Notes under the pieces: model-generated
What the model was told of the DNA's origin: nothing
What the model saw: the letters and a program-made list of their open reading frames with translations, nothing else
Database searches by the model: none
Program-made: the position numbers and the translations under genes
Part shown: positions 1-30,415 of the stretch, one piece after another
Position numbering within the stretch: position 1 is the stretch's first letter
Layout of the letters: every line of letters begins with the position of its first letter
Source of the DNA: Acutalibacteraceae bacterium
GTDB lineage: Bacteria; Bacillota; Clostridia; Oscillospirales; Acutalibacteraceae
NCBI GenBank assembly: GCA_045639705.1
Contig: JAZUDP010000156.1
Location: 1 to 30,415 of the forward strand
Direction: 5' to 3'
Length of the DNA stretch: 30,415 nt

Positions 1-63
1 GTTAAAGCTTCGCTGATTCAGATAATCCTTACCATCTTCGGACTTGGCTGGCTCTGGAAATAA
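1..63 (+). CDS. 3' end of an upstream ORF (partial; hydrophobic tail VKASLIQIILTIFGLGWLWK*)
   Basis: Frame 1 is open from the window edge to TAA at 61-63 and is followed by a hairpin at 103-140. Twenty residues are too few to assign a function. Confidence 0.3.
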   Translation, partial: VKASLIQIILTIFGLGWLWK

Positions 64-102
64 TCAGACAAATTTCTTATCATTTTTCATTTCACATCTT
101 GG

Positions 103-140
103 GTATAACCTCTGCGGAAGCAATTCCGCAGGGGTTATAT
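103..140 (+). terminator. Stem-loop downstream of the partial ORF (TATAACCTCTGCGGAA-gcaa-TTCCGCAGGGGTTATA)
   Basis: A long near-perfect inverted repeat is seen directly. There is no clean U-tract, so terminator function is uncertain. Confidence 0.4.
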
Positions 141-312
141 CCGTTATATAGAATCTATAACATTTGCTTGTTCTGTTTTCCTCTCCCACCGACGCGGTAA
201 AAATTAACGCAGTTATCGAATTAAAAAATTGATATTAATCCATAAAAATCAAATTTTATTCAAATGCAATTTTCATACATGTTTATTTATCTGAAAAAAT
301 TATTCATTTTTT

Positions 313-342
313 TCAAACTATTTTTCATTCCGATGCGTCTTA
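313..342 (+). promoter_or_regulatory. ECF-type promoter motif, copy 1: TCAAAC-N17-CGTCTTA
   Basis: TCAAAC is at 313-318, a 17-nt spacer starts with TATTT and ends with TG, and CGTCTTA is at 336-342. A T-rich tract lies upstream. It is near-identical to the copies at 685-714 (+) and 13063-13092 (-). AAC (-35) and CGT (-10) are the hallmarks of ECF sigma promoters. Confidence 0.55.
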
Positions 343-684
343 TGTGTGTAAAGAGAGTAAATCTATGACTGCTCCTTTATAAAATAAAGCTGTGGGGTGT
401 TAATTATAAAAAACGAAGCAGATTTAATGGACAGGCTCATTCATACAGCATTGCTTGCAGCAGAAGAAAAACTTGCAAGTACCTAAATAACAAAAGAGCA
501 AACTGCTGAACATAATCAAGAAAGTTTATACAAAGAAATCGGGACAGCTTCGGAAACGGATAAGTACAAATCGATAAAAACGGGAAAAATTACAGAAAAG
601 CAAACAAATAATATCTGCGCTGTTTGCGGAAACAGTAAATTTATCCGTCTGTTCGTAAAATAATTGAAATTTTTTCAAAAAATT

Positions 685-714
685 TCAAACTATTTTACGT
701 TGAGATGCGTCTTA
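685..714 (+). promoter_or_regulatory. ECF-type promoter motif, copy 2: TCAAAC-N17-CGTCTTA, 185 nt upstream of the 899 ATG
   Basis: TCAAAC is at 685-690, a 17-nt spacer TATTTTACGTTGAGATG follows, and CGTCTTA is at 708-714. It shares TTTCAAACTATTTT and GATGCGTCTTA with copy 1. Confidence 0.6.
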
Positions 715-898
715 CTGGCAAAGGTGAAAAATACTTTCAATTTGAACATATGAGGAGTGAATTTAATGAAAACATAATTCGCAATATCCGGGTTTATCGT
801 TAGTTAAATAAAAACAGAGGATTTTTTATGAAAAAGGCATCAGCATTTATTATTAACACTTGATTTAAAAGAACAAAGTAAAAAACGGAGGAAAAATT

Positions 899-2632
899 AT
901 GAAAGCTATATTTAAAAAAGTTTTATCGTCAACTCTCGCTGCAGCAATGCTGTTCGGAACAGCTCAGCTCGGCGCAAACTCAGACTTCACCATCAAGGCA
1001 AGTGCCGAAGAAAACACTTCTTACACCTTTGATGAAGAAAGCGGAACTCTCACAATGTTAAATGATGTTTTGGATTGGGACAACGAAGAAGCTCTCGAAC
1101 TGATTGCAAAAGCCAAAACAGTTTACATCGGAAAGGATATTAAAAATACTGATGTTTTCTTTACCAACAATGTAACCGGATTCGAAATTGACCCTGAAAA
1201 CGAAAACTTCTGCATTTACGACAAGGCTCTGTACACAAGCGATAAATCAAGAATGGTTGCATATCCCTGCGGCAGCGACGATGTTGATATCGTTCTTCCG
1301 AAGGAATGCACGGAAATTTCAGAATACTGCTTCAAGGACTGGAAGCATTATTGTGAATTCGGAGAGAGTATTACAGGCCTCGCATTACCCGTAAGAAACG
1401 ATTATTCGCTGTATATAACGGATAAAAATCAGGCTGAAGCGTTGTCAGATTATTTAGTGGCTTCTATCATTTATCCGTTTTCAAATATTTATCTTGACAA
1501 AACGCAGACGGAAATTGACGAATGGCAATACGATGATTTTTCAGCTGTAGATTTTTACAGATCAGCTGCCGGTTATATGCTTATTACTTATTTAAGCCAC
1601 AGATATGACAGCGAAAAAATGGATATCATTGAAACAGAAAGCAGTACGCTGTTTGAATACGGTATGCCTTTCACAAAGGAAGAATGTGAAACCTACAAAG
1701 AATTACTGCAGAATATGGACTGCTGGGATTATACCGAGCCCACAGCCGATGAGTTTTACGAGAGATACAGCACCGATAATTTTGAAGAAGAGTTTAAGCT
1801 CTGGACAGATTGTCTTAAGCGTGCACATGACTATGCAACAGAAACTTTTGAAAACTATGATGTATTCAAACCGATTTCGGAATATAACGGCGGCATCTGC
1901 GGCGACAATGCAGAATGGAAATATGACAGCACAACAAATACACTTAAAATAAGCGGTTCAGGCTCTGTAAAGGATAATTATTCAGGCTGGGATCTGTTCA
2001 GAGATTCCATAACCTCTGTTGAATTCGGCAACGGCATAACCTCAATCGGTGCAAATGCTTTTGAAGGCTGCAGCAGCATTTCCGATGTATACATAGCTGC
2101 TGATAATTTATCACTCGGAGAAAATGCATTCGGCACAGCCAAGCCGAACTTTATTGCAAAAGACGGTACAACTGCCTGCCGTGCAATTGAAAATGCAGGA
2201 TACAATGTTATCAGATACAGCCTTGACCGTACATTTGCAGAGAAAAAGAAGAGCGAAGAAAAACCCGTTCTTGCATTCCTTGACGCTGTTGCTTCCGAGA
2301 ACGGATTGAATTGCAGATATTTCACAAAGCTCATTCTTGATAATCCCGAAGCAGCTTATGTGTATTTTGAAAGTGTTAACCTGAATGACTTAACCGGTGA
2401 CGGTATAGTTATTGATACTGAAAGCAAAACAGACTGCTGTGAGCAGATATACTTCCGTGTTGAAGCACAGGATACCGACGGAGACGGTCAGGCTGACACC
2501 GTTAAGCTTTCCGATGTGGAAGCAGAAAAAACTTTCGTCGAAAAGGTTAAAGGATTCTTTGAAAAAGTTGTTGAATTTTTCTCGAATGTCTTTAATTCAA
2601 TTGGCGGATTTTTCAAAAATCTCTTTAATTAA
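899..2632 (+). CDS. Secreted BspA-type leucine-rich-repeat (LRR_5-like) protein with an amphipathic C-terminal tail
   Basis: RBS GGAGGAAAAATT precedes the ATG. The N-terminal signal peptide is MKAIFKKVLSSTLAAAMLFGTAQLGA...KASA. The motif CGDNAEWKYDSTTNTLKISGSGS...ITSVEFGNGITSIGANAFEGCSSISDVYI is typical of BspA/LRR_5 surface proteins. The last ~32 aa (FVEKVKGFFEKVVEFFSNVFNSIGGFFKNLFN) are a strongly amphipathic Phe-rich helix. Confidence 0.8.
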   Translation: MKAIFKKVLSSTLAAAMLFGTAQLGANSDFTIKASAEENTSYTFDEESGTLTMLNDVLDWDNEEALELIAKAKTVYIGKDIKNTDVFFTNNVTGFEIDPENENFCIYDKALYTSDKSRMVAYPCGSDDVDIVLPKECTEISEYCFKDWKHYCEFGESITGLALPVRNDYSLYITDKNQAEALSDYLVASIIYPFSNIYLDKTQTEIDEWQYDDFSAVDFYRSAAGYMLITYLSHRYDSEKMDIIETESSTLFEYGMPFTKEECETYKELLQNMDCWDYTEPTADEFYERYSTDNFEEEFKLWTDCLKRAHDYATETFENYDVFKPISEYNGGICGDNAEWKYDSTTNTLKISGSGSVKDNYSGWDLFRDSITSVEFGNGITSIGANAFEGCSSISDVYIAADNLSLGENAFGTAKPNFIAKDGTTACRAIENAGYNVIRYSLDRTFAEKKKSEEKPVLAFLDAVASENGLNCRYFTKLILDNPEAAYVYFESVNLNDLTGDGIVIDTESKTDCCEQIYFRVEAQDTDGDGQADTVKLSDVEAEKTFVEKVKGFFEKVVEFFSNVFNSIGGFFKNLFN

Positions 2633-2640
2633 AACCAAGC

Positions 2641-2675
2641 AAAAAATCTCCCGATTTTTCGGGAGATTTCTTTTT
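2641..2675. terminator. Bidirectional rho-independent terminator between convergent genes
   Basis: AAAAAATCTCCCG-attttt-CGGGAGATTTCTTTTT has A-run and T-run flanks on both sides. It overlaps the stop codon of the minus-strand gene. Confidence 0.8.
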
Positions 2676-5600
2676 ATCCGAATTTCATTATTCTGAATAC
2701 CGACAGAATATAATTTAATAATTTTATAAGCGCTTCTGTCAGAATATCAATCAGAGCTTTTGGTGTTTCGGGAGACTCTGCGGCAAATTCAATACTCTGA
2801 TCAACAAGATTAAGATACTCATTATATACCGAACTCGTTGTCAAAGCTTCTTCATCGCCGCTGTTCTGTTCAATTTCAGAAAGAAGAACGCCTGCCTGCT
2901 GCAGAATAAACACATCCTCGTTGTTTATTTCTCCGTCACGGTTACAGTCCGCCGCCTTCCAGACAGCCTCGCTCACATCTTCGCGGGTCAGCATACCGCT
3001 TGCAATACACGATACTGTCATCGCGTCCGTTCCGTCATACCAGCCGTCACCGTTTACATCACCGAAAATAACTGCGGTGTAAATAACTGTATTATCATTG
3101 TTTTCCGATCTGTCAAGATTGTTTTTCACAGTGATAACCGAGCCGGTAACTGCCCTCTTTGTATTGCAGTAAGCACTGATACTGCCGCCGCTGTTATTTA
3201 CATAGCCGTCTATGCTGCTGCCGGGCTTAAAGCCGAAAATTAAACCGCAGCCGTCAGACCGTACAGAATTGCAGAACGGATTTTTGAAGTCTTCAAAATT
3301 TTCAAAATTATAAAATGAATGTTCCCCTATCGACGGATAAGCTTTACTGTCGCTGTCAAAATAAAACGTGTACCATTTGTCATTTCCCGTATTACATGGG
3401 CAGTTACAGAAAGCATAATCGCCGATTTCCTTTATTTTATAGTTATAATCTGCGTCTTCATCATATTCAAATTCAACAGTTTTTAAATTCACACAGTTTT
3501 TGAACGCAGACCGTCCAATTTCCGTTACCGTATTCGGAATGATTACAGCGGTTAATCCCGTACAGCCGTAAAAAGCATAATCGCCGATTTTTTCAAGTCT
3601 GTCTGCTTTGGAAAAATCTATTTTGTTAATGCCCGTACACTCTCTGAATGCGTCGCTTCCGATTTCTTCAACACCTTCGGGAATAATAAACGTACCTCTT
3701 ACATTCGCCGAAACGCTTTTCAGAACCGTCTTTTTAGAGTCGCCGAACAGAATGTCGGTACTGCTTCCGCCAAAATCAAATCCTGCGACACATGAGGCAA
3801 ACGGATTTCTGTTGCCGTATTTTACATTTCCGCCGATATTGATTTTCTGAAGCCTTCTGCATCTGTAAAATGCAAGGTCGGAAACATAAGCGTTATCTAC
3901 TATTGTATATTCCGTGCCGTCCTTCATTGCGGGATACTGAATAATTGTATTTCCGTCTGCCGATGCAAGAACGCCGTCAATATCGCAATATTCGGAATTG
4001 CCGTTTTCAACATTAAAGCTTTTCAGTCCCGTACAGCCGTAAAATGCGAGATGACCGATTTCGTTTACACCCACAGGTATTGTAATTTCACCAAGCGATA
4101 TGCAGTCCGCAAAAGCATTGTCGCCGATTTCGGTTATATTGCCGTTCAGCGCAACCGATTTCAGATTCATACAGCCGCTAAATGTATTTTTATCAATAAT
4201 CCTTACGCTGTCGGGAACAGTAATGCTTTCGAGACTTGTACAGCCCGAAAAGGCTCCCGCGGCTATCTGCATGGTTCCGTCTCTGATTGTAAATGCACTT
4301 ACATCGGGTGCGACGGAAATAAGCACGGAATCAATATATAATGTTGTTTTTACCTCAGCCTCAACCTCAGTCTCTTCATCCGTTTTTGAATCATCTGTAA
4401 AGAGATTTTCTCCCACATATTTAAGGCTTTTCGGAAGATTTATTGAATTCTTTACAGAAGCCGAGCAGCCGCTGAACGCATTGCTGCCGAGGAAGCTGAG
4501 TCTGCTGTTTTCTCCGCAGCTAAAGCCTGTCAGAGCCGTACATTTTTCAAAAGCTCTGTCTGCAATGCCCCTGACATCATCATCAAGACTGTATTTTCCT
4601 CGGAGCTTTGTTTTTGAAGAAACGATATAGCCGCCTATAATCAATACGTTAGAAACCCATTCGCCCGCATTTTTATAATTACCCGAATTGAAGAACGCCT
4701 TTGCACCGATGCTTTTCAGACTTACTGTTCCGGGAATCTCAACAAAAACATTTATGCAGTTTACAAAAGCATTTTCGCATATGTGAGTTATACTGTCCGG
4801 CACAACATATTCCCCTGCAGAATTTCTGTTGCAGAACAGTATTCCCGTACCGTTTTCATTCAGAGACATATCGTTATCCGAAACTGACGCGGTGAAAAGA
4901 ACATTATTTTCAATCGGTATTGTATATACAACACCGAAGTCGTCTGTATTATCGGGAGCAATTACATACTGTAGATTGTCACAGCCGGAAACAGCCGTGT
5001 CTGCAAAATAAACTGAGCTTGAAAAGTTTATTGTCGTTACATTCTCACAGTTAAGGAAGCAGTTTTCTCCGACTTCTTCAACCGTGTCGGGGATTATAAC
5101 CGTTCCCTCTGCATCCGGAGTACATCCCAGAAGCAATTCCTTGCTCGAATCATAATAATACAGACCGTCTTCAACATATGCATCAACAGCCTTAGCCCCC
5201 CACGGCGAGCCCTGCCGATGCATAACATTATTGTACCAGTTATCCGAATAGGTGATATTATTAACAAAGCGGAATGCGTCTTTGCCTATATCGGTAACGC
5301 TGTTCGGGATTGTGATACTCTGTAAAAGCTGGCATAAGTAAAACGCATTCTCGCCTATACTGACAACACCGTCCGGGATGGAAATCGCTGCTAATTTTTT
5401 GCATGCCCAGAAGGACTGCGTTCCTATACTTGTGACGCTGTCCGGGATTGTGACACTTTTCAAATGGCTACAGCAAAAAAACATTCTATCGGGAATATAT
5501 GTAATACCTTGCGGAATTACAAAATCCGTAAGATTTTCACACCTTGCAATTGCACTGTCACCGATATATGCAACGCTGTCAGGGAAAGTAATACTTTCAA

Positions 5601-7725
5601 TGTTTGTACAGTATGAAAATGCACCGTTACCTATATATGTCACAGTCTCGGGTATAGTGATATCCGTCAGCCCCGAGCACGCACCAAATGCACATTCGCC
5701 TATATATGTAACGCTGTCGGGAATTGTAATATCGGTTAAGGATTTACATCCTTCAAACACACGGTCGCTGATGCTTACAATACCGTCGGGTATGTTTACG
5801 TTTTTTAAATTTGAGCAGTAGTAAAACGCCTGATTTTCAATATTCTCAATACTGTCGGGAATGTTTATATCTGTCAATGCACTGCAATCACAAAATGCAC
5901 GGCGGCCGATATTAACAACACCCTCGGAAATAACCACCTCCGTCAGACTTGAACAGCGTGAAAAAGCATCCTTACTGATATCCCTTACACCTTTGGGAAC
6001 AGTTACTGTTCCTGTTAAGCTCACACAGCTTTCAAAAGCACTCTGACCGATATATGTAACACTGTCAGGAATAGAGATTTTTATCAGACTTTTGCAGACA
6101 GAAAATGCGTTATCGCCTATATATTTCAGATTTTTCGGCATGACGATATCCGTCATAGCTGAGCAAAAATAAAAGGCATTCTCTTCAATATCTGTCACGC
6201 TATCCGGTAAAACTATACTTAGCAGGTCCTCACAGTAATAAAATGCATTTTCCCCTATGCTTTTAACTCCGTACGGAATTACTGTATTTTTAATTCCCGC
6301 AACCAGTTTATCCGAAGATGTTTCTATAATTCCGCTGCAGTTTTCACGGCTGTCATATTTCGCGTTGTTTTCATCGACCGTAATACTTGTTAAGAACGAG
6401 CAATTAGTGAATGCGCTGCCGTCTATATTCGCAACATTTTTCGGAATGTTTATGCTTGTCAGACCTGTACAATAAGCAAACGCCCGTTCGCCAATACTTA
6501 CCACACTGTCAGGAATAATAATGCTTGTCAGTTTTTCGCAGTGTTCAAGTGCCCGGAGCCCGATGTTTGTCACACCGTCGGGAATAACAATATCCGTTAA
6601 GTTCTCGCAAGAGTAAAATGTGAAAGGCTCTATGCTTGTAAGTCCGGCAGGCATTGTGATATCTGTTAAGCTTATGCAGTAATAAAATGCCTCCCAACCG
6701 ACAGAAGTCACGCTGTCCGGAATATCTGCGCTTATCAGAGCTGTACAGCAATAAAAGGCTTTGTCTCCGATAGAGGTAACGCCGTCGGGAATGTTTGCAC
6801 TTATCAATCCGGTACAATTACAGAAGGCTTGGGCTTCGATAGAGGTAACACCGTCGGGAATAACAATATGCTTTAATCCCGAACAGCCGTAAAATGCACG
6901 GTAGCTTATTCTTGTTACACCGTCGGGAATACTTATATCGGTCAGACCTGTACAGTTTTCAAATGCATTTGTACCGATATATGTTACATTGCGGGAAATC
7001 GTTACACCTGTTAAACGATTACAGCCAGAAAATGCAGAGTTTCCTATTTTTGTAACGCTGTCAGGGATTACGATGTCTGTAAGGCCTGTGCATTTAAAAA
7101 ACGCATTGTCCTCTATACTTTTAACGCCATTTGAAATTGTTATTTCTTTCAGACCGGTGCATTGGGAAAATGCGTAGCTTCCGATGCTTGTAACCAGGCC
7201 CGGAATCGTTATGTCTGTTAAACCGCTGCAGTTGGAAAATGCAGAGCCTCCGATGCTTGTAACCCCTTCGGGAATCGTTACACCTGTTAAACGTTTGCAA
7301 CCGGAAAAGGCAACGTTTTCTATTTTTGTAACACTGTCAGGAATCGTTATGTCTGTCAGGTTCGTGCAATTATAAAAAATATATCTTCCTATACTTGTAA
7401 CACCGTAATTAATTATAACTTTTTCTATTGACACATTATTATAAAACGGCGTTGAAGAAGAGCTGAAGCTTGTCATACTGCCTGTACCGCTGATTGTGAG
7501 AGTACCTGTGGCTTCATCCAACTCCCAGTAAACGTTATCTCCACACTGTCCGCTTGCGGCAAGTGCAGATGCCGAAAAACTTAACCGGACACTGTCAAAC
7601 CAATCTGCTATTTTTTTTAATGCACCCGAAAGATTTATATCTGTCAGTCCCTCCAGCGGTGCTGCACCGAAAAGCATGACAACGCACAGCAATATTGAAA
7701 TACTGTTTTTTATAATCTTTTTCAT
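2674..7725 (-). CDS. Giant (1683 aa) secreted BspA-type LRR protein with a near-C-terminal type-I dockerin and an extra amphipathic tail
   Basis: RBS GGAGGGAAAAAGCA precedes the ATG. The signal peptide is MKKIIKNSISILLCVVMLFGAAP. There are dozens of ~23-aa IPDSVTSIG..AF..C..L..I units (LRR_5-like). Dockerin duplicated Ca-loops are GDVNGDGWYDGTDAMTV and DCNRDGEINNEDVFILQQ. Confidence 0.9.
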   Translation of the reverse strand: MKKIIKNSISILLCVVMLFGAAPLEGLTDINLSGALKKIADWFDSVRLSFSASALAASGQCGDNVYWELDEATGTLTISGTGSMTSFSSSSTPFYNNVSIEKVIINYGVTSIGRYIFYNCTNLTDITIPDSVTKIENVAFSGCKRLTGVTIPEGVTSIGGSAFSNCSGLTDITIPGLVTSIGSYAFSQCTGLKEITISNGVKSIEDNAFFKCTGLTDIVIPDSVTKIGNSAFSGCNRLTGVTISRNVTYIGTNAFENCTGLTDISIPDGVTRISYRAFYGCSGLKHIVIPDGVTSIEAQAFCNCTGLISANIPDGVTSIGDKAFYCCTALISADIPDSVTSVGWEAFYYCISLTDITMPAGLTSIEPFTFYSCENLTDIVIPDGVTNIGLRALEHCEKLTSIIIPDSVVSIGERAFAYCTGLTSINIPKNVANIDGSAFTNCSFLTSITVDENNAKYDSRENCSGIIETSSDKLVAGIKNTVIPYGVKSIGENAFYYCEDLLSIVLPDSVTDIEENAFYFCSAMTDIVMPKNLKYIGDNAFSVCKSLIKISIPDSVTYIGQSAFESCVSLTGTVTVPKGVRDISKDAFSRCSSLTEVVISEGVVNIGRRAFCDCSALTDINIPDSIENIENQAFYYCSNLKNVNIPDGIVSISDRVFEGCKSLTDITIPDSVTYIGECAFGACSGLTDITIPETVTYIGNGAFSYCTNIESITFPDSVAYIGDSAIARCENLTDFVIPQGITYIPDRMFFCCSHLKSVTIPDSVTSIGTQSFWACKKLAAISIPDGVVSIGENAFYLCQLLQSITIPNSVTDIGKDAFRFVNNITYSDNWYNNVMHRQGSPWGAKAVDAYVEDGLYYYDSSKELLLGCTPDAEGTVIIPDTVEEVGENCFLNCENVTTINFSSSVYFADTAVSGCDNLQYVIAPDNTDDFGVVYTIPIENNVLFTASVSDNDMSLNENGTGILFCNRNSAGEYVVPDSITHICENAFVNCINVFVEIPGTVSLKSIGAKAFFNSGNYKNAGEWVSNVLIIGGYIVSSKTKLRGKYSLDDDVRGIADRAFEKCTALTGFSCGENSRLSFLGSNAFSGCSASVKNSINLPKSLKYVGENLFTDDSKTDEETEVEAEVKTTLYIDSVLISVAPDVSAFTIRDGTMQIAAGAFSGCTSLESITVPDSVRIIDKNTFSGCMNLKSVALNGNITEIGDNAFADCISLGEITIPVGVNEIGHLAFYGCTGLKSFNVENGNSEYCDIDGVLASADGNTIIQYPAMKDGTEYTIVDNAYVSDLAFYRCRRLQKINIGGNVKYGNRNPFASCVAGFDFGGSSTDILFGDSKKTVLKSVSANVRGTFIIPEGVEEIGSDAFRECTGINKIDFSKADRLEKIGDYAFYGCTGLTAVIIPNTVTEIGRSAFKNCVNLKTVEFEYDEDADYNYKIKEIGDYAFCNCPCNTGNDKWYTFYFDSDSKAYPSIGEHSFYNFENFEDFKNPFCNSVRSDGCGLIFGFKPGSSIDGYVNNSGGSISAYCNTKRAVTGSVITVKNNLDRSENNDNTVIYTAVIFGDVNGDGWYDGTDAMTVSCIASGMLTREDVSEAVWKAADCNRDGEINNEDVFILQQAGVLLSEIEQNSGDEEALTTSSVYNEYLNLVDQSIEFAAESPETPKALIDILTEALIKLLNYILSVFRIMKFG
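2881..3063 (-). other. Dockerin (type I-like) module within the giant LRR protein
   Basis: Two EF-hand-like 12-residue loops, each followed by a helix (DVNGDGWYDGTD..., DCNRDGEINNED...), match the canonical dockerin duplicated-segment pattern. The module sits about 68 aa before the C-terminus. Confidence 0.75.
5265..7419 (-). repeat. Densest in-frame array of ~69-bp LRR_5 coding repeats inside the giant gene
   Basis: The I/V-P-D/E-x-V-T-x-I-G-x-x-A-F-x-x-C-x-x-L unit recurs periodically. The periodicity also creates the spurious antisense ORFs with repeated VTLSGIV. Boundaries are approximate. Confidence 0.7.
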
Positions 7726-7746
7726 TGCTTTTTCCCTCCGTGAAAT

Positions 7747-9549
7747 TTAACGTCTTTTGAAACGGAACAGCTCAAAGAACTGTGCAAGAATCAATCTTAA
7801 TGTCTTGAATGTTTCTGCAATAGTCTGAGTTACATCGGGAACCGAAATTTTAATCCGAACGCTTATACTGTCTCCGTCCGCAGTTATTTCACACTCTTTC
7901 TGCACGCCGTTGACCTGTACCGTCAATTCTTCTGAATAATATCCCGATATTTTTATTTCCGCAAAGTATTCGTTTAATCCGCCGATTTCGTTGACGCTTT
8001 CTTTCAGGCTTTCGTCCTTAAAAAGGGAAATCTCAGCCGGAACAGTAAGCACCGAGCCGTCGTCAAATGTCAGTATTGTACTCTTAACCGCCCCGTTTTC
8101 ATCAGTCAGAATGTTCAGCCCGTTAACGCAGGCAGAGCCGATACCCTGTCCGGCAATTTTCAGCCGTCCTCTGCCGCCGTCCCAGCTTCCGTCAAATTCA
8201 ATCATTGTTTTAAATGTGCCGTCACTGTTTTTAAGACGCTTATAATCTGCAGCTACGGCTTCTTCTATCGTACTGTCTCTTTCAAAAGGCTCATAAAAAT
8301 CTTCATTCTCATACAAATAGCTGTCAAAGCCGTCTATTCTGCTGATTACCGTATCCTTTGTAAATCTGTAACCGTCAGCAGGAATTATATAAAAGCAGTT
8401 GTTAATACTGTTTTTCCTTACGATATGCTCTGTTGACGAAGTACCGAGACAGTATTCACTGTTGTTTTCAACTGAAATCTGAATATTCTGCACATCTTCG
8501 TTCCAGTTTTCATCCTTGACTGCCGATTTAACCGTCATTCTGTTAAGGGGCAAAAGTGAAAAATAGCAATAAACCGTATCGGGCGAGACTGAAATATTTT
8601 CACCTGTTACTTTTAATCTGCCGCTTAACACGGGGCGGTCAAAAAGTATAAGATTACAGCCGTTTTTCAGTGCGGCCTTACCGCTGAACGCAGTCGTTTT
8701 TCCGACTTTAACGGTTATTTCTTCAACCGAAGAAGAAAACGCCCTCACGTTTATACCGTAAATAAAGCCTACATGCCTTAAAAGCTGATTTCCCTTAAGC
8801 GTCAGATTAATGCCGTTAACACGGCTGACCTCAAGCGCCGCCGCATAAATAAGCGGCGCAGAATATGAAAGATAAAAATATCCTCCGTCTCCGAAATCTG
8901 TTCCGCTGCTGTTTTTGCATATCCACGCGCCGTTTTTCTTGCCGAGGCTTTTTCCGTTTTCACCCTTGTTGAAATTATTACGGTTATAATTATCGTCCCA
9001 GCCGACAATAGAAATCGCGTGATACTTATCACTGTTTCCTCCGCTGTAGGCAAAGCTGTGCGCTGCTTCGCTGTAATATCTTGAATCAGTCAGTCCGTCC
9101 TCATCAGGAACTGCAATTGCTGCAACAATCGCACCGTTTTCGCTGATTTTTTCTTTCAGATATCTGTCGCCTCTGCCCGAAAGAAATTCAACAGAGGTAA
9201 TCGCATATCCGTTTCCGATATTACAGCCGATGCTTTTGTAAAGCACATCTCCGAAGTTATGTATATCGGGATTTCCCGCCTCTTCTGCAAGACTTTCTTC
9301 GTTAAAATCAGCCTCACTGTCAGATGCATCGAAGTATTTTTTTGCATAGCTGCCCGCCGTTGAAAGTATTGAATAATAAAGACAGCTGTCCTCAATTTCC
9401 GCCTTCTCCACCGGCGGAGCATAATCCGCGTTGCTGAACTCTGAGGAATAAGAGCAATCCTGGGCAGGAACAGCCGCCGAACTGATAACGCATCCAAACA
9501 GCAAAGAAATAACACAGATTACCGAAATAACCGCTTTAAGCTTTTTCAT
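7747..9549 (-). CDS. Secreted papain-like (peptidase C1-like) protein with a ~350-aa C-terminal beta-rich extension and an amphipathic basic tail
   Basis: The signal peptide is MKKLKAVISVICVISLLFGCVISSAA. C1 motifs are present: YHAISIVGWDD (His), NGAWICKNSSGTDFGDGGYFYLSY (Asn block), and candidate Cys in EDSCLYYS. Start: the ATG at 9549 has better RBS spacing (GGAGAATGAAT) than the ATG at 9555. The 9555 ATG overlaps the upstream TGA as ATGA. Confidence 0.7.
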   Translation of the reverse strand: MKKLKAVISVICVISLLFGCVISSAAVPAQDCSYSSEFSNADYAPPVEKAEIEDSCLYYSILSTAGSYAKKYFDASDSEADFNEESLAEEAGNPDIHNFGDVLYKSIGCNIGNGYAITSVEFLSGRGDRYLKEKISENGAIVAAIAVPDEDGLTDSRYYSEAAHSFAYSGGNSDKYHAISIVGWDDNYNRNNFNKGENGKSLGKKNGAWICKNSSGTDFGDGGYFYLSYSAPLIYAAALEVSRVNGINLTLKGNQLLRHVGFIYGINVRAFSSSVEEITVKVGKTTAFSGKAALKNGCNLILFDRPVLSGRLKVTGENISVSPDTVYCYFSLLPLNRMTVKSAVKDENWNEDVQNIQISVENNSEYCLGTSSTEHIVRKNSINNCFYIIPADGYRFTKDTVISRIDGFDSYLYENEDFYEPFERDSTIEEAVAADYKRLKNSDGTFKTMIEFDGSWDGGRGRLKIAGQGIGSACVNGLNILTDENGAVKSTILTFDDGSVLTVPAEISLFKDESLKESVNEIGGLNEYFAEIKISGYYSEELTVQVNGVQKECEITADGDSISVRIKISVPDVTQTIAETFKTLRLILAQFFELFRFKRR

Positions 9550-9551
9550 AT

Positions 9552-11378
9552 TCATTCTCCAATTCTTTCAATAAAATCTGAAAGTGCCGTAATCATTTTT
9601 TCAATATACTCAAATATCAAGTCGTTGTGGAAATCGTATTCAAGTATTTCTTTTATGACAGGTATCTCTTTTCCTTTTTCTTCAAGTCCGTCAATTTTAT
9701 CAGTATCCGTCAGCCGGGCCTGAATATTGTCGATTACATCGTTCTGCCATGCAACCCATCTGTCAAATGCAGAAATATTTTCATCTGCCCTGCCGTCCTC
9801 GGAGGAATACAGATGAACAACAAAAACCAGCTTTTTGCTCTCGGGATTTTCAGCAACACCGATACCTATTTTTTCAAAATCTCCGCTGATTTTTTCATCC
9901 TTAAGTATTGAGGCTGCAGCAGTTTCGTACGACGAATAATCAACCCTTCTTATTTCATCTCTTGAGCCGGTCGAATAGCCGTTGTGTTCAAACAGAGCCG
10001 TATAGTCCGTTCCGTCAGGTCTTATTGCCGTATCTCTTTCCGTCCATGCGATTTCTTCAGCTCTTACGTTTGCCTGCTCAGTCAGGATATCGTCAAGCAC
10101 AAGAGCTTTCTTGTTTTCGGAAGCTCTTTTTTCATTTATTTCTGCAAGTGAATCGTTGATATATGCAATATATTTACTTTGGTTTTCTTTTGCCGCCGGC
10201 AGCAGTTCCTCATAGCTTGCTTTAAAATTTTTTCTGTTCAGAACAGGTCTGCCCGAATATACATCGCCGTTTCTGTTTGCATAACGCTGAATAGTGTATT
10301 CCACTCCGTATTTAAGCTTTCCTTTTTCAAAATAAGTATCGGCAAGCTTATTCTCTGCAACCGTGTATGCCTCTGTCGGCTTTTCCGTAATCGCTTCGGT
10401 AACAGACTCAATATATGTCGGTTCGGTATATTCCTCTGCAACGGCAGTTGTCGGTTCTTCTGTCTGACGGTTCTTTAATGCCCGGGTTCCTGCGATACCT
10501 CCGCCTGCAATAACGCCTGCGATAACAACGCATGCGATGATTTTTGCGGCAATGCCCGTGCCTGCTGCGGCCGTACCTGCGGCAGCAAGGCCCGAAGCTG
10601 CATAAGGAGCAACGGAAGTTGAAGCGGCGGAGGTTTTGAGTACCCAGCCGATAAGCGTTGCAGGTGTAACACCAAGAAGCTTACCGTGCTTTGCCTCGTA
10701 AGCGGAAACCGCTTTGGTAATATCCTTTTTAGCCTGAACAAGTCGGCTCTTGATTGTGTTTTCACTTACACCGACAGACTCTGAAATCTCCCTTGTGGTC
10801 ATGTTGTTGTAATAGTAGAGGATGACAGCGGCTTTCTTTTCCTCGCTGAGATTCTCAATCATGTCCATAACGGTTCTGCACAGTTCTTCCTTTTCAAGGT
10901 CGGATTCGGGCAGAAAGCTTTCATAATCCTCAGAGGTCGCCTCGTCAATATATGCCTGCTTTTTTGATTCTCCGATGCTCATGCCGTCATCGCTGTTATG
11001 GTCGGAATAATCGTCACTGTAATCTCCGAATTCCTTTGCCCACTCGTCGTCAAGATTTGAATAATCTTCTTCCTGAGTTTTTTCATAGAATCGGGGATTA
11101 TTCTTTCTTATTACGGATTTAGCCTGATTGGCAACAATCATGTTGAACCAGCTCATAAAGGTTGTCGGATCTTTAAGCGTGCCGATTTTATCCATAACCT
11201 TTATGTAACAATCCTGCATGACATCGTCAGCATCGGATTCATTATTGTTAAGTATTTTTAAAGCGGTGAATTTTGCCGTGCGGTAAGTCATGTTGTAAAT
11301 CTGTTCAAACGCGCTGCCGTCACCGTTCTGATACTTTACAACCAGTTTGCTAAGCTCGTTATAATCAATTTCAGCCAT
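9552..11378 (-). CDS. ECF-like sigma-70 family factor fused to a transmembrane segment and a C-terminal CAP/SCP (YkwD-like) domain
   Basis: Region 2 reads DDVMQDCYIKVMDKIGTLKDPTTFMSWFNMIVANQAKSVIRK. Region 4 HTH reads LSEEKKAAVILYYYNNMTTREISESVGVSENTIKSRLVQAKKDI. An ~80-aa acidic linker lies between them. An Ala/Gly-rich hydrophobic segment is IAAKIIACVVIAGVIAGGGIAG. The C-terminal part reads INEKRASENKKALVLDDILTEQANVRAEEIAW...RPDG...FEKIGIGVAE...VFVVHLY, which resembles CAP domains. Confidence 0.75.
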   Translation of the reverse strand: MAEIDYNELSKLVVKYQNGDGSAFEQIYNMTYRTAKFTALKILNNNESDADDVMQDCYIKVMDKIGTLKDPTTFMSWFNMIVANQAKSVIRKNNPRFYEKTQEEDYSNLDDEWAKEFGDYSDDYSDHNSDDGMSIGESKKQAYIDEATSEDYESFLPESDLEKEELCRTVMDMIENLSEEKKAAVILYYYNNMTTREISESVGVSENTIKSRLVQAKKDITKAVSAYEAKHGKLLGVTPATLIGWVLKTSAASTSVAPYAASGLAAAGTAAAGTGIAAKIIACVVIAGVIAGGGIAGTRALKNRQTEEPTTAVAEEYTEPTYIESVTEAITEKPTEAYTVAENKLADTYFEKGKLKYGVEYTIQRYANRNGDVYSGRPVLNRKNFKASYEELLPAAKENQSKYIAYINDSLAEINEKRASENKKALVLDDILTEQANVRAEEIAWTERDTAIRPDGTDYTALFEHNGYSTGSRDEIRRVDYSSYETAAASILKDEKISGDFEKIGIGVAENPESKKLVFVVHLYSSEDGRADENISAFDRWVAWQNDVIDNIQARLTDTDKIDGLEEKGKEIPVIKEILEYDFHNDLIFEYIEKMITALSDFIERIGE

Positions 11379-11390
11379 CCGCTCACATCC

Positions 11391-11519
11391 TTATTTCAGG
11401 CAGTTTTTCGACTTCAAATATTCCGTAAGAATATCAATAAGCATTTTCAGTTTCTCTTCCGGAGAAATCTCCATTTTTGAAGCATATTCATTCAATACCT
11501 GTCGTATTAAACTATTCAT
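11391..11519 (-). CDS. 42-aa small ORF (MNSLIRQVLNEYASKMEISPEEKLKMLIDILTEYLKSKNCLK), first gene of the sigma operon; absent from the ORF track
   Basis: Hand translation of the minus strand. RBS GAGAGGTG lies 5 nt before the ATG. The stop is 12 nt upstream of the sigma ATG. It is predicted all-helical. It shares the heptapeptide LIDILTE with the C-terminal tail of the giant LRR protein. Confidence 0.5.
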   Translation of the reverse strand: MNSLIRQVLNEYASKMEISPEEKLKMLIDILTEYLKSKNCLK

Positions 11520-11556
11520 TTTAACACCTCTCGTTCAGCCGAAAGATGCTGTTTTA

Positions 11557-11585
11557 ATAATAGCACCCTTCAACAGAAATGTAAA
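11557..11585 (-). promoter_or_regulatory. SigA-type promoter for the sORF/sigma operon (TTTACA-N17-TATTAT)
   Basis: Read on the minus strand, -35 is at 11585-11580 and -10 is at 11562-11557, about 38 nt upstream of the sORF ATG. Confidence 0.45.
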
Positions 11586-11872
11586 ATATTATATCGGCGA
11601 TTTAAAAAATTAACACAGGATATTTATAAATGATTTTTCACTGGCGGTTTTATATCCGTCGTCGGTCTGCTTGAATGCCCCGAAGTCTGTCGGATTCTGC
11701 ATTAAAAGTTCACCTCTTTGCTCCGAGAATGCTCATGTTGAATATTAACCGGCAGAACAATGTGAATTGCATTTTTGCTTGATACGCTGTTCCAAACCGA
11801 TGTTGCAGAAATGCCGCAGTTACAGAAAATCATTTCGCAAGCATTCTTTGATTTAATTTTTTGTTAACCTTA

Positions 11873-13006
11873 TTATGCCGTTTCAAACCATTCAATCAGG
11901 CCGTTATCAAAGCAAAGATTAACATTTTCTCCAAGGCTGTTTACCGTTGTGTCCGGCAAAGGAGAGTTATCCGCAATTTTACATAAGTTGTAACCGATTG
12001 TCTTTGCAAGGAAATGAGATATTCCGGGATGAGAACTGTCAGGAAGAACTACGCGATTACTGAAGACTGACCAACGGCAGTGTTCCTTCACATTTGTTTT
12101 TTCACACAGACGGTTCCAGGTTACATTCTGATTTGCGATGTAATTTATAAGCGGGTCTGTCTTTGCGGATATTATCCAGATAGGAAGATTTGATACTTTT
12201 TCAAGTTCTTTATTGGTAGGTATCTTTGTAGCACAAAGTGCAACACCTGAGGTGAAACGGTTCGGATGATTTATCATAAGCTTCCACACAACCCCGCCGC
12301 CGGCAGAGCCGCCCATAATCAGTATTTTATTCTCGTCGATATTTTCTTTGTTGTCGTTTATATACTCCTGAATAACACTGTAAACAGATTCTGACTGAGC
12401 GGACGAAAGCTTAAATTCAGAAAGTTTCGGCATAAGCAGATGAGCGCCGCCGGCTTCAAACTTTTCCTGAATTTCCGTACAGCACCAGTATGCGAGTCCG
12501 CTCTTTACAAAGGTTTTGTCGGTCCAGCCATGAAATCTGCCGTGTACATATATAACAAGCGGATACTTTGCAGTATCGTTTTCGTCAGCAACAGGTGAAT
12601 AATATGCATATTTCATTCCGCAGCCGGACTTTTTAATTGTAAACTGTTCAAGAAGTTTGTTGTAGCCGTTATTTATGCTGAATGTTTCTTTTTTTATTAT
12701 GACGGGCTGCTCCGGTTCATCAGGCTGCACCGGCTCATCAGGCTGCTCCGGTTCATCAGGCTGCACCGGCTCATCAGGCTGCTCCGGCTCGTCAGGCTGC
12801 TCCGGCTCGTCAGGCTGCTCCGGCTCGTCAGGCTGTACCGGTTCGTCAGGCTGTTTTTCAGGGTCTTCTGTCGTATTCTCTGTTTCTTCTTCAGTGAGAG
12901 TTGTTTCTGTCGGGTTTTCTGCATCCTCTGCATATGCCGGAAATGTTGTGTTCGCCATTGTAAAAACACAAATGATTGCAAGCAGAATTGATAAGATTTT
13001 TTTCAT
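11873..13006 (-). CDS. Secreted alpha/beta-hydrolase esterase (CE1/PHB-depolymerase-like) with an N-terminal acidic Pro-rich repeat linker
   Basis: The start was trimmed to the ATG at 13006 (RBS AGGAG, signal peptide MKKILSILLAIICVFTMANTTFPAYA). The ORF-track N-terminal extension runs through the promoter and terminators. Motifs seen: nucleophile elbow IMGGSAGGG, YPLVIYVHGRFHGW, SAKTDPL, and a late His in SSHPGISHF. Confidence 0.8.
   Translation of the reverse strand: MKKILSILLAIICVFTMANTTFPAYAEDAENPTETTLTEEETENTTEDPEKQPDEPVQPDEPEQPDEPEQPDEPEQPDEPVQPDEPEQPDEPVQPDEPEQPVIIKKETFSINNGYNKLLEQFTIKKSGCGMKYAYYSPVADENDTAKYPLVIYVHGRFHGWTDKTFVKSGLAYWCCTEIQEKFEAGGAHLLMPKLSEFKLSSAQSESVYSVIQEYINDNKENIDENKILIMGGSAGGGVVWKLMINHPNRFTSGVALCATKIPTNKELEKVSNLPIWIISAKTDPLINYIANQNVTWNRLCEKTNVKEHCRWSVFSNRVVLPDSSHPGISHFLAKTIGYNLCKIADNSPLPDTTVNSLGENVNLCFDNGLIEWFETA
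12704..12853 (-). repeat. 18-bp in-frame tandem repeat encoding (QPDEP[E/V]) x8
   Basis: Directly visible CCGG[C/T]TC[A/G]TCAGGCTG[C/T][A/T]C periodicity. It translates to QPDEPVQPDEPEQPDEPE... within the esterase. Confidence 0.9.
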
Positions 13007-13062
13007 AATAATTACTCCTGTTTTTGTTTGTTTTTTAAAGCGTCTCTTCGTGCTTTCACCTA

Positions 13063-13092
13063 TAAGATGCAGAAGGAACTGAAATAGTTTGA
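13063..13092 (-). promoter_or_regulatory. ECF-type promoter motif, copy 3: TCAAAC-N17-CATCTTA, 57 nt upstream of the esterase ATG
   Basis: The minus strand reads ATATCAAACTATTTCAGTTCCTTCTGCATCTTATAGG. TCAAACTATTT is identical to copies 1 and 2, the spacing is the same 17 nt, and TGC[A]TCTTA differs by one base. A T/A-rich tract lies upstream. Confidence 0.55.
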
Positions 13093-13110
13093 TATTTTTA
13101 AAAAAATTAT

Positions 13111-13145
13111 AAAAAAAATTAGAGCAGAGGTTGCAGCCTCTGCTC
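13111..13145 (-). terminator. Rho-independent terminator (GAGCAGAGG-ctgcaa-CCTCTGCTC + T8) on the minus strand
   Basis: A 9-bp GC-rich stem is followed by TAATTTTTTTT on the minus strand, immediately upstream of the esterase promoter. Confidence 0.7.
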
Positions 13146-13156
13146 ACAGTCTGTAG

Positions 13157-13195
13157 AAAAGCCCTAAACCTCAAGCGAGGTTTAGGGCTTTGGTG
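13157..13195. terminator. Second strong hairpin (GCCCTAAACCTC-aagc-GAGGTTTAGGGC), T-rich on both sides
   Basis: A perfect 12-bp stem. It is followed by TTTTCTAC on the minus strand and TTTGGTGTT on the plus strand. Confidence 0.65.
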
Positions 13196-13365
13196 TTATT
13201 ATGAAAGATAAAACAATAAAAAGGGTTCTAAGGAGAGGAGTTTAACCTTAATTACTCAGTAGTAATATCTCGCATCACATTTTAACCGTAGCTGATAATT
13301 AGACCTTGTGGTTAGAAGCATTTTTCTACTGAAAGATTGGTGAAAATTCATATATGAAATATTTA

Positions 13366-13404
13366 ATATAAAAAAACTCCACCGAGTCGCAATTGACTCG
13401 GTGG
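13366..13404 (-). terminator. Terminator of the 48-aa gene (CCACCGAGTC-aattgc-GACTCGGTGG + AGTTTTTTT)
   Basis: A 10-bp perfect stem begins 8 nt after the stop at 13412 and is followed by a U-tract on the minus strand. Confidence 0.8.
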
Positions 13405-13411
13405 ATAAAAC

Positions 13412-13558
13412 TTATTTAGCAGACTCTTTCTGCTCTTCTGCTGCTTTTTTCTCTTCGCGGTCTTTGAAAAACTCAGGAGCATATTTTATGAATAATGTTG
13501 CAAGTGCATCCTGCTGTCCCATAATTTCGCCTGGAGCTTTTTCTGCGTCAATAGCCAT
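13412..13558 (-). CDS. 48-aa hypothetical small protein (MAIDAEKAPGEIMGQQDALATLFIKYAPEFFKDREEKKAAEEQKESAK); absent from the ORF track
   Basis: Hand translation. RBS AGAAGGGTG lies 5 nt before the ATG. It has its own terminator and a plausible promoter (TTTACG-N16-TATTGT). No family is recognised. Confidence 0.5.
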   Translation of the reverse strand: MAIDAEKAPGEIMGQQDALATLFIKYAPEFFKDREEKKAAEEQKESAK

Positions 13559-13689
13559 TTTTTCACCCTTCTTTCTAAAATATTGTCAAAAACAATATGA
13601 AAGATAAGAATTCCGTAAATTTTCATGGCTGTTAAGAAAAAATTTTTAAAAAATGCACGTTGCCAAAAACGAAATAAAATTCAGTGCTA

Positions 13690-13719
13690 TTGACTTTGAG
13701 AGAAATAACAGTATATAAT
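13690..13719 (+). promoter_or_regulatory. SigA-type promoter for the MNT/HEPN pair (TTGACT-N18-TATAAT)
   Basis: The hexamers are seen directly. RBS AGAGGTGAG and the ATG at 13744 follow. Confidence 0.5.
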
Positions 13720-13743
13720 ATAACAAAGAGGTGAGATGTCGAT

Positions 13744-14082
13744 ATGTGTACAAAGAATAAGCTTGATGAAATAACAGGCAAGGTTGCTGCTGAGGCAAAA
13801 AGAATTTTGAACGAAAAATTGATTAGCGTTGTCCTTTTCGGTTCTTATGCAAGAGGGGATTATGACGATGAGTCTGATATCGACATAATGCTTCTTGTGA
13901 ATTGTGATAAATCTGAATATGCGGAAATCAAGAAGAAGCTATACAAGGAAGCAAGTATGATTTCACTTGAAAATGATATTGAGGTTTCACTCACACTGGT
14001 AGAAATATCAAAGTTTGAAATGTATAAGGACTGTTACCCGTTTTATGAGAATATAGAGTCGGAGGGGATAAAAATTGCCTGA
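13744..14082 (+). CDS. Minimal nucleotidyltransferase (MNT) domain protein, MntA-like antitoxin candidate
   Basis: The motif LFGSYARGDYDDESDIDIMLL is the GSxxRG...DxD polymerase-beta-type nucleotidyltransferase signature. The protein is 112 aa and overlaps the downstream HEPN gene by 8 bp. Confidence 0.85.
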   Translation: MCTKNKLDEITGKVAAEAKRILNEKLISVVLFGSYARGDYDDESDIDIMLLVNCDKSEYAEIKKKLYKEASMISLENDIEVSLTLVEISKFEMYKDCYPFYENIESEGIKIA

Positions 14083-14467
14083 CAGAATTAAAGAAACATC
14101 TAAACTCCAGCTTGAACGTTCGGAGCTTCTTTTGAAAAGTGTTCCTGTTCTTATAGAGGCTGACGATGCCTTTTCTGCGGTTAACCGTTCCTACTACGCG
14201 GTATTTCATGCAATTAAAGCTATTGAGATATTTGATAATTTCGATTCTAAAAAGCATTCAGGACTTATTTCAAATTTCAGACAAAAGTATATCAAGACAG
14301 GGATTTTTGATATTGAGTATTCTGAAATACTGAAGAGCCTTGCACAGTATCGTCAGGACAGCGATTATGATATTTTCGCAGATATATCGCTTGATGAAGC
14401 TAAGGAACAATATGAAAACGCCAAAAAGTTCGTTGATGCAGTAAAAGCTTTCTTAAGCTCAAAGTAA
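14075..14467 (+). CDS. HEPN domain protein (PF05168-like), HepT-like partner of the MNT
   Basis: A TTG start lies 7 nt after GGAGGGG. It is a four-helix-type sequence with NRSYYAVFHAIKA and YRQDSDYD at the position of the HEPN R-x4-6-H motif. This is the classic MNT-HEPN two-gene arrangement. Confidence 0.75.
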   Translation: MPDRIKETSKLQLERSELLLKSVPVLIEADDAFSAVNRSYYAVFHAIKAIEIFDNFDSKKHSGLISNFRQKYIKTGIFDIEYSEILKSLAQYRQDSDYDIFADISLDEAKEQYENAKKFVDAVKAFLSSK

Positions 14468-14476
14468 TCAGACATA

Positions 14477-14516
14477 AAAATCCGATTGACTCGTAATGAA
14501 TCAATCGGATTTTTTG
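14477..14516 (+). terminator. Rho-independent terminator after the HEPN gene
   Basis: AAAATCCGATTGA-ctcgtaatgaa-TCAATCGGATTTTTT. Confidence 0.8.
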
Positions 14517-14570
14517 CACTTATGTTTTGTTTGACAAAGAAATATTTGTAATGCAATTTTTATTTAGATA

Positions 14571-14599
14571 TTGCAAATTTTTTTGTCATCGTTTACAAT
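14571..14599 (+). promoter_or_regulatory. SigA-type promoter (TTGCAA-N17-TACAAT) upstream of the recombinase remnant and NYN gene
   Basis: The hexamers are seen directly. A 7-bp inverted repeat TTATCAG-N10-CTGATAA (14604-14627) lies in the leader. Confidence 0.45.
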
Positions 14600-14652
14600 G
14601 TGATTATCAGGTGCTTACCTCTGATAAATAATTTGATTAGAGAGAGACAGAT

Positions 14653-14865
14653 ATGGACAACGCTTATATTTATACCCATGTTTCTACGATTATTCAAGTA
14701 GACGGTTTCTCTCTTGATGCGCAGTAAGAAGAAATAAAAGCATATGCCAAAATGCATGACATCAATATCGTAGGCAAGTATTCCGATGAAGGCAAATCGG
14801 GCAAAAACGCTGAATACAGACCTGCATTCAATCAAATGATGAATAAGGTCAATGTATTGATGTGA
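14653..14865 (+). pseudogene. Serine recombinase (resolvase/invertase) N-terminal fragment with an in-frame stop, truncated
   Basis: The translation is MDNAYIYTHVSTIIQVDGFSLDAQ*EEIKAYAKMHDINIVGKYSDEGKSGKNAEYRPAFNQMMNKVNVLM*. It matches the conserved Y-x-R-V-S-T..Q...SL.aQ and Y.D.G.SGKN..RPAF blocks. However, Arg is replaced by His (YTHVS), a TAA sits at 14725-14727, and the frame ends after about 70 codons. Confidence 0.75.
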
Positions 14866-14889
14866 AAAAGACAGGGAGAGATAAATATC

Positions 14890-15507
14890 ATGGGCAAAAC
14901 ATACCTTGTTGATTATGAAAATACCGGAATGAATGGACTGGTCGGCTGCGACAAGCTTCAGAGTGCGGACAGAATCATTCTGTTTTTCACCAAAAACAAC
15001 AGCAAGATTGACATGAGCGTCATTGCAAATCACGGAGAAGCGGATTTTAAGATGATTGAAGTTTCGTCGGGAAAGCAATCGGCTGACCTTCATATCGGTT
15101 CTTATCTCGGATATCTGCTTGTGGAGAAAAAGTCCGGCAGTCATGAATTTATTATTGTCAGCAAAGATTCTGATTTTGACAATCTGCTGAAATTCTGGAA
15201 AGACAAGACGAATGTCAAGCTGAAGAGAGCACCGGCTATAGGACAGTCTGCGAATAATGATACTGCTGAATCTAAAGACTGTTCGCAGAAGGACGCGGCC
15301 AACAAAACGGAAATTAATAATCAGGTTATGAAAGCCTTCAGCGGTGCAGGGTTCAGCCCTGACATTGTAGGTTATGCGGCTTCTATTGTGGCGAAAAATA
15401 TTGGAGAGAAAAATGCAAAGCAGCAGATATACAGAACAATCATTTCAAAGTATGGGCAGAAGCAGGGACTTGAAATTTACCGCGTCATTAAGAAAACAAT
15501 AAAATAA
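14890..15507 (+). CDS. NYN/LabA-like PIN-fold domain protein with a helical C-terminal domain
   Basis: RBS GGGAGAG precedes the start. Motifs YLVDYENTG, SADLHIGSYL and IIVSKDSDFDNLLKFW match the four-acidic-residue pattern of NYN (LabA/DUF88) nucleases. The C-terminal ~70 aa may be an HTH/LOTUS-like module, which is uncertain. Confidence 0.6.
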   Translation: MGKTYLVDYENTGMNGLVGCDKLQSADRIILFFTKNNSKIDMSVIANHGEADFKMIEVSSGKQSADLHIGSYLGYLLVEKKSGSHEFIIVSKDSDFDNLLKFWKDKTNVKLKRAPAIGQSANNDTAESKDCSQKDAANKTEINNQVMKAFSGAGFSPDIVGYAASIVAKNIGEKNAKQQIYRTIISKYGQKQGLEIYRVIKKTIK

Positions 15508-15522
15508 GTTATGCACATAATA

Positions 15523-15552
15523 AATAAGGAGCAGGCTGACCTGCTCCTTATT
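15523..15552. terminator. Bidirectional terminator between convergent genes (AATAAGGAGCAGG-ctga-CCTGCTCCTTATT)
   Basis: A perfect 13-bp stem with A/T-rich flanks on both sides. Confidence 0.8.
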
Positions 15553-15562
15553 CTTTGCGTTC

Positions 15563-16291
15563 TTATTTAACACGTTTATTATGAATTTTTATTACCAGTG
15601 CCGCAACGCCGATGAAGAACATTATTCCCACGACAAGCAGGGCTGCCATAATTCCGAATGCGCCGAAATAGTTAATCGGTTTATCACCGGCAACAAGCTC
15701 CCACAGAAACTGCGGATTGTAGAACGGGTATGCGTAGCAGTGCATCGGGAAGCACACGCCCCGGATGATTGAGAAAATTGAGTAGGCGAGGGGATAAATG
15801 CCCGCAAGCCACGCCTTCTTCATCGGGATTTTTTCATCTGTTGCGGGGAAGAACCATATCGCAAGCATGAACGGCGGCATAATCATGTGATAGTAAATCT
15901 GAATAAAGCTTGAAAACGAGTGTACCGCCGTATCCCATTTTGCAGGCGGCGTAAAGCCGAGCGGAATGCCGCAGCAGTAAACAAGACCCGCGATAAAAAT
16001 ATATGTTGTCGCAAGTGCGCCGACAAAGGGAGAATACGCAAATTTCTGCGCCTTTTTGCTGCCGAATATTGCAAGCGCCGAGGCAATGAGATAGATATAT
16101 CCGAAAAGATTTGAGTGAACTGTGAAATAGGAAAGGATGTTGTATTTGCCGTAGTCAACGGGCGAATACTGCGGGTCATATTCGTAAACATAATATGACA
16201 GCCTGTGCGCGATAATCAGCATTCCGAACACGCCGAAAATCAGCAGCAGAACGCCGAAAAGCCTTTTGTTATACGGTGATTTTACTTCCAT
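15563..16291 (-). CDS. Multi-pass integral membrane protein (possibly Pr6Pr / FAR-17a/AIG1-like family)
   Basis: About six hydrophobic segments are present. The motif YFTVHSNLF is reminiscent of Pr6Pr-family proteins. RBS GAGGTAACAGC precedes the start, which lies 12 nt after the GH10 stop, so the two genes are likely co-transcribed. Confidence 0.55.
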   Translation of the reverse strand: MEVKSPYNKRLFGVLLLIFGVFGMLIIAHRLSYYVYEYDPQYSPVDYGKYNILSYFTVHSNLFGYIYLIASALAIFGSKKAQKFAYSPFVGALATTYIFIAGLVYCCGIPLGFTPPAKWDTAVHSFSSFIQIYYHMIMPPFMLAIWFFPATDEKIPMKKAWLAGIYPLAYSIFSIIRGVCFPMHCYAYPFYNPQFLWELVAGDKPINYFGAFGIMAALLVVGIMFFIGVAALVIKIHNKRVK

Positions 16292-16303
16292 GCTGTTACC
16301 TCA

Positions 16304-17392
16304 TCAGAAATCGCATACTGCGTAGAATGCCTGCTTCGGCATAAGATTCTCGTCAAAAAGAAGCGGCCAGTTGTGGCGGTTATTGCCCGTGTTGTAATAG
16401 GTGTTTCCGTCGCCCATGCCCCAGAAGGTTACGCTTGAAATCTTGTCGGCGTTCTTTCTGAGAACCTCAAACATCCGCTGGAATTTTTTTGCCTGAGCGG
16501 CTTCGACATTTTTCGGCAGCTCGGTAAAGCTGTCTTTTTTGTTTGCGTAAACGGACATGTCAACCTCGGTTATCTGAATATCGACACCGAGCGCGTAAAG
16601 CTTGTCGATAATCTTCTGAAGTCTTCCGGGGTTTTCATTTATTTCAAATGTATCCCAGTGTCCCTGAATGCCGACAGCACCGATGGGAACGCCTTCGTTT
16701 ATCCACTTTTCAACATATTTGAGCAGATATTTCTGCTTCATGTTGTTGTTGACAACCTTGCATTCGTTAAGGCAGAGTACGGCTGTGGGGTCAATCTCAT
16801 GGGCAATTTCAAACGCTTTGGTGATATATTCCTCGCCGCATATCTGATAGAGGTCGTTATCCTTGAATTCTCCGTCTGCTCTGTCGTAGCCGAAGGGCTC
16901 GTTTACAACATCCCATACTCGCACAATATCCTTGTAGCGGTTGATTATTACCGTCATATATTCGCGCAGTCTTTCGTAGTAAACTTCTTTACTGACAAGG
17001 TTACCCTCGCTGTCCCTTGACATCCAGCTGCCAAGGCCGCCCCATACAAGACAGTGACCGCGGAGCTTGAGACCGTTCTGACGGCAGAAGTCTGCTATTG
17101 CGTCCGCATCCGCGAAATTCCATACGCCCTCGGACGGGTTGATTGCGGGCTGCTTCAAAGCGTTTTCGGCGGTAAGCGAAGAGTAGTTTTTCAGAATGGT
17201 TTCCGAATATTTTGCATTCTTACACTGCCAGCCGCCGACGGCAGCACCGATATCGAAATAATCCGAGTAATACTCCTTAAGTCCCTTGTAGTTTTCATCA
17301 CCGAGCTTTGCGGAGTAATCATATTCTGAAAGCGGCGAAAAAGTTACAAAAGAAACAATTGCGAGAAAAAAGCTGAGAATTTTTGTAAACAT
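16304..17392 (-). CDS. Glycoside hydrolase family 10 endo-1,4-beta-xylanase
   Basis: WDVVNEP carries the acid/base Glu and ITEVDMS the nucleophile Glu; RGHCLVW is also present. The start was trimmed to the ATG at 17392 (RBS AGGAGGGAATATT; hydrophobic N-terminus MFTKILSFFLAIVSFVTF). Confidence 0.9.
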   Translation of the reverse strand: MFTKILSFFLAIVSFVTFSPLSEYDYSAKLGDENYKGLKEYYSDYFDIGAAVGGWQCKNAKYSETILKNYSSLTAENALKQPAINPSEGVWNFADADAIADFCRQNGLKLRGHCLVWGGLGSWMSRDSEGNLVSKEVYYERLREYMTVIINRYKDIVRVWDVVNEPFGYDRADGEFKDNDLYQICGEEYITKAFEIAHEIDPTAVLCLNECKVVNNNMKQKYLLKYVEKWINEGVPIGAVGIQGHWDTFEINENPGRLQKIIDKLYALGVDIQITEVDMSVYANKKDSFTELPKNVEAAQAKKFQRMFEVLRKNADKISSVTFWGMGDGNTYYNTGNNRHNWPLLFDENLMPKQAFYAVCDF

Positions 17393-17417
17393 AATATTCC
17401 CTCCTGCGTTTTTTCTG

Positions 17418-17446
17418 ATTATATCACTGCGCCGCAATAATAGCAA
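17418..17446 (-). promoter_or_regulatory. SigA-type promoter for the xylanase (TTGCTA-N17-TATAAT)
   Basis: The hexamers are read on the minus strand. It overlaps the spurious ORF-track N-terminal extension. Confidence 0.5.
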
Positions 17447-17505
17447 ATACTTTTAATAAATAAGCACATTTACAGAAGGATAATCTGATTGAATATACCT
17501 TATAT

Positions 17506-17543
17506 GCAGAAAAGCGGCTGAAAGGATCGAATCCTTTCAGCCG
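17506..17543 (-). terminator. Rho-independent terminator after the lipase-like gene
   Basis: The minus strand reads CGGCTGAAAGGAT-tcg-ATCCTTTCAGCCG followed by CTTTTCTGC. Confidence 0.8.
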
Positions 17544-17566
17544 TCTGATATGCGTTTAATACATTT

Positions 17567-19105
17567 TTATTTTGCAATAATCGGGTTAACAAAAGCGAAT
17601 ACCATTCTTACAACATTGAGAATGCTTGTTGAATGAATTGCGCGGCTTACCGCATCATTGATTGTACCGCGGGGAGCGGTGACGGGCGTGAGCGTGTTGT
17701 TTACGGTATCGTTCTGCAGGAACTGCGGGAACTTTTCGTTATCGAAAACGGTCAGCTGTTTGTCGCTTGCGAACATCCAGCTGTAAAGCTCATCGTGACC
17801 GCTGTGAATCTTGCAGTGAAGCATATCCTTTACAAACCATGTGCTTTCGGGCAGAATGCAGGTTGAAGCGTCGATTACGCCGTCGGGTGAGAGATAGTTT
17901 CTGTCCGTAAGCTTCTGCTGCTTATAGCCGTCGCCGAGTGTGCTGCCGAGTTTTGCGCAGGTTGCGCCGCAGGAAGCGTACTTTGTGTCAACGGTTGCGT
18001 CCGAGGTTTCCATGTAGGCTGTTACAAGCGGAGTTCTCTGCATGTTGTAACCGCAGAGAATGTAAACTGTTGTACCCTGAGCCTGTGCGCCCCTGAGAAG
18101 CTCCTCAGCCTTGCCCTGAACCTCATAGTGATAGAAATCAAGCTTCTTTATAAGGCCTGCCTGCGTATTGCTGTCAAGACCCATGAAGACCTTGCCGCTT
18201 TCGTAATATTCATCGGGAACAAAGCTCCAGATTCCGGGAAGTGTGCCGAAAATCGGAATAAGGCATTCATCGTAAACTCTGTCTATGAGGTTTTCAACAA
18301 GTCTGTCGGCGATTGAAAGCAGAAAATCGAAAACGCCGCAGAATTCAAGAGCCTCAATAAGCGTGTAAAGAAGTCCCGCGCCTAAATCCGCACCGATACC
18401 ATTGCCGAGTGCGGGCAGAGCCTGTGAGCCGTAGCGGATAAGAGCGTCCTTGTTTATTTCGAACTTGCCGTTGTAAAGCTCGCCCGCAACAGCTGTGCCG
18501 AGTATGGGACAGCACTGGAAGATAATTGTTTCAATATCGGCCGTACCGTAAAGTCTGATGTAGGACATGGCAACAACGCCGCCCATGCTTGAAGCGCGGA
18601 AACGGACCGTGTCATGATGCGTCAGCTCCTTGACCTCTTCAATGTAGGCATGAAGCTTCTGTGCGTTTTCAACGGGGTCAAGACGGAAGTCATAGCCGAA
18701 ATAGTAGCTCTTGCCGTCACCGTGGTCGGCTGAATCGGGATGGAATTTCTCGCTTGTGACATTTGACTTTGAATTGCCGTTTCCGTCAAGCGCAAGGTCA
18801 CCGAAAACCTTGTTTACGCAGGAAATCAGTACATCGCCGAAGCTGTCGTAATTGTGCGTAATCACAAGCAGGGGAAGAGCGGCAATAAGCGGAATGAAGT
18901 CCTTAAGCACATCGCCGGTGTCGGGACGGAAAAGCACACGCTCGTTTTCCGTTCCTTCGTCACGGATAACGCTGCCGCTGCCGAGAGCCGCAACATAGAT
19001 TATGGGAGGCTGTCCGCAGTCGCATTTGTCGTTTGCGGCAAAGCAGGGAACAGCTGCCGAGAAGGCAAGTATAACTGAAAGTAAAATCGCGAGAATCTTT
19101 TTCAT
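17567..19105 (-). CDS. Secreted alpha/beta-hydrolase, lipase/LCAT/PGAP1-like esterase
   Basis: The signal peptide is MKKILAILLSVILAFSAAVPCFA. The nucleophile elbow variant is FRASSMGGVVAMSYI. YYFGYDFRLDP resembles LCAT-like lipases. The specific substrate is unknown. Confidence 0.6.
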   Translation of the reverse strand: MKKILAILLSVILAFSAAVPCFAANDKCDCGQPPIIYVAALGSGSVIRDEGTENERVLFRPDTGDVLKDFIPLIAALPLLVITHNYDSFGDVLISCVNKVFGDLALDGNGNSKSNVTSEKFHPDSADHGDGKSYYFGYDFRLDPVENAQKLHAYIEEVKELTHHDTVRFRASSMGGVVAMSYIRLYGTADIETIIFQCCPILGTAVAGELYNGKFEINKDALIRYGSQALPALGNGIGADLGAGLLYTLIEALEFCGVFDFLLSIADRLVENLIDRVYDECLIPIFGTLPGIWSFVPDEYYESGKVFMGLDSNTQAGLIKKLDFYHYEVQGKAEELLRGAQAQGTTVYILCGYNMQRTPLVTAYMETSDATVDTKYASCGATCAKLGSTLGDGYKQQKLTDRNYLSPDGVIDASTCILPESTWFVKDMLHCKIHSGHDELYSWMFASDKQLTVFDNEKFPQFLQNDTVNNTLTPVTAPRGTINDAVSRAIHSTSILNVVRMVFAFVNPIIAK

Positions 19106-19133
19106 AAAACCACCCTTTACTCTGATTTTCTAT

Positions 19134-19162
19134 AATATACCATGCCGGGCGGAAAAAGTAAA
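19134..19162 (-). promoter_or_regulatory. SigA-type promoter for the lipase-like gene (TTTACT-N17-TATATT)
   Basis: The hexamers are read on the minus strand, 29 nt upstream of the ATG at 19105. Confidence 0.4.
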
Positions 19163-19170
19163 GATTTATG

Positions 19171-19199
19171 TTGCAGTGTATTTGGGTTGGTGATATAAT
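19171..19199 (+). promoter_or_regulatory. SigA-type promoter for the PHP operon (TTGCAG-N17-TATAAT)
   Basis: The hexamers are seen directly. A ~100-nt structured leader follows. Confidence 0.5.
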
Positions 19200-19302
19200 T
19201 CTTATGATAATCGGGGGTTAAATACTTATCCCGCAGAATTGGTAATTTGGTACTGCGGCAAATTCCAATTTGTCAATACATATACTCAAGGAGGGGTATA
19301 TT

Positions 19303-20343
19303 ATGAAAAAAATTCTTCTTCCCGAAAAAGGCGAAAACATGCATTATTACAGGGCAAATCTTCACTGCCATTCGGTTATCTCCGATGGCAGCAAGACACC
19401 CGAACAGCTTAAAGCGGACTACAAGGCACGCGGCTACAGTGTGCTGTCAATCACCGACCACGACATTTTTATTCCGCACAACGACCTGACCGATGATGAG
19501 TTTCTTATGCTCAACGGCTACGAATTGCATGTCCCGAGCGACACTGAAAAAACCTGCCATCTCTGCCTTGTCGCATTGGAGCAGGATAACGACCTCCAGG
19601 TCTGCTATCACCGCTCAAAATATGTCCACGGCAATGCGGCTGAATATAGGGACAAAATTCATTTTGACGAGTCAAAGCCGGATTTTGAGCGTCCGTACAC
19701 GCCCGAATGCGTAAACGAAATGATAAAAACGGCAAAGGACAACGGATTTTTTGTAACCTACAACCATCCCGTATGGAGTCTTGAAAGCTATCCGGAATAC
19801 ATGAGCTTTGAGGGCATGGATGCGATGGAAATCATGAACTACGCTTCAATCGTTGCCGGCTGGGACGACGACAACGGTCACTGCTACGACGATATGCTCA
19901 ACGGCGGCAAGCGCATTTTCTGCATCGGCGCCGACGACAATCACAACCGCATTCCCGATGACCATCCCAAGTGCGGTTCCTACGGCGGATATATCATGCT
20001 TGCTTCTCCCGCGCTTACATACAGCGATATTTCAAAGGCGCTTAAAAACGGAGATTTCTATGCCGCATACGGCGACTACAAGCGTGACGCGCCCGAAATT
20101 CTTTCACTTGAATATGAAGACGATGTTGTAAGAATAAAGACCTCGGACGCGAGAATGATTTCGTTCATGGCAGACCGCAGAAACAATCAGTGTGCGATTG
20201 AACCCATCGGCAAGTGCGTAAACGAGGCGGAATTCAGAGTTGACCGGAACACAAAGTGGTTCAGAATTGTTGTAACCGACGATTTAGGTTACAAGGCATA
20301 CACAAACGCATACTTTACAGATGAACTCAGAGCGGAGGATTAA
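19303..20343 (+). CDS. PHP-domain metal-dependent phosphoesterase
   Basis: NLHCHSVISDGS and SITDHD are the PHP motifs. The start was trimmed to the ATG at 19303 (RBS AAGGAGGGG). Confidence 0.8.
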   Translation: MKKILLPEKGENMHYYRANLHCHSVISDGSKTPEQLKADYKARGYSVLSITDHDIFIPHNDLTDDEFLMLNGYELHVPSDTEKTCHLCLVALEQDNDLQVCYHRSKYVHGNAAEYRDKIHFDESKPDFERPYTPECVNEMIKTAKDNGFFVTYNHPVWSLESYPEYMSFEGMDAMEIMNYASIVAGWDDDNGHCYDDMLNGGKRIFCIGADDNHNRIPDDHPKCGSYGGYIMLASPALTYSDISKALKNGDFYAAYGDYKRDAPEILSLEYEDDVVRIKTSDARMISFMADRRNNQCAIEPIGKCVNEAEFRVDRNTKWFRIVVTDDLGYKAYTNAYFTDELRAED

Positions 20344-20344
20344 T

Positions 20345-21037
20345 ATGGCAGCGGAACTTGAGCTTGAATTATTTCTTGTAAGACACGGCGAGTCGATGTC
20401 CAACAGCGGACAGGACGGCGAGCTTTCATACGAATTGAAAACAGACTCTCCTCTTTCGTCCAAGGGCGAAAGACAGGCGGAGCTTTTAGGCGAATATTTC
20501 GCCGAATATCCGCTTGACCATCTGCTTTCAAGCGGACTGCGCAGAGCGATGCAGACGGCGTATCAGGTGGCTGCTCATCAGCCCGAAAACGGCGCAAAGC
20601 AGGTTGAGGTGCATAAGATTTTCACCGAGCGCAACACCGAGTGCGTGAACAGAAGCATTGAGGAAATTCAGAAGGAGCTTCCGGTTATGATTCCCGCCGT
20701 CGGCACGAAGCCGGAGGACGGAACAACACATCAGGGTAAAGACGATACCGACGAAATGACCTTCGCAAGAGCGCAGGAGGCCGTTAAGTATCTGCGCGAG
20801 CGCTTTCACAACGGTGAAAAGGTTATGGTTGTCGGACACGCGGCGTTTTTAACGGATATGTATCTGGTTATGCTCGGTCTTGACAGAGTGCAGAAATTTG
20901 ACCCGTCGTTCAACAATACGGGCATAACGAAAATTGTATTTTTCAAAGAGGGTACGGCACCTTACGCCGATATTTATCAGTCCTTCCACAATATCGTTCC
21001 GCATCTTTACGGCGAGATGCCCGAATTCAGATTCTGA
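20345..21037 (+). CDS. Histidine phosphatase (phosphoglycerate-mutase superfamily) protein
   Basis: The RHG motif is in LFLVRHGESMSN and a second catalytic His is in VVGHAAF. The start ATG at 20345 lies 1 nt after the upstream stop (RBS GGAGGA). Confidence 0.85.
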   Translation: MAAELELELFLVRHGESMSNSGQDGELSYELKTDSPLSSKGERQAELLGEYFAEYPLDHLLSSGLRRAMQTAYQVAAHQPENGAKQVEVHKIFTERNTECVNRSIEEIQKELPVMIPAVGTKPEDGTTHQGKDDTDEMTFARAQEAVKYLRERFHNGEKVMVVGHAAFLTDMYLVMLGLDRVQKFDPSFNNTGITKIVFFKEGTAPYADIYQSFHNIVPHLYGEMPEFRF

Positions 21038-21048
21038 GGAGTACGGAT

Positions 21049-22110
21049 ATGGCTAAAATAAGTGAAATCGATAAGAATTTTGCTGTTGTCAGCGAGATAA
21101 AAAAGGACGGCATCGTGTGGATTGATTCAAAATCCGAACCGTTTACCGTCAAAGGCGTTTTCTATGATGACGGCTGCTACAAGCGCATGCCGACCGAAAC
21201 AGCAAAGCAGGTAAGCAAGGGCGTTGAATATCTTCATTATCACACCTCGGGCGGACGCATTCTTTTTGAAACGGATTCGCCGTATGTTGCGGTTCATTCG
21301 GTGGGCAAATCCGACCATATGTGCCATATGGCTTTTACCGGCTCAAAGGGCTTTGACCTCTATATTTTTGAGGACGGCGAGTTCAGGTATTTCAAAACCT
21401 TTACGCCGTCTGCCGAAAAACGCGACGATATGGAGAACATAATCGAATTCCCGAACGCGGAAAAGAGAAAGCTTATGATACATTTTCCGCTTTACGGCGG
21501 TGTCAGCGAGCTGAATATCGGTCTCGACAGCAATGCTTCGGTTGCACCGTTTGACCCGTACATAAAGGGTGAAAGGCTTGTTTATTACGGTTCGTCAATC
21601 ACGCAGGGGGGCTGCGCTTCACGTCCGGGCAATAATTTCCCCGCAATCGTATCGAGAAAGACCATGACGGATTTCCTCTGCCTCGGATTTTCGGGCAGCG
21701 CTCACGGCGAGGAGATTATGGCCGACTATATTGCGGCGCAGGATATGTCCTGCTTCGTTATGGACTATGACCACAACGATATGGGTGACCCCGGGAATTT
21801 TGCAATAAGGCACCCGAGACTTTATAAAAAGGTAAGGGAAAAGTATCCCGATATCCCCGTTATCATGATGAGCGGACCGTGGTCAAAAAAATTTGAAAAC
21901 CCCGGCGCAAGAACAAGGGCAATTGTAATTGACACCTACGAAAAGGCGAAGGCAAACGGTGAAAATGTTTATTTCATCGACGGAGAGAAGATGTTCGGAA
22001 CGGAGTTTGCGGACTGCGCGTCAGTTGACGGATGTCACCCCAACGATTTCGGCTTTGTCAAAATGGCAGAGGCTGTACTGAAGGTAATTAACGAAAATAA
22101 CTTAATATAA
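21049..22110 (+). CDS. SGNH/GDSL-type hydrolase (probable carbohydrate acetylesterase) with an N-terminal beta domain
   Basis: Block I is YYGSSITQGG, block III is DYDHNDMG, and block V is DGCHPND (DxxH). Confidence 0.8.
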   Translation: MAKISEIDKNFAVVSEIKKDGIVWIDSKSEPFTVKGVFYDDGCYKRMPTETAKQVSKGVEYLHYHTSGGRILFETDSPYVAVHSVGKSDHMCHMAFTGSKGFDLYIFEDGEFRYFKTFTPSAEKRDDMENIIEFPNAEKRKLMIHFPLYGGVSELNIGLDSNASVAPFDPYIKGERLVYYGSSITQGGCASRPGNNFPAIVSRKTMTDFLCLGFSGSAHGEEIMADYIAAQDMSCFVMDYDHNDMGDPGNFAIRHPRLYKKVREKYPDIPVIMMSGPWSKKFENPGARTRAIVIDTYEKAKANGENVYFIDGEKMFGTEFADCASVDGCHPNDFGFVKMAEAVLKVINENNLI

Positions 22111-22118
22111 AAAAGTTT

Positions 22119-22159
22119 CCGCTGTGCGCTCAGTCTGAATGCACAGCGGATTTTGTTTT
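22119..22159. terminator. Bidirectional terminator (CCGCTGTGC-N13-GCACAGCGG + ATTTTGTTTT)
   Basis: The stem-loop lies between the convergent SGNH and PNPOx genes. There is a T-tract on the plus strand and an A-run upstream. Confidence 0.7.
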
Positions 22160-22160
22160 A

Positions 22161-22553
22161 TCAGAATTTTACTGTTTCCGGCGGAGCGGTGAACGAGCTG
22201 AACGTTGCGGATGCATCCTTAAAATAAAGCACCTGCGTGTTGCCGTCATTCTCGTCATACATTGCTCTCAGCTGCGGATAAGCGTCAAGCATGGACTTCC
22301 TTGCTTCGACGCGGTCATCCTCAACAAGCGTGCCCGCAAGGCGAAGCCATGTGCCGTCTTTGAAAGCGCAGATTTCAGCCTTCGGATTGGCAGCAAGCTG
22401 CTTTGAGGTGGGCTTTATCTTTCCCGTCTGAATATACAGCTTTCCTTCAAAAATATGAGCTGTTCCGAAGGGTCTTACTCTGGGCTGGTCACCCTCAACC
22501 GTTGCGAGGTAGTATGTACCTGCGTCCTTTAAAAACTGACATACCTTTTCCAT
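22161..22553 (-). CDS. Pyridoxamine 5'-phosphate oxidase-like FMN-binding split-barrel protein
   Basis: YYLATVEGDQPRVRPFG...GKLYIQTGK is typical of the PNPOx-like family. The start was trimmed to the ATG at 22553 (RBS AAAGGGTGAA), 1 nt after the GtrA-like stop. Confidence 0.75.
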   Translation of the reverse strand: MEKVCQFLKDAGTYYLATVEGDQPRVRPFGTAHIFEGKLYIQTGKIKPTSKQLAANPKAEICAFKDGTWLRLAGTLVEDDRVEARKSMLDAYPQLRAMYDENDGNTQVLYFKDASATFSSFTAPPETVKF

Positions 22554-22554
22554 A

Positions 22555-23025
22555 TTATTCACCCTTTTTATTCTGTTCCTTCTTTGCGATATCGTTTGTG
22601 TTTTCCGAGCCGCGGAAAACAACGAATTTGTCATAAATAAATTCTGTTACAAAATTGCAGAGCATAGTTACCGCTTCAATAATCGGCTTTATTACGCCTC
22701 TTGCTTCTGCAAGACCGCCGAGATATGCCGAAAGCGGAGTGAATACAGCATAGTAAGCCGCAACCTTAAGCATTGCAACAGGAACATTATTTGCGGATTT
22801 GAAAGTGAATTTACGGTTGAATGTAAAGTTCCAGAGAACAGAAAGAATCAGCGACGGAAGGTAACATACAATATGCGAAGGCTCATTGCCTGTAATTTTC
22901 TTAAGTCCCCAGACAAGCAAAGCATATGAGCCTGCCTGAATAATTCCTGCTGAAGCTGAGAACAGAGCAAATTTAACCGTCTGCATCAGATTCTCTTTTT
23001 GGGTTGTTTTATTTTTTTCTGCCAA
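22555..23025 (-). CDS. GtrA-family membrane protein
   Basis: Four hydrophobic segments are present. VKFALFSASAGIIQAGSY and FNRKFTFKS are GtrA-like motifs. The start is either the TTG at 23025 (RBS GGAGGGATTACA) or the ATG at 22986. The ORF-track extension is not supported. Confidence 0.7.
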   Translation of the reverse strand: MAEKNKTTQKENLMQTVKFALFSASAGIIQAGSYALLVWGLKKITGNEPSHIVCYLPSLILSVLWNFTFNRKFTFKSANNVPVAMLKVAAYYAVFTPLSAYLGGLAEARGVIKPIIEAVTMLCNFVTEFIYDKFVVFRGSENTNDIAKKEQNKKGE

Positions 23026-23096
23026 TGTAATCCCTCCATACAATAATAATTCTATTATACTTTTACATTTCTTTCCCGTCAAGTCCCGATTTGCTA

Positions 23097-23125
23097 TTGA
23101 CAAAACAATTTTTATCAAATATGAT
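23097..23125 (+). promoter_or_regulatory. SigA-type promoter for the HAD/GH/NPP operon (TTGACA-N17-TATGAT)
   Basis: The hexamers are seen directly, 30 nt upstream of the ATG at 23155. Confidence 0.5.
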
Positions 23126-23154
23126 TATATATAGCATGATTTAGGGGATATTTT

Positions 23155-23835
23155 ATGGTTAAAAAGCTGATTGCGTCCGACTATGACGGCACTTTCCGAC
23201 ACGGCGGAATTTCGGATTACAATAAGGAAATGATTCGCAAATGGCGTGAAAAAGGCAATTATTTCGGAATTGTCACAGGCCGCGGCATGAATTTTTTCAA
23301 CGATGTACGGGAAGACGGAATTGATGATATTCTTGATTATCTGATTATTTACAACGGTGCCTATATTTCCGACATGGACGGAAACGTTCTTTATGAAAGC
23401 TTTATTCCGCGCAGCGTTTTTGTCGAGCTTGAAAAGCTTTTCAGCGGATACAAGGAAATCAAGAACTACGACAAAGCGACAGATGCGGAGTTTTATCATC
23501 AGTATTATGCGGAGTTTCTCGACTACGAAAAGGCGCTTGAAGCCGCAAAGGTTGCCAACGAAAAATTCGGTCACAAAATTGACGCTTTTGTCAACGGACC
23601 TCATGTCAACATTGCAAAGCTCGGCTCAAGCAAGGCGGAAAGCGTAAAATTTATTCTTGAGCATTACGGATTAAAGCCCGAGGAAGGCGCGGTTGTCGGC
23701 GACGATTATAACGACCTTGATATGATAAAGCAGCATCACGGCTGGGCTATGGCTTCGGGCAAGCCTGCTGTTATTGCGGAAGCGGAGCATACCTGCGAAA
23801 GCGTAGGCGCTCTGGCAGAAGAACTTATGAAATAA
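23155..23835 (+). CDS. HAD-superfamily hydrolase, Cof-type (HAD-IIB) sugar phosphatase
   Basis: Motif I is IASDYDGTF, motif II is IVTGR, and motif IV is VGDDYNDLDM. Confidence 0.85.
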   Translation: MVKKLIASDYDGTFRHGGISDYNKEMIRKWREKGNYFGIVTGRGMNFFNDVREDGIDDILDYLIIYNGAYISDMDGNVLYESFIPRSVFVELEKLFSGYKEIKNYDKATDAEFYHQYYAEFLDYEKALEAAKVANEKFGHKIDAFVNGPHVNIAKLGSSKAESVKFILEHYGLKPEEGAVVGDDYNDLDMIKQHHGWAMASGKPAVIAEAEHTCESVGALAEELMK

Positions 23836-23855
23836 ATTTCCGGGGAGGAATTTTT

Positions 23856-26800
23856 ATGCTATACAAAAAGAACAGCGAAGCTTCACTTTCAAAGGAGCTG
23901 TTTAAAAATCCGACAAGCGAGTTCCGCGGAACTCCGTTCTGGGCATGGGACAGCTATCTTACAAAAGAGGAGCTTGTACGCCAGATAGATGTTTTTAAGG
24001 AAATGGGTCTCGGCGGCTTCCACATGCATGTCAGAACAGGACTTAAAAATCAGTATCTCAGCGACGAATATATGCAGCTTATCAATGACTGCATAAACAA
24101 GGCAAAAAAAGAAGAAATGCTTGCATGGCTTTATGACGAGGACAGATGGCCGTCAGGTGCGGCGGGCGGACTTGTTACCTGCGAGCAGAAATACAGGGCA
24201 CGCAGCCTGCTTTTCACTCCGTTCAGAACCGACAAAGACGGAAAAATCAGAGGAACACTGCTTGCCTGCTACGATATCGTCCTCGACGCCGACGGATATC
24301 TTATGGACTATAAGCGCATAGGCGAAAACGACAGCACCGAGGGTACAAAGTGGTACGCGTTCCTCAAGGTCAGCGGCAACGACAACTGGTACAACGGTCA
24401 GGCTTACGCCGATACATTGAGCAAGGAAGCAATTGACCGCTTTATCGAGGTTACACATGACCGCTACAAGGAGTCATCGGGCGCGGAATTTGATAAGACT
24501 GTTCCGGCTATTTTCACAGATGAGCCGCAGTTCTCGCGCAAGAGAGTTCTCAACAACTCGTTTGACGAAATGGATATAAATCTTCCGTGGACAGACAAGG
24601 TTCCCGAGCTTTACGAAAAAGCCTACGGCGCGGATATCTACGAAACTCTGCCCGAGCTGTTCTGGGATTTACCCGAATCAAAGCCGTCGGTAAACCGTTA
24701 CCGCTATCATGACTTTATTGCCGAGCTTTTTGCAACGGCGTTTGCTGACAATGTAGGCGGATGGTGCCGTGAAAACCACATCGCACTTACGGGTCACATG
24801 ATGGAAGAGCCCACGCTCAACAGCCAGTGCGCCGCACTCGGCGAGGCTATGCGTTCCTACCGCGGATTTGACCTTCCCGGCATCGATATGCTCTGCAACA
24901 GAACAGAGCTTACAACAGCAAAGCAGGCACAGTCGGCTGTTCATCAGTTCGGCTACGAGGGAATGCTTTCCGAGCTTTACGGCGTTACGGGCTGGGACTG
25001 TGATTTCCGTACATATAAGTATCAGGGCGACTGGCAGGCGGCTCTCGGCGTAACTGTAAGAGTTCCGCATCTTTCATGGTACGCAATGGGCGGCGAGGCA
25101 AAGCGCGATTATCCCGCTTCAATTCATTATCAGTCACCGTGGTATAAGAAATACAATGTTGTTGAAGACCACTTCGCAAGAGTCAATACCGCCCTTACAC
25201 GAGGCAAGCCCGTTGTTAAGGTTGCGGTTATCCACCCGATTGAAAGCTTCTGGCTTCACTGGGGCCCCAACGATAAATCGGCTCTTCTGCGCAACAGCCT
25301 TGACGAAAGATTTGAAAACCTTACAAAATGGCTTCTTGAGGGCAGCATAGACTTCAACTTCATTTCCGAGTCTCTTCTTCCCGAGCTTTGTGAAAAGGGT
25401 TCGGCACCTCTCAGGGTCGGCAAAATGGAATATGACGCTGTTGTTGTTCCGGGCTGCGAAACTCTCCGTTCAACAACAATCGAGCGACTCAGTCAGTTCA
25501 AGGCTGACGGCGGCAACCTCATCTTCATGGGCGATGCGCCTTATCTCTGCGACGCAGCCCCGTCTGACAGGGGCAGGGAACTCTATGACGGCAGCGTGAA
25601 TATCGATTTCTCACGCGCGGCAATTCTCAGCGCACTTGAAAAGAACCGCACCGTTACACTCAGATACGCAAACGGCACGCTTTCCGACGACCTCATTTAT
25701 CAGCTCCGTCAGGACAATGACTGCAGGTGGCTGTTTGTATGCCATGACAGGGAACCCGGAAACAAGGATGTCAACGGCGGCAGCGTAAAGAGAATAATTG
25801 TCGAGGGCGAATATGTTCCCGAGCTTTACAACACCTTTGACGGCACAACGGAAATCATGCCCGCTTCCTACAGAAACGGCAAGACAATCATTGAGCAGAG
25901 AATGTTTGCCTATGATTCACTTCTTATCAGGCTTACTGAGGGAAAGACAGAAGGCAAGTATGACGATGTATTTGCCGAAATCCCCGAAGGAAAGAGCGTT
26001 GACAGCATAGTTGACTATGAGCTTTCCGACAGGAACGTTCTTATGCTTGACATGGCTGAATTCAGACTTTCGGGCGAGAGCGAGTTTTCACCCAAAGAGG
26101 AAATTCTCCGTCTTGACAATATCTGCCGTGAAAGACTCGGCATCGTAAAGCGCGGCGGTTCAATCGTTCAGCCGTGGGTAACGGGCGAGGTTCCCACAGT
26201 TGACAGGCTGACGCTTAAGTTTACATTCGACAGCGAGATTGATTATGCGGGCGCACTGTTCGCATTTGAGGAAATCGACAAGGCTGAAAGCATTATCTTC
26301 AACGGCAGGGATGTTGAAATAAAGAACGCCGGCAACTATGTTGATATCTCAATCTTCACCGTAAAGCTTCCCGATATCGTAAAGGGTACAAACGTGCTTG
26401 AAATCACCTACGCTTACGGCGAAAAGGTTGACATTGAGAATATGTTCATTCTCGGCGACTTCGGTGTTAAGCTTGCCGGCAATAACGCGACGGTTACTGC
26501 ACTTCCCGAAAAGGTAGGCTTCGGCGACCTTGTTCCTCAGGGCTTCCCGTTCTACGGCGGCAATATCACATATAAATTCAAGGCAAAGGCAACAGACGGC
26601 AAGCTGAAAATCCGCGCTACATGGTACAGAGGCGCAATGATTTCCGTAAAGGTTGACGGCGAGGAAAAGGGCGATATCATCTATCCGCCGTACATTCTCA
26701 CAGTTGACGGTCTTGCGGACGGCGAGCACGAAATCGAAATGACACTCTACATCCACCGCTACAACACCTTCGGCCCGATTCATCTTGTTAATGAGACCGA

Positions 26801-26906
26801 AAGCTGGCACGGACCGGGAGCATGGAGAAGCCGCGGCCGCGACTGGAGCTATGAATATGTATTAAGGCGCATGGGTATTCTCGGCGCGCCGACAATAATA
26901 GAATAA
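23856..26906 (+). CDS. Large (1016 aa) intracellular glycoside hydrolase-like protein; family not assignable by eye
   Basis: The N-terminal block GTPFWAWDSYLTKEELVRQIDVFKEMGLGGFHMHVRTGL...AWLYDEDRWPSGAAGG resembles a widespread TIM-barrel plus jelly-roll 'glycosyl hydrolase' group. No signal peptide is present. RBS GGGGAGGAATTTTT precedes the start. Confidence 0.55.
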   Translation: MLYKKNSEASLSKELFKNPTSEFRGTPFWAWDSYLTKEELVRQIDVFKEMGLGGFHMHVRTGLKNQYLSDEYMQLINDCINKAKKEEMLAWLYDEDRWPSGAAGGLVTCEQKYRARSLLFTPFRTDKDGKIRGTLLACYDIVLDADGYLMDYKRIGENDSTEGTKWYAFLKVSGNDNWYNGQAYADTLSKEAIDRFIEVTHDRYKESSGAEFDKTVPAIFTDEPQFSRKRVLNNSFDEMDINLPWTDKVPELYEKAYGADIYETLPELFWDLPESKPSVNRYRYHDFIAELFATAFADNVGGWCRENHIALTGHMMEEPTLNSQCAALGEAMRSYRGFDLPGIDMLCNRTELTTAKQAQSAVHQFGYEGMLSELYGVTGWDCDFRTYKYQGDWQAALGVTVRVPHLSWYAMGGEAKRDYPASIHYQSPWYKKYNVVEDHFARVNTALTRGKPVVKVAVIHPIESFWLHWGPNDKSALLRNSLDERFENLTKWLLEGSIDFNFISESLLPELCEKGSAPLRVGKMEYDAVVVPGCETLRSTTIERLSQFKADGGNLIFMGDAPYLCDAAPSDRGRELYDGSVNIDFSRAAILSALEKNRTVTLRYANGTLSDDLIYQLRQDNDCRWLFVCHDREPGNKDVNGGSVKRIIVEGEYVPELYNTFDGTTEIMPASYRNGKTIIEQRMFAYDSLLIRLTEGKTEGKYDDVFAEIPEGKSVDSIVDYELSDRNVLMLDMAEFRLSGESEFSPKEEILRLDNICRERLGIVKRGGSIVQPWVTGEVPTVDRLTLKFTFDSEIDYAGALFAFEEIDKAESIIFNGRDVEIKNAGNYVDISIFTVKLPDIVKGTNVLEITYAYGEKVDIENMFILGDFGVKLAGNNATVTALPEKVGFGDLVPQGFPFYGGNITYKFKAKATDGKLKIRATWYRGAMISVKVDGEEKGDIIYPPYILTVDGLADGEHEIEMTLYIHRYNTFGPIHLVNETESWHGPGAWRSRGRDWSYEYVLRRMGILGAPTIIE

Positions 26907-26927
26907 TTTAATCAAAGGAGAAAAAGC

Positions 26928-27902
26928 ATGAAAATTTTATCATTTTTCAGAAGCATCGGCGTTATCGTTGTATCCATCGGATACCTCTTCGGCGCAATCT
27001 TCGGCGGCAACGGATATGATTCAATCCTCCGCTACAAGCATACTGTAAAGAACATTGAGTGCTATTCAAACACACTTAAGGAAGCTGTTCCGCAGACGGA
27101 AATGTACAGATATCTTTCAGAGCATTTCGAGTCCGACCTTCCCGAAGGAAAGACAGAGAAAAAGGCTATTGTTATCGGTTACGACGGCTGCCGCGCAGAC
27201 ATGCTTTCAATCATTGACGACGAGCATCCCAGCGCAATTCAGACTCTCCTTGACGACGGCGGCAATGCATTCTTAAGCTACTGCGGCGGAAGAAACTTCC
27301 CCGACTGGAATTCTCAGGCAACCTCAACAGCTCCCGGCTGGTGTTCAATGCTTACGGGCGTATGGGCTGACGAGAATCTTGTAACTGACAACAGTATCGT
27401 AAAATCAGACGATTATCCGACTCTTCTTGTTACTCTTGTTGAGGACAAGACTATTGACAGCTCCGCATTCTATGTATCATGGGGCGGTCATTTCTCAGGC
27501 GACAATGCAACCTATGTTTCCGAGAAAAATTACATTGAAGCCAACAACATCAATGCAACCTATCTCTGCGCAAGCGGCGATGACGGCACAAGGGCAAATG
27601 TTCTTGCAGATATCAATAAGGCTGACTGCTCAGACTTCATCTTCTCGATCTTTGAGTACCCCGACCATGTAGGTCACGACGCGGGCTTCTCACCCTATAA
27701 CGAGGAATATCCCGCAGCATTCTACGAAGCAGAGCAGACAGGCGTTGATGTTATCAATGCTATCAAGGCTCGTCCCACATATGATACAGAGGACTGGCTC
27801 ATTATCATCACGGCTGACCACGGCGGAAGCACCTTCGGTCACGGCGGCCCGTCAATCACGGAAAGATACACATTTGTTGTTGCAAATAAGGACGTTCTGT
27901 AA
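26928..27902 (+). CDS. Membrane-anchored or secreted alkaline-phosphatase-superfamily enzyme (nucleotide pyrophosphatase/phosphodiesterase-like)
   Basis: The N-terminal hydrophobic anchor is ILSFFRSIGVIVVSIGYLFGAIFG. Motifs are VIGYDGCRAD, ATSTAPGWCSMLTG (Thr nucleophile context), YPDHVGHDAG and ITADHGG. Confidence 0.8.
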   Translation: MKILSFFRSIGVIVVSIGYLFGAIFGGNGYDSILRYKHTVKNIECYSNTLKEAVPQTEMYRYLSEHFESDLPEGKTEKKAIVIGYDGCRADMLSIIDDEHPSAIQTLLDDGGNAFLSYCGGRNFPDWNSQATSTAPGWCSMLTGVWADENLVTDNSIVKSDDYPTLLVTLVEDKTIDSSAFYVSWGGHFSGDNATYVSEKNYIEANNINATYLCASGDDGTRANVLADINKADCSDFIFSIFEYPDHVGHDAGFSPYNEEYPAAFYEAEQTGVDVINAIKARPTYDTEDWLIIITADHGGSTFGHGGPSITERYTFVVANKDVL

Positions 27903-27917
27903 TTTCAGAAAAGTTTA

Positions 27918-27950
27918 AAGGAGAGGCAATTGCCTCTCCTTCTGCTTGTG
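27918..27950 (+). terminator. Terminator hairpin after the NPP gene (AAGGAGAGGC-aatt-GCCTCTCCTT)
   Basis: A perfect 10-bp stem. It is near-identical to the hairpin at 29740-29765. Confidence 0.7.
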
Positions 27951-28146
27951 TATTTATGCGTGATAATCCTCAGTTCTACGGGGAGGAATGAGAGATGCGT
28001 GATAATAAATTCGATGTGTTTAATGTAAGTCGTAGCCTCAGACAAAAATTAGGTCTCTGATTACAATGTAAGTTAAAAATAAATATAAGAATTTAATAGT
28101 ACTTCTTTCGAATATTGAAATTTAATTGTATTGAATATTTGTTATA

Positions 28147-28174
28147 TTGACAGTTAAACAGAAAATGATATAAT
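28147..28174 (+). promoter_or_regulatory. Consensus SigA promoter (TTGACA-N16-TATAAT) for the low-GC membrane-protein gene
   Basis: Both hexamers match the consensus perfectly, 37 nt upstream of the ATG at 28211 (RBS GAGGAA). Confidence 0.6.
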
Positions 28175-28210
28175 AAATAGAAAAACATTATTAATGAGGA
28201 ATGCTTAAAA

Positions 28211-29689
28211 ATGAAGAACAAAATGATTAATCAAAAAAGTTCAAGGTTAATAAGCGTACTTTGGTGTTTACTGATTACTTCGATTATATGTTTTTTGAGC
28301 TTTAATTTCTATCCTATCGTTGATGATCTTGTTTTTGCGGGAAAGTTAGAACATAAAGCATGGTCTTTTGCCCAAATAGCTACAGTTTGCGGAGTGAATG
28401 GTCGGTATCTCGGAAATACACTTGGAGTTTTTTTCTCCTGGCTCAGTACAACTCAGTTTTGGTTTTTCAGAGCAATTTTTAATGCTGTCTGTATGGTACT
28501 TTTGTTTTACTATATTATTAAATATATGGATAGAGATAGAAAAACAGCGTTGTTTTTGATTCCAATCTGCATGCTTGTACCGAATGTCTATCATTTTAAT
28601 CAGTATTACGGATTTTCTGCGGATTTTATGAATTATCTTTTACCGCTTCTATTACTCTTTATTAATTTTTATTTGGTAAAACAATTCTTGTCAGGAAAAG
28701 AAATTGTAAAGTTTATAGTTCCCTTTATCGTATTTTTAAATTGCTTTTTTATCGAACATATTACAGTATACATAGCTTGCTGTTGCTTTAGCTTTCTTAT
28801 TTATTGTATTGTAAAAAAGCAAAACCTGAAATTTAGTCTCTGTATAACCTTTTCAGCAATTTTGGGCTTGATTTTAATGTTCCTGCATAGTTTTGTATAT
28901 AATTCGGATTCCGGCTACAGAGGTTCTGCGCTTTCACAAGGTGTTTCATGGATAGTTAATAATATAACTGATAATATTTCTTATGTAATATTTGATCATT
29001 TGTTTTTAACAGGATTTATTTCACTTGTTTTATTCTTATGTCTGATAAAGTACACAGAAAGAAATAAGATAAAAGTAATTGTTTCAATAATAATAACAGC
29101 AATACTGTGCACGTCCTGCATTTGTTCATTTTGTCTTTATTTTGGAAATTGGGAAGGTACTGTACTTTCACTTTTCTGCAATAAATATTTTACAACTGTA
29201 ATGACGTTTTTGTTTTTGATTTCGATTGGTTTAGTGTTAAAATTTTATATACCAGAGGAAAAAGTAACGGTTGATGTATATCTGCTTTATATTTCAATAT
29301 GGTTTATATGCGCAATCCTTTCCACTGTAACACCTATCGGTCCGCGTTGTTTTATGATTGTTTATGCATTTTTATCCGTTATTATTGTAAAAATATATTC
29401 GATTGTTTCCGAGTTGATTAATGTTCCGTTAAAAAGAATTATAGCAATAGGCTGTACTTGCTTTTTGTGTTTATATATGTTTGACGTATGTTCTGCATAT
29501 AAAGAAGGAAATGAAGTAATGAAAGAACGTTTTACACATATTGAAGCAGAAATGGAGAAAAAAGCGGATACTATAGAAATTTCTGATACTGTTAATTTTA
29601 CTGATTCAGGCGGATTGGATTTTCTCGATGATTATTTTTATTATCAGAATCCCGGAGATATCAAATTTATATTTATTCAGGATAAATAA
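28211..29689 (+). CDS. Polytopic (10 or more TM) membrane protein, GT-C-fold glycosyltransferase-like (possibly DUF6056-type)
   Basis: It is very hydrophobic and Phe/Ile/Leu-rich. The first loop after TM1 carries YPIVDDLVF, a DD motif typical of GT-C enzymes. It ends in a soluble ~70-aa C-terminal domain. Composition is markedly AT-rich. The family call is tentative. Confidence 0.5.
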   Translation: MKNKMINQKSSRLISVLWCLLITSIICFLSFNFYPIVDDLVFAGKLEHKAWSFAQIATVCGVNGRYLGNTLGVFFSWLSTTQFWFFRAIFNAVCMVLLFYYIIKYMDRDRKTALFLIPICMLVPNVYHFNQYYGFSADFMNYLLPLLLLFINFYLVKQFLSGKEIVKFIVPFIVFLNCFFIEHITVYIACCCFSFLIYCIVKKQNLKFSLCITFSAILGLILMFLHSFVYNSDSGYRGSALSQGVSWIVNNITDNISYVIFDHLFLTGFISLVLFLCLIKYTERNKIKVIVSIIITAILCTSCICSFCLYFGNWEGTVLSLFCNKYFTTVMTFLFLISIGLVLKFYIPEEKVTVDVYLLYISIWFICAILSTVTPIGPRCFMIVYAFLSVIIVKIYSIVSELINVPLKRIIAIGCTCFLCLYMFDVCSAYKEGNEVMKERFTHIEAEMEKKADTIEISDTVNFTDSGGLDFLDDYFYYQNPGDIKFIFIQDK

Positions 29690-29734
29690 TACTTGGATTA
29701 TTTTAAGCGCTTGTATTTATAGGAACTTAAGTCT

Positions 29735-29775
29735 GAAAAAAGGAGGGGCAATTTTGCCTCTCCTTCTTCTTTTCT
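29735..29775. terminator. Bidirectional terminator (AAGGAGGGGCA-attt-TGCCTCTCCTT), T-runs on both strands
   Basis: The plus strand reads AAAAAAGGAGGGGCAATTTTGCCTCTCCTTCTTCTTTTC. The hairpin serves both the membrane-protein gene and the convergent TIM-barrel gene. Confidence 0.75.
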
Positions 29776-29788
29776 GTTAAGATTGTTA

Positions 29789-30415
29789 TTAAAGAATAAA
29801 CTTGCTGATATAATCTACAGTATACTTTACGCCTGCCTTGCCGCGCTCGGTGTCAAAGCGCCATGCGGCTGAATGCGGTTCGATTGAAAGGCATCCGTCA
29901 TAGCCTCTTGCGTAAAGTGCTGCAAAGATTGAACCCCATTTGAGGTCGTCCATGCCTGCGGGCGGATCGTCAACGCCTCTGCCGCCGGTCAGGACCGCGC
30001 CCTTGATGTGGACGTGCGCGAAGCGGTCGCCCCAGTCGGAGATCTCACGCATATAATTTCTGCCGGCGTGATAGCTGTGGGAAGCGTCGAACTTGATCAT
30101 CAGCTCCGGCAGCTCGCCGAGCACGATGGACCATGCGTCCATATTGTTGATGAAGTTGTTCCATTCGCAGTTGTAGACGGCGACGCGGGTGGAAGTGCCC
30201 TTTGCCTTGTCGAGCATTCTGCCGAAAATTTCAATTGCGGCGGTATAGTTTTTATAAAGGGAAACGGAATTGTCATAGTTGCAGCCGCAGACAAAGGTAG
30301 GGGAACCGACCTTGATCGCATCACGGAGGTTCTGGGAAACAATTGCAAATTCCGCTTCATCGACCTTGCCGCCTACGTTCATCTGGGAATTCCAGCGGCC
30401 GATCGAGCCGATAAA
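29789..30415 (-). CDS. Sugar phosphate isomerase/epimerase (xylose-isomerase-like TIM barrel), 5'-truncated by the window edge
   Basis: FAHVHIKG and CLSIEPH are typical AP-endonuclease-2/xylose-isomerase-like TIM motifs. The frame stays open from 30382 to the window end (FIGSIGRWNSQ precedes the internal Met). Confidence 0.7.
   Translation of the reverse strand, partial: FIGSIGRWNSQMNVGGKVDEAEFAIVSQNLRDAIKVGSPTFVCGCNYDNSVSLYKNYTAAIEIFGRMLDKAKGTSTRVAVYNCEWNNFINNMDAWSIVLGELPELMIKFDASHSYHAGRNYMREISDWGDRFAHVHIKGAVLTGGRGVDDPPAGMDDLKWGSIFAALYARGYDGCLSIEPHSAAWRFDTERGKAGVKYTVDYISKFIL

Follow-up and report, generated by a model that had tools for sequence, protein, structure and literature searches.

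The question raised by this locus, a contig of 30,415 nucleotides from an Acutalibacteraceae bacterium (in the following: the window), is which sigma factor reads the near-identical elements that precede a gene for a secreted leucine-rich repeat (LRR) protein close to its 5' end. An earlier note had described two such copies as ECF-type promoters, had mentioned a third copy on the other strand and had put forward a sigma-CAP fusion encoded on the same contig as the likely reader. The two plus-strand copies were recovered with the position, the shared sequence and the AAC-to-CGTC spacing of 17 nt that had been reported. Copy 1 (P1; 312-343, +) reads TTCAAACTATTT-ttcattccga-TGCGTCTTAT and has its -35 TTCAAAC at 312-318, followed by the T-tract TATTT, and its -10 CGTC at 336-339 within TGCGTCTTAT; copy 2 (P2; 684-715, +) reads TTCAAACTATTT-tacgttgaga-TGCGTCTTAC, with AAAC at 687-690 and CGTC at 708-711. 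Copy 3 (P3; 13093-13062, -) reads ATCAAACTATTT-cagttccttc-TGCATCTTAT and indeed has the same geometry, with AAC at 13089-13087, but its -10 is CATC (13069-13066) and not CGTC, a difference that had gone unmentioned. The AAAC-TATTT arrangement, with the T-tract adjoining the -35, is found in all three copies. The T-rich tracts that had been seen 5' of the copies also hold up, as A/T-rich tracts in front of all three: that of copy 1 covers 283-311 (+), directly 5' of the -35, and that of copy 2 covers 654-683 (+) and includes a second TTCAAA one helical turn 5' of the -35.

The extended pattern CAAACTATTT-N10-TGCRTCTTA matches the window exactly three times, at 314-342 (+), 686-714 (+) and 13063-13091 (-), and a search that tolerated up to three mismatches returned the same three sites and no others over the 30 kb. 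Dinucleotide shuffles of the window contained 0.03 matches on average and none of the 100 shuffles reached three. The bare signature AAAC-N17-CGTC is not significant by itself (2 occurrences vs 1.17 expected), and the significance of the sites thus derives from their extended identity over 19-22 nt. The leave-one-out scores with a position weight matrix (PWM) were 39.9 bits for copy 1, 29.7 bits for copy 2 and 26.4 bits for copy 3; a PWM built from the 19 family sites described below picked up nothing else in the window, even when the threshold was lowered to 6 bits. The 10-nt spacers and the flanks of the three copies show no sequence kinship, so that the copies are not recent duplicates of each other. 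Comparison of the region 200-900 with related loci (blastn and tblastx) recovered only the motif and some 30 nt upstream of it; the copy 2 region is 86% identical over 43 nt (blastn) to the site in L014, one of the most closely related loci.

The same element was found 16 more times on unrelated contigs, around homologues of the window protein in which sigma domains, a transmembrane (TM) helix and a CAP domain are fused (sigma-TM-CAP; 9552-11378, -). The 19 sites together yield the consensus tTTTTcAAAAAat-TTCAAACTATTT-N10-TG(C/T)GTCTTAT-aGGTGaAAGg, where tTTTTcAAAAAat is a UP-like A/T tract; the UP-element consensus resembles this tract. The element is 32 bp long, its spacing is the same in 19 of 19 sites and the spacer sequence is free. 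C3-T8, T10-T11, T27-T29 and A31 do not vary over a set of sigma homologues whose identity to the window protein, as aligned within the family, is 29-84%, and 16 sites have T12. An extra TTCAAA often occurs one helical turn upstream of the -35, as in copy 2. The A in the CATC of copy 3 stands where the 18 other sites have G, and this deviation at a near-invariant -10 position counts against the promoter reading. All 19 sites are intergenic, point in the same direction as the next gene and lie 25-473 nt upstream of its start codon. We also asked whether position 25 of the -10 (C or T) covaries with the relatedness of the sigma factors, and it does not do so cleanly: L075, whose sigma is 69% identical to that of the window, has T.

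The 19 sites all score at least 24 bits and were obtained from 176 kb of sigma-family loci, while about 355 kb of unrelated control loci gave no non-seed site of at least 12 bits. Sigma homology was the criterion by which the loci of 16 of the 19 sites were picked, so that their enrichment close to sigma genes is in part built in; the position and orientation of the sites are not. A scan of the GTDB genomes with the strict motif returned 13 single matches, against about 9 expected by chance according to our own estimate, of which only those in L007 and L008 were meaningful, and a metagenome scan with a looser pattern returned 58 single matches, mostly chance-like, with the exception of L035 and a few Acidobacteria-like ECF promoters. 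The motif was not encountered in the viral contig collection (0 matches) and is therefore not a phage element.

The matches from these scans, in combination with literature, identify the type of promoter. In Paenibacillus ginsengarvi (L007, retrieved by the unbiased genome scan) the identical pattern lies 55 nt upstream of a sigma gene that is a SigV equivalog (251.5 bits vs a cut-off of 190), in L035 the same motif lies 5' of a SigV-like gene, and in L008 it precedes a stand-alone sigma paralogue of 185 aa with 40% identity. The autoregulatory promoter of sigV in Bacillus subtilis has GCAAAC as -35 and CGTC as -10 (Gaballa et al. 2018, PMC5758882). The same study found sigmaV to depend critically on a T-tract next to the -35, AAACnTTTt, which the ECF30 and ECF31 consensus sequences retain (PMC5758882). 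Autoregulation is, moreover, an accepted basis for the prediction of ECF promoters (PMC7826278). Because it matches both the features of the sigV promoter, i.e. a -35 (G/T)CAAAC with T-tract, a -10 CGTC and a location 5' of an ECF sigma gene, and the SigV site of P. ginsengarvi, the window element is, on sequence grounds, of the ECF30/sigmaV type, even though the window sigma is not a SigV orthologue. The claim that the copies are ECF-type promoters is thereby supported, as the same element with the same spacing occurs at sigma homologues on independent contigs. Two features set the system apart from that of sigmaV: the window sigma stays below the SigV cut-off (50 vs 190 bits) and its gene is not followed by one for an RsiV-type anti-sigma, and the LRR and hydrolase surface proteins that are targeted in the window differ from the OatA/Dlt-type lysozyme resistance functions of the sigmaV regulon. 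Unlike the sigmaV promoter, the window family also has a conserved region around +1 that is followed by a hairpin.

This region, aGGTGaAAGg, would comprise approximately the first 10 transcribed bases, is Shine-Dalgarno (SD)-like and is conserved nearly as well as the -35 and -10 over the 19 sites. A hairpin of variable sequence follows 3' of 15 of the 19 family sites, with a mean z of -2.1 compared to -0.24 for control segments. Within the window, conserved bases and hairpin occupy 344-383 (+) and 13061-13037 (-), and the hairpin predicted near the 5' end of the P1 transcript (347-381, +) has a ViennaRNA minimum free energy of -9.4 kcal/mol and z = -2.5. The leader composition can be written as AGGTGAAAG/hairpin. 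Such a conserved SD-like/hairpin leader could act as a 5' mRNA stabiliser or as a binding site for a regulator.

The conservation past the -10 into aGGTGaAAG, the covarying hairpin and the extra TTCAAA one helical turn upstream are also what one might cite in favour of a conventional transcription-factor site or an element of a transcribed leader RNA instead of a promoter. We regard this as highly improbable. The two blocks show no repeat relationship to one another, direct or inverted, such as might mark a transcription-factor site, and a fixed spacing around a free spacer is the signature of a two-element promoter, with AAC and CGTC at 17 nt being the hallmark of the ECF class. The search of the whole window against Rfam matched no family, and both in the window and in L075 terminators are located directly 5' of sites, which implies that transcription starts at the sites. 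The type of promoter also bears on the suggestion in the earlier note that another sigma factor, for instance of the sporulation type, might be responsible, a suggestion that could be widened to any group 3 sigma (sigmaE, K, F, G, H, D or B). The -10 of sigmaE and sigmaK promoters is of the CATA type and sigmaF and sigmaG promoters combine GNATA with GGnnAnAHTR/CATnnTA; the motif is unlike the consensus sequences of these factors, fits the ECF30 type and accompanies ECF sigma genes in 9 of 11 loci. A group 3 sigma is therefore extremely unlikely, and a paralogous ECF sigma, or one like sigmaV, that is encoded elsewhere in the genome would be the realistic competitor. The promoters of sigmaI, with an A-tract/CCC -35 and a CGWA -10, differ from the window motif as well.

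On the plus strand the sites face two genes. The note had taken the tandem copies together as promoters of the LRR gene, which fits copy 2 and not simply copy 1. Copy 2 lies 184 nt upstream of the start of the gene at 899-2632 (+), which encodes a secreted protein of 577 aa with a signal peptide and a BspA-type LRR_5 repeat (Pfam LRR_5, E = 3e-8), and homologous parts of this gene adjoin motif sites in L015 and L075. Copy 1 would serve a small ORF that starts 54 nt further on (397-486, +; GTG at 397 or ATG at 427, in-frame TAA at 484-486, frame open to 663) and encodes MLIIKNEADLMDRLIHTALLAAEEKLAST. Its product aligns with the small ORF of L080 (BLASTP E = 1e-8, 48% identity) across the in-frame stop, and this protein alignment, by which the kinship was recognized, identifies 397-486 as a truncated or pseudogenised member of the family to which the first small ORF of the sigma operons belongs. 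No terminator was predicted between copy 1 and copy 2 and transcripts from P1 therefore probably reach the LRR gene too. A mini-ORF of 11 codons, MKKASAFIINT*, which has a good ribosome-binding site, is also present at 829-864 (+), within the 184-nt leader that separates copy 2 from the LRR gene.

On the minus strand copy 3 is insulated from upstream transcription by an intrinsic-terminator-like hairpin (13122-13145, -), an arrangement that recurs in L075. The start codon 56 nt downstream of the copy belongs to a gene for a secreted alpha/beta-hydrolase of 377 aa (11873-13006, -; Pfam Abhydrolase_1), which has a signal peptide and a PDEP-repeat linker; a hydrolase homologue in L015 (44% identity) is likewise preceded by the motif. 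The linker consists of tandem (Q/E)PDEP(E/V) units over some 60 residues after the signal peptide (about 12698-12877 of the window, -). The hydrolase gene is followed by 353 nt (11520-11872, -) that represent the frameshifted 3' remnant of a gene, with about 90% nucleotide identity to positions 380-600 of L014, where the gene is intact (2-496, ...YNCGVFATSVWNSVSS...), and L075 retains a remnant of the hydrolase 3'-end at the equivalent place. These remnants indicate that the slot between motif and sigma operon is a site of repeated gene replacement.

The sigma operon starts immediately beyond the remnant. Its four genes (2674-11519, -) encode: a small protein of 42 aa (11391-11519), without a match in the profile search for families and with tblastn identities of 76% in L014, 68% in L015 and 39% in L077; the sigma-TM-CAP fusion of 608 aa (9552-11378; Pfam, TIGR02937), which is the candidate cognate sigma; a secreted papain-family protein (7747-9555; Pfam Peptidase_C1) that resembles Cwp84 (PDB 4d59 and 4ci7, E = 2e-7) and has a lipobox-like N-terminus (LLFGC); and, as the last gene, a BspA-type LRR_5 protein of 1683 aa with a dockerin (2674-7725; Pfam LRR_5 990 bits, Dockerin_1). 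The order of small ORF (40-59 aa), sigma-TM-CAP, Cwp84-like protein and giant LRR_5 protein, with or without dockerin, is shared with L014, L015, L016, L075, L077, L078 and L079, and the papain-family protein is kept in all sigma operons that were compared.

The fusion protein has sigma region 2 at residues 28-94 and region 4 at 170-219 (Pfam) and thus the composition of an ECF sigma, sigma2 and sigma4 only, without sigma3 or sigma1.1. It scored 93.6 bits on the ECF superfamily model of NCBIfam (TIGR02937; cut-off 42.9) and reached none of the NCBIfam equivalogs, with 50 bits on the SigV model NF053879 (cut-off 190). No RsiV-type anti-sigma gene is present 3' of the sigma gene, where the Cwp84-like protease and the LRR-dockerin protein are encoded. 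The AlphaFold (AF2) model (mean pLDDT 70.9) is divided into sigma2 (1-95), a disordered acidic linker (99-159), sigma4 (160-231), a weak helix with low pLDDT (239-253), the TM helix (277-291) and a confident ectodomain (345-530); in the Foldseek search the N-terminus matched best with sigmaE, AlgU, SigW, SigH and SigL, and the ectodomain with SCP/CAP proteins of bacteria. Neither Pfam nor the AF2 model placed an anti-sigma or zinc-finger domain in the roughly 45 residues between sigma4 and the TM helix (232-276). According to the model, there appears to be no room for a canonical anti-sigma domain there, and a short cryptic inhibitory helix is possible.

The combination of sigma2/sigma4, TM helix and extracytoplasmic domain in one polypeptide resembles that of IutY of Pseudomonas putida (ECF243), SCO4117 (ECF52), ECF48 and ECF53 (PMC8999054). 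As in IutY and ECF52, activation would be expected to proceed via proteolytic release (PMC8999054). Whereas in those types sigma4 is separated from the membrane by an anti-sigma or zinc-finger domain, the window sigma has the 45 or so residues with one low-confidence helix, and whereas their hosts are Proteobacteria and Actinobacteria, the window family occurs in uncultured Clostridia and has a CAP/SCP ectodomain. The SigmaI-RsgI systems, by which cellulolytic clostridia regulate their cellulosome genes, are similar in that an alternative sigma is connected to an extracellular sensing module, the targets are secreted and dockerin-related and the promoters are autoregulated; they differ in that SigmaI is not a canonical ECF sigma and the RsgI anti-sigma is a separate protein (PMC10575876). 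The assignment to ECF288 of the Firmicutes, which carries a Cys-rich extension, was discarded because the CGxxGxGxCxC motif and the DUF2461 neighbour do not fit the window sigma.

The protein search recovered some 34 sigma-TM-CAP homologues with 37-84% identity, in addition to other sigma-TM-X fusions, and about 80 members of the sigma family are detectable, mostly in uncultured Clostridia MAGs. The contigs of nine sigma homologues were examined for operon and motif. The motif was located directly 5' of the sigma gene or of the small leader ORF in six loci (L008, L015, L077, L079, L080 and L081), in L079 as two tandem copies 101 nt apart; this placement is that of an autoregulated sigma gene and speaks for the sigma-CAP fusion as the reader that had been suggested. 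In the window, L075 and L078, a passenger gene for a secreted protein separates the motif from the sigma operon. L016 is motif-free, with a strong promoter of the sigmaA type separating its small ORF from the sigma gene, and L014, whose contig is cut upstream, was kept outside this tally. The other motif targets in the family loci are LRR_5 proteins, a homologue of the window hydrolase, a Flg_new protein and small membrane or secreted proteins.

The note had seen no sign of autoregulation in the window. It is true that neither the window nor L014 and L078, the loci most closely related to it, have the motif directly 5' of the sigma operon; the statement was nevertheless too strong, as copy 3, which shares the strand of the operon, is positioned 1.54 kb upstream of it and is separated from it by nothing more than the hydrolase gene and the pseudogene remnant. 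No terminator was predicted in 11520-11872, so that transcription from P3 could plausibly run on into the sigma operon. The operon has, in addition, a sigmaA-like promoter of its own 5' of the small ORF (11557-11585, -; TTTACA-17-TATTAT with TG), and as this promoter is kept in L014 and L078 the basal expression of sigma need not be autoregulated in these three loci. These sigmaA-like promoters and the motif-free L016 count against the assignment of the sites to the sigma-CAP fusion.

We consider it likely, judging from the comparisons above, that the three sites are ECF (group 4 sigma-70) promoters of the sigmaV/ECF30-like kind that are most likely read by sigma-TM-CAP or a very close paralogue. 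The competing explanation is that the promoters are genuine ECF promoters and are read by another ECF sigma of the same organism, either a SigV/RsiV pair or a stand-alone paralogue like that of L008. The identical motif in front of the SigV equivalog (L007), the SigV-like gene (L035) and the 185-aa stand-alone paralogue (L008) is in line with this and counts against the assignment to sigma-TM-CAP, the ECF sigmas of B. subtilis overlap in promoter recognition at CGTC promoters (PMC5758882), and the sigmaA-like promoter of the window operon points in the same direction. We nonetheless judge a different ECF sigma to be rather unlikely, given that the motif lies directly 5' of the fused sigma genes or the leader ORF in L015, L077, L079, L080 and L081, that the motif sites cluster within a few kb of the fusion genes, with 2-3 sites per locus, and that no second sigma gene was seen in the window, which covers one entire contig of the genome.

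With sigma-TM-CAP or a very close paralogue as the preferred reader, the sites might function as follows. RNA polymerase with the sigma domain of the fusion (9552-11378, -), or with such a paralogue, would read P1-P3, helped by the A/T tract as UP element, and would start transcription some 6-9 nt 3' of CGTC, within TAGGTG. P1 would drive the truncated small-ORF paralogue and probably continue through P2, P2 would drive the secreted LRR_5 gene (899-2632, +), and P3 would drive the secreted hydrolase and may run on into the operon of small ORF, sigma, protease and LRR-dockerin protein, where it could add a weak positive feedback on top of the sigmaA-type promoter. The tethered sigma would be freed by proteolysis, by analogy with IutY and ECF52 (PMC8999054), and the Cwp84-like protein might make the first cut. 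A more complete scheme, which we offer tentatively as something possible and not as something probable, is that sigma-TM-CAP acts as a one-polypeptide transmembrane ECF sigma without anti-sigma, which would be silenced by its membrane tether alone and freed by a cleavage that the Cwp84-like lipoprotein protease initiates when the CAP domain senses an extracellular cue, after which it would drive a regulon of BspA-type LRR and dockerin-bearing surface proteins via sigmaV-like promoters with an SD-like/hairpin leader, with the 40-59-aa protein as accessory regulator.

The type of promoter is known, and an ECF sigma with an AAC/CGTC promoter is the expected kind of result and fairly ordinary regulation in an unstudied lineage of Clostridia. 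The sigma partner and its operon appear to be undescribed: no description of sigma-TM-CAP and its operon was found in the literature that was searched. The motif provides a testable promoter and regulon prediction for an uncharacterised family of ECF sigmas in which the sensor domain is fused across the membrane, and it connects this family to BspA-type LRR and dockerin proteins, which matter for the study of fibre-degrading bacteria; LRR modules among the dockerin proteins of R. flavefaciens have been termed intriguing (PMC3573020). If the tethered sigma circuit proves true, it would constitute a new control of non-enzymatic cellulosome-associated surface proteins in gut and rumen Clostridia. 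From a practical point of view, the 32-bp PWM offers a tool for regulon annotation in MAGs from rumen and gut, and the soluble sigma domain together with P1-P3 would form an orthogonal expression pair.

Some further observations concern the surroundings of the sigma genes. The rest of the contig (15563-30382) encodes a GH10 xylanase, a GH106-like rhamnosidase, an SGNH esterase, a phosphodiesterase and others, none of which has the motif. L077 contains two tandem sigma fusions and two small ORFs (1058-4785), and the sigma homologue of L080 (10001-12106) has an LRR_5 ectodomain in place of CAP, i.e. the same repeat type as is found in the regulon targets. Some of the sigma loci have neighbours related to mobility or defence, namely Mob_Pre, IS66 TnpB, a methylase/restriction/Abi cluster and a family B DNA polymerase (L079 4257-5358, L078 11541-11897 and L081 1-9382), which hints at a location of the sigma module on mobile or variable regions.

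Follow-up and report, generated by a model that had tools for sequence, protein, structure and literature searches.

The window analysed here is a 30,415-nucleotide stretch of contig JAZUDP010000156.1 (GCA_045639705.1) from an Acutalibacteraceae bacterium. Four genes lie in series on its minus strand [Table 1], encoding a small open reading frame (sORF) product, an ECF sigma factor fused through a transmembrane (TM) helix to a CAP domain, a C1-like peptidase and a giant leucine-rich repeat (LRR_5) protein with a dockerin. The ORF list and a signal scan recovered the four same-strand genes, their spacing and the upstream promoter-like site proposed in an initial annotation of the sequence. The genes are separated by 12 nt, then by a 4-nt ATGA overlap and finally by 21 nt; the overlap would be replaced by a 2-nt gap if the peptidase started two codons later, where its database copy P0086 begins. 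Also as annotated, a bidirectional terminator hairpin closes the operon (read at 2672-2641 on the minus strand, 14 pairs, and at 2644-2669 on the plus strand, 11 pairs), and the operon interior holds no convincing minus-strand terminator, only two 5-pair stems, both within the LRR gene. The promoter-like site upstream is not significant on its own because the region shows no enrichment of sites of this kind (31 versus 27.1 expected); it is retained in L001, a locus 84% identical to the window. Strong TTGACT..TATAAT promoters stand 5′ of the sigma gene in L003-L005, L092, L093, L095 and L096. In the window and in most loci of the CAP type the operon is served by a sigma-70-type promoter; the LRR giant is accordingly an expression partner of the sensor and not one of its outputs. 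Sought as a known RNA family in the leaders, no Rfam match at gathering score turned up in the window or in six loci, and the GGATTGGCT element of related loci is missing from the window. A mobile-element origin was considered and set aside, as no full-length match was found in plasmid or phage collections.

Table 1 Features of the locus, with residue numbers for protein segments and window coordinates for nucleotides.
Feature	Residues	Nucleotides	Strand	Basis or remark
Sigma-70-like promoter TTTACA-17-TGcTATTAT		11557-11585	minus	intergenic; preserved in L001
sORF, 42 aa		11391-11519	minus	ORF list
Sigma-TM-CAP fusion gene, 608 aa		9552-11378	minus	ORF list
Sigma2 (Sigma70_r2)	28-94	11097-11297	minus	PF04542, 31.2 bits (cut-off 24)
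Acidic insert in sigma2-sigma4 linker	95-158		minus	64 aa, 21 Asp/Glu
Sigma4 (Sigma70_r4_2)	170-219	10722-10871	minus	PF08281, 50.7 bits (cut-off 25.7)
TM helix	about 277-298	10485-10550	minus	hydropathy scan, AF2 model
Pro/Thr/Glu-rich stalk	between TM helix and CAP		minus	sequence
CAP domain	411-521	9816-10148	minus	PF00188, 33.3 bits (cut-off 21.1)
C-terminal helical region	537-607		minus	sigma fusion protein
C1-like peptidase gene, 602 aa		7747-9555	minus	ORF list
LRR_5/dockerin giant gene, 1683 aa		2674-7725	minus	ORF list
Dockerin_1 of LRR giant	1555-1610	2896-3063	minus	PF00404, 29.2 bits (cut-off 22.9)
Terminator hairpin common to convergent units		2641-2675	both	signal scan; bidirectional
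Promoter motif 1, TTCAAACTATTT-N-GCGTCTTATG		312-346	plus	two-block PWM 33.9
Degenerate sORF-family copy, 29 aa (ADLMDRLIHTALLAAEEKL)		397-486	plus	similar to helix 1 of L007/L008 sORFs
Promoter motif 2, TTTTCAAAAAA-TTTCAAACTATTT-N-GCGTCTTAC		684-718	plus	PWM 33.7
Gene for 577-aa exported protein, one LRR_5 segment		899-2632	plus	behind promoter 2
Secreted alpha/beta-hydrolase, 377 aa		11873-13006	minus	nearest gene downstream of promoter 3
Promoter motif 3, ATCAAACTATTT-N-GCATCTTATAGG		13059-13093	minus	PWM 29.6; directly after two terminators (13122-13191)

Profile searches run on each product detected the ECF sigma, CAP, C1 peptidase, LRR_5 and dockerin domains above their cut-offs. The sigma fusion scores 93.6 bits on TIGR02937 (cut-off 42.9), and the presence of sigma2 and sigma4 above family thresholds, without sigma3, assigns it to the ECF group (group 4). 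In its AF2 model an ECF sigma fold is followed by one TM helix and by a CAP fold predicted with confidence; model confidence is low at residues 95-158 and 251-327 and high in the CAP core (residues 391-520, pLDDT 86-96). In Foldseek comparisons, the N-terminal part of the model matches SigE, AlgU and SigW, and the CAP part matches BB0689 (4d53; TM-score 0.82 on target, rmsd 2.1 Å), SAV1118 (4h0a) and the B. anthracis SCP (4ifa). The Pfam and NCBIfam domains and the model thus bear out the earlier proposal that sigma factor, tether and sensor are one polypeptide whose C-terminal domain adopts a CAP fold. Comparison with homologues restricts the acidic insert to the clade of the window. Invariant in 21 sigma homologues are Gly292-Gly293 within the TM helix and a KLLGVAPxxxxxW motif after sigma4. 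The spacer between sigma4 and the TM helix, an Ala/Gly/Ser-rich linker, spans about 45-50 residues, some 25 of them conserved and the remainder predicted to be disordered. No anti-sigma family, FecR or other, was found in the fusion by Pfam or NCBIfam at E≤0.1, nor was a zinc-finger HxxxCxxC motif found before the TM helix, residues 220-276 containing no Cys and a single His.

The CAP domain is presumed to be extracytoplasmic on the basis of a simple hydropathy scan and of relatives of the family taken to be secreted. The scan finds a single hydrophobic segment above threshold (residues 267-301), preceded by a 266-residue N-terminal part devoid of a signal peptide. Among 1.84 billion representatives, the complete ectodomain turned up in 9 clusters, all of them sigma fusions; its weaker relatives are proteins of 190-360 residues in which the match reaches the C-terminus, and which we take to be secreted stand-alone CAP proteins. 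The basic residues of the RALKNR sequence that follows the TM helix on its presumed outer side run against the positive-inside rule and mildly disfavour an outside CAP domain. A topology with two TM segments, which would leave the CAP domain in the cytoplasm, was considered unlikely: its first candidate segment, LLGVTPATLIGWVL, holds an Arg, and is trailed by a hydrophilic helical insert in six homologues.

The peptidase combines a signal peptide, a partial Peptidase_C1 match (PF00112, residues 119-230, 30.1 bits, cut-off 20.7, covering profile positions 113-203 only), beta-sandwich domains and a C-terminal helix ending in RFKRR. Its predicted model has a papain fold, and Cys58, His179 and Asn215 are invariant in seven locus-derived and 15 database homologues. 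The catalytic Cys being residue 58 with the signal peptide counted, the enzyme has no propeptide. The initial description of the peptidase as lacking the oxyanion Gln holds for the clade of the window, in all ten clusters of which the residue six positions before the Cys is Ala (VExA-x5-C), whereas the distant members P0097-P0101 and L002-L005 keep the Gln (NQ-x5-C); the substitution may weaken catalysis. The closest solved relative is Cwp84, both by sequence (E 2e-7) and by predicted fold (E 6e-10), the alignment covering the C1A domain and the beta-sandwich that follows it. Neither the lectin-like domain PF18560 nor CWB2 was detected in the peptidase. An LLFGC lipobox-like motif was dismissed as a lipoprotein anchor, as it varies among homologues.

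The giant is a BspA-type protein with 990.8 bits of LRR_5 (PF13306) over 13 stretches, a signal-like hydrophobic segment at residues 3-30 and an amphipathic C-terminal helix. LRR_5 genes are abundant in these genomes, with several per locus. Its dockerin shows both loops of the DxNxDGxxxxxD type (DVNGDGWYDGTD and DCNRDGEINNED). Beyond the window, a dockerin is recorded only for the closely related L001, which makes the cellulosome link initially suggested a peripheral one. The C-terminal helix and basic residues of the peptidase and of the LRR giant probably serve in membrane retention; the tails in the window are amphipathic (KD19 0.8-1.6) and not clearly transmembrane. They match no NCBIfam C-terminal sorting model, and were rejected as a known sorting signal.

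The 42-residue sORF product belongs to a conserved family of two-helix small proteins (37 clusters, 42-78 residues) in which no Pfam domain was found. A member is always encoded immediately 5′ of the sigma gene and, in several loci, comes straight after the ECF-type motif described below. The assertion that no separate anti-sigma gene is present stands only insofar as no known anti-sigma domain was detected; the sORF product is a conserved candidate regulator, and the only candidate for a separate one. The likeness of its segment KMLIDILTEYLK to the LRR tail KALIDILTEALIK is confined to the window and L001, being absent from L003 and the other loci, and was treated as a coincidence between amphipathic helices.

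Surveying gene neighborhoods from both search directions (sigma homologues L001-L006 and L010; peptidase homologues L090-L096), we found the order sigma-TM-CAP, C1-like peptidase, LRR_5 giant in 13 of 13 independent loci at 35-84% identity. L091 and L094 end at a contig edge, L091 short of the LRR position, and the giant is found at this position in all related loci that extend far enough. The LRR gene always follows the peptidase gene directly, and in loci with recorded gene calls the peptidase start overlaps the sigma stop or lies within 22 nt of it. The three genes are thus genuinely linked, and the case in which sigma fusions would never adjoin C1-like or LRR genes, named beforehand as refuting the proposal, does not apply. 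The peptidase was found with CAP-type sigmas only: sigma-TM relatives of the non-CAP type have other ectodomains and no peptidase, and adjoin or are fused to LRR_5 genes.

A strongly conserved ECF-type promoter, TTTCAAACTATTT-N10-GCGTCTTATAGG (in degenerate form TTTCAAACTATTT-N10-(G/C)(C/T)GTCTTATAGG), accompanies the sigma family and is present in three copies in the window, all outside 2674-11585 [Table 1]. For comparison with their PWM scores, the best of 50 shuffles reached 19.3. The matrix gave 23 matches in 536 kb of sigma-TM loci and one in 1748 kb of unrelated loci, a comparison that is partly circular because 11 of the 23 served to train it; the three window matches and several of the locus matches lie outside the training set. 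In L008 and L012 the motif stands before the sORF-sigma genes as well as before the LRR gene, and in no locus is a predicted target promoter more than a few kb away from the sigma gene. ECF cognate promoters are of the AAC (-35)/CGT (-10) type, usually with autoregulation. Their co-localization suggests that the sigma fusion, rather than a paralogue, may read the motif.

The three motifs flank the operon. Behind the first, the degenerate sORF copy stops at an in-frame TAA, the frame remaining open to about position 663. The 577-residue LRR_5 protein is the probable target of the second; its amphipathic C-terminal tail ends in GFFKNLFN, a type of tail also found on two L001 proteins of 295 and 298 residues, both behind an identical motif. 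The hydrolase behind the third carries a signal peptide and a QPDEPE-repeat linker. The signal scan reported no minus-strand terminator from 11873 to 11520, between hydrolase and sORF, and likely read-through from the hydrolase unit into the sORF-sigma-peptidase-LRR genes would give positive feedback. The initial view of a self-contained module in 2674-11585 was accordingly too narrow: with the probable cognate promoters and their targets lying outside, at about 312, 684 and 13093, the module extends from about 300 to 13100.

Parts of this arrangement have counterparts elsewhere. IutY has a FecR-type anti-sigma region, its receptor is a TonB-dependent outer-membrane transducer, and the proteases Prc and RseP are housekeeping enzymes. 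This ECF243 sigma/anti-sigma hybrid of Pseudomonas putida has been characterized and is released by Prc and RseP (PMC8999054, PMC5411451). Like the window protein, it unites an N-terminal ECF sigma, one TM segment and a C-terminal domain in one polypeptide, that domain being extracytoplasmic in IutY and presumably so in the window protein. IutY belongs to a cell-surface signaling system that includes a surface receptor, and its sigma is activated when sequential proteolysis releases it. The window, in contrast, comes from a Gram-positive-type Clostridia host, and no FecR domain was detected. Its ectodomain combines CAP with a helical region, a dedicated C1 peptidase from the operon is the candidate for site-1 cleavage, and an LRR_5 giant is the surface partner. 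The membrane-spanning sigmas of groups ECF48, ECF52 and ECF53 have also been described (PMC8999054, PMC5411451); these actinobacterial proteins (e.g., SCO4117) likewise fuse an ECF sigma to TM helices, a Pro-rich outer stalk and an extracytoplasmic domain, stalk and CAP domain being presumed to lie outside in the window protein, and their activation by proteolysis has been proposed (PMC5826349, PMC8999054). In them a ZAS-like zinc-finger anti-sigma domain precedes the membrane and the ectodomain binds carbohydrate, whereas the window sigma has no Cys/His zinc motif between sigma4 and the TM helix, and phylum, partners and promoter motif differ.

SigI/RsgI systems likewise operate in fibrolytic Clostridia, where an extracytoplasmic sensor controls an alternative sigma for surface or cellulosomal proteins, as would be the case here with an LRR protein bearing a dockerin. 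In those systems sigma and anti-sigma are separate proteins, and RsgI bears carbohydrate-binding sensors in addition to its own anti-sigma domain at the N-terminus. The window sigma, by comparison, is a generic ECF (TIGR02937) for which SigI models are not among the best NCBIfam matches, and no RsgI-like gene or domain was found within the operon by Pfam or NCBIfam. ToxR, CadC and TcpP resemble the fusion as single chains in which one TM helix connects a DNA-targeting domain in the cytoplasm to a sensor outside the membrane (presumably outside in the fusion), with targets encoded nearby; they are winged-helix activators acting while tethered, and not sigma factors. Cwp84-type proteases comprise a propeptide, a C1A domain, a lectin-like domain and cell-wall-binding repeats, and Cwp84 matures SlpA. 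The window peptidase resembles this Clostridioides difficile cell-surface protease (4ci7, 4d59) in its papain fold followed by a beta-sandwich (lectin-like) domain; it differs in having no propeptide, CWB2 wall-binding repeats or Pfam lectin-like match, in its extra beta-sandwich domains, C-terminal helix and Ala in place of the oxyanion Gln, and in its genetic tie to a sigma factor. A literature search on sigma factors with a CAP domain, BspA/LRR or Cwp84/dockerin found no description of such a system. The earlier remark that no characterized system of this composition was known thus stands, and the composition alone is new; the fusion of a sigma factor to a membrane-spanning sensor is already exemplified by IutY and ECF48/52/53.

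Taken together, these observations are best accounted for, with a probability that we put at roughly one half, by a conserved, Clostridia-specific surface-to-gene module built around a one-polypeptide ECF sigma that is released by proteolysis from a tethered, inactive form. The sigma2-sigma4 part would reside in the cytoplasm, with a single TM helix and a flexible stalk bearing the CAP domain and its helical extension outside the cell, and one operon would yield this fusion together with two exported partners, the propeptide-less Cwp84-like peptidase and the BspA-type LRR giant. While tethered, the sigma would be inactive. Some event at the surface complex would allow the partner peptidase to cleave the ectodomain or its stalk at site 1, after which an intramembrane protease would cleave the Gly-rich TM helix at site 2, and the sigma domain, once free, would switch on the local promoters, driving the hydrolase, the 577-residue LRR_5 protein and the degenerate sORF copy. 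The sORF product could act as a small cytoplasmic feedback regulator, possibly as a minimal anti-sigma. Our best inference is that the sigma is freed proteolytically and that the C1-like enzyme cuts first. Two indirect hints point toward site-1/site-2 release: a peptidase is encoded in the same operon, and an invariant Gly-Gly in a TM helix suits a substrate of an intramembrane protease. Counting against this account are the sigma-70-type promoter of the operon, which makes the LRR giant a partner in expression, the loss of the oxyanion Gln in the clade of the window, the basic residues after the TM helix and the low model confidence at residues 95-158 and 251-327.

The lack of an anti-sigma domain between sigma4 and the membrane, which might hold a tethered sigma off the polymerase, counts against an inactive tethered form, and suggests an alternative that we consider unlikely: the sigma stays anchored throughout, engages core RNA polymerase in that state, much as ToxR or CadC work from the membrane, and activates nearby promoters only, which co-translational insertion of the products of the locus would keep at the membrane. 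The ectodomain would then tune activity by allostery or stability, and the peptidase and LRR protein would be cargo or partners. The disordered linker of ~45 residues between sigma4 and the TM helix and the confinement of predicted targets to the vicinity of the sigma gene in every locus are in keeping with such a scheme; the invariant Gly-Gly and the strict co-inheritance of a dedicated extracytoplasmic peptidase with the CAP ectodomain argue for release instead, as does IutY, the only characterized membrane-spanning sigma hybrid, which is released by proteolysis (PMC8999054).

The peptidase might also have another main task, namely the processing or shedding of the LRR giant and of further surface proteins with such tails, with the CAP ectodomain docking or inhibiting the enzyme, the sigma part merely securing co-expression and any signaling passing through another cue. 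Its kinship to Cwp84 in sequence and structure and the unvarying position of its gene directly upstream of the LRR gene favor this role, as does the missing propeptide, because of which the enzyme would need an external restraint. Yet the peptidase tracks the CAP ectodomain and not the LRR gene: non-CAP sigma-TM loci encode LRR_5 proteins in the absence of the peptidase, so that these proteins can as a rule do without the enzyme, and we judge this role improbable as the principal one. That an ordinary ECF sigma with an unusual tail came to lie beside unrelated surface genes by chance could appeal to the upstream promoter-like site, which is not statistically distinctive, and to the sheer number of LRR_5 genes, but is effectively refuted by the gene order kept in 13 of 13 loci across both search directions and by the specific promoter motif common to the loci; the exclusiveness of the ectodomain to sigma fusions makes it still harder to entertain.

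A wider and more tentative generalization, of which we remain doubtful, is that gut and rumen Clostridia possess an undescribed class of single-chain membrane-spanning sigmas with interchangeable ectodomains (CAP, LRR_5, SH3, Ig-like) and one promoter code, each controlling nearby genes for surface proteins that a C-terminal helix anchors. The CAP subclass might use the propeptide-less cysteine peptidase as its committed site-1 protease, the 42-59-residue protein might be a new minimal anti-sigma or feedback factor and a further layer of feedback might come, in many of the loci, from an RNA hairpin that is complementary to the leader of the sigma mRNA.

Mechanistic knowledge of such signaling sigmas comes almost entirely from Proteobacteria, Bacilli and Actinobacteria, and the gene cluster looks like an uncharacterized route from the cell surface to gene expression in rumen and gut Clostridia. 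The module would equip these abundant and poorly studied fibrolytic bacteria with a compact, self-encoded surface-signaling device consisting of a sensor-sigma in one chain, a dedicated protease, an LRR giant, a small regulator and a sharply defined promoter. Since promoter motif and protein parts are now specified, it is directly testable. It also offers a handle on the regulation of BspA-type LRR proteins, which are very numerous in gut Clostridia and whose function is largely unknown, and the short promoter and single-chain sensor-sigma are possible orthogonal parts for engineering anaerobes. The relatives of the locus come from metagenome-assembled genomes of Clostridia, Acutalibacteraceae and Oscillospiraceae from the ruminant and human gut.

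Domain searches of the sigma fusion returned Sigma70_r2, Sigma70_r4_2, TIGR02937 (the ECF superfamily model) and CAP, all over their curated cut-offs. These matches, the presence of one hydrophobic segment and the layout of an AF2 model agree in placing a sigma factor, a membrane tether and a CAP domain in a single polypeptide, as the initial annotation had proposed. The model, which was built on 21 homologues, reached a mean pLDDT of 67.7, with values of 86-96 in the CAP core and low confidence in the linkers. Foldseek matched its N-terminal part to the ECF sigma factors SigE/RseA, AlgU and SigW, and its CAP part to bacterial CAP proteins, the best of which was BB0689 (TM-score 0.82, rmsd 2.1 A). 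The topology derives from a simple hydropathy scan, in which residues 267-301 formed the only hydrophobic segment. No anti-sigma domain was detected in the fusion, and a zinc motif was absent from the ~50 residues between sigma4 and the membrane. Conserved across the 21 homologues were the sigma domain, KLLGVAPxxxxxW, a Gly-Gly in the TM helix, the CAP core and a C-terminal DIPVIxxILxYDFxxD. The sigma2-sigma4 linker of the window protein is occupied by an acidic insert of 64 residues (21 Asp/Glu, 5 Lys/Arg) that is predicted to be disordered; this insert is restricted to the close clade of the window, the linker being short in more distant homologues.

Features of the window, of the sigma fusion protein and of related loci (L-numbers)
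Feature	Position	Strand	Remark
sORF	11391-11519	minus	42 aa
Sigma fusion gene	9552-11378	minus	608 aa
C1-like peptidase gene	7747-9555	minus	602 aa
LRR/dockerin gene	2674-7725	minus	1683 aa
Promoter-like site	11585-11557	minus	TTTACA-17-TATTAT, extended TG
Bidirectional terminator	2641-2675		
ECF-type promoter 1	312-346	plus	degenerate sORF-like ORF behind
ECF-type promoter 2	684-718	plus	before 577-aa LRR_5 protein gene, 899-2632
ECF-type promoter 3	13093-13059	minus	immediately past two terminators; before secreted alpha/beta-hydrolase gene
GH10 xylanase	16304-17446		
GDSL esterase	21049-22110		
GH106-like rhamnosidase	23856-26906		
Sigma2	aa 6-93		AF2 model
Acidic disordered insert	aa 95-158 (window 10905-11096)		AF2 model
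Sigma4	aa 160-231		AF2 model
Short conserved helix	aa 239-250		AF2 model
Single TM helix	aa 277-290		AF2 model
Disordered Pro/Thr/Glu-rich stalk	between TM helix and beta unit		AF2 model
Small beta unit and CAP domain	aa 346-525		AF2 model
Four C-terminal helices	aa 537-607		AF2 model
C-terminal tails	window 7747-7830, 2674-2760, 2550-2632; L001 8918-10736; L002-L005, L008, L010, L012		
RNA element	L004 6081-6409; L005 899-1228; L092 5617-5941; L093 1-336; L095 5885-6204; L096 1536-1958		

The C1-like peptidase possesses a signal peptide, is devoid of a propeptide and retains intact catalytic residues, Cys58, His179 and Asn215 being invariant. Its earlier description as 'Gln-less' was borne out, the oxyanion Gln being replaced by Ala in 10/10 clusters of the clade of the window; the oxyanion NQ is kept in more distant members of the family. 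By sequence and predicted fold, its closest solved relative is Cwp84, a surface protease of C. difficile, whose propeptide and wall-binding repeats it nonetheless lacks. Downstream of the papain domain are beta-sandwich domains, and then a C-terminal helix with an RFKRR end. The LRR/dockerin protein likewise displayed the LRR and dockerin parts first ascribed to it: it combines a signal peptide with 13 LRR_5 stretches and a genuine type I dockerin, and it terminates in an amphipathic helix. Ruminococcus cellulosomes are known to include, as an oddity, LRR proteins and peptidases that bear dockerins (PMC3573020). At the C-terminus of the peptidase, of the LRR giant and of the 577-aa protein, and of many proteins encoded nearby in related loci, is an amphipathic-to-hydrophobic helix, often followed by basic residues, with endings such as IPDITxTI...F(R/K)xxRR, ...GFFxxIIAFF... 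and ...FFKNLFN. These tails matched none of the known C-terminal sorting models and may represent a tag of the regulon, for membrane anchoring or assembly, that has yet to be described.

The association of these genes is conserved. In a neighbourhood survey started from sigma homologues (35-84% identity; loci L001, L002, L003, L004, L005/L006 and L010), the C1-like gene was found directly downstream of the sigma gene, followed by the LRR_5 giant, in every sufficiently long locus. The reverse survey, in which the peptidase family served as query in an independent metagenome collection, placed a sigma-TM-CAP gene directly upstream in 7/7 loci (L090-L096) whose peptidase relatives were full-length or N-terminal, including L094, where just the 3' part of that gene is present, and L091, a short, frameshifted contig; the LRR_5 giant lay downstream in all of them except L091. 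Generic C1 peptidase loci, 72 of 73, were without any other component, L161 yielding a lone LRR_5 match. With both directions combined, 13 of 13 independent loci had sigma-TM-CAP paired with the C1-like gene; the stop of the former and the start of the latter overlapped or were separated by at most 22 nt. Adjacency by chance can in effect be dismissed. Among 1.84 billion representatives, no more than nine clusters (50% identity) contain the full ectodomain, CAP together with the helical extension, and all nine are sigma fusions of 583-625 aa; weaker matches were stand-alone CAP proteins whose coverage was limited to the CAP core. Non-CAP sigma-TM relatives bear other ectodomains (LRR_5, SH3, Ig-like or unknown) and adjoin or are fused to LRR_5 genes, with the peptidase absent. 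Since these relatives keep LRR_5 and not the peptidase, the core pairing is that of sigma-TM with LRR_5 surface proteins, and the peptidase goes only with the CAP ectodomain. L002 (1058-4785) harbors two tandem sigma-TM paralogues, of which only one has CAP and both have an sORF copy ahead of them, and in L007 (10001-12106) LRR_5 repeats are fused straight onto sigma-TM; these two loci suggest that one promoter code is common to several sensors and that LRR_5 itself is usable as a sensor domain.

That promoter motif, TTTTCAAAAAA-TTTCAAACTATTT-N10-(G/C)(C/T)GTCTTATAGGTG, is sharply conserved upstream of sORFs, non-CAP sigma genes, LRR_5 genes and genes for small exported proteins. It is specific to sigma-TM loci: a two-block matrix built from 11 motif instances, which makes part of the matrix evidence circular, gave 23 matches in 536 kb of such loci vs 1 in 1748 kb of unrelated loci. 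The window yielded three matches (scores of 33.9, 33.7 and 29.6, the top of 50 shuffles being 19.3), none of which was in the training set, and GTCTTATAGG is part of the motif in each. All three fall outside positions 2674-11585, and the module can thus no longer be taken as bounded by these initial limits. The 577-aa protein behind promoter 2 ends in ...GFFKNLFN, the same tail as that of two L001 proteins behind the same motif. The true start of the hydrolase gene (11873-13006, minus strand) is the ATG at 13006; a 433-aa call from a TTG start was rejected because it overruns the promoter and the terminators. A long QPDEPE/QPDEPV repeat linker separates the signal peptide of the hydrolase from its catalytic domain. 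Transcripts of the hydrolase gene would meet no terminator before the sORF, which makes read-through into sORF-sigma-peptidase-LRR plausible and, with it, positive feedback.

The four minus-strand ORFs are present exactly where the initial annotation had put them, with the same gaps of 12 nt, a 4-nt ATGA overlap and 21 nt; its alternative of a 2-nt gap corresponds to a database copy of the peptidase that begins two codons later. A minus-strand scan gave no convincing internal terminator, and the bidirectional terminator at the end of the operon was recovered. Promoter-like sites were not enriched in the region (31 found vs 27.1 expected from shuffles), and the sigma-70-like promoter call therefore rests on intergenic position and conservation in L001, a close relative. 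The sigma operon of most CAP-type loci has a strong TTGACT..TATAAT promoter of its own; sensor, peptidase and LRR giant thus appear to be produced constitutively, with the ECF-type promoters driving the flanking genes. A 26-codon ORF of the window, MQNPTDFGAFKQTDDGYKTASEKSFI (~11622-11702, minus strand), is found in the interval that separates the hydrolase gene from the sigma-70-like promoter, and its ribosome-binding site is good; the DNA-level conservation of this ORF in L001 is uninformative because the two genomes are too close.

How the module might operate is best approached through IutY, the sigma/anti-sigma hybrid of Pseudomonas putida that is set free by Prc and RseP (PMC8999054, PMC5411451). 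In the proposed scheme, the CAP domain would be located outside the cell, the sigma would be inactive while membrane-tethered, and it would read the ECF-type motif; by analogy with IutY, initial cleavage would fall to the peptidase, and an intramembrane protease would cut next. We give proteolytic release of this kind a probability of about one half. The sigma might also act while still tethered, on a strictly local regulon, which we deem unlikely. The peptidase, followed as it is by an LRR_5 giant, could have the maturation of the LRR protein as its real job, with CAP as its dock or inhibitor; this, too, strikes us as improbable.

With IutY (ECF243) and the actinobacterial ECF48/52/53, the fusion shares an ECF sigma joined to a membrane-spanning sensor, but their defining features, a FecR region and a zinc-finger anti-sigma domain, are missing here, and the fusion is not a SigI/RsgI pair. 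A literature search retrieved no description of a CAP ectodomain on a sigma factor, nor of any sigma factor linked to LRR_5 or Cwp84-like genes, in agreement with the earlier remark that no characterised system of such composition was known. The module is therefore a variant of a known principle: the fusion of sigma, membrane segment and sensor has precedents, and its novelty is its composition.

The claim that no separate anti-sigma gene is visible held in that no known anti-sigma domain was detected, but the sORF, conserved upstream of the sigma gene, is a candidate regulator and the only one for a separate protein. Members of its family (consensus LDxLIRxxLxxAAExTxMxxExKVxLLLxxLTxFL) measure 42-59 aa when read directly in loci and up to 78 aa in the database, the longer forms reading as the 59-aa form plus an N-terminal extension. 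A member closely precedes the sigma gene in the window, L001-L005 (twice in L002), L008, L012, L092, L095 and L096, and L007 has a member behind a copy of the ECF-type motif. A profile search collected 37 clusters, all of small stand-alone proteins with no Pfam domains and no names. The product is hydrophilic, with no segment over the hydropathy threshold, and inspection of the alignment indicates that it probably forms two helices. A second family member behind promoter 1 (397-663, plus strand) is broken at codon 30 by an in-frame TAA, beyond which the frame is open for ~59 more codons, and would be either a decaying copy or a case of read-through. In two CAP-type loci, L004 (5709-5870) and L095 (~5536-5690), the ECF-type promoter is separated from the sORF by another conserved small ORF, of ~53 aa (MYKLTFSNNDMAINYIDSLF...), that the window lacks.

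Six related loci carry, between the sORF and the sigma gene, a ~30-bp stem whose inner loop contains AGCCAATCC (hairpin loop AGCCAAUCC). Downstream of it come a strong TTGACT..TATAAT promoter and a leader that starts with the exact loop complement GGATTGGCT (leader GGAUUGGCU) and also holds a second hairpin (CTTGTCATAT...ATATGACAGG) and a U-run. The L095 loop reads AGCCGATCC, and its pairing with the leader would be preserved by G-U wobble, a hint that the element works through pairing of RNA with RNA and not as a protein operator. The element had no Rfam match and is absent from the window.

The G+C content of the module (0.41-0.42) is slightly below that of the neighbouring CAZyme genes (0.45-0.50), and no link to mobile elements was found. 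Relatives are MAGs from ruminant and human gut (Clostridia, Acutalibacteraceae, Oscillospiraceae). Positions 14000-30415 of the window, at a G+C of 0.45-0.50, encode enzymes that act on plant fibre, which fits a fibrolytic Clostridia host from the gut or rumen.

Follow-up and report, generated by a model that had tools for sequence, protein, structure and literature searches.

Genes and promoters at the locus

The stretch of DNA analysed here (30,415 nt, hereafter the window) contains an intact gene for a 608-aa protein in which sigma region 2, an acidic linker, sigma region 4, one transmembrane helix, a Thr/Glu/Pro-rich stalk and a C-terminal CAP fold follow one another in that order (Table 1). 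A sequence-only reading had described it as a one-component transmembrane sigma factor with a CAP-like C-terminus, and each of these elements is borne out by Pfam, NCBIfam, hydropathy, AlphaFold2 and Foldseek: the N-terminal part matches sigma-70 region 2 and region 4 models, one membrane helix rather than two is predicted, and the C-terminal region adopts a CAP fold. The peptides quoted in that reading are all present (FMSWFNMIVANQAKSVIRK at aa 74-92, TTREISESVGVSENTIKSRLVQAKK at aa 194-218 and IIACVVIAGVIAGGGIAG at aa 280-297), as are the acidic stretch at aa 103-132 and RALKNR at aa 299-304.

The gene belongs to a conserved cassette with the order 42-59-aa sORF, sigma-TM-CAP gene, gene for a prodomain-less Cwp84-like cysteine protease and gene for a BspA-type LRR giant. 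The sORF stops 12 nt ahead of the sigma start, and its product has two predicted helices, no signal peptide and no Pfam family. Related loci L001, L005, L007, L009, L010 (two copies) and L011 have a homologue immediately ahead of the sigma gene, and in L013 one is found downstream of a sigma-LRR fusion; unaligned ORFs of 43, 46 and 53 aa occupy the sORF position in L015 and L016. We regard the product as a candidate for a cytoplasmic protein that partners or regulates the sigma factor, and it could be an unrecognised regulator.

The start codon of the protease gene overlaps the sigma stop codon (ATGA), and the catalytic triad of its product (Cys58, His179, Asn215) is invariant in 16 homologues. 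The protease model (pLDDT 80, pTM 0.80) combines a papain fold with lectin-like beta-sandwich C-terminal domains, and Foldseek matches it to Cwp84 (4d59, 4ci7; E 2.7e-11) as well as to cathepsin L and Der p 1 (TM-score 0.65-0.69). It has no N-terminal propeptide, Cys58 lying ~30 residues past the signal peptide with the spacing of mature papain. The Gln of the oxyanion hole, which precedes the catalytic Cys by six residues, is present (NQG...C) in the more distant homologues of L009, L010 and L005 and replaced by Ala in the window and L001, so that protease activity may be altered in the window clade. A C1-like protease gene lies immediately downstream of the sigma gene in 7/7 CAP-type loci, compared with 0/7 distinct non-CAP paralogue loci, and eight more protease homologues come from contigs equal in size to those bearing sigma-CAP homologues. 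An LRR_5 gene adjoins or is fused to the sigma gene in nearly all related loci.

Further out, the convergent gene at 899..2632 is probably a regulon member. The hydrolase gene is the first behind promoter copy 3, its real start probably being the ATG at 13006 (MKKILSILL..., a signal peptide; SD plus ATG). The secreted His/Cys-motif protein, a frameshifted remnant in the window, has intact counterparts in related cassettes (L001 2-496, L005 6763-7494, L011 11614-12426 and L013 10105-10791).

Operons of this sigma family are marked by a conserved ECF-type motif, TTCAAACTATTT-N10-11-TG(C/T)GTCTTA, with three copies in the window whose PWM scores compare with 34.7-45.2 for training sites and a maximum of 18.4 over 100 shuffles. 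Across 223 kb the motif has 15 matches (13 non-redundant) versus 0.125 in shuffles. Matches lie directly upstream of sigma or sORF operons in L002, L005, L010, L011 and L013, and in L016, which was fetched after motif definition, two sites (38.1 and 42.1) immediately precede the sORF-sigma operon and the gene that comes after the LRR gene. ECF sigma factors commonly use promoters with AAC at -35 and CGT at -10, often including their own; in the form TCAAAC-N16-18-GTCTTA the motif stands upstream of family operons in 9 loci. The TCAAAC-N17-CGTCTTA promoters singled out earlier are very probably the family's own. Going by association, the sigma-TM-CAP protein would read this motif; paralogues share both the motif and the recognition residues, so cross-talk is possible.

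Copy 3 is preceded by two hairpins that resemble terminators (13191-13158, 13145-13122), and the hydrolase start follows it after ~50 nt. No terminator separates copy 3 (13096-13059) from the sigma gene, and the copy is probably the start of a long operon that includes this gene. The SigmaA-like site just ahead of the sORF could be a basal promoter.

Table 1 Features of the window (positions count from its first letter; aa numbers refer to the sigma-TM-CAP protein)
Feature	Position	Strand	Basis or remark
ECF-type motif copy 1	309..346	+	PWM 41.4
sORF homologue, truncated (MDRLIHTALLAAEEKLAST*), after promoter copy 1	427..486	+	relic of second cassette
ECF-type motif copy 2	681..718	+	PWM 41.1
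577-aa secreted protein, weak LRR_5 match, F-rich C-terminal tail	899..2632	+	convergent gene, preceded by promoter copies 1 and 2
Bidirectional intrinsic terminator, closes both convergent units	2641..2672	.	sequence
BspA-type LRR_5 protein with dockerin, 1683 aa, last operon gene	2674..7725	-	Pfam
Secreted Cwp84-like papain-family cysteine protease, 602 aa	7747..9555	-	Pfam, alignment, model, Foldseek
Membrane-anchored ECF-type sigma factor with CAP-like ectodomain, 608 aa	9552..11378	-	ATG start
Helical C-terminal extension, aa 531-608	9555..9788	-	alignment, AlphaFold2
Beta-strand prelude (LKYGV...) and degenerate CAP/SCP domain, aa 346-530	9789..10343	-	Pfam, AlphaFold2, Foldseek
Thr/Glu/Pro-rich disordered stalk, aa 299-345	10344..10484	-	pLDDT <50 up to aa 327
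Single Gly/Ala-rich TM helix, aa ~275-298	10485..10556	-	hydropathy, alignment
Juxta-sigma4 motif GKLLGVxPxxLxxWxLK, aa 231-249	10632..10688	-	homologue alignment
Sigma region 4 helix-turn-helix, aa 170-219	10722..10871	-	Pfam Sigma70_r4_2
Acidic sigma2-sigma4 linker, predicted disordered, aa 95-165	10884..11096	-	charge, pLDDT
Sigma region 2, aa 28-94	11097..11297	-	Pfam Sigma70_r2
Conserved sORF, 42 aa	11391..11519	-	homologues at same place in related loci
SigmaA-like promoter candidate TTTACA-17-TATTAT, upstream TG, just ahead of sORF	11557..11585	-	consensus match only
Frameshifted remnant, secreted His/Cys-motif protein	11610..11833	-	intact in related cassettes
Secreted alpha/beta-hydrolase with PDEPEQ repeats	11873..13006	-	Pfam Abhydrolase_1/Peptidase_S9
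ECF-type motif copy 3 (ATCAAACTATTT...TGCATCTTATAGG)	13059..13096	-	PWM 35.7

Sigma module, membrane helix and CAP-like ectodomain

Measured against Pfam gathering scores, region 2 reaches 31.2 bits (Sigma70_r2, PF04542; cut-off 24) and region 4 50.7 bits (Sigma70_r4_2, PF08281; cut-off 25.7), and the NCBIfam sigma70-ECF model TIGR02937 gives 93.6 bits versus a cut-off of 42.9. No Pfam match to Sigma70_r3 or r1 was found at E<=1, and no NCBIfam equivalog or subfamily model scored above its own cut-off. A profile of the family finds SigW at 2e-22, and by structure Foldseek pairs the sigma module with sigmaE, AlgU and SigW (region 2 with sigmaE region 2 in 2map and 4lup, TM-score 0.80-0.85; region 4 with 3hug, TM-score 0.84), all of which upholds the original assignment of an ECF-like sigma2/sigma4 pair. 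Core-binding and DNA-recognition residues are unchanged in 30 homologues, with D49, A50, D52, Q55, F74, W77, F78, N79, A83 and N84 invariant in region 2 and E206, T208, K210, S211, R212, A216, K217 and K218 in region 4.

The linker between the two regions is long and acidic, as the sequence-only reading held, and at 72 aa (net charge about -18 to -19) slightly shorter than the ~80 aa given there. It is predicted to be disordered (pLDDT <50 over aa 94-158), and ~35-40 aa of it are an insertion restricted to the closest clade, the rest of the family having 33-43 aa. Only ~45 aa separate region 4 from the membrane helix, with no Pfam or NCBIfam match to an anti-sigma domain (FecR-type, zinc-finger ZAS) in between. 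This gap contains the novel conserved juxta-sigma4 motif, in which P239 and W245 are invariant and which is a candidate intramolecular regulatory element; a ~25-aa disordered Ala/Gly/Ser/Thr tether joins sigma4 to the helix. The protein has only one strong hydrophobic segment (aa 272-298, Kyte-Doolittle 2.2), as have nearly all of 85 relatives. The helix holds small-xxx-small motifs and invariant A282, G292 and G293, and is followed by a conserved basic GTRAxKNR.

For the C-terminal domain, the Pfam CAP model (PF00188) matches aa 411-521 with 33.3 bits (gathering cut-off 21.1) and also matches most full-length homologues. The alpha-beta-alpha CAP sandwich is found in the AlphaFold2 model, at pLDDT >90 over aa ~390-530, and Foldseek aligns it with the bacterial CAP/SCP protein BB0689 of Borrelia (4d53; TM-score 0.81, rmsd 2.0 A, 128 columns), with further matches to 4h0a (SAV1118) and 4ifa; sequence-profile searches from the sigma-fused domain did not reach the solved CAP structures. 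In sequence the domain is closest to Clostridia lipoproteins of ~300 aa with a signal peptide/lipobox, which share the prelude LKYGV...YSASYxELLPAA.

The YkwD-type resemblance proposed earlier holds for the fold and fails for the signature residues, which alignment to canonical CAP lipoproteins shows to be degenerate. Three of the four canonical residues of the His-Glu-Glu-His tetrad are lost: HSHxRP has become DTAIRP, GEN has become DEI with its Glu retained, and the Glu and His of SExHYENI are gone through a 5-residue deletion. We take HSH, GEN and SExHYENI to correspond to the CAP3 His, the CAP4 Glu and the CAP1-region Glu/His, respectively. Because the HSH His is lost, ExHY is deleted and only the GEN Glu is kept, the domain looks like a sensor rather than an enzyme. 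It has also gained a family-specific helical tail of ~85 aa, absent from stand-alone CAP relatives, in which P573 is nearly invariant and D582 and D586 are invariant.

Proposed proteolytic release and its alternatives

We tentatively propose, as the likeliest of the readings considered, that the protein is a one-component, membrane-tethered ECF-type sigma factor which is freed by regulated proteolysis and then fires the motif promoters. At rest, the sigma module would be cytoplasmic and held at the membrane by the single Gly/Ala-rich helix, with the juxta-sigma4 motif or the small protein encoded upstream helping to keep it there, while the stalk would display the degenerate CAP domain and its helical tail on the cell surface. 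An extracellular event sensed via the CAP-like domain would lead to a cut in the stalk or ectodomain, most likely triggered by the dedicated, translationally coupled prodomain-less protease. A subsequent intramembrane cut in the glycine-rich helix would release the sigma module, which would bring RNA polymerase to the motif promoters of its own operon and of neighbouring genes for BspA-type LRR and other secreted proteins.

Site-2 proteases need helix-destabilising residues, and the invariant Gly-Gly of the membrane helix therefore fits intramembrane cleavage. Two points speak against the proposal: no site-2 protease gene lies within the 30-kb window, and the protein has no recognisable anti-sigma domain between sigma4 and the helix to keep a tethered sigma inactive. 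The Ala-rich new C-terminus left by such a cut could also act as a degron, destroying the sigma factor rather than activating it. Proteolytic release has a precedent in IutY and is predicted for ECF48, ECF52 and ECF53 (PMC8999054).

A fuller version of proteolytic release, which we regard as doubtful, would make the CAP pseudo-domain and the prodomain-less protease a dedicated extracellular receptor/protease pair gating the tethered sigma factor. The pseudo-domain would hold or inhibit the protease in place of a propeptide until a surface cue frees it, and the stalk would be cut by this private site-1 protease. With the 42-59-aa upstream protein, a minimal anti-sigma factor or co-factor of a new class would act in the cytoplasm, and the LRR_5, SH3 and Big_2 paralogues would be modular one-chain sensors that share one promoter type and control the BspA-like surface-protein repertoire of rumen Clostridia.

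It is conceivable, if rather unlikely, that with the same architecture and topology the protease and LRR protein are co-expressed surface cargo, that the CAP domain senses another ligand (lipid, sterol, peptide or cell-wall fragment) and that release is left to an unlinked site-1 protease or autoproteolysis. Cwp84 is a surface-protein maturation protease, and a partner that matches it structurally could just process the LRR giant. Lipid and sterol binding have been reported for CAP domains in the available part of that literature, and the non-CAP paralogues do without any C1 protease. Cargo status has difficulty, however, in explaining translational coupling and a linkage found in 7/7 CAP-type and 0/7 non-CAP loci; a protease serving LRR proteins alone is unlikely because LRR proteins accompany all paralogues and the protease only those of CAP type. 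The canonical CAP cavity residues are, moreover, gone.

Improbable in our view is a sigma factor that stays tethered and, like ToxR or CadC, acts from the membrane, where it would recruit RNA polymerase while its ectodomain tunes activity by conformation or oligomerisation. Transcription of surface-protein genes would thereby be coupled to the membrane, and all target genes encode secreted proteins; the protein carries no anti-sigma domain, it has a disordered tether and a long, flexible sigma2-sigma4 linker, and the small-xxx-small motifs could dimerise the helix. Against this, the literature searched holds no report of a sigma factor working while membrane-tethered, the studied sigma/anti-sigma fusion IutY is activated by proteolysis (PMC8999054), and the invariant Gly-Gly suits intramembrane cleavage.

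Both proteolytic release and tethered action place the CAP domain outside the cell, and the earlier concern that the basic RALKNR after the helix leaves topology uncertain was legitimate, this motif being conserved. With +1 on each side, the flanks of the helix in the window protein carry equal charge, so that together with the conserved GTRAxKNR the positive-inside rule alone lends no support to an N-in/C-out topology. The evidence from relatives is indirect: some have clearly negative C-flanks, and paralogues carry LRR_5, Big_2 or SH3_3, all typically extracellular domains, at the same position. As paralogues bear extracellular-type domains and the CAP relatives are signal-peptide/lipobox lipoproteins, we infer N-in/C-out, with the CAP domain outside.

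That the C-terminal domain is instead cytoplasmic, by a two-helix hairpin or no real insertion, and regulates the sigma factor from inside the cell, like the SnoaL-like extension of ECF41, has very little likelihood. It would accommodate the basic residues after the helix and a moderately hydrophobic stretch after sigma4 (Kyte-Doolittle 1.6-1.7 in some homologues). We rejected this stretch as a second membrane helix: it contains Lys or Arg and Pro, bears Arg in one subclade where ~40 charged and polar residues come after it, and has a crude insertion energy of ~+6 kcal/mol versus +0.6 for the true helix. The Thr/Pro/Glu stalk is likewise typical of extracellular linkers.

Finally, the suggestion that the unusual fusion arose through faulty assembly or gene calling, or belongs to a pseudogene in decay, for which decayed cassette remnants nearby might speak, is already refuted by the intact frame and by conservation, since the whole architecture is kept in ~34 homologous clusters on independent contigs from different samples and assemblers, which also rules out a chance ORF fusion.

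The family and known systems

These ~34 clusters (38-84% identity) keep the full sigma-TM-CAP architecture, and ~50 further clusters combine the sigma and membrane module with other, typically extracellular domains. The related loci come from MAGs of rumen Clostridia, Ruminococcaceae and Clostridiaceae, one homologue carrying the NCBI name 'Clostridia bacterium', and no anti-sigma Pfam family was found among the neighbours of sigma genes in the window and related loci. What emerges is a small, unstudied rumen-Clostridia family whose CAP-type members are always accompanied by a dedicated cysteine protease and by large proteins resembling surface adhesins, and which looks like a self-contained outside-to-inside gene switch. 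New are the CAP degeneracy and helical tail, the conserved cassette, the conserved promoter motif and the clade-specific linker insertion.

The locus offers a testable system, with a defined promoter motif, a defined regulon that comprises BspA-type LRR proteins along with other secreted ones, a candidate dedicated protease and a candidate small regulator, and the paralogues with swapped ectodomains form a natural series for comparison. Should the coupling of protease and CAP domain prove true, regulated intramembrane proteolysis would have a new kind of trigger, and a bacterial CAP domain would for the first time have a part in signalling. The system may explain how very large BspA-like and cellulosome-associated surface proteins are regulated in uncultured rumen Clostridia, and for synthetic biology a compact sensor/sigma in one chain, paired with an orthogonal promoter, would be a useful part.

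To our knowledge, ECF sigmas with fused membrane-spanning sensor extensions fall into many catalogued groups, few of which have been studied (IutY, SCO4117). The architecture is not unique and fits the description of ECF262, the closest catalogued group. In the available part of the ECF classification 2.0 (Casas-Pastor et al. 2021), ECF262 comprises ten Clostridiales proteins that were never studied experimentally, without known context, promoter or mechanism. According to the same part of the source, the group occurs only in the Firmicutes order Clostridiales, its C-terminal extensions contain 0-1 TM helix plus 'various domains', anti-sigma factors are missing from the genomic surroundings, regulation is proposed to lie with the extension, and fellow members are encoded at +1/-1. 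All of this resembles our family, in which L010 has tandem sigma genes, compared with only a relic of a second cassette in the window. ADU21381.1 of R. albus 7 (ECF262s5) aligns over aa 7-239, a span that reaches into the juxta-sigma4 motif, at E 3e-25 and 26% identity, a level also typical between ECF groups. Signature peptides of our family did not occur in the part of the ECF sequence table covered. The description, as available, differs in naming no CAP, LRR_5, sORF, protease or LRR-gene context, whereas we find a cassette, and in calling promoter motifs not conserved, whereas ours is strongly conserved.

The protease partner resembles Cwp84 of Clostridioides difficile in being a secreted cell-surface enzyme with a papain fold followed by a lectin-like beta-sandwich. 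It differs in lacking a propeptide, in its extra beta-domains, in an amphipathic C-terminal helix that replaces the cell-wall-binding repeats and, in the window clade, in the change of the oxyanion-hole Gln to Ala.

IutY of Pseudomonas putida, an ECF243 hybrid, likewise has an N-terminal ECF sigma, one TM helix and an extracytoplasmic C-terminal part in one chain, and is activated by regulated intramembrane proteolysis via Prc and RseP (PMC8999054, PMC5411451). IutY, however, belongs to a Gram-negative cell, contains a FecR-type anti-sigma domain and cooperates with a TonB-dependent receptor of the outer membrane. In the window protein, which stems from a Gram-positive-type Clostridium, no anti-sigma domain is detectable and the ectodomain is CAP-like. 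ECF48, ECF52 and ECF53 of Actinobacteria (e.g., SCO4117) also carry, fused to an ECF sigma, a TM-containing C-terminal extension in which an extracytoplasmic Pro-rich stalk is combined with a binding domain; proteolytic activation is proposed for them (PMC8999054). They differ in their zinc-finger (ZAS-like) anti-sigma element, carbohydrate-binding domains and phylum, and have no sORF/protease/LRR cassette.

In cellulolytic Clostridia, paralogous SigI/RsgI systems display varied extracellular sensing domains on single-pass proteins and control genes for surface and secreted proteins. Our family shares with them the multiple paralogous sigma systems with exchanged extracellular sensing domains in cellulosome-type Clostridia; SigI and RsgI, however, are two separate proteins and SigI is non-ECF, whereas the window protein unites sensor and sigma factor in one chain.

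Architecture and fold of the sigma-TM-CAP protein

The reading frame begins with ATG and encodes 608 aa, and all peptides quoted in the sequence-only reading are found at their expected positions. Three Pfam models match above their gathering thresholds (see table), and the NCBIfam model of the ECF superfamily, TIGR02937, reaches 93.6 bits (cut-off 42.9), while none of the NCBIfam equivalog or subfamily models exceeds its own cut-off with this protein. A single strongly hydrophobic stretch at about residues 272-298 (Kyte-Doolittle 2.2) follows an Ala/Gly/Ser/Thr-rich region, and a Thr/Glu/Pro-rich segment separates it from the C-terminal domain. The sigma2-sigma4 linker, proposed to be an acidic stretch of about 80 residues, is indeed long and acidic (net charge about -18) but comprises 72 aa, and its extra length—an insertion of about 35-40 aa—is confined to the closest clade, the family norm being 33-43 aa and acidic too.

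In an AlphaFold2 model built from a 30-sequence family alignment, sigma2 and sigma4 have moderate confidence, linker residues 94-158 and residues 251-327 (pre-TM tether, TM and stalk) are disordered, and the C-terminal domain exceeds pLDDT 90 for about residues 390-530, with short beta-strands before it (346-381) and helices after it (537-607). Foldseek searches against the PDB matched the N-terminus to M. tuberculosis SigE, E. coli sigmaE/RseA, AlgU/MucA and SigW/RsiW, and the family sequence profile matches SigW at 2e-22. The suggested check for a CAP fold by structure modelling gave bacterial CAP/SCP structures, with Borrelia BB0689 (4d53; TM-score 0.81, rmsd 2.0 A, 128 columns) joined by S. 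aureus SAV1118 (4h0a) and a B. anthracis SCP protein (4ifa). Searching PDB sequences by phmmer with the CAP region alone returned only chance annexin matches, and a 16-sequence profile of the domain returned only designed repeat proteins among solved structures; because these sequence searches fail, the domain is tied to solved CAP structures by Pfam and fold only. Across Pfam, TIGR02937, AlphaFold2, Foldseek and the SigW profile match, the original domain reading was right throughout.

We sought relatives among 5.8 billion clustered proteins, which returned 85: about 34 clusters with the complete sigma-TM-CAP architecture (38-84% identity) and about 50 with the sigma and TM module only, whose C-terminal regions contain LRR_5, SH3_3, Big_2, MORN, RCC1-like or YARHG domains, or nothing recognisable. 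Genome matches come from rumen metagenome-assembled Clostridia, Ruminococcaceae and Clostridiaceae, and public annotation of the family is limited to "sigma-70 family RNA polymerase sigma factor". The family alignment reveals invariant residues typical of ECF core binding and DNA recognition (D49, A50, D52, Q55; F74, W77, F78, N79, A83, N84; E206, T208, K210, S211, R212, A216, K217, K218), a conserved motif immediately after sigma4 (GKLLGVAPxxxVxWALK, with P239 and W245 invariant), and a TM helix with invariant A282, G292 and G293, followed by a conserved basic GTRAxKNR.

When the ectodomain by itself served as query of an exhaustive search, 109 representatives were returned, about 10 of them sigma fusions and the rest mostly proteins of 170-500 aa; the non-sigma relatives that we read are signal-peptide/lipobox lipoproteins with a Thr/Pro linker. 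These share with the sigma-fused domain the prelude "LKYGV...Y[ST]A.Y.ELLPAA" and have the canonical WSGKHSHxRP, GENxGW, AWKxSExHYENI and WVQHFY signatures. The sigma-fused domain departs from these: the first reads WTERDTAIRP (His lost), the second SRDEIR (Glu retained), and the third lacks both Glu and His through a 5-residue deletion; only the last strand (VHLY) still has its His. We take these changes to mean that three of the four CAP tetrad residues are gone. An added helical tail of about 85 aa has a nearly invariant P573 and invariant D582 and D586. The proposed resemblance to YkwD-type CAP domains therefore stands for fold and Pfam match but not for the signature residues, which are degenerate, and from these sequence features we regard the domain as a putative module for binding or sensing that descends from a secreted CAP lipoprotein, rather than as a CAP that catalyses or binds metal.

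A conserved cassette and its promoter motif

The 42-aa sORF (a small conserved ORF upstream of the sigma gene) ends 12 nt before the sigma start. The sigma stop and the start of the next gene, for a 602-aa secreted Peptidase_C1-like protein, overlap (ATGA); a 1683-aa LRR_5/dockerin protein and a strong bidirectional terminator follow. The gene order sORF, sigma-TM-CAP, C1-like, LRR_5 giant is repeated in related loci on other contigs, at 84% identity in L001 and at 38-44% in L005, L009, L010, L015 and L016. Counting distinct loci, a C1-like gene lies beside the sigma gene in 7/7 CAP-type cases and in 0/7 non-CAP paralogues (38-46% sigma identity; L002, L003, L004, L007, L008, L011 = L012, L013), and an LRR_5 protein is adjacent or fused in 6/7 of the former (L015 ends after the protease) and 7/7 of the latter. 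Near the more distant sigma gene of cluster P0057 (L014, 31% identity) we found neither a C1-like nor an LRR_5 gene. Two loci encode the sigma and TM module fused straight to LRR_5 repeats, a Rosetta-stone-type arrangement that ties this sigma family in function to the BspA-like LRR proteins which are encoded alongside in other loci.

Coordinates of features in the window and related loci
Feature	Position	Strand
Promoter copy 1	309-346	+
Truncated sORF homologue	427-486	+
Promoter copy 2	681-718	+
F-rich tail, 577-aa secreted protein	2560-2632	
Bidirectional terminator	2641-2672	
LRR_5/dockerin giant	2674-7725	-
Partner C1-like protease	7747-9555	-
F-rich tail, protease	7747-7820	
Sigma-TM-CAP gene	9552-11378	-
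Sigma70_r2 (Pfam)	aa 28-94	
Sigma70_r4_2 (Pfam)	aa 170-219	
CAP (PF00188)	aa 411-521	
sORF	11391-11519	-
Remnant of secreted His/Cys-motif protein	11610-11833	-
Secreted alpha/beta-hydrolase	11873-13006	-
Tandem PDEPEQ/PDEPVQ repeats	12675-12990	
Promoter copy 3	13059-13096	-
NTP_transf_2 and HEPN genes	13744-14467	+
GH10 xylanase	16304-17446	-
GDSL/SGNH esterase	21049-22110	+
GH106-like rhamnosidase	23856-26906	+
Sigma-TM-LRR_5 fusions	L002 3685-6102; L013 7001-9106	
Tandem sigma genes	L010 1058-4785	
Multi-pass membrane proteins	L010 9308-9802; L011 11043-11585; L013 9635-10075	
Intact counterparts of remnant	L001 2-496; L005 6763-7494; L011 11614-12426; L013 10105-10791	
F-rich tail	within L001 8918-10736	
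Motif site of L005	L005 6646-6683	

The C1-like family has 16 full-length members, half of them (8/16) on contigs equal in size to those with sigma-CAP homologues. Cys58, His179 and Asn215 are invariant, and a model of the partner protease (pLDDT 80, pTM 0.80) best matches the protease and lectin-like domains of C. difficile Cwp84, then cathepsin L and Der p 1. The catalytic Cys lies about 30 residues past the signal peptide, and the enzyme therefore has no propeptide; the window clade has Ala in place of the oxyanion-hole Gln. A BLASTP comparison with papain misaligned the catalytic His and was set aside in favour of the family alignment and Foldseek. The sORF family (consensus LDxLIRxxLxxAAExxxMSxEQKVxLLLxxLTxYL) has two predicted helices, no signal peptide and no match in Pfam.

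Two sigma genes of the family stand in tandem in L010 behind one promoter and two sORFs, the first sigma having a weak SH3_3-like C-terminus and the second being CAP-type, which implies that one promoter type takes input from several sensors, or that there is cross-regulation. A truncated, 19-codon sORF homologue (MDRLIHTALLAAEEKLAST, then stop) lies behind promoter copy 1 of the window; no sigma gene follows, and it appears to be what remains of a second cassette that has decayed.

The motif TCAAAC-N17-CGTCTTA, noticed in the sequence-only reading, occurs twice in the window against 0 expected, and relaxing it to TCAAAC-N16-18-GTCTTA gives 15 occurrences (13 non-redundant) across 223 kb of window and loci, against 0.125 in shuffles. 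Its extended consensus is aaTTTCAAACTATTT-N8-9-nTG(c/t)GTCTTATagG (short form TTCAAACTATTT...TGCGTCTTA), with the AAC in the -35 and the CGT-like -10 of ECF promoters. Sites lie directly 5' of sORF/sigma operons in L002, L005, L010, L011 and L013, and others precede genes for LRR proteins and further secreted or membrane proteins. A position weight matrix (PWM) built from these sites (training scores 34.7-45.2; shuffle maximum 18.4) located promoter copy 3 (score 35.7), just past two terminator-like hairpins and about 50 nt ahead of the probable true start of the alpha/beta-hydrolase gene, and we found no terminator between it and the sigma gene; the idea that the window operon has no ECF-type promoter and relies on a sigmaA-like one was then dropped. 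In L016, a locus added once the motif had been settled, two sites (scores 38.1 and 42.1) directly precede the sORF-sigma operon and the gene that follows the LRR gene, and L015 has a weaker one (24.8). In L005, a match at 7654-7691 was discarded as lying inside the sORF 3' end, the real site being elsewhere (see table). The motif's invariance parallels that of the sigma2/sigma4 recognition residues across paralogues, an association whose natural reading is that the sigma family reads this motif and autoregulates.

The resulting minus-strand unit (promoter copy 3, hydrolase, decayed gene, sORF, sigma, protease, LRR/dockerin) converges on plus-strand promoter copies 1 and 2 and the 577-aa secreted protein in an island of about 13 kb. 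The decayed gene consists of two short ORF fragments that preserve, frameshifted, the C-terminal part of a secreted protein; this protein has a GHxW...NC(G/T)xFAxxVW (His/Cys) motif and no Pfam family, and may be a small Cys/His hydrolase of the regulon. The PDEPEQ/PDEPVQ repeats, near-perfect, form a linker of the hydrolase, and the opposite strand holds a spurious Gly/Ser-rich ORF. Multi-pass membrane proteins of 146-180 aa, of no known family, stand directly behind motif copies in three loci and may be further regulon members. Many secreted cassette proteins end in an F-rich amphipathic tail (...GFFEKVVEFFSNVFNSIGGFFKNLFN; ...FWQKIINFFVKIADFFKNLFN; ...AKIIAFFRGLFG), also present in the upstream LRR protein of L009 and internal in CAP lipoproteins P0097 and P0100, which may be an unrecognised surface-anchoring or sorting signal of rumen Clostridia. 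Elsewhere in the window, adjacent nucleotidyltransferase and HEPN-domain genes have an MNT/HEPN toxin-antitoxin layout, and the xylanase, esterase and rhamnosidase genes, together with the dockerin of the LRR giant, suggest a cellulosome-type organism that degrades plant cell walls.

Proposed signalling mechanism and membrane topology

Architecture, folds, conservation, gene linkage and promoter positions are observed, and we consider the window protein most likely to be a one-component transmembrane signalling sigma factor. More tentatively, regulated proteolysis would release its sigma module: the exposed stalk or ectodomain would be cut first, with the dedicated Cwp84-like protease as prime candidate, and the Gly-rich TM next, by a site-2 protease. 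Proteolytic precedent exists in IutY (Prc/RseP) and is predicted for ECF48/52/53 (PMC8999054). Three features suggest a physical interaction between the CAP-like domain and the protease: their strict linkage, the translational coupling and the lack of a propeptide. One main rival takes the protease as co-expressed cargo only, with something else as trigger; another has the sigma factor active while still tethered, against the proteolytic precedent.

A third rival, a cytoplasmic C-terminus, is unlikely. Earlier worry over the basic residues after the TM was justified, since the window protein has flanks of +1 on the N side and +3/-2 on the C side. Four lines nonetheless favour, as we infer, one TM with N-in/C-out topology: insertion energies on a crude Hessa scale (+0.6 kcal/mol for the true TM, family median 1.95, against about +6 for the juxta-sigma4 motif, family median 6.3, which contains Lys or Arg and Pro), the net-positive N-flanks and clearly net-negative C-flanks of more distant relatives, the replacement of CAP in paralogues by typically extracellular domains, and the lipoprotein relatives of the ectodomain. 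A two-TM hairpin was rejected, the juxta-sigma4 stretch being charged, costly to insert and followed in one subclade by about 40 charged, polar residues. CAP relatives of about 300 aa were ruled out as stand-alone anti-sigma factors, being lipobox lipoproteins with no cytoplasmic domain.

Comparison with known systems

ECF sigma factors with TM-containing extensions are, as the sequence-only reading also stated, a known kind (e.g., ECF262, IutY, ECF48/52/53), and the general design has probably been catalogued bioinformatically already. The window protein is not strictly of the IutY/ECF52 type, because it has no FecR or ZAS anti-sigma domain. By its published description in the Casas-Pastor classification, ECF262 is the best fit among catalogued groups, with the window protein as a candidate member. 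That group is Clostridiales-only, has C-terminal extensions of various domains and 0-1 TM, lacks an anti-sigma factor, has fellow members at +1/-1 and "not conserved" promoter motifs, and comprises just ten proteins from representative genomes. Identity to an R. albus ECF262 member is 26% across the sigma core and the beginning of the juxta-sigma4 motif, which is suggestive but a level also typical between different ECF groups. The family signature peptides and promoter motif were not found among the listed entries of the classification's supplement tables, and our literature search found no paper linking a sigma factor to a CAP domain. What appears undescribed is the degenerate CAP ectodomain, the sORF, the ectodomain-specific protease partner, the LRR-protein regulon and the conserved promoter, five features that jointly render the sigma-TM-CAP system directly testable.
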